Source: Geosiphon pyriformis uo1 (taxonomy: Eukaryota; Fungi; Glomeromycota). Taken from it: a stretch of DNA of 64,000 bases. The stretch lies in NCBI GenBank assembly GCA_016748015.1, contig JAAOMT010000348.1, positions 37,171-101,170 on the forward strand, given 5' to 3'. Below are positions 1 through 64,000 of the stretch, in pieces. The position numbers were made by a program, and so were the translations under genes. Positions within the stretch are counted from its first letter, which is position 1. Each line of letters opens with the position of its first letter. A model generated the notes under the pieces. The model was not told where the DNA came from. It did not search any database and was given only the letters and a program-made list of their open reading frames with translations.

Positions 1-1085
1 TATCCAAATATTATTCAATATGTTCAAAATTGTGATGCTTGTCAGAAAAAAAAAAGAACAAAACTCAGCAAACCATTAAGACCAATTAAAGTGAAACAAC
101 TATTTAACCATATTAGAATTGACTTAGTCAAACTATTAACAATAACTAACAAAAAAATAGATATATCACAGTAGCCATGGATTATCTTATTAAGTGGCCA
201 GAAACAAAAGCCATTTAAAGAGCAGATGCTGAATTCATTGCTAAATTCATTCATCAAGATTTAATTTGTCAACATGGATGTCTAAAAGAACTACTATCAG
301 ATCAAAGAACTTACTTCATAAACAAAATACTAGCAGAACTAAGTCAAATATTTGGAATTAAAAGACCATTATCATTATTATATCATTTATAAACAAATGG
401 GTTAGTTGAAAGATTTAACAGAACATTGTGTAAAGCAATTGCCAAAATCAGCCAAGAAACCAGAATGAATAAAATTTGTTTATATTATCAATATTATTTG
501 TTTATTGAACAATAAAACAAGACACTACATAAGCAATACTATTTAAATTAGTATATGATAGAACAACAACATTATTAGTTGAGATAAAAGTTAACACATA
601 TCCAACAGAACCAATAACTGAAAACAATTTTCAGGAAATATTGCTAAGAAGAACATATAACTTATGGAAACTCTAGAAAACAAATGACAAAAAGCAGCTG
701 ATAACATTTAAAAGTCACAAAAAAAACAAAAAAAAAACATGATAACTAACTATCAGATAAACCAGTTGAATTCAAGATTGGAGACAAAGTACTTTTATAT
801 CATACCAAAGCAGAAAAACAATAGAGTAGAAAATTTGACCCCAAATAGAACAGACTATTTCACATAAAAAAAATTCTAGAAAATGAAGCTTATAAATTAA
901 GGTTAAACAACAAAATTTTAATCAAAACAGCACATGGTAATTGACTGAAATTATATTACCATATAGTATCATCACTCACCAATAATATTTCACAATTAAG
1001 AGTACAGAGAATACTAGTCCAATCTAATAAAATTCTATAAGATCTAGAACTAATTATTATTATTAACACCAACATATCAAATTGA
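1..1085 (+). pseudogene. Integrase ORF2 of B1 (5' end outside window), many premature stops
   Basis: DDE core motifs and decayed GPF module; TGA at 1083-1085 is homologous to 6463 and 24955. Confidence 0.85.
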
Positions 1086-1138
1086 ACAACTAAAAGAATA
1101 TAAAAACATGGTAGATATAACAAAAGCAACAAAAAAAA

Positions 1139-1768
1139 ATAGAAATACCAAACCATATTTACACTTTAGCTCAACAACTCTTTCAACTAATACAATAATA
1201 AAAGATGAAAATTACAATCAATCAACAAATTATCAGATACAAAAACACCAAAAAAGAACCACAAGATAAAATACGGAGAAAAACAGAAAATACTATTGAT
1301 AAAATAATTACAAAGGCAAAATTGGTAATAAAAACACAACCAAAAGTTATTCAATATTAAGAGTTGATGATAAAAACATAGAATTGATAGACACAACAAT
1401 TTTCAAGAAACTTTTGCTATTTCTATTTGGAACAATATCTGAATATTCAGAACTTATATATAAACAAAACAAAGCAATTATTTAATCCAGGAATATTACA
1501 ACAACTTGAACAATTTGTGAAAAAAAACAATTTAATCACATAAGCATGAACCATTTATTGATTACAAATCGAATTTCAAGACCAACCAGAAATCTTACTC
1601 AATTCAACAATAGACTTTATTACTGTTAACCAAATGAAAAAAATAATCAATGCCCAATTTGAAAAATTACAGAACAAGATAACACAAGTAATTCTCGAAA
1701 AAGAAGTTCAAGAAATATTTAAAGATAGAGCATTAGAGTTAAGGAATATTGACAGAGCTCAATATTAA
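1139..1768 (+). pseudogene. Accessory ORF3 of B1 (unknown function)
   Basis: (M)EIPNHIYTLAQQLFQLIQ..KITINQQIIRY ... TIYxLQ..F ... DRAQY*; homologous to 25013-25574; start inferred ATG->ATA. Confidence 0.7.
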
Positions 1769-1782
1769 AAAAAAGAAAATAA

Positions 1783-2634
1783 TGTTATTCATAAAATATA
1801 AGAAGAATATTAGTATATAAAATAGCTAATTAGAAATAGATGTAGTAAATATGGAATTTTAAAATTTCTCTCAGAAAAATTGCAGGATTCCAAGAATTTC
1901 AAGATTCTCATATAAGAAATTGCAAAATTGCAGAATTGCAGAATTTCTCTCAAAAAGATTGCAGAATTCCAGAAATTTCAGAATTTTTGGTAAGAAAAAT
2001 TGAGGAATTAAGGAATCTCAATTATGTATATATAGCAGTAGTAGTAAAAAAAAAGAACAGACCTCTCAATTTAAATTTAATTTAAGCAATCTTCTACATC
2101 ACAAATATCAATAAATAATTCACTTTCTCAAATTTACTCTCTACTATCAATGCTTTATGTTGATAGTAATCAATACTTAATACATTAGAACAATAGCTCT
2201 TAATTATGACTATTGATAAAATACTAACTTGCAAATTGCCTTGGCTTATTTTCTTTATCATTTTTTTTATCTTTTTTATTTCTTTTTGTTTTATTAATTG
2301 ATTAATGATTAAAAAATGCTGAATTATAAACGTTATAGGGACTGGTAAAAGACTCATAAAACAAGGGTAAAACACTCATAATTGAGAATAGCTTACCAGA
2401 AGGATTACTGGCCACCATGCTGAAAAAAAAATTTGATAGAATTGCAATTCTAGGAGACTACTGACACAATAATTGAATCTTTGTCCATTATACAAAGAAC
2501 TCAACCAAAATCTTCAAACAACCAAAACTTTCAGATACAAACAATCTTTAGATATTACTAATGTCAACAAGCAAATTAGCACCAAGTTATGAGTTTGTTA
2601 TTTGATTTGAAATCCTAAATAATCATCTGTAACA
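1783..2634 (+). repeat. Family B LTR (3' LTR of B1)
   Basis: TG...CA termini, preceded by PPT; aligns with 4845-5633 and 25588-26451; internal GGATTCC/GAATT repeats and TATA-like GTATATATAG at ~2026. Confidence 0.9.
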
Positions 2635-3653
2635 ACATTAAAATTTCAATATACAATACAACCAGAAACTTTATAGAAATATCAAGTAAAACTACTATCA
2701 AATACTTAAGTACTGAAGTTGAAAACCAATTACCAATCATTATTTCAAATTTTTTACAACTGTATAGATATGTGGATATTATATTACAAACTATATATAA
2801 ACAAGAAAAATATTATTTCTTATAATCAAAATAATTAAAACAAATAAACTTGAGAAATTAAAACCTATTTTAATATATGCAACTTAAGATACTACTCAAC
2901 AATTTCATTAATATTTTTGTCAATAAAAACAAATTTGGTAGAACTGATATTATACAAGACCAGATTAAAACTAAAAATGATATGTTAATTAAACAAAAAA
3001 CATAGAAAGTACTATTTGCTAATCATAAGATTATTCAACAAGAAATCAATTGAATGTTGAACAATAAGTTAATTTAACTATTAATAAGTTTATGGTTATT
3101 ATTAGTGATATTTGTTCAGAAGAAAAATAAGAAAATCTGCTTTTGTATAAATTATAAAAAACTTAACAGTATTATTTGTAGAGACAGCTATCTAATTCCA
3201 TAGATCCAAAAACTATTTGACATTTTTGGAGGAAAGAAATAGTTTTCAACATTGGACTTAAATAATGGTTACTAACAAATAGTCATGAATTTAGCTGATA
3301 AAAAAAAGACAGCATTTACTATCAAAGAAAAAAATTTTGAATTCAGTATTATGCTATTTGGCTTAACTAATATTTTAACTATTTTTCAACATCTCATGAA
3401 AATTGTTTATACAGAATTACTATGAAAATTAGTAATAATTTATTTTGATAACATTAATATATTCTCAGAAACATTTAATGATTATCTTTATTATTTCTAA
3501 TAAGTGTTTAAAAGATTAAAACAAGTAGAGCTAAAGTTAAATGCCATTAAGTATTTTTTTAGAAAAACTAAACTCAAGTTATTGGAACATATTGTGAGCA
3601 AAAACAGCATAAAAACAAATTCAAACAAGATTAAAATAGACAAAAACTTCTTA

Positions 3654-4055
3654 NNNNNNNNNNNNNNNNNNNNNNNNNNNNNNNNNNNNNNNNNNNNNNN
3701 NNNNNNNNNNNNNNNNNNNNNNNNNNNNNNNNNNNNNNNNNNNNNNNNNNNNNNNNNNNNNNNNNNNNNNNNNNNNNNNNNNNNNNNNNNNNNNNNNNNN
3801 NNNNNNNNNNNNNNNNNNNNNNNNNNNNNNNNNNNNNNNNNNNNNNNNNNNNNNNNNNNNNNNNNNNNNNNNNNNNNNNNNNNNNNNNNNNNNNNNNNNN
3901 NNNNNNNNNNNNNNNNNNNNNNNNNNNNNNNNNNNNNNNNNNNNNNNNNNNNNNNNNNNNNNNNNNNNNNNNNNNNNNNNNNNNNNNNNNNNNNNNNNNN
4001 NNNNNNNNNNNNNNNNNNNNNNNNNNNNNNNNNNNNNNNNNNNNNNNNNNNNNNN
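3654..4055. other. Assembly gap (N run)
   Basis: Run of N. The homologous interval in B3 (~22950-23333) is of similar length, so no large hidden insertion is needed. Confidence 0.99.
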
Positions 4056-4844
4056 GTTGTCAAATAAAAAAAATACTTAAATTAAAAGTTTGATATATAT
4101 ATAGATTACAAAAAATTAACATTAATCCAAAAGCAAAAATTTGGAAATAATTACTATGTAAAATAAAAAATAAAACTATTATTATTTAATTATATTGTAT
4201 ATTATAAAAAATAAAAAAAAATAAAAATACCAATAGTTTGTTATAAATAAGACAAATTTAAACATTTCAATCCAAAAATATAACAAAAAATAAACATACA
4301 AAAATATTAACAACTTCAACACTATATTAAAACTTAACAGTTTAAGAAAAAATTATCTTAAAAAAAACAAAACAACATAAAACAACAATCAAAACATTTT
4401 ATTATTTACTAAAATATACTATATTAAAAAAACAAAAAATATTTAAACCAGTTACTTAAAGTAATTACAGAACCAGAAAAAGAAACAATACTGTTTAACA
4501 TGCACTCAGATCCAGTAGCAAAACATTTTTATAAAAAAACAACCATAGAAAAAACCAGAAAAAAATATTACTGGCCATTTATGTATTTAAAAATTATCTA
4601 ATATATTTAAAATTGTGATGCTTATCAAAAAAAAAAGAGAAACAAGATCCAGTAAACTGTTAAAACCAATTAAAATAAGACAACTATTTGATTAAATTAG
4701 AATTAACTTAGTGAAACCATTAACTATAACTAGTAATAACAATTAATACATAGTAATAATCATAAATTATCTCACAAAATAGCCAGAAGCAAAAGCAATT
4801 CAAAGAGCAAATACAGAATTTATAGCTGAATTTATTTACCAAAA

Positions 4845-5633
4845 TATTACTCATAGAATATAGAAATTAAATATTAGTACATAAGCCAATCAGAATAGAC
4901 ATAGTAAAAGTGGAATTCCAGGATTTTTTTCAGAAGAATTGCAGGATTCCAGAATTATAGAATTCTCATATAAAAAATTACAAAATTTTTGGAATTCTAA
5001 GATTCCTAGCTAGAGAATTGAGAAATTCAAAAATAGTTATTATCAACCAAAATAGAATTTTATCAATAAAATATCTCTTCAATTCTTTAAATTCATATTA
5101 TTATCTACTACTTAATCTGTTAGCACAATAGTTTTGATCATGGCTATTAACAAGACACTTATTTTTTATTTTATTTTCTTTATTTTTTTATTTTTTTTAT
5201 TTTTTTTTATTTTTTTTTGTTGTTTACTAAATTAATTAAAAAAATTAAACACTAAGTTATTAACGTCAAAAATAGTCTGGTAAAAGATCAAGAGTATAAA
5301 ATTTATAAATTAATAAATAGCTTACCAGAAAAACATGACTGCCAGAATAAATCAGCCATCACACTAAAGAAAAAAATTTGACAGAATAACTATTCTGGAA
5401 GGCTATGAACACTAAAACATACCAACTCAAAGATTGAAAAAGAAAATTAAAAACATTATACCAAGATATTAACATTGAATTTCTGTCTATTATACAAAGA
5501 ACTTAACCAAAACTTTCAGATTATAAAAACCTTCAAATACAAAATCTTTAAAAACCAACATTATTATATCAATTGAACACCAAAGTTACAGATTTGTTAT
5601 TTGTTTCTAAATCCCAAATAATCACTTGTAATA
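4845..5633 (+). repeat. Solo family B LTR inside the B2 integrase, 5-bp TSD CAAAA
   Basis: Termini TATTACTC...TGTAATA (decayed TG...CA); CAAAA on both sides; removing it restores the FIYQxLIC integrase frame. Confidence 0.85.
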
Positions 5634-6748
5634 CAAAATTTGATTTGTTGATATGAATATCCAAAAAAATTGTTATCAGACCAGAAAATCCACTTTATGA
5701 ACAGAATATTAACAAAATTAAGCCAAAAATTTGGAATTAAAAGACTATTATTATTATCATATCATGTATAAACCAATAATTTAGTCAAAAGATTTAACAG
5801 AATATTGTGCAAAGTAATAGCCAAGATTAACCAAAAACATCAAGACAAATAAGATTTATTTATACTACCAGTATTATTTGCTTATTGGACAATAAAGCAA
5901 AATACTACACAAACAATATTATTTAAACTAGTCTATATTAAAACAGCAATATTACAGTTAAGATATATATTAATATATATCTAACAAAACCAATAACAGA
6001 AGCTAACTTTTAAAAAACATTGCTAAAAAAAACATATGACTTAATAGAAACTTTAAAAAACAAAAGACAAAAAACAGTTAATAATATATATAAATTACAA
6101 ACAAAACAAAAAAAATGACATGATAACCAATTATTAGATAAACTAGTCAAATTTAAGATTGAAAACAAAGTACTTTTATATTGTATCAAAGTAAAAAAAC
6201 AATAGAATAAAAAATTTGACTTCAAATAGAACAGACTATTTTATATTAAAAAAATTCTAGGAAATAGAGCTTATAAATTAAGATAAACAACAAAATTTTA
6301 GCTAAAGTAACACATAGAAATTAACTAAAATTATAATACAATATAATATTATTATTTACCAATAATATTCCACAATTGGAAATACAATAAATACTAATTT
6401 AACCAAATGAGATTCCACAAAATCTAAAACCAGTTATAATTATTGATACAAACATGTCAAATTGATCTACAAAAACAGTATATAAAAAATTAATATATAC
6501 AATAAAAGCAAGTAAAAAAATGGAAATTACTGACAATATTTTCTCATTTGTACAACAATTATTACAACTTATTTAACATCAAAAATCAAGTCTAGAAATT
6601 ATTATTAACAAACAAGCAATTTAAAATAAAAACAAAAGAATAAATCAAAAATCTCAATATTCCAGATATTATATTTCTGGAAATCTAGTAAACAAAATAA
6701 TAGAAAAAGTGGAAAAGACTCTAAAAACTTCAAGGATAGTAATATTAG

Positions 6749-7699
6749 TATTACCAATAAAATTTTAGCTATTAATTAGCATGAAATTACCTTCATAATT
6801 CCTATTATATATTAGCATATATTATTATTATTTCGATTATTACTTATTATTTAATCAAATTATCAAATATTATTACTCAATTAATAAACCAATTTGTACC
6901 ATAAAAATTAAAATGATCAAATTACACAATACTCTGAACCATTTAATATAGTTAAAATTCGCCGAAATAATTAATAGTTTGTACAAATAACTTGTAGTTC
7001 ACCAAAATATATCTTTAGTTTGCCAAAATTAAAGCAAAGAAAAAAGTGCAAGTTCAAAGACTAGTATTACAACAAGTTGTATAAAAAAAAAGCTTTTCTC
7101 TTCAAGAAAATGTATCTTTTTATATCATAGTATAGTATTTTACTTTAGATATCTTAATTATAACAAATCATTTTTTACAAAAATCAAATAAAAATTAAAA
7201 TATTCTAAAACCAAATTCTTAAATTATTACACTTAAAATTCTTTTAGCACAATTAACGTTTTGAAATTAATTAACTACCAATTTCAATAAACTGTTAGTA
7301 ACTCCAGGTCTGAATAGAAAATGTTTCTTTTGATAAAATCTTATTTTTTTTACATTTTTTTTATTTTTTTTCTCTTTTCTTACTATAATTATTAGAGTAG
7401 TCTGCAGACAAAATTTCTGTAGAAAAGTTAACTTTCACAGCAAAAGTAACTACACATTTTTAGTAAACTTCTAGATAAGCAATTCCTGAGAAGAAGTTGA
7501 CATTTATTACAACATAATTACACAAAAAAACTGGCACAGAATTAGTCATTTTACTTATAAGTTCAGCAGTTCAAATTATAGAAGATAATTTGAAAATAAA
7601 TTCAGTTATTGGAGGTTCAACTGCTTCCAAAAAACATAAAATTAGCAACAGACAAACATTAACAACATTCAAAAAAAAGACCAAAAACCTTTGGTAACA
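6749..7699 (+). repeat. Family A 5' LTR of A1
   Basis: TATTACC...GGTAACA, followed by TT and the PBS. Confidence 0.9.
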
Positions 7700-7701
7700 T
7701 T

Positions 7702-7719
7702 TGGTGCTCTCTCACAGAA
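7702..7719 (+). promoter_or_regulatory. Primer binding site of A1
   Basis: TGGTGCTCTCTCACAGAA 2 nt after the LTR; complementary to a tRNA 3' end (...CCA). Confidence 0.8.
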
Positions 7720-8171
7720 ATAACATAGCAACAGCAAATTTAAAGTAGTGACCACACCAAACACAATAACTCTAAAATATTATCAATCAATTTACATTCA
7801 CTGCAAGCAAAGATTCAACATTTAAGACGGAATTGAAATTTTTAAGAAATCACTATACCAATATATTAAAAACTGCATCAACAATTATTTTTTTGGAAAC
7901 TACAATATTTCAAAAGTCAGAAACAACTTTTACAATATTTTATTGTACTATTTACTATTGAGAACTAAAGATTTTAACAGTGAAATACTTGTTACTTACT
8001 TTCAAGAACTTAACTTTAACATTATCCAGTACTGTAAAAAAAAGTATCTAGTACAATCCAAATACTTTCTTAACTTTAAATCAGAAACAGAGACAAGCAA
8101 CAAAGGCAAAAAAAATTGAAACAACACTCAAAAACTGCTCCAAACACTCTAAGAATACCAAAAACAACTGC

Positions 8172-9160
8172 TGTTATCAGAGATTTTTGGTCTCTTTTCT
8201 TGAATGCTGTTAATGTTAATTTGCTGTTAATATTAATTTGCTGTAAATTTACATTTCCAAGAAGTAGTTGAACCTCCAGTAACTGAATTTATCTTCAAAT
8301 TATCTCCTATAATTTGAATTATTGGGCTTATAAGTGGAATGGCCAATTTTTTGCCAGTTACTTTATGTAGTTCTATTGTAGTAAACATTAACTCTTTCCT
8401 AGGAATTGCTTATCTGGAAGCTCACTAAAAATGTGTAGTTACTTTGCTGTGAAAGTCAACTTTTCTACAGGAATCTTGTCTGTAGGCTACCTTAATAATT
8501 ATAATAAGAAAAAAAAGAAAAATAAAAGAAATATAAAAGAAATAGAATTTTATCAAGAGAAACGTTTTTCTATTCAGGCCTGGAGTCACTAACAGTTTAT
8601 TGAAATTGGTAGCTAATCAATTTCAAAACGTTAGTTGTGTTGAGAGAATTTTAAGTGTGATAATTTAAGAATTTGGTTTTTCGAATATTTAATTTTTATT
8701 TGAATGTGTAAAAGTGATTTGTTTCAATTAAGATCTCTAAAGTAGAATGCTATAGTAAGATACTATAAGAAGATACATTTTCTTGAAGAGAGAAGCTCTT
8801 CTTTTATATAACTTGTTGTGGTACTAGTTTTTGAACTTGCACTTTTCTCTTTGCTACAATTTGGGTGAACTTAAGATATATTTCAGCAAATTTACAAGTT
8901 ATTTCACTGAACTATTGATTATTTCGGCGAATTTTCATTAATTTCGGCAAATTTTGACTATGTTAAATGGTTCAGGGTATTGTGTAATTTGATTATCTTA
9001 ATTTCTAGAGTACAAATCTGATTATTGATTAAGTAATAATATTTAATAATTTGGTTAAATAATAAGTGATAATCGAATTAATAATAATGTATGCTAATTA
9101 ATAATAGGAATTATGAGAGTAATTTCATGCTAGTTAATGACTAAAATTTTACTGGTAACA
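8172..9160 (-). repeat. Solo family A LTR in A1 gag, TSD CTGC
   Basis: TGTTATC...GGTAACA flanked by CTGC/CTGC; excision restores KTTAKxLQTP. Confidence 0.92.
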
Positions 9161-9510
9161 CTGCCAAATACTTGCAAACACCTGAACAAGGAACCAGCAT
9201 TAAATTATTACTTTTTATTATACCATTTCCAATTTCACTTGCTTAACCATAAACACCAAGTTCACCACTTATCTGTTTCTTCAGACCAGAAGATTTTTAG
9301 TTACCTAAAAATCTTACTCAACAGCAAAAACCAATATCAATTAGCACTAATATTATTAATTATTTACAAGAAAATAAAAGTAATCATTCAAAAAACTTAG
9401 AAAGTAAAGAAACTAAATCAGAACAAGAAAAAACTACAGAAAATGAAAAAAAATGGCAACTGTTTATATTGCAAAAATCCCAAATTTACTGGTGAAAATA
9501 ATAATACCAG

Positions 9511-10492
9511 TGTTACTGGAGGTTTTTGGTCTCTTTTCTTAAATGTTGGTAATGTTGATTTGCTGTGAATTCACGTTTTCAGGAAGTAGTTAAACCTCCA
9601 ATAACTGAATTTATCTTCAAATTATCTCCTATAATTTGAACTGCTGGGCTTATAAGTGGAATGGCCAATTCTTTGCCAGTTACTTTATGTAGTTCTATTG
9701 TAGTAAACGTTAACTCTTTCCCAAGAATTGCTCGTCTGGAAGCTCACTAAAATGTATAGTTACTTTGCTGTGAAAGTCAATTTTTCTACAGGAATCTCGT
9801 CTGTAGGCTACTCTAATGATTGTAATAAGAAAAGAAAAGGAAATAAAAGAAATATAAAAGAAATAAAATTTTGTCAAGAGAAACGTTTTCTATCCAGGCC
9901 TGGAGTCACTAACATCTTACTGAAATTGGTAGCTAATCAATTTCGAAATGTTAGTTGGTTTTTGAATTTTTTTCCAAGTGCAATAATTTAAAGAATTTGG
10001 TTTTTCGAATTATTTGATATTTATTTCTTTTTGTGTGTATAAGAACGGTTTTAAGAGATAAATCTAAAGGAAGATATTTTTTTCTCAAAGAAAGAAGCTT
10101 TTCTTTTATACAACTTGTCGTAACACTATTCTATGAATTTGAACTTTGCTATTTTCTACAATTTTGCTGAACTAAAGATACATTTTGGCAAACTACAAGT
10201 TATTTCTGCGAACTTATTAGATATTTTGGTGAACTATCAATTATTTCGGCGAATTTCTATAAATTTCAGCAAACTTTTGAATGTTACATAGTTTGAGGTA
10301 TTGCATGATTGATCATCGCAATTAGGTTACATTTGTGTTGTGTACAATTTGGGTTATTAATTAAATGATAATTTCGGACATTCTTTGCTAATGTAATAAG
10401 TGATAATTTGAAACGATAATATATGCTAATTAATGATTGGAATTATAAGATAGTTTCATGCTAAATGATATCTCTAATTTCGTCTGGTAACA
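9511..10492 (-). repeat. Solo family A LTR in A1 gag, TSD CCAG
   Basis: TGTTACT...GGTAACA flanked by CCAG/CCAG; its U3 half resembles the A2 LTRs. Confidence 0.92.
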
Positions 10493-11489
10493 CCAGCTTT
10501 CAAAAATGGCTTAACAAAGTCCAAAAAGCAGAAAATGCAAATAAATAAAATACAGCAAAAATGTTCAAAGCAATTTCATACCTTCTTTAAAAAATTATAG
10601 AAGAATGATTTGAAAACTTAGAAGAACCATTTGGAAACTGGCAAGCATTCAAAAATGCTTTCTTATAACAATTCACTGACAACAACACTTTTATCACTCT
10701 CCAAAATCACTTTTACAATATTAAACAAGAAACATCTAAAACTGTTATAACCTATCTTGGAAGATTTAATAATCTTCTTAGACAAATTTGACAATTAGAA
10801 ATCAATTAATACTATTTCAATGCCCAGATTTTGGATCAGTTTATAGCAGAATTAAAAGACAAATTGATCAAAAAAATTTGCCCACCTGCTCTAGAACACT
10901 TAGCAATAGTCATTAAACATGCAAAAAACTATAAAATAACAATAGAAGAAGCAAACCATATCAAACTTGTGAATCTTGCTATTAAAAAAACCAGCTCAGC
11001 AGCTGAAGAAAAAATTGATCAGCTTACAAAAAAGGTTGAAAACTATCAATAACAGCAACAACAAACACAAAAATATTAACCACCACAACAACAAAACCAA
11101 ACCAACTACCCATTATTATTAAACAGTTAAAACCAAAGTTGTCATTATTGTGGAATTCTAGGACATTGGAAACAAGACTGCAAAAAGCTACAAAGAAACC
11201 AACAAAACAGGAGTAATTAATGTTACTTTTCAACATAGCAATTTCATTATCAGCCTTCACTACCAGTCTACTATTTCTCAAGATTCCAACAGCAAAACAG
11301 TTACTATTAACCTTCTTTTAGCAACAATATCAACAACCTTTACCAATTCAACAGTATCAACAGCCACTTATACAACAATATTAAGTACCTGTCCAAAGAT
11401 TGATTTAACAAAACCAATTCACACCCCAAAATTAATTCCATAATAATAATAACAGAATCAACTTAAACAACTAGTTGGTTTCTCAAAAT

Positions 11490-11679
11490 TCTGGTCAGTA
11501 AAGATCCAATTACTACCACACTCAATCCAGTTATCTTACAATGCCAAAAGAATCAGATTTTTAACAAACTGCACTTTCTAAAAATCTGGTTAGTAAAGAC
11601 CCAATTACTATCACACTCAATCCAGTTATCTTACAATGCCAAAAGAATCAGATTTTTAACAAACTGCACTTTCTAAAAA
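11490..11679 (+). repeat. 95-bp direct tandem duplication in the A1 gag-protease linker
   Basis: TCTGGT(C/T)AGTAAAGA...TTTCTAAAAA occurs twice with period 95. Confidence 0.9.
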
Positions 11680-14600
11680 TAAAGTTGCAGTACCAAAATT
11701 AAACTCTTTCAACAATACTATTCCATTAGTCCAAATTGCTCAAAATACCAATTTTTCAGATATATTTCTATTTGAATTTGAAGCCAATGAATCACCATTC
11801 TTGTTTAGCAATATAGCTGTCAATGAGCAAAAAACAATTATTGCTATATATACTGAAGCTAAAGTGAAAGGAAAACAAATCTGCTTAATTCTAGACAGTA
11901 GATTAGCTAAAAGTATTATTATTACCTACCAACTAATGCAACAACTCAACCAAAATATTGACAGACCAGCCCAAACAGTAATTGTTATAGCTGATAGTAT
12001 AAAAAAAACCCCAGTAGGAGAAATTGATAACTTTTTTTTCACAGTTAATAAAATCACTATTTCAGTCAAAGTTTTAGTCATGAATGCACTCCAATACCAA
12101 GCTTTTGTTGGAAATGATTGGTTTCTCAAGACCAATGCAAATTTAGATTGGGAAATTCAGGAATTGAAAATTTCGTATTAAGAACAATATACCAAAGTAC
12201 CTACCATTTGTAGTATTTTTAATAAAAAATCTGAAAAAGTCCCAGTATTCGAATTTAAAAAAGAGAAAGAACTACCAATCACTGAAACCTTTATGGCTCT
12301 TGGATTAATATCCAATTGGGCTGAGAAAACAGAACAAGAACTCTTTGAGGAAACCAGAAGATAGAATATAGTTAGATATTTTACATCAAAACTATGAAAA
12401 CAACCATTTTATATCCTACTTAAATGCAAAAATTGCAGCAAGAAACTTTTATCAATGGGAGCATGTATCTCCTCAGAAGAAAAATATGAAACTTGTACCT
12501 ATTACTACTGTAAAACATGCCATAAAAAATGATTTAGATATTCCAAACAAAATGGAAAATAGGACAACACTTCTTGTCTTACATATAAAGATATGTTATC
12601 AGAAGAATGCAACTGGATTAATGTTGCAATAAAAAGAGGAGTATGTGATCAAACTTGTCAATATGCTCTATCAATCTCGGAAAAAGTGAGAAGAAAAACA
12701 CTTTTTAATGCAACATACAACAGTGTTTTTAACAAACTCTACCATTACCTTTATAATGCTGAAATGATCTTTAATTTAGCAATGGCTTTAATCAATAAAG
12801 CCACACAAAAAGATGTTTGCCAAATAAAAGAAGCTAATTATATTGAATACACAATAGAATTACCTAAATTTAACTATAAAGATGAAGTAAAAACATATCA
12901 CCAGATTACAAGCCATACTTATCTAACCCAAAAAGCTCAAATTCAATGATTGAAGCAAATAAATATTCAATTGTATGAAGAATACATCATGCTTTGTAAT
13001 GACAAATAGTGTTCAGAATGCTATGCTCTTAGCATCTTTTTACTTAACAAAAATGACTAAGAAGAAATTGAGTTTAAAGAATCTAGGCTAATAGAAGAAA
13101 TTACAACAACTCCAATCTATCTTACTAAAAATCAGTCTGTTATACAACTCATATACTTTAACAACAATAGACAAAGAATAAAACCAAAAAAAGCCCACGA
13201 TATAGATGTTAAATATGATCTATAATACTCAGGAAAAGATATTTTAGTTCTCTAACCAAAATCCTTAACCAAAATCAACTTCAAAATTGCTCTTAAAATA
13301 CTATCAGGAGCAATAGTACAAATTGCTTCTCAATCATCATTGGCAAGCAAAGAAATCAATGTTAGAGGAGGAGTTATAAATGCAGAATATACTGAAGATA
13401 TTACCATCATGTTACAGAATAAAACAGACAAACCATTTAGGATTGAACATGCAGAAAAGATTGTCCAAGCAATTTATCTATCCTTAATCAACATTTTGGG
13501 TTTATAATTAGTTAACAACAGAGAATTATTATTTCACTTTTTGGAGAACATCACGAAATTTACACTTGCTCAAAACTCACTATTACTTAACAAATCTTTG
13601 AATCTAATAAACAAATCTGTTTAAAACATAAAATTTCAATTTCAAATGTTTATATTCTTAAAGAAATGAAGAAATTTTGAGTTATATTCTACAATCCCAA
13701 CAATTACTTTATTGTCTTATTAAATAAATTAAAAATTAGAATTATATATAGCAATATCTTTCAAGATGAAAACTCTTAAACTGTCTCTAATTTCATTGAA
13801 ATTATAAGACATATCTTACTTTTCAATCCAAATATTATCTCTACTATTGAAAGCTACTACCTTTTGAAAGAAAAACTTTCTCGAATCAACATGAGTCTTT
13901 TAGAACCCCAACAACAAAGACAACTGAAACAGCTAATAGTTTAATTTGCAAATATATTTACAAAAAACAACAATGACTTAGAAAAACTGATATTGTCTAA
14001 CATCAAATCCACACAAGAGATGCTTTACCAAAATGACAACAAGCTTATTAAGTACCACCTGCCAGTCACCAATTCATCAGAGAAGAGGTCCAAAGAATGT
14101 TCAATAACAGATTGATTTAACCATCAAGAAGTCCATGGGTCTTACCAATAGTTTTGATTAAAAAGAAAAATAGAAAAATCAAATTTTGTGTTGACTATTA
14201 TCAATTAAACAGTGTAACAATTAAAAATGCCTACCCCTTTCCAAGAATTGATAACATGCTAAATGCTCTAAGAAAAGCCAAGTTCTTTTCAACTTTAGAC
14301 TTAAAAAATGAATACTGGCAAATCGAAATAGACTCAAAAGATTGACCCAAAACAGCATTTTACTATCCAAAAAAAAAACTATAAGTTCAATGTTATGTTT
14401 TTTGAACTCTGCAATGTACCAACAACATTCTAGCAATTTATAAATGTTGTTTACAAAAAACTTTTATGGCAATTAGTAGTTGTTTATCTGGATAACACTA
14501 ATGTGTACTTACCAAGCTTTGAAGTTCATCTTATCTATCTGTAAAAAGTTTTTCAATAATTATAGAAAACAAGATTAAAATTGAACATTGAGAAATATCA

Positions 14601-15353
14601 CTTTGGAAAAACAAGTTTAATTTTTTTTAAACACATAGTTAACAAAAATAGAGTCAAACCAAATTGTAGAACAATTAGTGCTGTCAAAAACTTTCAAACT
14701 TCCAAAAATACTACAGAGTTACAAAAATTTGTGAAATTAGCCTTATATTATCGAAAATTCATAAAAAAATTCTCAGAAATTGCCAAACTCCTTAATTATT
14801 TTATCAACAAAAACATGTTATATTAATAAACTAAAAAACAGCAGAAAGTCTTTGAAACTCTCAAAACAAAATTAACAACAGCCCCAGTTTTTGTTTATTC
14901 AAACTTCAACAAATGGTTTCAACTAGCCATTGATGCTTCACACAGTATTTGGTGCTATTTTATTACAATTAGATCAAAATAGCCAGAAACAAGTTATTGT
15001 TTATATTAGTAAAACACTCAAACCAACAGAATTCAAGTATGGCTCAACTGAATTAGAAGTTGCTGCAATCATTTGGGCTTTTAAACACTTTCAATAATAC
15101 TTGAAAAATAGAAAAAAATTTGATATTATAACTGACAATATTGGTCTCAAATAGCTTAATAAAAAGAAAACTGAACAAAGTGCCAAACAGTTTCAATAGA
15201 ATAACTTCCTAGCAAACTACAAATATATTGTACACTACAAACCAGGAAAACTACACACTAATGTTAACAATCTTTCAAGAATGAAACAAGATTAACACTA
15301 ACAGCAATCTTATCACAACTTATCAACTCATCAACAATAATAACCAAACAACA

Positions 15354-16738
15354 ATAGATTCCAAAAATTACAACAACATTAAAAACTATTTGGAAACTTT
15401 TACTATGCCAGAAAATTGGTCTTCAAGTGAAAAAAACCGATTACAACATCAATCAAAACAATATTTTATACATTACAACAAAATCTATTTTAAAAATTGC
15501 AGAAATTTAAACCAATCACTCAGATTAGTACAGGAAAATGAAAAAAAAACAATCTTATACAACATGTACACTCATCTATTATCAGCACACTTGGGAAGAG
15601 ATGAAACAATTCAAAGAACTTTTAAATATTATTTTTAATCCTACATGTAAAAAAACATTTGACAATATATAAAATCTTGTAATAATTGTTAAAAAAGAGA
15701 AAGAACTTGCTCCACAGAACCTTTAAATTCAATCAAAGTTGGACAATTTTTTAACAGAGTTGGAATTGATTTAGTCAGACTATTATCTATTACAACCCAA
15801 GAAAATCATTATATTGCAGTTGTAATAAATTATTTCACTAAATAGTCTGAAGCTAAAGTTATTTAAAGAACAGATGCAAAATCAGTAGCAAATTTTATTT
15901 ATAAAGACATTATTTGTAGACATAAATGCTTAATTGAACTTTTATTTGATCAAGGAACCCATTTTGTAAACAACTTAATATAAAAAATTTGTAAATAATT
16001 CAATGTCAAAAGACTTTTATTATCACTTTATTACCCCTAAACAAATAGACTTTAGAATGTTTCAACAAAACATTATATGAATCTTTAGCCAAAGTTTCAA
16101 CAGATTTTGAACAGGAATGGGATATTTTTATTCTATCAGTGTTATTAACATACAGAAAACTAAAACAAGATACTATAAAACACATATCATTTGATTTTAT
16201 TAATAAAAAAACAGCAAGATTACCAATTAATTTCACAGTGAAAACATATTCAGTACAACCAATCAATGAAGAAAACTTCTAAAAAACACTCCAAAAAAGG
16301 GCCTATACTCTTTTTAGTATACTGGAAGGAAAAAAACAAATAGCAGCCACTCATATTGAACACTTTCAAGCTTAACAAAAAGAAAGGCATGACAATAAAC
16401 TGTTACCAGTTGTCAACGAATTTAAAGTTGGAAATAAAATTCTTTTACACAGAACTAAGGCTAAAAAACAATAAAGTGAAAAATTTAAACATAAATGGGA
16501 TAAACCATTTTATATCTACTAAATTTTAGACAATAGATCATACAAGTTAAGACTTAATAACAAAGTACTAGCAAAAGTTGTATATGGAAATTGATTGAAA
16601 CATTATCATTTCAGAAACAATTCTAAACCTTTAATTTCACAAATTGGTACATATTTCTTTTTAATTAATCTTAAAAATATTCTCTGAAATTTAGAACCAA
16701 TAGTTATAATAAAACAACAACCAAACTTGAATACTTAA
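15354..16738 (+). pseudogene. A1 ORF2 integrase
   Basis: SAHLGRD, CNNC, GIDLV, FDQGTHF, KWDKPFY, LEPIVII; start inferred ATG->ATA. Confidence 0.85.
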
Positions 16739-16881
16739 TTTAACATTTTTATAATAATCTCTTTAAAATACACAAAAATAGTAAATAATTACAAGAAACA
16801 TTCAAACCCAAAAACAAATAAAAACCCCATATTCAAAAAATAATTTTTTTTTATTCTTTTTATTAATTAGTCACTTTTATC

Positions 16882-17588
16882 ATGATTATTCTCTGAAATA
16901 TTCAACAAATATTTCAAAAATTAATATTAGCTTTAAAAACACTTCCTGATTTATTCATAATAATTAATGGAAATCAAATTAATTACACTTAAAAAAAAAC
17001 CACAACACCAGTAGTAAATAATTTTCAAAATTATTATCCTTATAGAAAAAAAACAAAAGATTACTCTGGAAATCAATTACCAAAACTTTTGAAACAAGCA
17101 CTAAAAGAAAACTTTTTATTTGCTCCTATTGACATTCTACCAAATGCCACAATCCAACAAAAACTTCTATTATTTTTAATGAACAAAACAATGAACATAC
17201 TCTTATTTATAGATATTTTCATATTAGAAAAACACTCTATGAATGAAAACTAGAACTTGAAGCAACCAACATTACTCCTGAAGCTATACAAAAACAAATT
17301 CACAATAAATTCAAGACAGCAGCTGAACCAACAAATACTTGCTACAAACTTAGAGCAGTATTTAGACTCTATGATTTATTCAATACTTGTGAAAACGTCC
17401 TACAAAATCTAATACTTCACCCAATAAAGATTCAATACATTGGAAAGCTTACAGAACTAAAATTTCAACAATTTTTAGACCAAATCACTTCAATTATCTT
17501 GGATTACTATTTTGACATTACAAATAGTGCTTAAACTTTGATAAAGTTCAGTCTTGAGGAGAAGATTATGTTACCAGTAGAATTTTAG
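16882..17588 (+). pseudogene. A1 accessory ORF3
   Basis: MIILxNIQQ...LRAVFRLYDLF...IQYIGKLTELKFQQF; homologous to 34878-35597. Confidence 0.75.
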
Positions 17589-18532
17589 CTATTAATTAGC
17601 ATAAAATTACTCTCATAATTCCTATTATTAATTAGCATATATTATTATTATTTCGATTATCACTTATTATTTAATCAAATTATCAAATATTATTATTTAA
17701 TTAATAACCCGATTTGTATTATAAAAATTAAGATGATCAAATTACACAATATCCTAAACCATTTAATATAGTTAAAATTCGCCGAAATTGATGAAAATTC
17801 GCCAAAATAATCATTAGTTTGTAGAAATAACTTGTAGTTTACCAAAATGTATCTTTAGTTTGCCAAAATTAAAGCAAAGAAAAAAGTGCAAGTTCAAAGA
17901 CTAGTACTACAACAAGTTGTATAAAAAAAAAGCTTTTCTCTTCAAAAAAATATATCTTCTTATATCATAGCATAGTATTTTATTTTAGATATCTTAATTA
18001 TAACAAATCATCTTTTACACATTCAAATAAAAATTAAATATTCAAAAACCAAATTTTTAAATTATTACACTTGAAATTCTCTCAACACAACTAACGTTTT
18101 GAAATTGATTAGCTACCAATATCAATAAACTGTTAGTGACTCCAGGTCTGGATAGAAAACGTTTCTCTTGACAGAATTCTATTTTTTTTACATTTCTTTT
18201 ATTTTTCTTTTATTTTTTTATTTACAATTATTAGGGTAGCCTACAGATAAGATTTCTATAAAAGAGTTGACTTTCACAGCAAAGTACAATTTTAGTGAGC
18301 TTTTAGATAAGCAATTCCTGGGAAAGAGTTGATGTTTACTACAATGTAATTACACAAAGTAACTGGCACGGAATTGGCCATTTCACTTATAAGTCCAGCA
18401 GTTCAAATTATAGGAGATAATTTAAAGATAAATTTAGTTATTGGAGATTTAACTGCTTCCAGAAAACGTGAAATTAACAACAGACAAACAGTAACAACAT
18501 TCAAGAAAAAAGACCAAAAACCTCTAATAACA
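17569..18532 (+). repeat. Family A 3' LTR of A1
   Basis: TGTTACC...AATAACA directly after the PPT. Confidence 0.9.
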
Positions 18533-21500
18533 GCAGACATTCCTACAATATTTCAGTAATAATAATAGCATCAACTGATTGGCAAACACTTTTACCATCA
18601 TTAAGCAAGGAGAAAATGAAGCAGTCACTACTTACTTAGGACACTTTCACAGAAATCTGCACCAAATTTAGGCAATCCAGGCTGATTATTTTACAGCACC
18701 CTAAATTCTAAATCAATTCATTTAAGATCTATGCAGTAGCATTTTTCAGTATGTATGCTCAATGCATTCAACAGATCTTCAAGCTGCAGTTACAAATGCA
18801 AGAGACTTTGAAGCAGCTGAATTAGAAGCCAATCACACTTAAGCAGTAAATTTAGTAATGAACAGATCATCTGAATTGGATTCCAAATTAAAACAATTTA
18901 GCAAATCAATTAATCAGAAATTAGAGCAGTACTTAGCTAACACCAATTAAGCAATTTATCAACCCCCACAATAATGCAACAATTAAAGAAATAAAAATTG
19001 CTTCCAAAATCAGTTGTGTCCAAAATCATCCTCGACCAATCAACAGTGGCTACAGGAAACATGTGCATACTATTATTGTGATAAACAAAAACATTTACAA
19101 TTTAAATGTCAAAGAAAGATAAGTGACCAGAGATCAGCTAATCAGTATTGAAACTTCAATCGCCGATTACAAACTCAGAATTATGTCAGTAATTAATCAC
19201 CAGAATAATATTAACCAAATTACGTACTTATGACACAGCAGCAAATTTATTAATCATCAATTTATCAACCAACAACACTTGTCATTTATTAACCACAGCC
19301 CTAACCCATTTATCAGCCATAATCTTAGGTAATTTATCAGCCCCAACAAATCCAAACACTCCCAAAACTTATCTTAAAATGGAACCCAAAGGCCAAAACT
19401 AATACAGCAAAGCTGAAAATCATCAATAGTAGTTCATTAACTAATCCTCAGTTTCTCTATACAACCATCAGAATTGCGACAATAGAATTTGGGCACCAAG
19501 TACACCCAAAACCTGAATTCTTAGAACTATTTAAGTCTCCTAGTCACCCCAAAAGACACTACATCCAACCACCTGGAATCCAACCAGAAACAGCCACTTA
19601 CCAGCAATATTTCACCAACAACTGTCATTAACAACAAGTTACTCACAGCTATCTTCCCATTCAAACTTGAAGAACTGACATCTACACCCTTGTTCAGTAG
19701 AGCTGCACTCAAAAAAAAACCAATTCCCACGATGTACACTGACACCAAAGTTGATGGTCATCTTATTAAATTGATCCTAGATAGTAGATCAGCTGGCAGC
19801 ATCATCACAAGACAGCTCATGGACCAATTAGGTTGCTGAGTTGATTGAACTGCCAGTGCAAGGATAATTACAGCTAATAAAACCACCAAGACTCCAATTG
19901 GTGAAATAGATAACTTGCCAATAGAAATCAATAGCATTACTGTACCAATCAAGGTATTAGTCATGGAAGCCACTCAATATCAAACACTCATGGACAATGA
20001 TTGGCTGTTTAAAATCAACATGACACTTTACTAGAACATCTAAGAGCTCCAGCTTAGCCAGAATAGATAATACACATGTGTACTAGCCATGTGTGGCCAC
20101 TTCAAATCCATTACTATGCCATCAGCTCCACTTATCAAATTCGAAGAAACCTATTTGGGAAGCCTATCAAGTATTCTTGGGCTGACAAAAACCACAATGA
20201 GCTACTACCAATATTTTTGTAAGACAATAATAAGAGAAAAAAAAAGGAAAAAGAAGAACTTACTTGGAATGCTGACTAAGTCTAGGAAACTAATAATAAT
20301 CAAGATGAATTAGCAAACTGGGAATGAGAAAAGACTGACAAGGAAAAAGAAACAATACCTACCAGCTCCTTTTATAATTACTACACCTACACTATACCAC
20401 AATAATCTACCTACTGTCGGCCAAAACTTATATGCATTGATTGCAGCAAAAAATTGTTATCAATAGGCACATGTTATGACGATAATAAGAAACATCAAAT
20501 GGCAACCAAATTTTACTGTTGTCCATACATCATAGAACACTTTGGACAATTAAAACAGCAAAGAAAATGGGACAATAAACTATGTCTCGCATGTGGAACT
20601 ATTTTGCCTAATGAAAAAATATGGAATGACATTTCTGGATGCAAAGGAATATGCGATGAGATGTGCCAGTATATGATTCTAATTAACAACTGGGTACACA
20701 AGGGAACACCAATTGATGACGCCTGGAAACAAGCATTGTGACAATTAGAAAGATATTCCCATAATGAAGATGAACTCTGGAGAATGACGAGTGTGAAAGT
20801 AGAGGATGCGACAACCAGTGAACTACTGGAAATCAAAAACAACTCTCTATTTTTTTCTAAATCTGAATACATCCAAACTTTTGATGTCTTTGGTAATATT
20901 GAGGATAACTCAAAAGAATTTCATGAATATTATCAGCAATTAGCATCTACTAGGAAAGAACAAGAGCAGCATTTAGAGCAGTTAAATACTCAATTATGTT
21001 AACATTGCTTAATTCTTTGTGACTTCCAGTATTGTAATGAGTGTGATCTCATTTATAATTTACCATCATACATAATCTACATGATTCCAGAAGAAGAACC
21101 AATCAGCAGCTGCACATCAGAATCAGAATCAGTTTTCAATTCCAATTCAAACTCCAACAATGTTGACAATAAAAACACCAGTTTTAGCTCTGCTCAATAT
21201 AGCAACAAAAATATCAATGATTCAGACTCTGATTTAAACCCCAGAATATACATCACACTTCTTGATCTTTTTAAGAAGCAGGAACTCAAATAGTATAGTG
21301 ACAATAATAAAGGTATTATGCCAGAATGTGTGCATAATATTGATGCAGGGTTTGATCTGAGATATTTGGGAAAAAAAGCCATCAAATTGGAACCAAATTT
21401 GTGCACATATATTGATTTCAAAATAGCTCTGGAAATTCTAACAACAACCATGATTCAATTAGCATCTAGGAGTAATTTAGTGAAAAAAAAATCAACATTA

Positions 21501-23542
21501 GAAGAGAAATAATTGATATAGAATACATAGAAAATATCATTGTCATGCTACAAAATAATTCAAAAAAAGCCTATATTATAAAGCCAAATAAAAAGATAGC
21601 ACAGGCAATATTCTTACTTTTGGTAAAAATAGCTCAATTAGTTTCAGTGAGAAAAAAAAAAGAACTAGGTATCACAGCTAAAGGATTATAGAGATTCGGA
21701 GCAACAGGTAAGATAGATATACCAGTCAATATAACAGAGGAAGAAATTGTTGACAAAGAAGAAATTATCTTAACCCATCAATTAATTTTTATTTCACTAT
21801 ATGACCAGTATATGTTAGCCATAAAAAGGGAAGTAAAAGATCAAACTCAGTTGTTTAAAGCAGAAGCCATCATTTGCAAATTAGGAGAGATTGGACTCAC
21901 TAATCTCTACATATTAGCTAAAAGCCCCAAAAACATCAAAATTCCCATCTACAACACAACTGGAAAGGTCATCAAAATACCAAAGAAAACCATTATTAGA
22001 TATTTAACCACTGAAGTTGAAAATCAACCACCAAACTACATTCCAGATTTTCCACAGCTTTGTGAATATGTGGACATCACATTACAAACTATTTACAGAT
22101 GAAGCAAAAGTTATCTGCTCCAACCAGAACAATTGGAACAGATGAACATAAGAAATTTAGACCCACTCCAACAGATGCAACTAAAAATGTTACTCAACAA
22201 ATTCAATGACATCTTTGCCAGTAAAAACAAATTTGGCAGAACCAACATAATTCAGCATCAGATCAAGACTGGAGATACAATGCCAATTAAACAAAAAGCA
22301 TATTGAGTACCACCAGCCAGCCATGAGATTATTCATCAAGAAATCAATTGGATGTTAGACAATGGGCTAATTCAGTCATCAATGAACCTATGGTTATCAC
22401 CAGTGGTACTGGTCTATAAGAAAAATAGAAAAATCCGTTTTTGTGTAGACTACCAGAAACTGAATGGAGTGACAAAAGGAGACAGCTACCCAACTCCAAA
22501 AATTCAAGAGCTGTTTGACACTTTTGGAGGAAAAAAATTGTTTTCAACATTGAACTTAGACAGTGGTTATTGGCAAGTAGCCATAAAGCTAGAAAATAAA
22601 GAGAAAATGGTTTTTACAACACGAAAAAAGAATTTTGAATTTGAAGTAATGCTATTTGGCTTAATGAATGCTCCAGCAACATTTCAATGGCTTATAGAAA
22701 TTGTCTATACCAGGCTACTATGGAAATCAGTAGTCATATACTTGAATAACACTAATGTGTTCTCAAAAACATTTGATGATTATCTGCATCATTTCCAACA
22801 AGTATTTGAAAGACTCAGAAGAGCCAGATTGAAACTAAATGCAACTAAGTGTTTTTTTGAAAAAACTGAACTCAAGTTTTTGGGACATATTATAAGCAAA
22901 AATGGTATAAAAACGGATCCAGATAAGATTGCAATAGTAAAGAACTTTCTAGTACTAACTAATCTGACAGAACTAAGAGTATTTTTGGGATTTATAGGCT
23001 ATTATTGTCATTTTATTAAGGACTTTTCTAAACTGGCTCAGCCATTTCATCATCTACAAACTAAGAATGTCAAGTATGAATGGACAGGAGCTCAACAAAA
23101 AGCATTTGACACACCAAGACAAAAGCTTATTCAAGCTCTAGTGTTAATGTATCTAGATTACAGCAAACCATTCATCATCACCACTAATGCATTAGGCCAA
23201 ACATTAGAAACCGTACTATTACAGAAAGAACCAGATAGAAGAAAACATCCAGTAGTTTATGCCAGTAGAAGCTTAAGTTCAGCTAAAAAAAACTATGAAA
23301 CTTCAGCACTAGAGCATTTAGCAATCTATTGGGCTGTCACCAAATGGAAAAAATACTTAAGCCAAAAGTTTAATATATATACTAATCACAAAGGGTTGAC
23401 TTCAATCCAGAAGCAAGAATTTGGAGATGATTGTTATGCAAGATAGAAAATAGCACTATCACCATATAAATTTATAGTACATTATAAAAAGGGAAAAGAC
23501 AATAGAAATGCTGACAGTTTGTCACGAATAAGACAAATCTAA
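18533..23542 (+). pseudogene. B3 ORF1: Gag-PR-Cys-rich-dUTPase-RT-RNase H
   Basis: RT motifs RFCVDYQKLN, FSTLNLDSGYWQ, FGLMNAPATFQ, FLGHII; RNase H PVVYASR, LEHLAI; ends LSRIRQI* at 23540-23542. Confidence 0.9.
21285..21709 (+). pseudogene. dut: dUTPase domain of B3
   Basis: DAGFDL, ASRSNL, IIDxxY, KIAQAIFL, FGATG correspond to the five trimeric dUTPase motifs (decayed). Confidence 0.85.
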
Positions 23543-23574
23543 AAACATTTCAACCCAAAAAATATAACAAAAAG

Positions 23575-24957
23575 ATAAATACACAAAAATACCAACAACT
23601 TCAGCATTATATAAATACCCAATTGTTTAAGGAGAAATTATTTCAAAAAGAACAAAACAACATAAAACAGCAATCAAAATATTTTATCAATCATCAAAAT
23701 ATATTTTCCCAAAAAAACCAAAAAAATTTAGACCAACCAACCAGAGTGATTACAGAACCAGAAAAAGAAACAATACTGTTCAATATGCACTCAAATCCAA
23801 CAGCAGAACATTTTTATAAAGAAACAACCATGGAAAGAACTAGAAAAAGATATTATTGGCTATTAATGTATCCAGATATTATCTAATATGTTCAAAATTG
23901 TAATGCTTGTCAGAAAAAAGGAGGAACAAGACCCAGTAAATCATTAAGATGAATCAAAGTGAAACAACCATTCAATCATATCGGAATTGACTTAGTCAGA
24001 CCATTAACAATTACCAGTAAAGGCAACAAATATATTGTGATAGCCATGGACTATCTCACTAAATGGCCAGAAGCAAAAGCCATTCAAAGAGCAGATGCAG
24101 AATCTGTTGCTAAATTCTTTTATCAAGACTTAATCTGTTAACACAAATATTCAAAAGAACTATTATCAAATCAAAGAACTCATTTTGTGAATAGAACATT
24201 AGAAGAATTAAGTCAAAGATTTGGAATTAAAAGACCATTGTTATCATCATACTATCTACAAACCAATAGATTAGTTGAAAGATTCAATAGAACATTGTGG
24301 GAAGCAATTGCCAAAATCAGCCAAAAAAATCAAAATAAATGGGATTTGTTCATATCATCAGTATTATTTGCTTACTGAACAATAAAGCAAGATACTACAC
24401 AAACAACACCATTTGAATTAGTATATGATAAGACAGCAACACTACTAGTAGAGATAAAAGTATGAACATATCCAAAAAAACCAATAACAGAAGAAAATTT
24501 CCAAAGAACATTGTTGAGAAAAACGTATGACCTAATAGAAACACTAGAAAACAGACAACAAAAAGCAGCTGATAATATCCAAAAGTCACAAGAAAAGCAA
24601 AAAGAAAGACATGATAACCAACTATCAGAGAAACCAGTTGAATTCAAGATTGAAGACAAAGTACTTCTACATTGTACCAAAGCAGAAAAACAATAGAGTA
24701 GAAAATTTGACCCCAAATGGGACAGACAATTTTACTTAAAAGAAATTCTTAGAAATAGAGCTTATAAATTAAGGTTGAACAACAAAATTTTAACCAAAGC
24801 AGCATATGGTAATCAACTGAAACAATATTACCATATAGTATCATTATCTATCAGTAATATTCCACAACTAAGAGTACAGAGAATACTAGTTAAACCAGAT
24901 GAGATTCTATAAGATTTAGAACCAATTATAATCATTGAACCAAACACATAAAATTGA
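23575..24957 (+). pseudogene. B3 ORF2 integrase
   Basis: MHSNPTAEHF...CNAC (HHCC), GIDLVRPL, MDYLTKWPEA, QTNRLVERFN, LEPIIIIE. Confidence 0.88.
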
Positions 24958-25012
24958 ACAACCAAAAGAGTATATAAAGACACAGTATATGTGACAAAAA
25001 GACAGCAAAAAA

Positions 25013-25574
25013 ATGGAGATTACTGAGAACATTCATTTACTAACACAACAACTTTTCCAATTGATCCAACAACAAGAGATGGAAATCACAATCAGTTAAC
25101 AGACTATCAAATATACAAATATCAAAAAAAAACCACAAGATAAAAAATAGAAAAATACAGAAAACATTAAAAACTTGGGATTAGTGGATACAACAATTTC
25201 CAAGAAATTTTTGTTACTTCCACTTGAGATGATACTTGAATATTCAAAACTTATATATAGATAAAACAAAACAATTATTTAACACAGCTATACTGCAACA
25301 ACTAGAACAATTTGTGGAAAAGAACAATTTGACAACACAAGCAAGAACTATCTATTGGCTACAAACTGGATTTCAAGACAGATCAGAAATTTTACTTAAT
25401 CTAAAAATAGATTTTATTACAGTTAACCAAATGGGGAAAATAACTAACACCCAATTTGAAGAATTACAGAATAAGATAACACAAGTAATTCTCAAAAAAA
25501 AAGTTCAAGAAATACTCAAAAATAGAGAATTAGAGTTAGGAGATTTGGGAAATTTCGACAGAGCTCAATATTAA
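25013..25574 (+). pseudogene. B3 accessory ORF3
   Basis: MEITENIHLLTQQLFQLIQ... and ORF 25236-25574 (QARTIYWLQ...MGKITNTQFEEL...FDRAQY*). Confidence 0.75.
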
Positions 25575-25587
25575 AAGAAGAAAATAA

Positions 25588-26451
25588 TATTATTCATAAA
25601 ATATAGAAAATATATTAGCATATAAATTAGCTAATCAGAAGTAGCCATAGTAAATGTGAAATTCTAGGATTCCTCTCAAGAGGAATTGCAGGATTTCAGG
25701 AATTTCAGGATTCTCATACAAGGAATTGCAGGATTCCAGAATTCTAAGATTCCTCCCAAAAGAAATTACAGGATTCCAGAAATTCCAGAATTTCTGGTGT
25801 AAAGAATTGAAAAATTAAGGAATTTCAAATATGTATATATAGCAGTAGTACTAGAAGTAGAAAAGACAGAATTCTTTAGTTAAAAAAAAAGACCTCTCAG
25901 TTTAGATTGGATCTGAGCAATCCTTCATATCACAAATAAATAATTATTTAATATCTCAAACCCACTTTCCATTATCAACACTTTATGTTGATAGTAATTG
26001 ATACTTAACCACACTGGAACAATAGCTCTTGATTATGGCTATTGACAGAATACTAACATTTATTGTCTTGGCTTATTTCTTTATTTTTCTTTTATTTTTT
26101 GTTATTTTTTTGTTGTTTACTAAATTGACTAAAAAATTAAGTGCTGAATTACAGACATTATAAAGACTGGTAAAAGACCTGTGAAACAAGGATAGAACAC
26201 TCATAGATTTGAAAATAGCTTACCAGAAAGATTACTGACCATCACACTGAGAAAAAAATTCGACAAAATTGAAATTCTAAAAGGCTACTAAAACAACTAT
26301 TAAATTTCTGCCTATTATACAAAAGACTCGACACCAAAACCTTCAGAACAATCAAACATTCAGATACCAACACCATCATCATAAATAGCTTCTAAGCACC
26401 AAGTTATGAGTTTGTTATTTGCTTTGAAATTCCAAATAATCACCTATAATA
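25588..26451 (+). repeat. Family B 3' LTR of B3
   Basis: Aligns end to end with 1783-2634; termini decayed to TA...TA. Confidence 0.88.
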
Positions 26452-27582
26452 ACATTATAAACATTGTTTAAAAGAAGAATTTAAATATTAACTGGCACAA
26501 AGTCAAGAATTATTTGGGTGTTTTAGATAATATATGTACTAATACTTTTACTGACACTGTTTTTTTTTTTTCTTGGTATTTTTTTTTCTAATTGAAAAAG
26601 CATTACATGTTGGCCAAGAGTGGTATTATTTTTAATAATTCTAAATATTTTATTCATAAAGTCTTTTGGTCTATTTATTATGTGCATTGAAAAGTTGGTT
26701 CTGGTTTTAAAGTTTTAGATAATAGTTTATTATCAGACATTGATTGGCTTAGCTCATCTTTGGTATGGTATTCTAATTCACATATGGCTGTTAATTTTAC
26801 TAGTAAGCCTATTACTAGTGCCCACACATATTTTATGAAAGCTTTGCATTATTGACTACCAGTTGCTGTTCAAAAGCACCTATATAACAAGTGTTATCCC
26901 AGTGTATTGTGTTTGTATTGTGATAATATTGAGATTTTAGATTATGTTTTTTCTTGTGTAATTAATGTTTCTGCTCATTATCAATTGTTAAATGCCCATG
27001 CAACTGCTTGGAGTGTAATTTCTGGTCTTTTTTGGTTCTTTTCATGTATGTCTTAATTGTTGTTCTTCTGTGTTTTGAATATTGCAATATGTATAGTTTT
27101 TTGTAAGAGTTTTGTCTTTAAAAATTGGCTTTAAGAAACTGTATCTGTCTTTGAAAGTTCTAAGATTACAAATTAGAAGATTGTGAACTTTGTGAGTAAT
27201 TTTTGTCTTGCTTTTAGAAATAAGATTTGGTTGGTCTGTACTAAGCATTATACTTTTATGAAAAAAAATAGACTGGTATTATGTAATAGTTTAGCTCTGA
27301 TTTTAGTTTTTGGAGTGTTTTTGATGTTTTTTGCTAATATGGTCAAATTGCTTGGTATTGCTGAGACATTTGGTGCTAGTTTTGAATTATGTAAATCTTG
27401 TTTATTTTTTTCAGATATTGAAAATCCAGTTTTAGTTTATATAGGTGTTTAGTATTGTTTTAATTAGCTTAAATGACTGGTTATATATAGAAAATACATG
27501 ATTTACACCTAATTTAGATTGATTATTTAATGTATTATACTAGATAATATTTGGACTTTACTTGTTAAATAAATAAAAAAAA
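26452..27582 (+). mobile_element. LINE-a 3' fragment (end of RNase H, CCHC region, 3' UTR, A-rich tail)
   Basis: WHKVK, YFMKALH..LPVAVQK, CLYC; stop at 27450-27452; 3' UTR homologous to 46961-47094; AATAAATAAAAAAAA. Confidence 0.85.
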
Positions 27583-27599
27583 TAATAATAGTAATAAAA

Positions 27600-29180
27600 A
27601 AATTTGGAAATAGAAGAATAGTTTATATTATTAATAAAAAATAATACATTAATATAATTTTATATCTTATATTAATATTTTTAAACTTTAATATTAGGTA
27701 TCAATTATATTTTTTAATAATTTTTATTAAATAATTTTTAAAAATAATAATTACAAATAAATACTAATAAATAATCTTTTATTACAAAAATATTTAAATA
27801 CTTAAAAAAACTTAAGAAGAAAAATAAGTAAATTAAAAAAAATTAAATATTTAAAAATGATTTTAATTATTTTTATCAATATATGTTTTATATATTAAAC
27901 ATGTTTTTTTAAAGTTAAAAAATATATTATTTATATAATTATTTTCTAAAAATAAAGTAACTAATTATATAACATCAGTAATTAATATATATGATAATTA
28001 ATAAAAATTATAATTTTTAATTGTAACAATATTAAATTAATATTAAAAAGTCCTGATTTTTGTTAAATTAAATATTATTATATTTAAACTTAATTTAATT
28101 TAAAAATATTTTTGTTAAATAAGTAAAAGTTAAAAGCTATTTTAATATCTTAAACAATAAATAAACTAATGTATTAATTAATTTAATTATGTTTTAGAGT
28201 TTATTTTTCTAGCAAATATTAAAAAAAAATTTTTAATAATAACTAATTAGATAGTTTTTACTAATATTATTATTTTATTAAATTTACAAATAATATAATT
28301 AAGCACTTTTTGTAAAAAATTGATTTAAGTTTTAAGATTATGAATTTTTTATCTATTGGATATATTAATTGATATCTTATTATTTTAATTTAATATTCTA
28401 ATTTTTATATAGCTATTGGTTTTATAAATAAATTTTTTATTGATTTATGCATATATTTAATAAAAGCTTTATATAAAAAATTACCAGCTACTATCAAAAA
28501 ACAATTGTATAATAGTAAATATTCAAACATATTATGTATACAATATAGAAAAGTAAAATTTTTAGACTGTATTTTTATTTATAGCTTAAATTTGTTTATT
28601 TATTAAGAGTTATTAAACAAATAATCTTTCTTTTAAAAGTTTTTAATTAGTATTAATTTGGTATTTTTAATAATGTTTTAGTTATTAATTTAAAGTTTTT
28701 TTAATATTAGCTTATATTTAATTTTATATAAAAAGTTTATTTATAAAAACTGATAAATAAAAATTAAACCAGTTTTTAATAATATTAAGACTATTATATT
28801 AAAACTGATTAATTTTATATAAAAATTAGTTATAAAGATTATATATAATTATTTAATTTAAAGTTATAAATAATGATAAAATAAAAAAAAATTATTAAAT
28901 AATAATAATATAATATGTATTAATATTTCAAATTTTTTAAAAGTAATAATTTATATTTATTAAAAGTTATTAAAAACATATTATTAGTTTTAGATTAAAA
29001 ATTAGTATATATATTTTTTTAATATAATTATTAATATATTTATTAAAATAGTTTTATAGTATTGTTTTAATTAATTAAATAACTAATTATATATAATAAG
29101 TACATAAATTATATTTAATTTAGAATTTTAAATAGTTGTATTATATTAGATAGTAATTAAATTTTGTTTATAAAAAAAAT
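27600..29180 (+). mobile_element. LINE-b, near-AT-saturated fossil 3' fragment (5' boundary uncertain)
   Basis: Residual matches to the LINE C-terminus (ATAAAAGCTTTA...TTACCAGCTACT at ~28460-28495) and to the 3' UTR (TAGTATTGTTTTAATTA...TAATTTAGA at ~29057-29123), then an A tail. Confidence 0.65.
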
Positions 29181-29544
29181 TTATTATAACTATTTTTTTG
29201 ATAATTTATAATACTTTAATTATAGTTTTATTATTTTTATTACTTATAAAAAAATTTGCATTAAAATTTTAATATTTATTATTATTTTGAATATATATTA
29301 ATAAAATATTTATAAAATTTATTAAAATTAATTAAGTTGTTTAAAATATAAAAAAACAATATTTTAAGTAAATTACTAAAAAATTTTTAGAAATTAACAA
29401 AAAATATAATATTATTACTATAAAATATTTACAATTAAAAAAAACTTTTTTCTTTTCTTTATCCAAAATTCTTCAAAAAGCACATTTCTGAAAAATAAGT
29501 TTTTTGTTTTTTTTAATATTTTTTTACCTAATAATTCTTTTTTT

Positions 29545-32391
29545 ATGAAGTTAAAAGCTGTTTTAAGTGGCAACATATCAAAAAAAAAAGCCCTCAAAAG
29601 TGTCTTTTATGGTCTTGCTGGTGGTTTTTTTTTACAGAAAAAGAAGATTGTTCTTGGTGTTATTAGAAGTTTTTGGTCTCTTTTTTTAAATATTATTAAT
29701 GTTAATTTGCTGTTAATTCACGTTCTCAGGAAGTAGTTGGACCTCTAGTAACTGAATTTATCTTCAAATTATCTCCTATAATTTGAACTGCTGGGCTTAT
29801 AAGTGGAATGGCCAATTCCTTGCCAGTTACTTTATGTAATTACATTGTAGTAAACGTTAACTCTTTCCCAGGAATTGCTTGTTTGGAAGCTTACTAAAAA
29901 TGTGTAGTTACTTTGCTGTGAAAGTCAACTCTTCTACAGGAATTTCGTCTGTAGACTACCCCAATAATTATGATAAAAAAAGAAAAGAAAATAAAAGAAA
30001 TGTAAAAGAAATAGAATTTTATCAAAGAAAACGTTTTTTATCCAGGCCTGGAGTCACTAACAGTTTATTGAAATTGGTAGCTAATCAATTTCAAAACGTT
30101 AGTTGTGTTGAGGGAATTTCAAGTGTAATAATTTAAGAATTTAGTTTTTGAATATTTAATTTTTATTTGAATATGTAAAAGATGATTTGTTTTAATTAAG
30201 ATATTTAAAGTAGAATGCTATGATAAGATACTATGGGAAGATATAAGAAAATACATTTTCTTGAAGAGAGAAGCTCTTTTTTTATACAACTTGTTGTAAT
30301 ACTAGTCTTTGAACTTGCACTTTTCTCTTTGCTACAATTTGGGTGAACTAAAGATATATTTCGGCAAATTTACAAGTTATTTCACTGAACTATTGATTAT
30401 TTCGGCGATTTTTCATTAATTTCGGCAAATTTTGACTATGTTAAATGGTTCAGGGTATTGTGTAATTTGATCATCTTAATTTCTAGAGTACAAATCGGAT
30501 TATTGATTGAGTAATGATATTTGATAATTTGGTTAAATAATAAGTGATAATTGAAATAATAATAATATATGCTAATTAATAATAGGAATTATAAGGGTAA
30601 TTTCGTGCTAATTAATAACTAAAATTCTACTGGTAACATTGGGAATATCAAATACTTTGATAATAAGAAAAATGTTTTTTTGATCAAATCTAAGTCTGAT
30701 AATAATGTGTATTCTAATGTGGATAATTTGTCTGAAGATAATAAGAGAGTTGACATGTCTGGTATTCTTAATAGATTTTTTCTAAGCTTGGCTATTACCA
30801 CTCCTAAAGCAAAACATATCAATACTAATGCTGTTTTTGGTTTTCTTAACTTTGATATGGATAATAATGATAAGGTTTTTCTCTCTTCTCACCTCCTAAT
30901 CTCTTTAGATAGAAAATAAATCAACCCTAAAATTGCTAAAACTTAGATAAAAGTTACTATTAAAAAGTTGTTTGCTTTGGATATCAATTTTTCAGCAATA
31001 GAAGACAAATTTGTAATGATAAACACTCAGAAAATTAGGAGAATTTTTTTAATTGTTAATAATTTTGAGAGGGCCATTACTTCCTTAAAGTTTGAAGAGA
31101 TTATTTGATTTACTTTTACTTTAAAACAAAGCATAAAGAAGGCTGTATCATTGGTCAGAAAAAAAAAGATTGCCATAAACAGCAATCTCAAAAGACAAAA
31201 AATTTATTCAAATTGGATCATAGTAATTAAAAAAATTCTTATAGATATACTGAAGAAAATAATCATTGTAGCTCTGTTTGAATTTGGTCAAGTAGTGTCA
31301 ATCTAATTGCAACTTATTGGGCTGTAGCAAAAAGCTATGGTAAAATTTACCAAATCAAATCAGACTAATTAGCTAGTAACTAGATGATTATTTCTAATCA
31401 AAAAAAATTTAGTGCATGTTGCAAAAGCTGTGAAAGATTGTAATATTTGGATTTCAAGAGATTGGTTTAAAGTGCTTTTGTTTATTTTGTTAGTAGAAAC
31501 AATGGCTTATGATTTTAGGACTCTTTTGAATAGAACTGGTAGAAAAACATACATTATTAATTACTTGCTTGATACTGGCAACTGAGTTTGCTGTACTATA
31601 GTTGGTTTCAAATTGAAAAAAAATCTTGAATCTATCTTTCACACAGAGCCAATTTTGGGTGATATAAAACTTTTTTGAGTAAGAATAAATTTGGTTTGGT
31701 GTAAAAAGTATGAAAGATTTGGCCACTTAGTTTTAGAGTATAATACATTAGATACATCTATTTTTATACTTTTAAAAATATTTAAAAAGGCTGTTTTTGA
31801 TGCAAATCACTTTTAATTGGCAAAATTATATGCTAAAAGGAATGTTTTTATCTTCTATTCTGCTGTCTTTAATGACAAGTCATGAGTTTAAGTAATTTTG
31901 ATGACATTTTCTTTTTATGGTTTGTTTGTTGGTTCTGGTTCTCTTCTTTCTGGTGCCTTGAGTTTGAGTGATAATTTTTCTCCTATTTTAACTGATAACT
32001 TATCCTTAGATGTTTGTTTGGCCTCTTTAAAATGTTTTTTAAGCTCTTAACTAATCAGGTTTCTAACATAATACACAAACTCAGCAACATAAAATTGGTG
32101 CCTTTGGCTCCTCTTCTTTTTTCTTATAACTTGGTTACCCTAATGACTGCTGATTTGGATTTGGGTTTGAATATGATTTTGAATGGTCCTAAGTTGATGT
32201 TTTTATTTTTTTCTCTTGTTTTTTCTGATGTTTCAGCTTTGGGTTTGAGTAATTTAAAAGTTTTGACTACCAAAGTGGGCTGTTTGGAGTCAAAATTGAT
32301 GGCTCTTAAGGTTTTTGTTGGTTCAGTTCTGACAAAGTTAGATTAATTGTGTATTGGCTTGGTTTTTTTTAAGAACTTTTTATCTCAATAA
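29545..32391 (+). pseudogene. LINE-c ORF1 (RRM-like region, decayed CCHC knuckle, C-terminal coiled coil), split by a solo LTR
   Basis: Colinear with LINE-d ORF1; ...KVLTTKVGCLESKL...SQ*. Confidence 0.75.
29658..30638 (-). repeat. Solo family A LTR in LINE-c ORF1, TSD TTGG
   Basis: TGTTATT...GGTAACA flanked by TTGG/TTGG; excision restores VLGNIK as at 47751-47770. Confidence 0.92.
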
Positions 32392-33927
32392 CTGATTTGG
32401 TTTAAAAGTTTGCTATGTACAATGTTTAGGATCTTAACATTTCTGCCAAACAGAAAGACATTGTTTGTTAACATAAAGAATCAGAAAACATAATTTCAAA
32501 TATTACAAAAATAAAGTTAAGATCTGATATTAGACCATGGATTATGAACAAGTTTAATGAGATAAAAATTTTTTTGTCTGGCTTAAACAAAGGGTTTTTT
32601 AGTGCTGAAGTGACAATTATTATGAACAATTCTCTTGCATATCATGTTTTTAAGATTGAGGAAATCTTTGATTATTTTGTTTTAGTTTAGCTTCTCTTTA
32701 AAGACAAGCTTTTGATTGCAATTTTGAATTTATATGCTAGTGCTTTTGCTAAGACTAGGTTTGGTCAGGCTTTAGAAGTCAACTTTTTTATTGCTAAAAC
32801 TGTTAACTCTAGTACTTTTGCAGTTTTAAGTGGAGATTTCAATAAAAATAGATCTAAAAAAAATGTAAGTTTTAAGTTTTGCTTGAATTTGAGTTTGATT
32901 AATTTTTTTAATAAACATTTACTGGTTAAAGCTTCTATTTGGAGCAATTTAAAAAGTGCTGAGAAGATCATTAATTATATTTTTATAAATAAAAGTTTGT
33001 TGTCTGTAATAATTGGTCATATAATTAATTTTGTTTCTGATTTCTTTAATACAGATTACAAAGCTGTTTTGGTCTTAGTTGGTCTGAGTGGTCTTTTAGA
33101 TACTTATCTCAACAGCAATTGTAAATAGACTAATAGAAATAAATGGAAGTTTAAGATTAAGAATGCTAATACTAATAAATGATCATGTTTTAGAGTGTGT
33201 TTATTGGGCAAATTCTTGAAAAAATTGGCTAATTTTAATAGTATGAGGAATGATAAAGATTTGAACACTATATAAGAGATTTTAAAAAATATGGTGGTTG
33301 GTTCTGCTGATAAAGTGTTTTCTAAATTTTGGTTTAGTGAGTTTAAATGTTCAAAAAATAAGCAATTGTTAAGATTCTTTTAACTTGAATTATTGGTGGC
33401 CAAATTGGCAAAGAGTTTGAGTTTGATTCAAGATTCTGATGCTAATTATTTTATTAATACATAATCTACTATTAATAATGAAAAGGCTTTTAAGTTATGC
33501 ATTATGATTAATAATAATAAGAGTTTGGGGATAATTTAATATCACTTGTTAAAGATCTGGAAGAAGTATTATAAGTCCAAGTATTATGAATCTAGAATTG
33601 CCAAGAATGTTTTAATTAGAAAAACAATTAACAAATACATAGAAAATTTTTGCTTTGATAAAAACTGAATAATTAAAAATGTTTTAAAGTGATCATTTCA
33701 GAAAGTGGTTCTTAACCATCTGATAGTAGATAATAATTTAATTTTGGTGTCTAATAAAATTAAGTTCACAATTAACAGTATTATGAAAGGATGGACAAAA
33801 AAGCACATAATCCTTAATATTTTGTCTGCTCAATAATTTAACCAATATGCCTCTTTAGATTATATTAATAATAATATATTTTTAGATATTATGTGTAGTA
33901 TTAAGTTTAATAAGTTTTTTTAGATGG

Positions 33928-34909
33928 TGTTACTGGAGGTTTTTGGTCTCTTTTCTCGAATGTTGTTAATGTTAATTTTGTTGTGAATTCATGTTTCCAG
34001 GAAGTAGTTGAACCTCCAGTAACTGAATTTTATCTTCAAATTATCTTCTATAATTTGAACTGCTGGGCTTATAAGTAGAATGACCAATTTTTTGCCAGTT
34101 ACTTTATGTAGTTATGTTGTAGTAAACATCAACTCTTTCCCAGGAATTGCTCGTCTGGAAGCTTACTAAAAATATGTGTAGTTACTTTGCTGTGAAAGTC
34201 AACTCTTCTACAGGAATCTCGTCTGTAGACTACCCTAATGATTGTAATAAGAAAAAAAAAGAAATATAAAAGAAATATAAAAGAAATAGAATTTTATAAA
34301 GAGAAACGTTTTTGATCCAGGCCTGGAATCACTAACAGTTTATTGAAATTGGTAGCTAATTAATTTCAAAATGTTAGTTGAGTTTTGGGGATTTTCCAAG
34401 TGTAATAATTAAAGAATTTGGTTTTTTAAATTATTTGATATTTATTTCTTTTGTGTGTGTAGAAATGGTTCTAAGTGATAAATCTAAAGTAAGATACATT
34501 TTCTCGAAGAGAGAAACTTTTTTTTTATACAACTTGTCATAACATTATTCTATGAACTTGAACTTTGCTATTTTCTACAATTTTGCTGAACTAAAGATAT
34601 ATTTTGGCAAACTACAAGTTATTTCTGTAAACTATTAGATATTTTGGTGAACTATCAATTATTTCGGCAAATTTCTATAAATTTCGGCAAATTTTTGAAT
34701 GTTACATAGTTCAGGGTATTGCATGATTGATCATCGCAATTAGGTTACATTTGTGTTGTGTACAATTTGGGTTATTAATTAAATGATAATTTCGGACATT
34801 TTTGCTAATGTAATGAATGGTAATTTGAAATGATAATATATGCTAATTACTGATAAGAATTATAAGATAGTTTCATGCTAAATAATATCTCTAATTTTGT
34901 CTGATAACA
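33928..34909 (-). repeat. A2 3' LTR
   Basis: TGTTACT...GATAACA on + strand, adjacent to the PPT complement TAACCTCCTCTTC. Confidence 0.95.
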
Positions 34910-35597
34910 TAACCTCCTCTTCAAGACTGAGCTCTATCGAAATCCAAGTACTGTTTGTTATTTCCAGATAATAATCCAAAATTATTGAAGAAATTTGGTC
35001 TGAAAATTGTTGAAATTTCAGTTCTGTGAGCTTTCCAATGTATTGAATCTTCAAAGGTTGAAAAATTGGGTTTTGTAGTACGTTTTCACAGGTGTAGAAT
35101 AGGTCATAAAGTCTAAGAGCAGCTCTGAGCCTGTAGCGACTGTTTGTTAATCCAGCTGTTGTCTTGAATTCGTTGTGGAGTTGTTTTTGAATAGCTTCTT
35201 TTGTGAGGTTTGCTGTTGTAAGTTCCAGTTTTCATTTGTAGAGTGTTTTTCCAATGTGAAAATATCTATAGATTGGAGGATATTCAGTGTTTTCCTCATT
35301 GAGACACAGTTGAAGTCTTTGTTGACTTGTAGCATTTGGTGGAATACTAATTGGAGTGAGCATTAGATTTTCTCTTAAAGCAAGCTTTAAAAGTTTTGGC
35401 AGGTGAATTCCAGTATAACTTCTTGTGTTCTTTTTATATGGGTGATATTTTCGTGAATTTGGGGCTAAATTTGTAACTACTTTTGTTTGGGTATAATTAA
35501 TGTGGTTTTCAGTAACAATAATGGATAATTTGTGTATTGTTTTTAAAGCTAACATTAGTTCTTGAGATAATTGTTGAATGTTTTGAGGAATAGTCAT
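34878..35597 (-). pseudogene. A2 accessory ORF3, 239 codons with a single internal stop
   Basis: MTIPQNIQQLSQEL...YFHIGKTLY(K*K)LEL...LRAALRLYDLF...IQYIGKLTELKFQQF...; one TGA at 35232-35234; frame runs through the PPT into the LTR. Confidence 0.8.
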
Positions 35598-35718
35598 TAT
35601 AAGCAATTTGAAATAAAAGAAAATTATTTTTGGTGCATGGGTTTTTATGTTATTTTTGTTTTGTTTTTGTGAGATTGTTTCTAAATTATAAGAAGATAAC
35701 TATAATAATAAATTTAAA

Positions 35719-37103
35719 TTAAGTGTTCAAGTTGGGAGACTGTTCAATGACAACTATTGGTTCTAAATTTCAGAGAATGTCTTCGGGATTGATTAAAAAA
35801 GAATGTGTACCAATTTGTGAAATTAATGGCTCATAATTGTTTCTGGAATTATAGTGTTTCAAATGATCTCTATGTGCAACTTTTGCTAGAATTTTGTCAT
35901 CAAGTCTTAGCTTGTATGATCTGTTGCCTAAAACTTTATGGATAAAGAATAGTCTATCCCATTTATTTTCAAATTTTCCACTCCATTGTTTTTTGCTTTA
36001 GTTCTGTGTAAGAGAACTTTGGTTCCAATTTTAAATTTATTAGTAACTGAAGGCAATTTGTCATTATGCCATTTTTTTTGTTGAGCTTGGGAGTGTTCAA
36101 TATGGGTGGCTGCTATTCATTGTTTTCTTTTCAATGTGCTAAGCAGAGTGTAGGCTCTTTGTTGAAGCATTTCTTGGAAATTGTTTTCATCAATTGGTTG
36201 TGCTGAGTATGTTTCCACTGTGAAACTAATTGGTAACGTTGCCGTTTTTCCGTAAGTTAAATCAAATGGTGTGTGTTTTGTGGTATCTTGTTTTAGTGTC
36301 CTATACGCTAATAACACTAATGGAATAAAGAGATTCCATTCTTGCTCAAAATCGGTTGAAACTTTAGCTAATGATTCACACAATGTTCTGTTGAACCGTT
36401 CTATTAGTTCATTTGTTTGTAGATAATAGGGTGAAGATAATGGTCTCTTGACATTAAATTGTCTACAAATTTCCTGGATTAAATTGTTCACAAAATGTGT
36501 TCCTTGATCAGATAAAAGTTTTATTGGGCATCCATGTCTACAAATGATGTCTTCATAGATGAAGTTTGCTATTGATTTTGCATCTGCCCATTGAATGGCT
36601 CTGGCTTCAGGCCATTTGGTGAGATAGTCTACGGCTATTGCAATATAGTGGTTTTCTTGGTTTGTGATAGGTAGTGGTCCAACTAAATCGATACCAACTC
36701 TGTCAAAAGCCTGTCCAACTTTGATTGGGTTTAAAGATTCTGTAGGGTGAGTTCCTCCTCTTCTTTAACAACTATTACAAGATTCAACATATTTGTGAAT
36801 GTTTTTTTTCATTCGAGGCCAAAAGTAGTATTCTAGTGTTCTTTGGGTGGTGCTGTCTTTTCCGAAGTGGGCTGATAAAGAATCTGAGTGCATGTTGTAT
36901 AATATAGTCTCTTTTTCTTGTTCTTGTATTAATCTGAGTGGTTTGTCTGAGTTTTTGAAATTTCGATAATAAATAATGTTGTTGTGTAGAAAATATTGTT
37001 TGGCTTGTTGTTGTAGTCAATGTTTTTCATTTGGAGACCAATCTGTTGGGATTGTTAATGTTTCTAAATATTGTTTGAGATTATTGTAGTTTTCTGAATT
37101 CAT
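35719..37103 (-). pseudogene. A2 ORF2 integrase with its own ATG
   Basis: MNSENYNNLKQYL..., MHSDSLSAHF...CNSC, GIDLVGPL, VDYLTKWPEA, SDQGTHF, ERFNRTL, LEPIVVIE. Confidence 0.9.
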
Positions 37104-37163
37104 TGTTTGTTGGCTCTTTTGGTTGGTTAAGTTGAGTGTTGGTTTTTGTGTTTTTTTTTTTTT

Positions 37164-40100
37164 CTAATCTTGTCTCATTCTGGAGAGACAGTCAACATTG
37201 GTGTGGAGTTTTCCTAGTTTGTGATGTACTATGTATTGGTAGTTTGTTAGAAATTCTGTCCATCGGGTTTGTTTTGCATTCAGCTAAGTATTTTTGTTCT
37301 GAAGCCATTTGAGTCCAATATTATCAGTGATAATATTGAATTCTTTAGGCTTGAGATAAAGGTTGAAGTGGTATAGGGCCCAAATTACGGCTGCTGTTTC
37401 TAGTTCTGTGGCAGGGTAGTTTTTCTCAGCTGGTTTTAATGTTCTGCTAGCATAAGCAATTACTCGCTCATTTCTGTTGTCATCTAGTTGTGATAAAATG
37501 GCACCAAAGGCAGTATACGAAGCATCTGTAGCTAATTGAAATTGGTTGCTGAAATCTGGGTAAGCAAGAATTGGAGCTGTTATCAGTTTTTCCTTGAGAA
37601 TTTCAAAAGCTTTTTGGTGTTCGGTAGTCTATTTGTATTTGACGTTTTTGGTGGTGAGCTGGTTGAGAGGTTTTGCAATTTCCGAGAATCCTTTAATAAA
37701 CTTCCAATAGTAGGATGCTAATTCTATGAATTCTCTTAGTTCTGTAGTATTTTGAGGAGTTTTGAAATTTTTGACAACGCTGATTTTTCCAGGGTCTGGT
37801 TTGATTCCATCTTTACTAACAATATGACTAAGGAAGATCAGGCTTGTTTTTCCAAAGTAGCATTTTTCAATATTGAGTTTTAGTTCTGCTTTTCATAATC
37901 ATTAAAAAACTTCTCACAGATGTTTTAAGTGTAATTCGAATGATGGAGAATAAACATTAGTATCGTCAAGATAAACAACTACTGACTTCCAAAGAAGTCC
38001 TTGGTACACAACATTCATTAATCTCTGAAATGTTGCTGGTGCATTGCATAATCCAAAAAGCATTACATTGAATTCGTAATTTCTGCCTTGGGTGGTGAAT
38101 GCTGTTTTGGGGTGATCTTTGAGATCCATAGCAACTTGCCAGTAACTGCTTTCTAAATCTAGTGTTGAAAAGTATTTGGATTTTCCAAGAGCATTTAACA
38201 TGTCATCAATCCAGAAAAGGGGGTAGGCATCTCCAATTGTAACACTGTTGAGTTGTTGATAGTCAACACAAAATTGGATCTTTCTATTTTTCTTTTTAAC
38301 TAGCACTACAGGTGAAGCCCAAGGACTCATAGAGGGTTGGATAAGCCCATTGTTAAGCATTCGTTGTATTTCTTCTCAGATGAATTGGTGGCTTTCTGGA
38401 ACAACTCGATATGCTTATTGTCTTCTTGGTTTGGCATCTTCTGTATAAATTTGGTGTTGGACTAAATTGGTTCTTCCTAAGTCATTGTTGTTTTCAGCAA
38501 AGATATCAGCAAATTCTGCAATTAGCTCTTTGAGCTGGGTCTGTTGTTGTGATTCAAGTTGTCCCATGTTAATTCGAGATAGTTTTTCCATGACAACATG
38601 GTAGTTTTCAGAGCTGGGATTTGAGTTGATTTTTGGTATTGAATGTCCAATAATTTCAGAGAAATCAGGGACTGTTTGGGGTAATTTTTGTTAAAATATA
38701 TTACTGTGAATAACTCCAATTTCTAAATTATTTAATAAAATTATGGGGTAATTATTGGGATTGTAAAAAGTAACTTGGACTTTCTTTGTTCCTTCTGGAA
38801 TATAAATATTTGGGATTGAAATATTATGTTCCAAGCAGACTTGTTCATTGGACTCAAAAATTTGTTGTGTGGTTGTTGGCTTTAGGCAGGTGTAGATTTC
38901 CAGATGTTCTCCAAAGAGTGAGATAGTAATCAGTTGTGGAAGTCTGAGAATCTGGTGAGATTTGTTCTGTGTATTAAGAGCTATATTAACTAGAACTGTA
39001 AATCGTCCAGTTGAACCAAAACCTTGGGTTCCTCTATTGCTTTTTCCTAATTGTTCTCTTTGATCAATTAGTTGCAAACCCAAAATATTGATTAAGGGTA
39101 GGTAAATAGCTTGAACAATTTTTTCAGCATGTTCAATCTTGAATAGTTTGTCAGTTTTGTTTTGAAGCATTACTGTAATGTCTCCAGTATATCCAGCATC
39201 AATTATTCCTCCTCTAACATTGATTTTTTTGCTTGCCAGAAAGAACCAGGAGGTGATTTGAACTATTGCTTCTGGCAGGATTTCGAGTGCAATTTTTAGG
39301 TTGATTTTTGTAAAGAATTTGGGTTTGAGAACAAGAGTATCCTTGCCTGGATATCTTAGGTCATATCCAGCATCAATTTTGTGTGCTTTTTCAGGTTTTA
39401 TTTCTTGTCCATTGTTGTTGAAGTATTTAAGTTGTAAGGCAGACTGATTTTCAATAAGATAGATAGGTGTTGTTTCACTTTCTTCTGTTGCTTCAGGTTC
39501 TCCAAATTCAATTTTGTTCTTATCATTTTTGCTGGGCAAGGGGATACTAAGAGTGTAGCATTCAGGACACCACTGTTCATCACAAGGCATAATGCATTCT
39601 TCACATAGCCTAATGTTTATTTGCTCTAATCATTGAATTTGAGCTTCTTGGATTGGGTAGGTGTGACTTGCAATTTGGTAGTAGACTTTTACTTCATCTT
39701 CGTAATTGAATCCAGCTACTTTCATGGTGTATTCAATGTATTCTGTTTCCTTCATTTGACAAACTTCTTCTTTGGTAGCTCCATTAATTAATGCCATTGC
39801 TAGATCAAAAATCATCTCAGCATCATGGGGGTAGTAATAAAGTTTGTTGAGAGCACTGTTGTATGTTGCATTAAAAGATGTTCTTCTTTTTACTTTTTCT
39901 GAAATTGATAAAGCATATTGGCAGGTCTGATTGCAGACTCCTCCTCTCATGGCTACATCAATCCAATTGTATTCTTCTGGTAGCATATCTCCACAAGTCA
40001 ACCAAGGGATGTTATCCCATTTTTCGCTCCTTTTTATTAGATGGCCCCATCATTCTCTGTAGCAAGCCTTGCAGTAATAACAAGTATGATTCTTATATTC

Positions 40101-42785
40101 TTCTTCAGGTGAAATGCGGGTTTCCATTGACGATAGTTTCTTGTGGCAGTCCTTACATTTAAGGGGAATATAGGGACGTTGTTTCCTTGGTTCGGGTTTT
40201 GAGTAAGGGATATTCCATCCAGAGGTTTTGGGTTTAGTGTGTGGGGTAAAATGTTTTTGTTCTGTTTCATCGGCCCAGTTGGACGTTAATCCAAGAGCCA
40301 TGAATGTTTCAATAAGGAGTTTTTTCTCTTCCAATTCGAATTCAAAAGCTGGGGCTTTTTCAGAGCATTTGTTGAATGTACCACAAGTGGCAAGTACCCA
40401 GGCATGTTGTCCTTGGTAGGAGATTGTTAACTCTTGTGTTTTCCAATTCAGATTAGCATTGGCTTTTTGAAGCCAATCATTTCCAACGAGAGCTTGGTAC
40501 TGGGGTGCATTCATTATAAGAACTTTGACTGGAATGGTGATTCCATCAAGAGTGAACAAAAAATTGTCAATTTCTCCTACTGGAGTCTTTTTCATGCCAT
40601 TGGCAGTGATGATTACTGTTTGAGCTGGTCAGTCAACATTTCTTTTCAACTGTTGCATTAACTGGTAGGTGATAATGCTTCTGGAGGATCCACTGTCTAG
40701 GATCAAGCAAATTGTCTTTTCTTTGACTTCAGCTTCAGTGTATATGGTCGTGATTGCTTTTTGTTCATTGGCAGCTGCATTGCTAAGCAGAAATGGTGAC
40801 TCATTTGCTTCGAACTCAAAAGGGAATATATTTGAAAGATTAGTGTTTTCAGCGATTCTGGCTGGTGAAATTGTGGTGGGAGTATAGGAAGGGTTTGGTT
40901 GTTGTTGTGCTGCAGCTCTACCTTCTAAGAGTGCAGTATAGTGAAAATCCTGTTCTTTCGGCATTGTTAAATAGCTGGGTTGAGTGTGGTAGTGGTTGAG
41001 TCTTGGCTGAGTGGAATTTCAGGGAACCAATTGGTTGTTCGAACTGATTCTATTGTTGTTTACTTGGTATCGGTTTTGTGATATGAATTGATTTTGTGTA
41101 ATCAGTCTTCGAGTAGATACTTGATAATATTGTGTAAGCAGTTGTTGGTATTGCTGTTGGATTGGCTATGGGGCTGGCTGATAATAGTTATTTTGGTATT
41201 GGAGTCTTGGTGGATAGTAAGTTGGTGGTGGTGATTGATAATAAAATTGTTGTGGTGGAGGGTAACGTTGATTACTCCTATTTTGTTGGTCTCATTGTAG
41301 CTTTCTGCAATCTCTTTTTCAGTGGTCAGAGATTCTACAGTAATGGCAATTCTGAGGCTTGTTATTGGAAAGTGGTGCAAAGTTATTTTGATTTCGTCTT
41401 TGGGGTGGTTGATATCTTTGGGGTTGCTGTTATTGTTGATTGGTGAAATAGTTTTCAACCTTTTTTGTGAGTTGGTCAATTTTTTTCTTGGCTGCTGAGC
41501 TGGTTTTTCCAATTGCCAAATTTACAAGTTTTGTGCGGTTGGCCTCTTCCATGACTATTTTGTATCTTTTCGCATGCTGTATGGCAGAGTTTAAATCTTC
41601 TGGTGCATATGGGCGAATCTTTTTAATTAGTTTATCTTTTAGACCAGTGATAAATTGATCCAAGATTTGAGCATCGGAATAATAATTGTTTGTTTTGAGT
41701 TGACAAATTTATCTGAGAAGTTTGTTGAATTTCCCAATATAAGTCATAACAGATTTGGGGGGTTCTTGTTTGATATTTTGAAAATGATTGCGAAGGGTGA
41801 TGGAGGTATTATTGTCGGTGAACTGTTCAAGGAAGACTGCTTTGAAAGTGTTCCAATTATTGAATGGGGCGGCCAAGTTTTCAAACCATTCTCCTGCTGT
41901 TCTTTTAAGAAAGTAGGGAATTGTTCTTAATATTCTGGCAGCATTCCATCCATTTGCATCTCCAGTTTTAGTAATTTGGTCGAGCCATTTTTGGGGACTG
42001 GTCTTAATATCTTTTCCATTGAATTCAGGGATTTTTGCAATGTATGTTGTCATTTTGTCTTCTTTCTTTTCACTGTCTATTGATTCTTCTTCAGTTATTT
42101 CAGAGTTGTTTTCTTTGTTTGCTGCTGTCTCAGAGTGTTCACTTTGATTTTCAGCTAGAAAATCAAGGAGATTGGAACTAGTTTGAAGGGGTTCTTGTTG
42201 TCTGATGAGACTTCTGAGTGCTGTAAAATCTTCTGGTCTTGCAAATCGATTTAAGGGTGAATTAGGTATTTGTGCTTGTGCAAGTGAAGCTGGAAAAGGT
42301 GTAATAGTAAGTGGAAGTTTTGAACTGGTTTCTTGTTCAGATGTTTGTAAATGGTTGGCAGTTGTTTTCGGTAGTGTTGGAATATTTGGGGTGGTTCTTG
42401 AGTATTGCTTCAATTTGTTTTTGCCTTTGTTGTTTGTTTCTGTTTCTGATTCAAAATCAATAGTGTATTGAGACTGCACTGGATATGTTTCTTCACAGTA
42501 TTTAATAATGTTGAAATTAAGTTTATGAAAGTAAATGGCAAGTGTTTCACTGTTAAGGTCTTTAGTTCCCAACTGTGAATAGTGTGCTAAATTATTGTAA
42601 AGGTTGCTTCTAACTTCTGAGATATTGTAATTTTCAAAAAGATAATTGTTGATGCAGTTTTCAATGTATTGGTATACTGATTTCTTAACAACTTCAATTC
42701 TGTCTGGAATGTTGAATCTTTGCTTGCAGTGGGTGTAAATTGATTGGTAATACTCTAGAGTTGTGGTGTCTGGTGTGGTTGCCAC
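37164..42785 (-). pseudogene. A2 ORF1: Gag-PR-Cys-rich-dUTPase-RT-RNase H, single frame of ~1874 codons with point stops
   Basis: ORF-track fragments starting at 42785, 41663, 40964, 40595, 40001, 39590 and 38360 share one frame; LILDSGS, YLDD, ATDAS, ends LSRMRQD*. Confidence 0.92.
39006..39431 (-). pseudogene. dut: dUTPase domain of A2
   Basis: DAGYDL, GGIIDAGYTGDI, EKIVQAI, RGTQGFGSTG. Confidence 0.93.
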
Positions 42786-42810
42786 TTTGAAGTTGTTTTT
42801 GCTGTGTTGT

Positions 42811-42828
42811 TTCCGTGAGAGAGCACCA
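42811..42828 (-). promoter_or_regulatory. Primer binding site of A2
   Basis: + strand TTCCGTGAGAGAGCACCA reads as a tRNA 3' end (T-stem half CCGTG, acceptor half AGAGAGC, A, CCA). Confidence 0.85.
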
Positions 42829-42830
42829 AA

Positions 42831-43813
42831 TGTTACTGGAGATTTTTGGTCTCTTTTCTTGAATGTTGTTAATGTTAATTTTGTTGTAAATTCACGTTTC
42901 CAAGAAGTAGTTGAACCTCCAGTAACTGAATTTTATCTTCAAATTATAGGAGATAATTTGAACTGCTGGGCTTATAAATGGAATAGCCAATTCCTTGCCA
43001 GTTACTTTATGTAGTTACATTGTAATAAATGTCAACTCTTTCCCAGGAATTGCTTGTCTGGAAGCTCACTAAAAATATGTGTAGTTACTTTGCTGTAAAA
43101 GTCAACTCTTCTACAAGAATCTCGTCTGTAGGCTACCCTAATGATTGTAATAAGAAAAGAAAAGGAAAAATAAAAGAAATGTAAAAGAAATAAGATTTTA
43201 TCAAGAGAAACATTTTTGATTCAGGCCTGGAGTTACTAACAGTTTATTGAAATTAGTAGCTAATCAATTTCAAAATGTTAGTTGAGTTTTGGGGATTTTT
43301 CAAGTGTAATAATTAAAGAATTTGGTTTTTCAAATTATTTGATATTTATTTCTTTTGTGTGTGTAGGAATAGTTCTAAGTGATAAATCTAAAGTAAGATA
43401 TATTTTCTCAAAGAGAAAAGCTCTTCTTTTATACAACTTGTCATAACATTATTCTATGAACTTGAACTTTGCTATTTTCTACAATTTTGCTGAACTAAAG
43501 ATACATTTCGGTGAACTACAAGTTATTTCTGTGAACTATAAGATATTTTGGTAAACTATCAATTATTTCAGCAAATTTCTATAAATTTCAGTGAACTTTT
43601 GAATGTTACATAGTTCGAAGTATTGCATGATTGATCATTGCAATTAGGTTACATTTGTGTTGTATACAATTTGGGTTATTAATTAAATGATAATTTCGGA
43701 CATTTTTGCTAATGTAATGAGTAGTAATTGGAAATGATAATATATGCTAATTAATGATAGGAATTATAAGATAGTTTTATGCTAAATGATATCTCTAATT
43801 TTGTCAGGTAACA
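42831..43813 (-). repeat. A2 5' LTR
   Basis: TGTTACT...GGTAACA adjacent to the PBS. Confidence 0.95.
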
Positions 43814-46800
43814 ATGATTAAGGAATTGTCTAATAGAAAAACTGCTGGCTTGTTTAGTATTTCTAATAAGTTTTGAAAGCATAATAATATACAGATTCTG
43901 GATGGTTTATTAAATATTCTTAATGTATACTTAATAGGGAATGTAGTATTTGTATATTAGAAACATGCTTGAGTTTCTATAATACTGAAGCCATATGACT
44001 AAAAAAAAACTTTTACTAATACCAGACTAATAGTATTAATTAAAACAGTCTGAAAAATTTTATCTAAGATTCTATTGGACAAAATCTCTTTGGCTTATTG
44101 TAAGTTTGATGTTTTGTATAATAATAACTTCTCAGTTCTGAAGAATATATCTACATAAATTCTGATTTTTGCTATTGGTTCAATTATTAAGGATGTATTA
44201 AAAAAAATAGAAAGCTATGGCTGGTTTTTTAGAACATAAAAAAAGCATATAATTCTATTAAATGGTTTCACTTGTGAAACAGTTTGATTAGAATTAAAAT
44301 GTATTTCTATTTTATTGAGTTTTTTGGAAGTATATACAATGATTAAATCAATTAGATAATAATAAATTTTAGGCTTACAAATAATTATGTTGTTTATGAT
44401 GATCTGAATCAAAGAAAAATGTTTTTACTACTATTGTAGAAGATCTTTTATGATCCTTTACTTTGCAAAATTAAGAAAAATAATAGATTATATAGATACA
44501 GATTGAATTTTAGGTTTTTTTATAAAGTCTGACAAGCAGAATCTCAAAGGTGACAAGACATCTTTTCTGGCAGCTGGGGCTTTTATGGACAACACAATTT
44601 GGATTAGAAATAGTATGTTTACTACTCAAAACATTTTAAACATAGCAAGTAAATTTTTTCAGATTAATAATATTTTGATTAATACAAACAAAACAGTTGT
44701 CATACCCATTAATTGAAAAGTAGAAAACTTTCAACTATTAGTTAGTAAATTCAATATTTTAATCACAAAGAAAAATGAATCTTATAGATACTTGGGCATT
44801 TTTTTGTTTATGAATGGTCTCTTTAAACCTAGTATTATTAAAGCTTATTCAAATGTTAAGTTTTTTACAAATCTGGTTTTAAAGAAAACTGTATTGAATA
44901 AGCAATTTTTGTACCTAGTGTCTGTAGTATTTCAGCTTATTATTAGTTATAGAGTACAGTTTAGTTATATTTTAATAAGTGTATATGAAAAATAAGACAG
45001 ATTGTTTAAAAAAGAGCTAAAGCTCAAAACCAACCTATCTAAAGATATTTCAAATAAAACCATCTCTTATCCTAAGTTGTATGGTCTCAAATTTTTTGGG
45101 CAGATATAAGTTAAATATTTACTAATTAGTTTGGTTAATTTCACCAACTTGGGGGATATTCTTGGTAATTTGTTTGAAAACAAGGCCATAAATCTGTAGG
45201 CTGTTAGCTGAATGCCTTAGCAGCTCTTAAGCTTTCTGATCAAATTGTCAATTAATTTCATTAATTGCTTTCTGGCCAACATAACTAACACATTGACATT
45301 ATATGAATTATTTTTAATCAATAATATACTTAATGTTTTTTGGGCTGGTAGTAGTGTTTTTGTTGCAAATATCTTAGATATAGACTGGTACTTAGATGTA
45401 ATAAGCTTACTAAAAAGATTTGGCATTGTTTTTATGAATTAATTGTTGGATTATTATAACATGTGTTTTACATAAAACACATTTTACAGATAGAAAAGAT
45501 TGAATTTTAGGGACCATGTTTCTGATTGATTTATTTTATTGGTCTCATTTATTAAGAATGATGGTTTGGCTGATGGTAGTGTTTTGGTTTATTGTTCTGC
45601 TCTTAATAAATACTTATACAATCTAGAATTTATTAATAAGTGTCTTATTAAAAATAAGTTTGGTAAAATAAGTGTTTATACAGATAAATTAATTTGGGGT
45701 TTGAAATTTTTAAGTGCTTATAGTAATGCCACTACTTACTTTTTGAATGTTGATTTGAGTATAAAAGTTAAGATCTATAATTTGCTTACTTTAATTCTGG
45801 CAAAACTGCAGATCATTGTTCTTATTTTAGACTGCATTCCAGTTTTAAGCTCAATGATATTGTTTACAGATAGTTAGGCATTTTTGAATATGTGTGCTTT
45901 AATTAATAATTGTGTTGTTTTCAATTTTCATGAAAAATGCTGAATTGAGAAAGAACACATTCATTTTACTATTGCTTTTAAAAACTTGTTAATTTGTTAG
46001 AAAAAAGTCAAAAAACATTCTGGAATTGTTGATAATGAGTGTGCTGACTTTTTTGCTAGTGCCACCAAGTTTAAGTTTGTGTTGCCTGTTAAAATACTGC
46101 ATTGTTTTCTTGCTATTAAAGACAAATCTGTTTCTAGAAATACTTGTTACTTTGTAAGATATTTGTTTGAGACTGTTGGTTTTGTTGATTGAGAATTCAA
46201 GTATGTAAGTAATATTGTAAATGTAAATTTTGGTAAATTACTGAATATGTATTAGACTTTTTACATTTAACAACCTGATAGTAGAATTTATTCTGGTTTT
46301 TTAAGCTCTGCCTTTGCAATACTAAGATCTTATTTTATAAAGACTCTACATTATTGACTGCCTACAGCCAAGAAAAAAAGACTATATAGTTTGAGCTATC
46401 TTAGCATATTGTGTATCTGGTGTGAATTAATTAAGAATTCTGATTATATATTTTGTATATAGAAAACATTAATATTAAAAAAAAGTTAATTTCTGATATG
46501 ATTAAAGCTTGGACAAATTTGCTAGACATTGGTAATACTGGCTGTACAATGATTTGATTATTGTATAAGGCTGAATTTTCTGGTTGCTTGTATATAGCTT
46601 TGGCCAAAAGTTTTGTGATGAAAGAGTGAGTAATTAATATAGTAAGTTTGTTAGGTTTTGAGTCTAATAGGAGTTTGATAGTTATCAATTTGGTCTGAAA
46701 TTTTACTAAAGATTATAGATTTGCTATCTAAATGCTAACTACCAAATTAAAAATACATTACAAGAAACAGAGTTTTTATTAAGAAATAGATCCATAATTC

Positions 46801-47094
46801 CAGTTGTTTCTGGTTTGGTATCTCTGTGATCTCATAAGATGATTTGTAATTTGGCATCAAGTTAGATACTTATGTTTGTTTTAGTTTGTATTCTGGTTTG
46901 GCAAATATGTATTTTAATTTTTTGTATAATTTCTCTATAATAAATGATTTAAGTGTATAATGTTATTTTAATTGGTTTAAGTAACTAGTCATGTATAAAA
47001 AAAGCATAAATTATATTTAATTTAGAATTTTGTTTGATTTTATGTACTTAGATAATGATTGGGCTAAATTTGTAAAACTTTAATAATAAAAAAA

Positions 47095-47520
47095 TTACTA
47101 TTTAAAAAAAATATAAAAAATTTTTTTTATTTAATATATAATATAAATTAGTCAATTATATGTTAAAAATAGTAAATAACTTAAACTAAAAATTTTAAAA
47201 ATATTAAAATATAAAAATATTAAAAAATAATAATAATTCAAAAAAATTATAAAAATAATTAAAAATATTAAAAAAAATATTAAAATATTTAGTTTTTTTT
47301 GTTAAAATAATTATTTTTTAATTAAATAATTATTTATAATAAATATATTAATTAAAATTATTAAATATATAAATTTAATTTATTAAATTACTTATTTATT
47401 TTTAATATTTTGTTTAATAAAAGCAATTAATATTTAAAAAATCTAATATATTAAAACAATAGTTTTTAATTATTAATAAAATACAAAAAATCATCAAATT
47501 TTGTTAAATTTTTTCTTTAA
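47095..47520. other. Extremely AT-rich spacer between the LINE-c tail and the LINE-d head
   Basis: Almost no G or C and no ORF. Confidence 0.8.
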
Positions 47521-48780
47521 AATCTTAAAAAAACTTCTTTTTCTCTTATATTCACAAATCCTTAAAAAGCACTTTTCTAAAAAAGAAGTTTTTTTTATTT
47601 TTTTCTTGTTAGTATCTCACAATTTCTCTTTTTAATAATCTCTTTTTCGTGAACTTGGAGACTGCTTCTAATAGCAACATGTCTAAAAAGAAGACATCAA
47701 AGAATGTTTTTCATGGTCCTACAGATGGCTTTTTCTCATAGAAAAAAAAAGTTGCACTTGGGAATATCAAACACTTGAGTGACAAAAAAAATATCTCTCT
47801 GAACAAGTCTGAGCTTGGTGACAATATGTTTTCTGATGTAAATAGTCTGTTTAGTGATAAAAAAGATGCTAATATGACTGGTATTAATGTTGGGTTTCTT
47901 CTGGATTTGGCTGTCAACACTTTTAAATTAAAGCATGTCAATACTAGTGCCATTTTTGGTTCTCTTAATTTTGTTATGAATGATGATGAAGAAGTTTCTT
48001 TTTCTTCTCAGCTCCCAATTTTCCTAAATAAAAAATGAATTGACCCAAAAATTATTAAGACTCAGATGAATTTTGCTGTTAAAAAATCATTTGCTTTGGA
48101 CATCAATCTTTCAGCAATGGAAGACAATTTAGCAACAATGAAAACTCAAATCATCAGAAAATTATTTTTATTAGTCAATGGTTTTGGAAGGACCACTACC
48201 CTCTTAAAATTTGAGAAAATTATTAGATCTATCTTTACTTCAAAAAAAGCATGAAAATGGCTATGTTATTGGTCAGAGAGAAAGGAATCAATGTAAACAG
48301 TGATCTTAAAAGACAAGAAATAAGGTCAGATTGGGCTGTGGTAATCAAGAAAATTCCCATAGATACACTTAAAAATATGATTATTGCCACAGTATCCAAA
48401 TTTGGAGAAATTAAGTCAATCAAAATTTAATTAATTGAGATGTGGCAAAAGACTGTGGTGAAATTTGCTAAATTGGACCAAACTAATGTGTTGGCCTCTA
48501 AGTGGTCATTCCTAATTGGTAAGGATTCTGTGTGTGTAGCCAAAGCAGTGAGAGATCATGAAATTTGGGCATTTAGAGATTGGTTCAGAGCACTTTTGTT
48601 TACTTTGCCAGTAGGAACAATAACACATAATTTTGGGACTCTTTTGAAAAGAGCTGGTGAAAAAACTTGCATCATAAACAGATCTATAGAAACTAGTAAT
48701 AGAATTCACTATGCTGTGGTTGGTTTTGATTCTAATAATGATCTGGAATCTGCTTTTTGCATGAAACCAATTTTTGGTGG

Positions 48781-49763
48781 TGTTACTGGAGGTTTTTGGT
48801 CTTTTTTTTTAATGGTTGTTGATACTTGTTTGCTGTAAATTCACGTTTTCTGGATGTAGTTGAACCTCTAGTAACTGAATTTATCTTCAAATTATCTCCT
48901 ATAATTTGAACTGCTGGACTTATGAGTGGAATGACCAATTCTATGCCAGTTACTTTATGTAGTTACATTGTAGTAAACGTCAACTCTTTCCCAGAAATTG
49001 CTCATCTGGAAGCTCACAAAAAAATGTAGTTACTTTGCTGTGAAAGTCAACTCTTCTACAAAAATCTTGTCTGTAAGCTACCCTAATAATTATAGTAAGA
49101 AAATAAAAGAAAATAAAAGAAAAGTAAAAGAAATAGAATTCTGTCAAGGGAAACATTTTCTATCCAGGCCTGAAGTTACTAACAATTTTACTGAAATTGG
49201 TAGCTAATCAATTTCAAAACGTTAGTTGAGTTTTTTTTTGGAATTTTCAGGTGCAATAATTAAGAAAGTTGACTTTTTGAATTATTTGATTTTTATTTCA
49301 TTTTTGTAAGAACAATTCTAATTAATAAGTCTCAAATAAGATATCTAAAGGTAAAGAATACATTTTCTTGAAAAAAAAGGCTCTTCTTTTATACAATTTG
49401 TTGTAGTACTAGTCTATGAACTTGAACTATTTTCTTTACTATGGTTTTGACAAACTAAAGATATCTTTCGGTAAACTTACAAGTTATTTTTATGAACTAT
49501 TGAATATTTCAGTGAACTATTAATTATTTCAGCGAATTTCTACAAATTTCGGCAAACTCTTGAATGTTAAATGGTTTGGGGTATTGTGTAATTTGATCAT
49601 TTTACTTTCTATAGTACAAATTAGGTTATTAATTGATTGATAATATTCGATAATTTGATTAAATAATAAGTGATAATTTGAATGATAATATATGCTAATT
49701 TAATAGTAGAAATTATAAGGGTAATATTATGTTAATTAATATCTCAAGTTTTGGTTGGTAATA
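48781..49763 (-). repeat. A3 3' LTR
   Basis: TGTTACT...GGTAATA next to the PPT complement. Confidence 0.92.
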
Positions 49764-50451
49764 TAACCTCTTTCTCAAGATTGAGCTCCATTGAATTCCA
49801 AGTACTGTTTGCACATTCTAGATAGTAATCCAAAATTACTGAAAAAATTTGGTCTGAAAATTGTTGAAATTTCAGTTCTGTGAGTTTCCCAATGTATTGG
49901 ATCTTTAGTGATTGTAAACTTGGGTTTTGTAGGACATTTTTACAGGTGTGAAATAAGTTATAAAGTCTAAGAGCTGCTCTAAGTTTGTAGCAACTGTTTG
50001 TTGGTCCAGCCGTTGTCTTAAATTCATTGTAGAGTTGTTTCTAAATGGCTTTTTTTGTAAGATTGGCTGTTGTGAGTTCTAGTTTTTGTTTATGCAGTGT
50101 TTTTCCAATGTGAAAATATCTATAGATTGGAGGGTATTTATTGTTTTCTTCATTAAAACACTGTTAAAGTTTTTGTTAAATTGTGGCATTTGGTAGAATG
50201 TCAATAGGTGAGAGCAACAAATTTTCTCTCAAGGCAAGCTTCAAAAGTTCTGGTAGGTAAATTCCAGAATAACTTCTAGTGTTTTTTTTATAAGAGTGAT
50301 AATTTCGTGATTTTGGGAATAAGGTTGTGGCTGTTTCTGTTTGAATATAATTAATATGTTTTCTTGTAATAGTAATAGATAATTCAGGTATTGTTTTTAA
50401 AGTTAACATTAGTTTTTGGGATAATTGTTGAATGTTTTGTGAAATAGTCAT
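49744..50451 (-). pseudogene. A3 accessory ORF3
   Basis: MTISQNIQQLSQKL...LRAALRLYNLF...IQYIGKLTELKFQQF. Confidence 0.78.
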
Positions 50452-50570
50452 TATAATGATTTTTAAGAAACTAAAAATTTTCCTAAGTGAAATTATTTTT
50501 GGATATGTGGATTTTTATGTTATTTTTGTAGGATTGTTTCTGAATTTTTATAGGAAAATAACTGTAGTAA

Positions 50571-51964
50571 TTAAGTGTTTAAGTTGGGAGGTTGTTCAAT
50601 AATAACTATTGGTTCCAAATTTCAGGAAATATCTTTAGGATTAATTAAAGGAGAATATGTACCAATTTGTGGGATTAATGGTTCAGGATGTGTTCTGGAG
50701 TGATAATGTTTCAATTGATCTCTATGTGCAACTTTTGTTAGTATTTTCCCATCAAGTCTTAACTTATATAATCCATTTCCTAAAATTTTGTGAACAAAGA
50801 ATAGTCCATCCAATTTATGTTCAAATTTTCTACTCTATTGTTTTTCAGCCTTAGTTTGATGTAAAAAAACTTTATTTCCAACTTTAAATTCGTTTGTAAC
50901 TGGTGGTAGTTTGTTGTCATGTCTTTTTTTTTATTGGGCTTGTGAATTTTTAATGTAGGTGGCTGCTATACGTCTTTTTTTTTCTAAAGTACTAAGAAGA
51001 ATATAAGCTCTTTGCTGAAGTGTTTCTTGTAAGTTTTCTTCTGTGATTGGTTGTACTAGATATGTTTTCACTGTGAATTCAATTGGTAATTTTGCTGTTC
51101 TTCCATAAGTAAGGTCAAATAGTATGTGTTTTGTTGTATCTTGTTTTAGTGTTCTATATGCTAGTAACACTGATAAAATAAAGATATCCCATTCTTGCTC
51201 AAAATCTGTTGAAATTTTGGCTAGTGATTCACACAATGTTCTGTTAAAATGTTCTATTAATCTATTTGTCTGTGGATGGTAAGGCGAAGATAAAGGTCTT
51301 TTGATATTAAATTATTTACAAATTTCTTGTATCAGGTTGTTCACAAAATGTGTTCCCTGATCGAATAAAAGTTCAATTGGGCATCCATGTTTACAAATAA
51401 TATTTTCATAGATAAAATTTGCTACTGATTTTGCATCTGCTCATTGAATAGCTCTGAGTTCAGGCCATTTGGTAAGATAATCTATTACTACTGCTATGTA
51501 TTAGTTTCCTTGCATGGTGATAGGTAGCAGTCCAACTAAATTGATACCAACTCGATCAAAAGATTGTCCAACTTTGATTGGATTTAAAGGTTCAGTAAAG
51601 TGTGTTTCTCCTCTTCTTTGACAACTATCACAAGATTCAACATATTGATGTATGTCTCTTTTCATTCAGGGCCAAAAATAGTATTCTAGTATTCTAGTAT
51701 TCTTTGGGTGGTGCTGTCTTTTCCAAAGTGTGCTGATGAAGGATCTGAGTGTATATTGTATAATATAGTCTCTTTTTTGTGTTTTTATATTAATCTGAGT
51801 AGTTTGTTTGTGTTTTTGAAATTTCAATGATAAATAATGTTGTTGTATAGAAAATATTGTCTGGCTTGTTGTTGTAATCAATGGTTTTCATCTGAAGACC
51901 AATCTGTTGGGATTGTTAATGTCTTCAAATATTGTTTAAGATTGTTGTAGTCTTTTGAATTCAT
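50571..51964 (-). pseudogene. A3 ORF2 integrase with its own ATG
   Basis: MNSKDYNNLKQYL..., CDSC, DQGTHF, DGLFFVHKILGNG. Confidence 0.88.
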
Positions 51965-52004
51965 TGTTTGTTGGTTGTTAGATTTGAGTGTTGATTTGTG
52001 TTTT

Positions 52005-55000
52005 CTAATTTTGTCTCATTCTGGAGAGACAGTCAACATTGGTGTGGAGTTTTTCTGGTTTGTGATGTACTACATATCAGTAGTTTGCTAAAAATCCTGT
52101 CTATTTGGTTTGTTTTGCATTCAACTTCATGTTTTTGTTTTGTAACCATTTGAGTCCAATATTATCAGTGATAATATCGAATTTCTTAGGTTTGAAATAA
52201 AGGTCAAAGTGGTGTAAGACCCATATTACTGCTGTGATCTCTAATTCTGTTGTTGGGTAGTTTTTCTCTGCTGGTTTTAATGTTCTACTTGCATAAACAA
52301 TTACTTGTTCATTGCTATTGTCATTTATTTGTGATAAAATGGCATCAAAGGCAGTATAAGAGACATCTGTGGCTAATCAGAATCGGTTGCTAAAGTCTAG
52401 GTAGGTAAGAATTGGAGCTGTAGTGAGCTTTTTTTTGAGTATTTTGAAGGTGTTTTGGTATTCCATCCATTTGTATTTGGTGTTTTTAGTGTTGAGCTGG
52501 TTAAGGGGTTTTGCTATTTCCGAAAATCCTTTGATGAATTTCTGATAATAAGAAGCTAATCCAACAAATTCTCTTAGTTCTGTGGTATTTTGTGGAACTT
52601 TGAAATTCTTAACAGCGCTGATTTTTTCTGGGTCTGGTTTGACTCCTTCTTCTCTAACTATGTGACCAAGAAAGGCCAAGCTTGTTTTTCCAAAATGACA
52701 TTTTTCGATGTTTAATTTTAATCTTGCTTTACGTAATCATTGAAAAACTTCTTACAGGTGAATTAGATGAAGTTCGAAAGATAGAAAATAAATGTCAGTG
52801 TTATTAAGATAGACAACTACTGATTTCCAAAAGAGTCTAGTGTATACAACATCCATGAGTCTTTGGAATGTTGCTGGCACATTGCATAATCTAAAGGGCA
52901 TTACATTGAATTTGTAGTTTTCTCATTGTGTTGTAAATGCTGTTTTAGGGCAATTCTTGAGATCCATGGCAACTTACCAGTATCCACTTTCTAAATCTAA
53001 TGTTGAAAAGTATTTGGATTTTCCAAGTGCATCTAACATATCATTGATTCAGAGAAGGGGGTAGGCATCTTCAATTGTGACATTGTTCAGTTGTTGATAA
53101 TTAACACAAAATCGGATTTTTCCATTTTTCTTTTTAACAAGTACTACTGATGAAGCCCATAAGCTCATTAATGGTTGGATGAGCCCATTGTTGAGTATTT
53201 TTTGAACTTCTTCTCGAATAAATTGGTGGCTTTCTGGGGCAACTCAGTATGCTTGTTGTCATCTAGGTTTAGCATTTCCTGTATAGATTTGATGTTGAAC
53301 CAAATCAGTTCTTTCTAAATCAATGATGTTTTCAGCAAATATGTCTGTATGTTCTGCAATTAACTCCTTGAGCTGATTCTGTTGTTGGGGCTTTAGTTGT
53401 CCCATGTTAATTTGGAATAACTTTCCAATAACAATGTGATAGTTTTCAGAGCTGGGTTTTGAATTGAATTTTGGGAGAGAATGTCTAATAATTTCCGAAA
53501 AATTCAAAACTGTTTGAAGTAATTCTTGTTAAAAGATTTTGCTATGAATAATTCCAATTTCCAAATTATTTAGTAAAATGATGGGGTGATGATTGAGGTT
53601 GTAAAAAGTAATTCGGACTTTTTTTATTCCTTTTGGAATATAAATGTTTAGAATTGAGATGCCATGTTTCGTGCAAATTTGTTTATTGGCTTCGAAGATT
53701 TGTTGAGTAGTGGTAAGTTTTCCACAGGTATAAATTTTGTGATGTTTTCCAAAGGGTGAAATGGTTATTGGTTGTAGAAGTCTGAAAATCTGGTGAGATT
53801 CATTCTGTGTATTGAAGGCTATATTAACTGAAACCATAAATCGTCCAGTTGAACCAAAACCTTGGGTTTTTCTCTCATTTTTCCCTAATTGTTCTCTTTG
53901 AATAACTAATTGCAAACCCGAAATGTTGATTAAGGGTAAATAAATAGCTTGAGCAATCTTTTCAGTGTGTTTAATCTTGAATGGTTTGTCAGTTTCATTT
54001 TGAAGCATTACTGTAATATCTCTAGTGTATCCAGCATCAATAATTCCTCCTCTTATGTTGATTCCTTTGCTTGCTAGGGAAAATTGGGAGGCAATTTGCA
54101 ATATCATTCTTGGTGGGATTTTAAGGGCAATTTTTAGATTAATTCTCATAAGGGATTTTGGTTGAAGAATGAGGGTATCTTTTTCTGAATATCTTAAATC
54201 ATATCTAGCATCAATTTTGTGGGCTTTCTCAGGCTTGATTCCTTGTCCTTTATTGTTGAAGTATTTGAGTGTTATAGCAGGTTGATTTTCGGCAAGATAA
54301 ATAAGAGTTACTGGGACTTTTTCATCCTGTATTCTAAATTTGATTTTGTGCTGGTCATCTTTAATTGGTAGTGAGATGCTAAGAGCATAGCATTCAGGAC
54401 ACCACTGTTTATCACAAGGCATAATGTATTCTTCACATAGCCTAATGTTTATTTGCTCTAATTATTGAATTTGAGCTTCTTGGGTTGGGTAGATGTGACT
54501 TGCAATTTGGTGGTAAACTTCTATTTTATCTTCGTAATCAAATTCAGCTAATTCTATGATGTATTTAATGTATTCTGTTTCCTTCATTTGATGGACATCT
54601 TCTTTGGTAGCTTTATTAATTAATGCCATTACTAGGTCGAAAATCATCTCAGCATCATAGAAGTAGTGATAAAATTTGTTAAGAGCACTGTTATATGCTG
54701 CATCAAAGAATGTTCCTCTTTTGACTTTTTTTGAAATTGATAAAGCATATTGGCAGGTTTGATTGCAGACTCCTCCTCTCATTGCTACATTAATTCAATT
54801 GTATTCTTCTGGTAGCATATCTCCACAAGTCAAACAAAGAGTGTTGTCTTATTTTCCACTTTTTTTTATTAGATGGCCCTATCGTTCTCTGTGGCAAGCC
54901 TTGTAGTAATAACAAGTATGATTTTCATATTCTTCTTCAGGTAAAATGCAGGCTCCCATTAATGAAAATTTTTTGTTATAATCTCTGCATTTAAGTGGAA

Positions 55001-57563
55001 TGTAGAGTAATTGTTTTCGTGGTTCTGGTGTAGAATATCTAACTTTCTTCCATCCTCTTGATTTTTCAAAGATTTCTTGTTCTGTTTTCTCAGCCCAATT
55101 GGATGTTGATCCAAGAGCCATGTAGATTTCAGTAAGTGGCATTTCTTTCTCTTCTTCAAATTCAAGTACTGGAACTTTTTCTGATTGTTTATTGAAAGTT
55201 CTACACGTAGCAGATACTATGATGTGTTGTCCTTGATATGAAATTTTTAATTCTTGAATTTCCCAATCTAAATTTGCATTGGTCTTGAGAAACCAATCAT
55301 TTTTGATGAGAGCTTGGTATTGGGGTGCATCCATGACTAGAACTTTAACTGGAATAGTGATTCCATCAATGGTGAATAGAAAATTATCAATTTTTCTTAC
55401 TGGTGTCTTCTTCATACTATCTGCTGTAATGATAACAGTTTGAGCTGGTTTGTCAACAGTTTGTTGAAGCTGTTGTATTAATTGGTAGATAATAATACTT
55501 CCAGCAGATTCATTGTCTAATATTAAGCGAATTGGTTTTCCTTCTACATCAGCTTCAGTATACATTGCTGTAATAGCTTTTTGTTTGTTAACTGCTACAT
55601 TGCTGAGTAGAGATGGTAATTCATTGGCTTCAAATTCGAATGGAAAGATGTCTGAAAGATTGGTGTTCTGGGCAATTCTGGCTGGTGAGATAGTATTGTT
55701 GGAAGAGTTTTGTCTTGGTGCTGCAGTTTTACTTTCAAAAAGTGCAGTTTGCTGAAAATTTGATTTCTCTGGTATTGTAAGATAACTGGGTTGAGTGTGA
55801 TAGGGTGTGGGTCTATGTTGATTCGAATTTTGAGTGGTTAATTGGTTGTTGAAATTAAATCTGTTGTTGTTTGTTTAAAAACGGTTTTGTGGTGTAAATT
55901 GATTATGTTGAATCAATTTTCTAGCTGGCACTTGATATTGTGGTGTAGATGGTTGTTGATACTGTTGTTGGATTGGTTGTGGAGCAGATTAATAATAGTG
56001 GTTTGAATATTGTGGCCTTGGTAAATATTGAGCTAGTAGTAATAGATAATATAATTGTTGTAATTGAAAATAATGTTGATTATTCCTCTGTTGTTGGTCT
56101 TGTTGCAATTTTCTACAATTGTATTTCCAGTGTCTTGGAATTCCACAATAATGACAATTTTGGATTTGGTTGTTGGATGGTGGTCCGAAGTTATTTTGAT
56201 TGTGTCATTGTGGGGGTTGGTATCTTTGTGGTTGTTGTGATTGCTGTGGCTGTTGTTGTTGTTGTTGGTTGGTAAAGTAGTTTTCAACTTTTTTGGTTAA
56301 TTGGTCAATCTTTTCTTCAACTGCTGAGCTGGTTTCTCCAATAACCAGATTAACAAATTTGGTATGGTTGGCTTCTTCCATGGCCATTTCATAGTTTTTT
56401 GCCTGTTGAATAACAGTGGCTAAATCTTCTGGTGCATGTGGGCAAACTTTCTTGATAAGTTTGTCTTTTAGTCCAACAATGAATTGATCCAAAATTTGTG
56501 CATTGGAGTAGTATTCATTTGTTTTCAATTGGTGAATCCTTCTAAGCAGTTTGTTGAATTTCCCAAGATAGGTTATAACTGATTCACTTGGTTCTTGCTT
56601 AATATTTTGGAACCAATTTCGAAGGGTAATGGAAGTGTTATTGTTAGTAAACTGTTCTAGGAAAGCAGTTTTAAATGCTTCCCAGTTTTCTGGTGAGGCT
56701 TCCAAGTTTTCAAACTATTCGCCAGCTGTTCCTTGTAAGAAATATGAAATTGCTTTTAACATTCTGACAGCATTCCAACCATTTGTATCTCCTGCTTTTG
56801 AGACTTTGTCAAGCCATTCTTGAGGACTGGTTTTGCTGTCTTCTCCTGTGAACTCAGGGATTTTTGTGATATATGTGGAGGCCATTTCTTTTTTGTTTTC
56901 TGAGTCTTCTGTTTCTTGTTCTGATTCAGTCTTTTCACTTTAATTTTCTGCTAAGTAGTCAATAAGGTTTGTGCTGGTTAATATTGGTTCCTGTTGTTGA
57001 ATAGGGCTTTTGGGTGACTGAAAATCTTCTATTCTTAAAAACCAAATAAGTGGTAAGCTTGGTGTTTGTGGTTGAGCAAGTAAAGTGGAAAATGGTGTGA
57101 TTGAGAGTGGTAATTTAAAGCTGGTTCTTTGTTCTGGAGTTTGTAAATGTTTGGTAGTGGTTTTAGGTGTATTGGGAGTAGTTCTGAGTTTTTGTTTCCT
57201 TTTTTCTTTTCCTTCTTCTGTTTCCGATTCAAAACTAAAAGAAAATTTCTGTTCTACTGGATAATTCACTTCACAATACTGAATGATATTGAAGTTGAGT
57301 TCTTGGAAGTATGTTTTAAGTATTTGACTGTTAAAATCCTGAGTGTTTAGACGAGAGTAATGTATTAAGCTTTCATATAAGTTGTGTCTAACTTCTGAAA
57401 TGTTGTAGTTTCTAAGAAAATAATTGTTAATGTAATTTTCAATGTACTAATAAAGTGTTTTTTTGAATGTTTCAATTCCATCTGAGATGTTAAATCTCTG
57501 CTTACAGTGGGTGTAGATTGACTGATAATACTCTAGAGTTCTTGAATCTGTTTGAGTCGCCAC
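52005..57563 (-). pseudogene. A3 ORF1: Gag-PR-Cys-rich-dUTPase-RT-RNase H
   Basis: ORFs 56205-56705 (capsid), 54879-55565 (protease), 53529-54422 (dUTPase), 52377-52679; ends LSRMRQN*. Confidence 0.9.
53844..54269 (-). pseudogene. dut: dUTPase domain of A3
   Basis: DARYDL, SLASKGI, GGIIDAGY, EKIAQAI, QGFGSTG. Confidence 0.92.
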
Positions 57564-57609
57564 TTTTAAAGTTGTTGTCACTGTATTATTTTTGTAGAAA
57601 AGTACCAAA

Positions 57610-58581
57610 TATTACCAGAGGTTTTTGTTCTTTTTTCTTAATAGTTGTTGATGCCTGTTTGCTGTAAATTCACGTTTTCTGAATGTAGTTGAATCTTCAG
57701 TAACTGATTTTATCTTCAAATTATTTTCTATAATTTGAATTGCTGGGCTTATGAGTAGAATGGCCAATTCCATGCCAGTTATTTTATGTAGTTATGTTGT
57801 AATAAACATCAACTCTTTCCCAGGAATTGCTTGTTTGGAAGCTCACAAAAAAATGTAGTTACTTTGCTGTGAAAGTCAACTCTTCTATAGGAATCTCGTC
57901 TGCAGGCTACCCTAATAATTATAGTAAGAAAATAAAAAAAAATAAAAAAAAATAAAAAAAATGTAAAAAAAATAGAATTCTATCAAGAGAAACGTTTTCT
58001 ATCCAGGCCTGGAGTCATTAACAGTTTTACTGAAATTGGTAGCTAATCAATTTCAAAACGTTAGTTGGGTTTTTTTTTGGGATTTTTAGGTGCAATAATT
58101 AAGAAAGTTGACTTTTTGAATTATTTGATTTTTATTTTGTTTTTGTGAGAACAATTCTAATTAATAAGTCTCAAGTAAGATATCTAAAGGTAAGAGATAC
58201 ATTTTTTTGAAGAGAAAGGCTCTTCTTTTATACAATTTGTTGTAGTACTAGTCTATGAACTTGAACTATTTTCTTTACTATGGTTTCAACAAACTAAAGA
58301 TATTTTTTGGTAAACTTACAAATTATTTCTATGAACTATTAATTATTTCAGCAAATTTCTACAAATTTTGGCAAACTCTTGAATGTTAAATAGTTCGGGA
58401 TATTGTGTAATTTGATCATTTACTTTCTATAGTACAAATCAGGTTATTAATTGATTGATAATATTCGATAATTTGATTAAATAATAAGTGATAATTTGAA
58501 CAATAATATATGCTAATTTAATGGTAGAAAATATAAGGGTAATATTATGTTAATTAATATCTTAAGTTTTAGTTGGTAATA
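57610..58581 (-). repeat. A3 5' LTR
   Basis: TATTACC...GGTAATA, followed by TSD GTGG. Confidence 0.92.
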
Positions 58582-59317
58582 GTGGTGTTAAACTTTATTG
58601 AGCAAGAATAAATCTGGTTCAGTGTGAGAAATGTGAGAAGTTTGGTCATTCTGCTTTGGAATGTAATGCACCAGTTGCATCTATTTCTAAGTCTTCAAAA
58701 ATATTTAAAAAGGTTGCATCTAATAAACATTGTCTTCAGTTGGCAAAGTTATATGAAAAAAAAAGTGTTCCAATATCTTGCCCTGCTGTCTTTGGTGGCA
58801 AATCTTGGGCCCAGGTGGTCTTACTTACTGGTTTTTTTGATAGTCTTTGCTTCACTTCTGGTTCTGGTTCCCCTTTCTCTGACACCTCAGATTTGAAAAA
58901 TGGTTTTCTTCTTGTTTTGGTTGACAACTCATTTTTGGATGCTTGTTTGGCCTCTTTAAAACAATCCTTGAAGCTATTAACTGACCAAGTTTCTGGCATT
59001 GTGCACAAGCTCAACAACATGGAATTGGTGCCACAAGCTCCATCTCTATTCTTTAAAGTCTTGGCTACTTTGATTGCTGCCAAAGAGAATTTGGCTTTAG
59101 ATATGATTGTGGATGGTCCTGAACTGGTACTTTTGTTCTCTTTTTCTGCTTTCCCTAGTGTTTTAACTTTGGGTCTAAGTAGTTCAAAAGTCTTGATAAC
59201 CAAGATTGGCAGTTTGGAATCTAAGTTGGTGGCTCTTGAGGCTTCTGTTGGTTCAGTTTTGGCAAAGTTAGATTATTTGTGTGCTGGTTTGGGTCCCTTG
59301 TTATCTTCTTTATCTCA

Positions 59318-62300
59318 ATAAGTGGTTTGATCTAAAAGATAGCTATATGCAATGTTTGGGGCATTAATGTTTCTGCCAAGCAAAAAGATATTGTTTATTG
59401 GCATAAGAATATGAACAACTTGATTTTAATTATTACTGAGACTAAATTAAAAAGTAAAGTCCATTCATGGATTGCTGGCAAATTTGAAGGTGTCTGTGTA
59501 TTTACTTCTGGTTTAAATTCTGGATATTTAGGTGCCAATATTGTGGTTATTATGAACTTTTCTTTAACGAAACATGTATGCAAAATTTTTGAGATGCCCA
59601 GTCAGCTCTTATTCATTAGATTGCTGTTTAAAAATAAACTTTCTGTGTTAGTCTTGGAACTGTATGCTGGTGTTTTATCTGTGGCTCAGTTTTCATAGGC
59701 TGGTAAAATCAACTCTTATTGTGAAAACTGTTAACAAATCTTCTTTTATCATCCTTGGTAGTGACTTCAATAAAGATGGTTTGTGAAAAAGTACTAGTTT
59801 TAAGAAGTGTGTCAGTTTGGGGCTGGTCAATTCTTTGGTGAACAGTTCAGTTATAAAAAGTTCTATATAGAAGAATTCAAAGAGTGTAGAAAAAACAATT
59901 GATTTTGTATTGGTTTCATTAAATTTAGTCAGTGCAATAGTAGATTACAATGTTATGGACATTAGTAATTACTTTGACACTGATTATCAAGCTGTTTCTG
60001 TGTTAGTAGATCTGGGCAGTTTGTTAAACACTCAGTTAAATTTTCTTCACAGACAGACAAATAAGAATTGCTGGAAGTTTGATTTTTAGGGTGCTAATAA
60101 TACAAAATAGGCAAGTTTAAAAATGCTACAGCAGCCAATGCTACTATGCTCTCTAATAATTTTTTCACTTCTGTTTAATTTTCAGATTTGGATGCAATAT
60201 GGAATGCAGTTCGCAAAATTATGACACTATTGGCTAATGAAATATTCAGAAAAGTTTGGTTTAAGAATTTTGATGGTATTTTTACCAAGGAATCTTTTAG
60301 GTTTTATAAGCTTGAGCTTTTGGTCTCGAAAATCACTAAGACTTCTTATGAGGAGAATGTTGATAGGTTTTTTTTTCTTATGGAATGCTGAAATTTTTTG
60401 GACAATGTTAAGGCTTCGATTGTATAGAATATTGTGGACTCTGGTACAGGTTTTGATCATATGTGCTTGGCTCTTTCTAGTGCATAAAAATCATATCATG
60501 CATCCAAGCTTGCTGAGTTTTTGTAAGCTAAAGAGTCAAATATAAAGTCAGCTATTGATAGATAGATGATAAATTTTGCAGTTGATAAAGGTCACACAAT
60601 CAAGAACATGCTAAAGCATCTTTTTTGAAAGGTGGCTTTAGACCATTTGGTACTTGAGAATAAACTGATTCTGGAACCTGATCTGGTTAAAACCAAGGTC
60701 AATGTTATTATAAAGGGCTAAACCAGGAAGCATAATGTGGTGAAAATTTTTTTTGATGATTGGTCTCATCAATATTGGCCTTTGGAGTATGTTTTTGATG
60801 ATGTTTTTTCAAATATAATGTGTTAAGTTAGTCTTGATGAGTTACTTGGAGTGGTTTTTAATCTATCTGATGGCAAAGCTGCTGGTTTTTTTGAGGTGTC
60901 AAATAAACTGTAAAAACATTGCAACAGATCAGTCTTGGATATGCTTTTGGAGCTTTTGAACTTTTGTTTGTCTTGTGAATTAGTGCCTAGTGCTTGAAAG
61001 AAAGCTTGGATATCAATAATTCCAAAACTGTATAAGTGAAAGAGAGTTCTTATAAACACCAGACCTATTATTCTGAAACTGCTTGCAAAATCCTTTCCAA
61101 GATTCTTTTGAACAGGATTTTTTTGGCATACAGCACTTTTGATGTTTTATATAGGAACAATTTTTCAGTTCTAAAGAGTATAACAATACAATCTCCCATT
61201 TTTGTTATTGGTTTGGTTATTGAGAATGCTTTAGAAAAAAACCTATAAACTTTGGGTGGTCTTGTAGAACATGTGAAAAGCTTATGACTTTGTCAGGTGG
61301 GAGTATCTTAGAAATAATTTGGTCAGAATAAAGATGTGTGCCAAATTTATTAGATTTTTTGGTGACATTCACAATAGTTGTGTTAATAAGGTAATAACAG
61401 ATTTTGGTTTAATAGGTGGATATCAGGTACACAATAGTTTGAATCAGGAAAAGATGTTCTTATTACTTCTTTGGCACATATTTTATGATCCTCTTTTGTG
61501 TAAAGTCAAGAGACAGGAAAGTGTATATAAATATAAGCTGAACTCTTATTATGTTGTCAGGACTGGTCATTTGAAATTTCAAGCTGAATTGACATCTTTT
61601 TTTACTGCTGGTGTTTTTGTTGATAACACAATTTAGATTGGTAGCAGCCAAGCTGCAACTTAACACATTCTTAATATTACTAGTGAATTTTTTTGGATCA
61701 ATAACATTTCAATTAATAATAATAAGACAGTGGCAATTTCTATTAATTGTAGAGTTACATGTCTTAATTTATATATCAGTAGTTTACCTATATTTATTGC
61801 CAAGAAAGGAGAGTCTTATTGTTACCTAGGGATTTTTTTGTCGACTAAGGGTTTATTAAAGTCTAGCCTGGCTAAAACTAATTCTGATGTCAGATTTTTT
61901 ACCAATCTGGTCTTGAAAAAGGCCATTTTTAATAAACAGTTTTCATATCTGGTGTTAGCAGTTCTCTATCCCATTGTCAGTTATAGAACACAGTTCAGTT
62001 TTGTTTCTATCAGTATGTATAATAAATGGGATTCTTTAATTTACAAGGGCTTAAAGCTAAAGTCTGGTCTTTCTCTCAATTTTCTCAATAATGTGCTTTG
62101 TCACCCTTCATTGTATAATTTAAAAACTTTCGAGTAAGTTTAGGCTGAAAACAAGATTGTTTTTGTTGTATGTTTTGTAAACTCTGTTGGAATTCTGAGA
62201 CTATTGTTTTTGCACAGATCTTATAACTTGCAGGTTTTGTTTTGGAGTCCATTTTACTCTTTGGTCTCCCCAGTTTGTATCAAAATCAGTGCTTCTAATA

Positions 62301-64000
62301 ATTTTTTGGCAGATATGATTCATATTTTTTATGAGTGCAGTCTGTTTCTGGATGGTCATGTGAACAACTTTTTCTGTTTTTATGGTAAAACTTCTATGTT
62401 ATCTGTTCTTGACAAGACTGATTATTTTAAGTTTTTTTCATCTTTTCAGCATTATGGTATTGCTTTTGTAGAACAGCTTCACAGTAAGAATAAAGCTATT
62501 TTTGATTGGAGGACTTTTAAGCATTGAAAAAAGCTGAACCTACATGGCCTTATTCCTGATTGGTTTAGACTTTCTGTCGATTTTCTTAATAGTGTAGCTT
62601 TTTCTTCTGCTTGCTTTTTTCTAGTGGGTATTATTGAATCTTCAAACATTTTAGAATTGGGTGAGTTTGGATTAATTTATAATCAGTTGCTAGGTCTTAA
62701 AACTGGTAGCCTTTCTGTCTATATGAATAGATCTCTAAGGGGCTTGAAAAATGTTAACATGAGAGCTAATGCTATGATCTTTTTTGAAGATATAAGCTTG
62801 GGTTTAGAGGTCAGAGTTTCTGGTCTGATGTCTTCTATTTTGGCTGAATTGCAGACCATTGTATTGGCTTTTGAGTATGTTCTTTCTTTTAGCTCAGTTA
62901 GCATCTTTACAGACAGTCAGGCTGCCTTGGATGTATGTAAATCAAAGTTAAGTCTAGTTTGTCCAGATTTTTGGAATTGTTGTTGGGTCAAGCATTAGCA
63001 TATTGTGGACATTATTAGAGAAAAGAATTTGAAAATTAGCTGGCATAAGATAAAAAGTTATTTGGGTGTCGTGGATAATGAATGTGCTGATGCACTTGCT
63101 AACATAGCTTCTCTTTTGTCCTGGTGTCTTCTTTCTTAAGTAAAAGAATGTTGCATTTTAGCTGAGGGTAATATTATCTTTGGTAATTCTAGACATTTTG
63201 TTTATGGGGTCTTTTGGTCTATTCATTGTACATGCTGAGAGGTCAGTTCAGATTTTAAAGTTTTTGGATAATAGTCTGTGCTTAAATATTGATTGGCTTA
63301 GCTCATTGTTTGTGTGGTATCCAGACTTGTACATAACTGCTGGTTTTATTAGTAAATCTATGACTAGTGTTCGCACATATTTCATAAAAGCTTTACACCA
63401 TCAGCTGTTAATTACTGTATGGAAATGCCTGTATAACAAATATTATCCTAGTGTATTGTGTTTGTATTGTGGTAAGATAGAGGTTTTTGATCATATTTTT
63501 TCTTGCATAGTTGATAATTTTATTTGTTGTTGCTTGTTGGATGCTCATGCCACTGTGTGAAGTATGCTCTCTGGTTTTTCTGTCTTCTTTTTGAGTGTTT
63601 CTCAATTACTGTTCTTCAGTATTTCAAATGTTGTAGCTCATACAGCTCTTTGCAAAGACTTTGTTTTTAAAGAGTGGTTTCAAAAAGCTACATCTGTCTT
63701 CAGAAATTCCAAGATAGTTAGTCAAAAGATTGTGAAATTTTTGTGTAACTTATGTCTTGCCTTTAGAGACAAAGTTTAATTAGTCTATGTTAGGCATTGT
63801 GCCTATATAGAGAAAAGTAGAATGATACCACATAATGGTTTAGCTCTGGTTTTGATTTCTGGATTGTCTACAGTGCTTTCTATAGATGTAATTAGATTGC
63901 TGGATATTGTTGAGGCTATTGGTATTGGTTTTGGTTTTTATAGGTCTTGTTTGTTTTTTTTAGGTATTGGAGACTCAGTTTTGGTACATATAGACACTTA
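59318..64000 (+). pseudogene. LINE-d ORF2 (APE endonuclease, RT, RNase H, CCHC)
   Basis: CNV, ITETKL, DFN, KTIDFV, FDTD; KAAG, KAYD, GVFVDNT, YLGIF; AELQ, FTDSQAALD, NECADALA; CLYC...H...C. Confidence 0.9.

Follow-up and report, generated by a model that had tools for sequence, protein, structure and literature searches.

The window, as the whole 64-kb stretch of DNA analysed here is called below, contains a full-length, decayed Ty3/Gypsy LTR retrotransposon, A2, on the reverse strand (33928..43813, −). Its LTRs (983 bp) are direct, 92% identical and bounded by TG...CA ends; the 5′ LTR (TGTTAC...GTAACA; 42831..43813, −) has a PBS-like TGG 2 nt inside, the 3′ LTR occupies 33928..34909 (−), and the 4-bp flanks ATGG/ATGA differ by one mismatch. 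ORF1 (37164..42828, −), whose start codon is provisional, is a single reading frame interrupted by decay stops only and encodes Gag (41918–41637), protease (40736–40473), a Cys-rich insert, dUTPase (39395–39006), reverse transcriptase (RT; 38297–37821) and RNase H (37556–37239). ORF2 (35719..37103, −) is an integrase with its own ATG (37103–37101), composed of an N-terminal helix, an HHCC zinc finger, a DDE core and a C-terminal part, and decayed by stops and one frameshift near 35990. ORF3 (34878..35597, −) is a decayed member of a conserved helical family with no assigned function, and its 3′ end crosses the polypurine tract and lies within the 3′ LTR. The domain order Gag, protease, RT, RNase H, integrase is of the Gypsy type (Pfam), and among solved structures Ty3-G Gag-Pol comes closest to the integrase (E 4e-54). 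Element A3 (48781..58581, −) is full length as well. Two solo LTRs belonging to its own family (8173–9160 and 9511–10492) break up A1 (6750..18532, +). The second family is represented by B2, with RT-RNase H at 22127–23539, integrase from 23575 and a decayed ORF3 behind it (+), and by the heavily decayed B1. Target duplications of 4 bp are exact at A3 (GTGG) and at three solo LTRs, carry one mismatch at A2 and were not seen at A1.

According to the original prediction, RNase H ends at the same stop codon in all five copies and integrase follows as a separate reading frame. The stops were found where predicted, at 4259, 15293 and 23540 (TAA, +) and at 37166 and 52007 (TAG, −). The proposed terminal motif LSR[M/I][R/K]Qx-stop holds in all copies for the position of the stop, but in the copy at 4259 the motif has decayed and reads SLL-stop-IRQI-stop. 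In A2 the stop (37164..37166, −) closes ORF1 four codons after the xDxLSR motif and is followed by a 60-nt, A/C-rich spacer devoid of ATG (37104..37163, −). The corresponding junctions consist of TAG, a 40-nt spacer lacking any AG and ATG in A3 (51962..52007, −), of TAA, 58 nt and ATA in A1 (15293..15356, +), of TAA, 32 nt and ATA in B2 (23540..23577, +), and of TAA, 28 nt and ATA in B1 (4259..4292, +). The spacer lengths, four of five not multiples of three, and their A/C-rich composition are those given beforehand, and no fold is predicted for any spacer in the window, that of A2 included. The integrase frame opens at ATG in A2 and A3 (51964–51962), and ATA occupies the homologous codon in the other three copies. 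The proposal that this ATA is a decayed ATG fits the conserved methionine of relatives; such decay is frequent, 3 of 13 ATG codons of A2 being ATA in A1, and the CpG observed/expected ratio of the 64-kb window is 0.18.

Intact relatives were retrieved as metagenome loci chosen by integrase likeness, from sources that include soil samples and with several near-duplicates among them. Both the RNase H end and the 5′ end of integrase are visible in 49 of 80 loci, and the split sought in relatives is present in every one: all 49 junctions have a stop before the integrase ATG, none is fused, and 39 are out of frame. The stop codons are TAA in 25, TGA in 14 and TAG in 10 loci, and in 40 loci RT-RNase H runs without a stop for 400 codons or until the contig ends. 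Stop and start overlap by 1–20 nt in 16 junctions and are separated by 2 nt in one more, so that 17 overlap or abut; gaps of 60–165 nt occur in many others. Three outlying gaps were kept among the 49: those of L024 and L051 (827 and 943) are due to premature stops within a long tail of RNase H, and the gap of L073 (205) is due to a frameshift and gave −8 in a second measurement. The closest intact relative, L002 (integrase 62% identical, tree support 99), has a stop, a 24-nt A/C spacer and an ATG. The predicted three-cistron plan (Gag-Pol without integrase, integrase, ORF3) is present in intact relatives.

Protein comparisons agree with this arrangement. The methionine aligned with that of the window is the start in 96 of the best 120 integrase homologues and follows a short extension in 3 more. 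Among RT matches of at least 50% identity (n = 15), all are without an integrase domain and 14 end 0–5 residues past RNase H. In 24 measurable fused matches, a linker of mostly 30–80 residues stands where the split clade has a stop and a new methionine. In one RT tree a single branch sets the split rows apart from the rest (47 vs 57 rows, SH 99), and in a second likewise (25 vs 27 rows, branch support 96/98); the split elements form one RT clade, nested among fused Gypsy sequences. The integrase tree, which does not place the root and has a support of only 58 for split versus fused, speaks neither for nor against a separate origin of the integrase module. Named members of the clade belong to the Glomeromycota, its intact relatives come from mycorrhizal fungi and soil samples, and the integrases that viral contigs yielded (10 loci) are all distant. 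Rhizophagus irregularis and R. clarus have intact natural copies, GBC53574.1 being an example. Nothing in the literature covered, which lies apart from subscription journals, Repbase reports and supplements, was found to describe the split; element catalogues in those sources could show it.

The stop could in principle be a decay product of CAA or CAG (to TAA or TAG) and the spacer a rotted linker, since the window copies are full of C-to-T and G-to-A stops. Decay stops are, however, not common to both families: of eight internal stops in A2 RT-RNase H, two recur in A3 and none in the family B copy, a chance control within the window, whereas the terminal stop is common to all five copies. Among contigs of sequencing run X1, no other letter at a level of at least 3% and no sense codon is listed at the stop or ATG of the A3 junction; these copy-wide counts come from contigs of one run, X1 could derive from the same source as the window itself, and rare variants are lost in contigs. 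For A2, the comparison with X1–X3 is uninformative at the stop because the poly-A tract was skipped, and X2 and X3 hardly cover the junction. It is the 49 of 49 split junctions in intact relatives that rule out decay as the origin of the stop, leaving this reading scarcely credible. Nor does an ordinary RT-RNase H-integrase fusion made by readthrough or frameshifting appear at all probable. Such a product would suit A2 and L002, which are in frame (60 and 24 nt), and a readthrough-type UGA-CUA signal follows Gag or protease in 6 loci of the clade, but the same signal occurs at the RNase H stop in 0 of 49 loci. Only 10 of 49 junctions are in frame, 7 of these 10 contain further stops in the spacer, and the junctions use each of the three stop codons and the two remaining frames as well. 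As judged from these sequences, it is confirmed that integrase in this Ty3/Gypsy lineage is not the end part of Pol but a gene that opens at a start codon of its own.

It therefore seems likely that integrase is made by ribosomes that stop and restart. Ribosomes would terminate at the RNase H stop and restart at the integrase AUG on full-length RNA. In the overlap type (17 of 49 relatives), the post-termination 40S subunit would restart on the overlapping AUG; in the window type, it would scan along the A/C-rich spacer, which is short, poor in AUG and without structure, until it meets a well-placed AUG in good context. Restarting would yield little integrase per Gag, which a single Gag-RT frame could not otherwise arrange. 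In 20 spacers, 4 ATGs were counted against 11.3 in shuffles (2 of 500 shuffles as low), A is found at −3 in 26 of 37 non-overlap integrase starts versus 113 of 350 internal ATGs, and at the second integrase position only D, E or N is seen (57 of 57). With few AUGs and no structure in the spacers and no enrichment of splice signals, stop-restart on full-length RNA is regarded as the likeliest of the routes considered, with an even chance of being correct. AUG depletion and a good start context would be just as expected of a 5′ leader on a separate mRNA. Restart after long open reading frames has been described for CHV1 and HvV190S, both viruses of fungi, and for SART1, a retrotransposon, and TURBS-type restart needs stop and start codons within about 20–30 nt (PMC10275272). 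The distances in 17 of 49 relatives (−20 to +2) lie within that range, whereas the spacers of four of the five window copies (32–60 nt) exceed it. Although known restart sites depend on RNA elements, overlap junctions (n = 15) gave no folding signal, with a mean z of +0.28 for the 90 nt before the stop and −0.05 after the ATG in an analysis of pseudoknot-free folds, and relatives' junctions share no upstream word beyond coding motifs.

A subgenomic integrase mRNA driven by an internal promoter in RNase H or the spacer, which would leave the split itself real, is a weaker contender, though one to be taken seriously. ORF3 seems to have such an mRNA: a positioned TATA box precedes it in 16 of 25 loci (shuffled 3.1), and a TATA-driven mRNA of its own is likely. 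Before integrase, a TATA box is present in 13 of 53 loci (shuffled 4.9; 23 of 210 in an internal-ATG control), and the spacers would serve well as a 5′ leader. At the RNase H motif, the paired codons for Tyr-Lys read as a TATA box in 8 of 8 cases, and part of the excess before integrase derives from these codons. The box is lacking, however, in 40 of 53 loci and in all three family A copies, and a promoter leaves start codons sitting on the stop (17 of 49) unexplained. Splicing, whether it joined RNase H in frame to integrase or made a leader-integrase mRNA, is improbable. The CTAAC and TTAAC words in family A spacers, which had been put forward as possible splice signals, find no support as such: they belong to no conserved acceptor, a branch point with YAG before the integrase ATG occurs in 16 of 49 loci versus 17.6 in shuffles, 5 of 20 spacers are without YAG and 3 of 20 without AG, as is that of A3. 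Seven NCBI gene models join RT to split-clade integrase. Five of them leave out the end of RNase H, among them three R. clarus models with one common join, which leads from RNase H into integrase residue 3 and would speak for splicing. The joined models, however, lose the conserved xDxLSR motif that closes RNase H, with its catalytic Asp, and other models join elsewhere: one of the remaining models goes from early RT into integrase, and P0128 is ambiguous.

Ribosomes might also enter internally on full-length RNA, independently of upstream termination, through the A/C-rich leader or a structured element. This view draws on a covarying RNA structure of ~38 nt found just before the integrase AUG in 20 relatives, once per locus, and 0–11 nt from the AUG in 18 of 19 loci; in loci without it, CAAC is enriched before the AUG (20 of 35 vs 10.0). 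Against it, the structure is absent from 61 of 81 loci searched and was not found in the window by model or pattern search, overlap junctions require no entry site, and in 14 of 19 loci the structure ends 3–4 nt before the AUG and would presumably have to open for initiation. Internal entry is accordingly rated as rather doubtful, below a promoter and above splicing. In stability the structure does not exceed its shuffles (mean z −0.14), so that covariation alone supports it. A two-pair pseudoknot within it is compatible with the sequences, yet shows no two-sided change; an Rfam scan of 10 whole loci gave two matches below the gathering score, neither on the motif, and an exact-pattern search of prokaryote genomes and viral contigs did not find it. 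The structure is a candidate control or binding site in one subgroup.

In textbook LTR retrotransposons and orthoretroviruses, integrase is packaged by fusion to Gag through Pol. To get into the replication particle, a free integrase would have to take some uncommon route; by analogy with foamy virus Pol, it would reach particle or cDNA by binding genomic RNA or Gag. As described in PMC3705302, foamy virus Pol and hepadnavirus polymerase are likewise made apart from the capsid protein and enter via RNA signals and contacts with Gag. In those systems Pol as a whole is separate (from a spliced mRNA in foamy virus), whereas here it is integrase only. ORF3 proteins form a conserved family of 140–270 residues, basic and all-helical. 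No Pfam family occurs in more than 1 of 26 members, Pfam gave no Env match, no solved relative was found, Foldseek gave no match at E 0.001 and the best VIA Z was 5.8, which does not by itself make the fold new.

With Ty3/Gypsy elements (Metaviridae, e.g., yeast Ty3), the lineage shares LTRs, Gag and the order PR-RT-RNase H-IN; it departs from the canonical plan in having integrase outside the Pol polyprotein and in adding a conserved ORF3. Ginger1 has 4-bp target duplications specific for CCGG/CCGT; the target sites GTGG, CTGC, CCAG, TTGG and ATGG could be CpG-decayed NCGG/CCGN, with only five decayed sites to judge from. GIN1-named clusters score 0.96 in the atlas. A chromovirus identity was rejected for want of a chromodomain at the integrase end: none is listed for the best 120 stand-alone homologues, which end ~420–430 residues after the methionine, and none lies in the first 371 residues of A2 integrase. 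An errantivirus identity, which calls for an envelope fusion protein as ORF3, was set aside as ORF3 is basic and all-helical without an Env match in Pfam, and a Ginger1 identity as RT and RNase H lie just upstream of integrase in an LTR element. Ginger1/GIN1 nevertheless resemble the lineage in a stand-alone Gypsy-type integrase, an N-terminal motif before the zinc finger and 4-bp target duplications; unlike it, Ginger1 is described with terminal inverted repeats (40–270 bp) and without RT (PMC2836005). Integrase within the Pol polyprotein is given as the Ty3/Gypsy standard in PMC3248453, and PosPlaTy3-5 is reported to carry a dUTPase between PR and RT as well (PMC2864245). Stop and start codons that overlap or lie close after a long ORF are also described for CHV1, HvV190S, caliciviruses (TURBS) and SART1, two of these systems working on fungal ribosomes (PMC10275272); in contrast to TURBS systems, the window spacers measure 28–60 nt, and no TURBS-like or folded element was found at the overlap junctions. 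DIRS/Ngaro elements are described as encoding the integrating enzyme in an ORF apart from RT, but there it is a tyrosine recombinase, whereas here a DDE integrase goes with direct LTRs and target duplications (10.64898/2026.05.21.726589). AgCR elements (CsRn1 group), as characterized in PMC2582038, are Gypsy elements with two ORFs and a 60–165 bp spacer; their break lies between gag and pol and is always in frame.

A large and old clade that gave up integrase fusion yet integrates implies that another delivery route exists. Tentatively, it may be proposed that an old, Glomeromycota-wide clade consists of polycistronic retrotransposons whose integrase acts as a free transposase and arises by stop-restart or internal entry; that one subgroup would be controlled by the previously undescribed ~38-nt structured RNA beside the AUG, doubling as a grip for integrase or Gag on genomic RNA; that an ORF3 of new fold would help; and that the clade might represent a surviving intermediate stage linking LTR retrotransposons with Ginger-type DNA transposons. 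For annotation, such integrases in mycorrhizal genomes carry names such as lone transposase or 'gag-pol fusion protein', or are joined to RT in gene models without the RNase H end. The natural junctions, with overlap, short spacer or structured spacer, suit tests of reinitiation after an ORF of 1,200–1,600 codons on fungal ribosomes, and the finding is relevant to a possible transfer, in the form of a module, of Gypsy integrase and Ginger transposases from one type of element to another.

The AT-rich window carries nested, decayed LTR elements. The complete family A copy A2 (33928-43813, minus strand) is bounded by 983-bp LTRs of 92% identity and encodes in a single frame Gag, protease, a Cys-rich insert (~39630-40200, minus; no Pfam match), a dUTPase (39006-39395, minus), reverse transcriptase (RT), and RNase H, followed by a TAG, a 60-nt spacer, the integrase ORF, and a decayed third ORF (ORF3; 34878-35597, minus). 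Copy A3 (48781-58581) shares this layout. Exact 4-bp target duplications flank A3 (GTGG) and three solo LTRs at 8173-9160 (CTGC), 9511-10492 (CCAG), and 29658-30638 (TTGG); A2 is flanked by ATGG/ATGA. All five decayed sites could be CpG-decayed NCGG/CCGN. Further repeats, 66–70% alike, lie at 26461-27444 and 63009-63993, at 44034-44993 and 61066-62027, and at 58602-63560, regions in which several ORFs of 110–240 codons stem from other decayed elements; long ORFs at 3497-4093 proved to be artefacts of a 402-N assembly gap (3654-4055). Re-reading of the window sequence bore out the original prediction as to stop codons at the RNase H end of five copies, spacers of 28, 58, 32, 60, and 40 nt, and integrase starts at ATG or ATA; the LSR motif said to accompany all five stops is present in four, its letters being lost in the family B copy at 4259.

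Deamination has gone far in these copies (CpG o/e 0.18). On window sequence alone, therefore, the RNase H stop could be a former CAA or CAG, and it is the relatives that settle the question. Eighty metagenome loci with related integrases were retrieved, of which 49 (including about six near-duplicate pairs) display both sides of the junction, five are missing the 5′ end of integrase, and 26 have no visible RNase H end. The separate integrase ORF, proposed for a search in relatives, was recovered at all 49 junctions and a fused frame at none; integrase is out of frame with RNase H in 39, all three stop codons are represented, and the RT–RNase H frame is open in 40. Across 157 contigs of one sequencing run (X1) aligned on the A3 junction, no alternative letter is listed at the stop or the ATG, contigs dropping rare variants and X1 possibly being the window's own source. 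An integrase search yielded 1030 matches among proteins of 204–650 residues; in the best 120 of these, integrase starts at a Met aligned with that of the window in 96, has this Met after a short extension in three, and starts further in for 21. Since gene callers begin at Met by rule, the informative part is the fixed Met position together with the lack of RNase H upstream. Only four of 88 matches to longer proteins are close (42–48%), each of them a Cetraspora or Rhizophagus gene model at NCBI; three are without RNase H end and integrase start, and the fourth (P0128, joining RT to integrase) has a distant RT. In an RT search, 15 of 120 matches reached at least 50% identity, all without integrase and 14 with a C-terminus 0–5 residues past RNase H, and three R. 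clarus gene models (49%) have one common join that skips the xDxLSR motif ending RNase H. The split is almost certainly real, and it is lineage-wide. Decay as the source of the stop retains a minimal probability: none of eight decay stops is common to both families, unlike the RNase H-end stop.

In an RT tree, one branch (SH 99) separates 47 split from 57 fused Gypsy rows, and in a chosen subset 25 from 27 (96/98); the fused rows were drawn from the same searches, and the clustering of split rows is partly by choice because most were found through integrase likeness. The split clade, with named members in Rhizophagus, Cetraspora, Entrophospora, and Paraglomus, contains no fused forms bar three gene models scored as split; the base of the integrase tree is not resolved. 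The named members make a glomeromycotan fungus the likely host of the window. Fused relatives have a variable linker of mostly 30–80 residues ahead of an N-terminal helix (24 of 89 measurable), and the Met of split integrases stands at this helix. The break would lie at the would-be protease cut site. Behind integrase, 26 natural ORFs align as one family (including L021:1915-2364 and L002:2456-3145), and the member from L002, the closest intact relative, aligns with the decayed ORF3 of the window at E 4e-14. ORF3 proteins are basic, with a confident all-helical structure model (pLDDT 92), and family and structure comparisons gave neither a family nor a fold match. ORF3 is not an Env; its 3′ end often lies in the polypurine tract.

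Structurally and in its domains, the window element is a Ty3/Gypsy; it departs from the canonical plan, in which integrase is part of Pol (PMC3248453). Judged from the accessible portions of the sources cited here, a dUTPase between protease and RT is already known in PosPlaTy3-5 (PMC2864245), DIRS elements have a separate ORF for a different recombinase (10.64898/2026.05.21.726589), AgCR elements have a spacer dividing gag from pol rather than RNase H from integrase (PMC2582038), and Ginger1 transposons encode stand-alone Gypsy-type integrases without RT (PMC2836005). The reported CCGG/CCGT target preference of Ginger1 is near the NCGG/CCGN inferable at the five decayed window sites. The split is not described in the accessible portions of PMC13468544, PMC4427930, PMC9963178, and 10.1101/2021.03.30.436303, and no description was found in the literature searched, with supplements, Repbase, and subscription journals outside its scope.

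Junction sequences carry strong signs of real initiation at the integrase ATG: spacers are depleted of ATG (4 vs 11.3 in shuffles), position -3 is A more often than expected, and the second residue is D, E, or N throughout the relatives examined. The start codon lies within -20 to +2 of the stop in 17 of 49 loci, a geometry known for stop-restart in CHV1, HvV190S, and SART1 (accessible part of PMC10275272). A TATA box is found 30–75 nt ahead of the ORF3 ATG in 16 of 25 loci, and ahead of the integrase ATG in 13 of 53, compared with 23 of 210 internal control ATGs. Given the initiation signs, the stop-adjacent starts, and the TATA contrast between ORF3 and integrase, termination–reinitiation on full-length RNA has about an even chance: ribosomes would stop at the RNase H-end codon and restart at the integrase AUG, with short scanning across window-type spacers. 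Against it stand four window spacers longer than the 20–30 nt of TURBS sites, the lack of a folded element at the 15 overlap junctions examined, and an integrase TATA count above chance. The latter speaks for an internal promoter, which is possible if unlikely, and internal ribosome entry appears decidedly unlikely. Splicing is very improbable, as a branch point with YAG occurs in 16 of 49 junctions (17.6 in shuffles) and the spacers of A3 and three relatives contain no AG. Readthrough and frameshifting are likewise unlikely and recoding as a whole barely plausible, since reading frames vary among junctions, seven of ten in-frame spacers contain extra stops, and no RNase H stop in the 49 loci is UGA-CUA, although six loci of one subgroup bear this in-frame sequence elsewhere, after protease in four and after Gag in two (L005:2882, L008:870, L044:3290, L045:902, L075:3358, L055:3552). 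There we take it to be a readthrough-type signal.

Twenty loci (L012:295-331, L024:1130-1166, L041:3763-3799, and 17 more) have a single copy of a ~38-nt RNA element 5′ of the integrase AUG, lying 0–11 nt from that codon in 18 of the 19 cases measured. Across 16 aligned copies, the same sequences from which the structure was read, its nine pairs hold in 144/144 cells, and slid controls are 26–60% paired; the 19 two-sided changes were matched by 0/500 shuffles. The element is not unusually stable, its loops are nearly invariant, many unpaired bases are invariant, and Rfam gave no family match in ten loci scanned. The window does not have it. Within its subgroup, L054 and L056 have lost it, and L041 carries it outside the subgroup. 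Mostly within this subgroup, seven loci (L013, L028, L042, L056, L057, L074, L075) have an acidic RNase H C-terminal extension of 216–587 residues before the stop. Spacers of L001, L003, and L006, the group nearest named Rhizophagus integrases, have a common word, GGAT(T/A)ACCC, ~25–30 nt ahead of the integrase AUG. The ~38-nt element could aid ribosome entry or repress it, and by analogy it could be a protein-binding site. RNA signals bring in foamy virus Pol and hepadnavirus polymerase (accessible part of PMC3705302), and on the model of foamy virus Pol, the separate integrase may be packaged by RNA/Gag contacts.

Follow-up and report, generated by a model that had tools for sequence, protein, structure and literature searches.

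Cysteine-rich domain of a Ty3/gypsy element

The window (the whole 64-kb stretch of Geosiphon pyriformis DNA analysed here) carries on its minus strand a decayed Ty3/gypsy LTR retrotransposon of ~9.9 kb, designated E39 (33928..43813). Its two LTRs, at 33928-34909 and 42831-43813, share 92.4% identity, the ends read TG...CA and the 4-bp flank is ATGG/ATGA. Gag and pol lie in one frame, which runs from gag to the integrase core and is broken by stops only; gag carries a CCHC knuckle. The aspartic protease (40392..40751, minus strand) was recognized by its ILDSG motif and by weak Pfam rows, with Asp_protease_2 found at E 1e-4 in E54, the sister copy, and at E 2.7e-9 in P0253, a stop-free homologue with ~43% identity in the domain described below. 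The dUTPase (39006..39440, minus strand) matched PF00692 at E 1.3e-14 (E 2e-20 in P0253) and the reverse transcriptase (37752..38450, minus strand) matched RVT_1 at E 1.7e-22, with RNase H and integrase (rve, E 1.5e-10) downstream. Inspection by eye of the region following the integrase revealed no chromodomain. The order protease, reverse transcriptase, RNase H and integrase between LTRs, together with the target duplication, identifies E39 as a Ty3/gypsy element, and the dUTPase between protease and reverse transcriptase, in E39 as in P0253, as a dUTPase-bearing one. A second, degenerate dUTPase fold considered 3′ of the dUTPase was rejected, the 22-residue match being present in just one of three sequences.

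Between protease and dUTPase, a cysteine-rich domain of 205 codons with two internal stops (family A; 39558..40172, minus strand) was delimited by profile and frame reading. It shares its frame with gag, protease, dUTPase and reverse transcriptase, and an acidic, variable linker (39447..39557, minus strand; 47-58% identity among family A copies) leads from it to the dUTPase. The preliminary description of a multi-cysteine domain of about 200 residues at this position is thereby confirmed. Profile searching found exactly four copies in the window, each set in frame between these two enzymes of a decayed Ty3/gypsy element, the next row having E 0.25. Besides that of E39 these are a second family A copy in the recombinant element E54 (element 48783-58581; domain 54390..55004, minus strand), a third in element E12 (12410..13021, plus strand) and a copy of family B (20421..21044, plus strand), which has 36% identity with the domain of E39.

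Cysteines make up 14 of the 205 residues, versus 15 of the 1362 residues that make up the rest of the span from protease to integrase (binomial p 9e-8). Their conservation across families A and B, claimed earlier, holds in a wide alignment: 14 of 17 A-modal cysteine columns are common to both, compared with 83 of the 197 remaining columns (Fisher p 0.0017). Four lineages (three Geosiphon families and P0253) share 58 of 214 columns, including 13 cysteines and no histidine. From the alignment, the window copies keep 12, 10, 10 and 12 of these 13, one to three being lost in each; a further cysteine, in column 19, is common to A and B and absent from P0253. A KKL motif is present in all lineages, and the longer anchors KKLSSM and GKWDN proposed previously stand as family-modal motifs, occurring exactly in one and none of the four window copies, respectively. 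Conserved surface aromatics accompany the three conserved cysteine clusters. All four representatives are net acidic (K+R 19-23, D+E 30-37); the region of the predicted fingers is approximately neutral.

Homologues, linkage and selection

Profile searching of protein databases, through which alone elements of other Glomeromycota were covered, gave 394 matches (244 outside those listed); among the matches listed, all homologues other than P0253 were from G. pyriformis. The profile used here and in one PDB-sequence search (alignment A1) comprised 199 positions, apparently without the first knuckle, which limits both searches. Across 359 domain proteins the order is fixed, the protease preceding in 98/98 and the dUTPase following in 124/124 proteins holding both. 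Trees of the domain match those of protease and dUTPase at family level, with the same family split. For the domain, dN/dS versus the divergent copy E12 was 0.17 (0.09-0.28; E39) and 0.21 (0.13-0.32), compared with 0.13-0.25 for protease, dUTPase and reverse transcriptase. In all five sub-regions pN was below pS versus E12, and most of this contrast was gone in shifted frames. The domain is kept under purifying selection and inherited with its neighbours.

A neutral linker or chance cysteine-rich stretch would be consistent with the lack of a database family match, but purifying selection, preferential conservation of cysteines, the stop-free homologue and a folded model make this explanation extremely improbable. 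The invariable position directly after the protease and the tree shared with it are what would be expected if the folded domain served assembly or processing, controlling how the protease dimerises or how particles pack, in a role like that of protease-adjacent spacers; as a single frame holds gag and pol in E39, domain and capsid would be made in equal amounts unless expression is otherwise regulated. A spacer would nevertheless need less than three conserved clusters of cysteines plus surface aromatics that are conserved too, and such a role is doubtful.

The domain diverges faster between families than its neighbours (36% identity versus 53-61% for protease, RT and integrase), and CpG is scarce in the window (observed/expected 0.175), as expected under methylation. 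In E54 a swap affected the domain block independently of the protease and the dUTPase on either side, with swap edges at the domain edges. These observations would agree with a host-facing module for counter-defence or reading, binding chromatin, SUMO/ubiquitin or a silencing protein and so allowing escape from repression. Against this, dN/dS is well below 1 in every sub-region versus E12, only one such swap was seen (types of linker and domain are fully linked in 26/26 typed gene models) and a similar block lies at 37330-36750. Reading the similarity of E39 and E54 as an arms race was rejected as a general pattern. Retrotransposon targeting domains usually sit at the integrase, from which this domain is distant. 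The remaining evidence on this reading, which we consider rather unlikely, comes from the fold and signature comparisons below.

Predicted fold and comparison with known families

The first structure model was poor (pLDDT 55.4), and fold searches with it gave nothing at E <=0.001 in PDB or BFVD (best Z 5.5). In the AlphaFold2 model of the P0253 domain (pLDDT 72.3, pTM 0.55), two treble-clef-like units of knuckle, hairpin and helix are accompanied by a confidently predicted helical bundle, with hairpins at 20-22/32-34 and 73-75/79-81, helices at 36-43 and 84-97, and cysteines at 7, 10, 35 and 38 (finger 1) and 59, 62, 82 and 86 (finger 2). In E39, all on the minus strand, predicted finger 1 (40062..40157; C-x2-C-x24-C-x2-C) has four cysteines common to the four lineages, and a basic run stands just before it in P0253 and family C. 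After a spacer of ~18-20 residues follows predicted finger 2, placed by model and alignment (39921..40004; C-x2-C-x19-C-x3-C), whose first cysteine is missing in the E39 copy. Then come the predicted bundle (39723..39920), where model confidence is highest (block means of 83-95 over residues 81-140), and a third cluster (39558..39605; C-x2-C-x3-C-x4-C-x2-C) with five cysteines common to the four lineages (residues 198-216, pLDDT <50).

A treble clef consists of knuckle, loop, beta-hairpin and helix, one pair of cysteines lying at the knuckle and the other where the helix begins (available text of PMC4999995); this topology was found in the predicted model only. Fingers 1 and 2 are thus predicted to be treble clefs followed by a helical bundle, and they probably bind zinc, as established for treble-clef folds. 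Of the several zinc fingers suggested in the preliminary description, these two persist as predictions, whereas the third cluster is poorly modelled and no fold match was significant. The top Foldseek row, below significance, was the DNA-binding domain of GATA3, which has two fingers (E 0.092, prob 0.38); a Rim2 finger, at E 0.88, gave prob 0.94 and an rmsd of 1.8 across 39 columns. Finger 1 alone (residues 1-51) aligned weakly to eS26 (best Z 4.4, rmsd 3.2, 50 aligned), L24-like chains, Rim2, FYVE and ZZ fingers. The top weak rows were filled by treble-clef proteins, LIM, E6 and PHD-like rows being weak as well, and a wide fold search (best Z 5.0) was uninformative for the bundle.

No Pfam family was found for the domain (window ORFs; 24 and 26 alignment members), nor did Pfam match it to an annotated Pol spacer, the outcome that would have spoken against a distinct domain. 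PHROGs gave no family match (4 members), PDB sequences a best E of 0.13 and 0.077 with two profiles, and the ESM Atlas, searched by features, best scores of 0.82 and 0.84 with no common family. Short-pattern scans, which are weak evidence, returned 596 and 20 matches in JGI metagenomes, none a confirmed relative, and 76 and 1 in IMG/VR and 58 in GTDB genomes, without a relative; tblastn against phages found none either. Free-standing host or viral homologues, as envisaged earlier, were therefore not found in the searches run. A published description was likewise not found in the accessible literature that was searched; the accessible part of preprint 10.1101/2023.09.13.557621 has nothing on the domain. 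By these comparisons the domain belongs to no catalogued family and is best classed as a so far undescribed accessory domain in elements of a known type.

RING and PHD signatures are cross-brace C3HC4 or C4HC3 arrangements; the RING pattern occurred in 1/359 and the PHD pattern in 0/359 domain proteins, and one protein gave a sub-threshold PHD-like row (PF13771, E 0.0065, 17.1 bits versus a cut-off of 29.1). LIM domains have a histidine ligand and a two-residue spacer between fingers; the pattern was found in 0/359, with one LIM Pfam row at E 0.57. The GATA signature is C-x2-C-x17-18-C-x2-C within one finger. Its pattern matched in 65/359, across the two predicted fingers, which themselves have x24 and x19/C-x3-C, and 26 members gave no GATA Pfam row at E <=5. 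Finger 2 has the spacing of zf-FCS/MYM (C-x2-C-x14-30 then C-x3-C; loose pattern in 114/359, proteins mostly partial). The F-C-S around the third cysteine that typifies this TRASH-clan family (PMC4047054, available text) was found in 0/359, VCD, TCD, VCN and ICD being commonest, and there was no zf-FCS Pfam row. The catalytic histidine conserved on the hairpin of His-Me finger nucleases (PMC4999995, available text) has a counterpart inside finger 2 in 5/359. The CCHC knuckle C-x2-C-x4-H-x4-C occurred in 1/359, in a domain that is not basic but net acidic. The predicted fingers share the knuckle-hairpin-helix topology of zf-FCS/MYM, GATA, LIM, eS26 and Rim2/FYVE fingers (PMC4047054 and PMC4999995, available text), in tandem, yet differ from these families in what comes after them, a helical bundle without a match and a cluster of five cysteines.

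With none of the RING, PHD, LIM, FCS and CCHC signatures borne out and the charge of the domain net acidic, the E3-like and chromatin-reading roles raised previously are without support, as is a nucleocapsid-like one, and nucleic-acid binding in general is weakened. For a host-facing module there remain the weak LIM, E6, Rim2 and PHD-like rows, and tandem zinc domains with helices do act as adaptors elsewhere. It is improbable that the domain represents a hitherto unknown family of effectors with tandem treble clefs, released by the protease and binding a host silencing or chromatin factor, that helped the elements overrun a heavily CpG-depleted genome; LTR sequence of all families together covers 41.2% of the Geosiphon genome (PMC11952901, available text). 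Direct binding of element RNA, primer tRNA or cDNA by the fingers, in a nucleocapsid-like or GATA-like manner and joined to the dUTPase or not, is unlikely, if a little less so than the host-facing role. The GATA3 row, the alignment of finger 1 to RNA-binding ribosomal fingers, the KKL motif and the basic run in P0253 and family C point to it; charge, the lack of GATA rows, fold matches below significance and the CCHC knuckle already supplied by gag argue against it.

A possible adaptor joined to dUTPase

We tentatively favour, at somewhat less than an even chance, a selected accessory module, predicted to comprise two treble-clef fingers and a bundle, that acts as an adaptor, staying joined to the dUTPase and holding it in the particle. 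The protease would leave domain and dUTPase joined and the domain would bind another particle component; given its net acidic charge, a protein partner (reverse transcriptase, integrase or capsid) is likelier than RNA. The dUTPase would thereby be held in the particle during reverse transcription, and local removal of dUTP would lower uracil incorporation into cDNA. The case for an adaptor is made by fixed order, selection, matching trees, conserved cysteines, the model and precedents of zinc modules beside a dUTPase. Against it, the link observed between domain and dUTPase is one of adjacency and the domain travels equally with the protease, the acidic, variable linker could be cleaved, the independent swap in E54 is unexpected if the domain is tightly partnered with one dUTPase allele, and no fold match was significant (best E 0.092; best Z 4.4 and 5.0).

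Fungal dUTPase-bearing Ty3/gypsy elements such as PosPlaTy3-5 of Postia placenta likewise have the dUTPase between protease and reverse transcriptase; the available text of PMC2864245 and PMC6431247 describes no 200-residue cysteine domain before it and treats these elements as chromodomain-bearing, whereas by eye none was seen after the integrase of the Geosiphon element. The betaretroviral nucleocapsid-dUTPase also has a zinc-finger module directly N-terminal to dUTPase, and this fusion was proposed to attach the enzyme where reverse transcriptase works; that module is a basic nucleocapsid of 81-95 residues joined by frameshift, whereas the Geosiphon domain is separate, acidic, all-cysteine and 205 residues long (PMC4531489, available text). 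In Juno LTR retrotransposons of bdelloid rotifers an extra zinc module again adjoins the dUTPase between protease and reverse transcriptase, but as a single knuckle after the enzyme and not before it (PMC5408684, available text).

The reach of the finding is limited to a single species, apart from P0253; within Geosiphon, the domain family accounts for hundreds of 'hypothetical' gene models. The role of dUTPase in LTR retrotransposons has been described as unclear (PMC2864245, available text). If it is true that unrelated zinc modules repeatedly adjoin dUTPase, in retroviruses as in elements of rotifers and fungi, tethering would be a solution reached by convergence, for which the P0253 domain offers a large, stop-free test case.

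The host element and its domain copy

The window (28.5% G+C) was composed of nested repeats; an LTR content of 41.2% is given for the Geosiphon pyriformis genome in PMC11952901. Element E39, of 9.9 kb, occupied 33928-43813 on the minus strand and contained the E39 domain copy (39558-40172, minus strand). Its LTRs measured 982 bp and were 92.4% identical to each other, its ends were TG...CA and the 4-bp flanks nearly matched. A single reading frame, interrupted by stops only, held gag and protease, then the cysteine domain and dUTPase, then RT and RNase H and, last, the integrase core.

All four domain copies placed in the window by the preliminary description were found where it had put them, with no fifth. 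The cysteine-richness it had noted was confirmed as well (14 of 205 residues in the domain vs 15 of 1362 in the rest of Pol). Its anchors, KKLSSM and GKWDN, held as the commonest residues within families, but not as exact strings: the former occurred in one of the four window copies and the latter in none. We conclude firmly that the cysteine domain is real.

Further features of E39 lay on the minus strand. The gag frame began within the 5′ LTR, and the long N-terminal region preceding the capsid (42063-42950) was kept in other copies and lacked a Pfam match. Likewise without a Pfam match were an additional frame of ∼230 codons with one stop (34906-35600), which followed integrase and reached the 3′ LTR edge, and 135 codons between dUTPase and RT (38601-39005), which were under purifying selection (dN/dS 0.21) and resembled dUTPase merely faintly. 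Transitions made up 63 of the 74 differences between the LTRs. For the whole window, CpG observed/expected was 0.175 and an Rfam search gave no match. An assembly gap (402 N) was located at 3654-4055. Several same-family LTRs were adjacent or nested at 6741-18535; those flanking E12, another family A element, were only 76% alike, so that E12 may be composite. A decayed element at 58580-64000 (plus strand) resembled a non-LTR retrotransposon by eye, with a knuckle-bearing first frame followed by endonuclease-, RT- and RNase H-like stretches; its Pfam rows were weak knuckle ones only. Two related elements carried a 40-bp tandem repeat in three to four copies (1854-2009 and 25660-25792).

Distribution and conserved cysteines

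In searches with the family A and family B domains, the matches listed were Geosiphon pyriformis gene models throughout (all 120 listed of 291, and 103 of 103, respectively), which makes this species the most likely source of the window. When 1.84 billion representatives were searched with a profile (E up to 0.001), 394 matches were obtained; the 150 listed comprised 23 already-known Geosiphon models and 127 new ones. Twenty of the latter were looked up, of which 19 were from Geosiphon and one, P0253, was an ENA record. This stop-free protein of 1064 residues combined protease, domain, dUTPase and RT, and its domain was ∼43% identical to the best Geosiphon match then known. Its dUTPase motifs look intact. 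Used as query against 130 longer candidate proteins, P0253 matched itself and six Geosiphon models (seven matches), among them a third family, C.

The four lineages (A, B, C and P0253) were 34-48% identical and shared the same commonest residue in 58 of 214 columns. Thirteen of these were Cys and none was His. The shared Cys fell into three groups: C-x2-C-x24-C-x2-C, C-x2-C-x19-C-x3-C and C-x2-C-x3-C-x4-C-x2-C.

Domain-bearing proteins were then compared (359 of 360 used, four of them window translations; two wrong-frame translations had been left out beforehand). Protease preceded the domain in 98 of 98 cases and dUTPase followed it in 124 of 124; both were present in 17 proteins and neither in 154. 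We infer that the last group stems from decayed copies whose gene models are truncated, and does not represent free genes.

Selection and history of the domain

Compared with E12, domain dN/dS was 0.17 and 0.21, within the range of protease (0.13-0.15), dUTPase (0.17-0.25), and RT and RNase H (0.18). pN was below pS in each domain sub-region, and pN/pS was 0.18/0.60 in frame vs 0.25/0.35 and 0.24/0.30 in the shifted frames. Between E39 and E54, a further family A element, dN/dS was 0.48 at a dS of just 0.23. That the domain is a neutral linker is extremely improbable.

E54 (48783-58581, minus strand) was a mosaic, E12-like ahead of the domain, E39-like within it, and E39-like again in a second block matching 37330-36750. 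Third-position mismatches between E39 and E54 were few in the domain (30/205) vs upstream (76/189, p 1e-8) and downstream (56/182, p 2e-4); E54 thus acquired its domain block from an E39-like donor. The swap is one event, since in all 26 typable gene models a given linker type went with a given domain subtype and a similar second block matched 37330-36750.

Domain and protease trees were compared using 25 selected proteins, and domain and dUTPase trees using 20 of 42 eligible proteins (with 10 of the 32 from family A kept). The same families were recovered in all three, except that the domain tree put P0195, a poor long-branch row, in the wrong place. The domain is therefore older than the split of the families.

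Predicted fold and role

The first model, built on a decayed record of family A, was of poor quality (pLDDT 55.4); for the second, based on P0253 and 26 sequences, pLDDT was 72.3 and pTM 0.55. This second model showed knuckle, hairpin and helix in this order twice, with two Cys at each knuckle and two where each helix starts, followed by helices (102-154, block means 81-95) and a C-terminus of low definition. Treble clefs are defined by that order (PMC4999995). Foldseek gave no match at E up to 0.001; its best rows were GATA3 (E 0.092), LIM proteins and the Rim2 finger (probability 0.94, rmsd 1.8, 39 columns). Residues 1-51 aligned to eS26 (Z 4.4, rmsd 3.2, 50 aligned), Rim2 (Z 4.1, rmsd 2.0, 41 aligned) and a FYVE chain, and to chains that we read as L24-like and ZZ-bearing. 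In the wide fold search the best Z was 5.0, on the helices. Topology and the consistent weak rows, none significant, support a predicted treble-clef class for the fingers. By sequence, the middle four Cys may instead pair in a way that has GATA-like spacing.

The LIM and PHD patterns matched none of the 359 proteins, RING and CCHC one each, and His occurred within finger 2 in five. The strict zf-FCS pattern (consensus as in PMC4047054) matched none of the 359. Searches of Pfam, PHROGs, PDB sequences and ESM Atlas with the domain gave no family, and no description of it was found in the literature and database searches run. A module countering host defence is unlikely.

The domain is under selection, old, folded-looking and always upstream of dUTPase. 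An assembly or processing role, next to the protease, is less probable still than host counter-defence. For fungal, planarian and rotifer gypsy elements, dUTPase is described between protease and RT (PMC2864245, PMC6431247, PMC5408684). According to section 9 of PMC4531489, betaretroviral dUTPases retain a zinc-finger nucleocapsid at the N-terminus, proposed to put the enzyme where RT works. Our tentatively preferred reading is that the domain would likewise place dUTPase where RT works, by other means than the nucleocapsid. Net charge was acidic in four of four representatives, so the domain would probably act via protein contact; direct nucleic acid binding is rather doubtful, if slightly less so than counter-defence. 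The case for any single role is thin. The domain itself is a new accessory domain, of narrow distribution, within a known kind of element.
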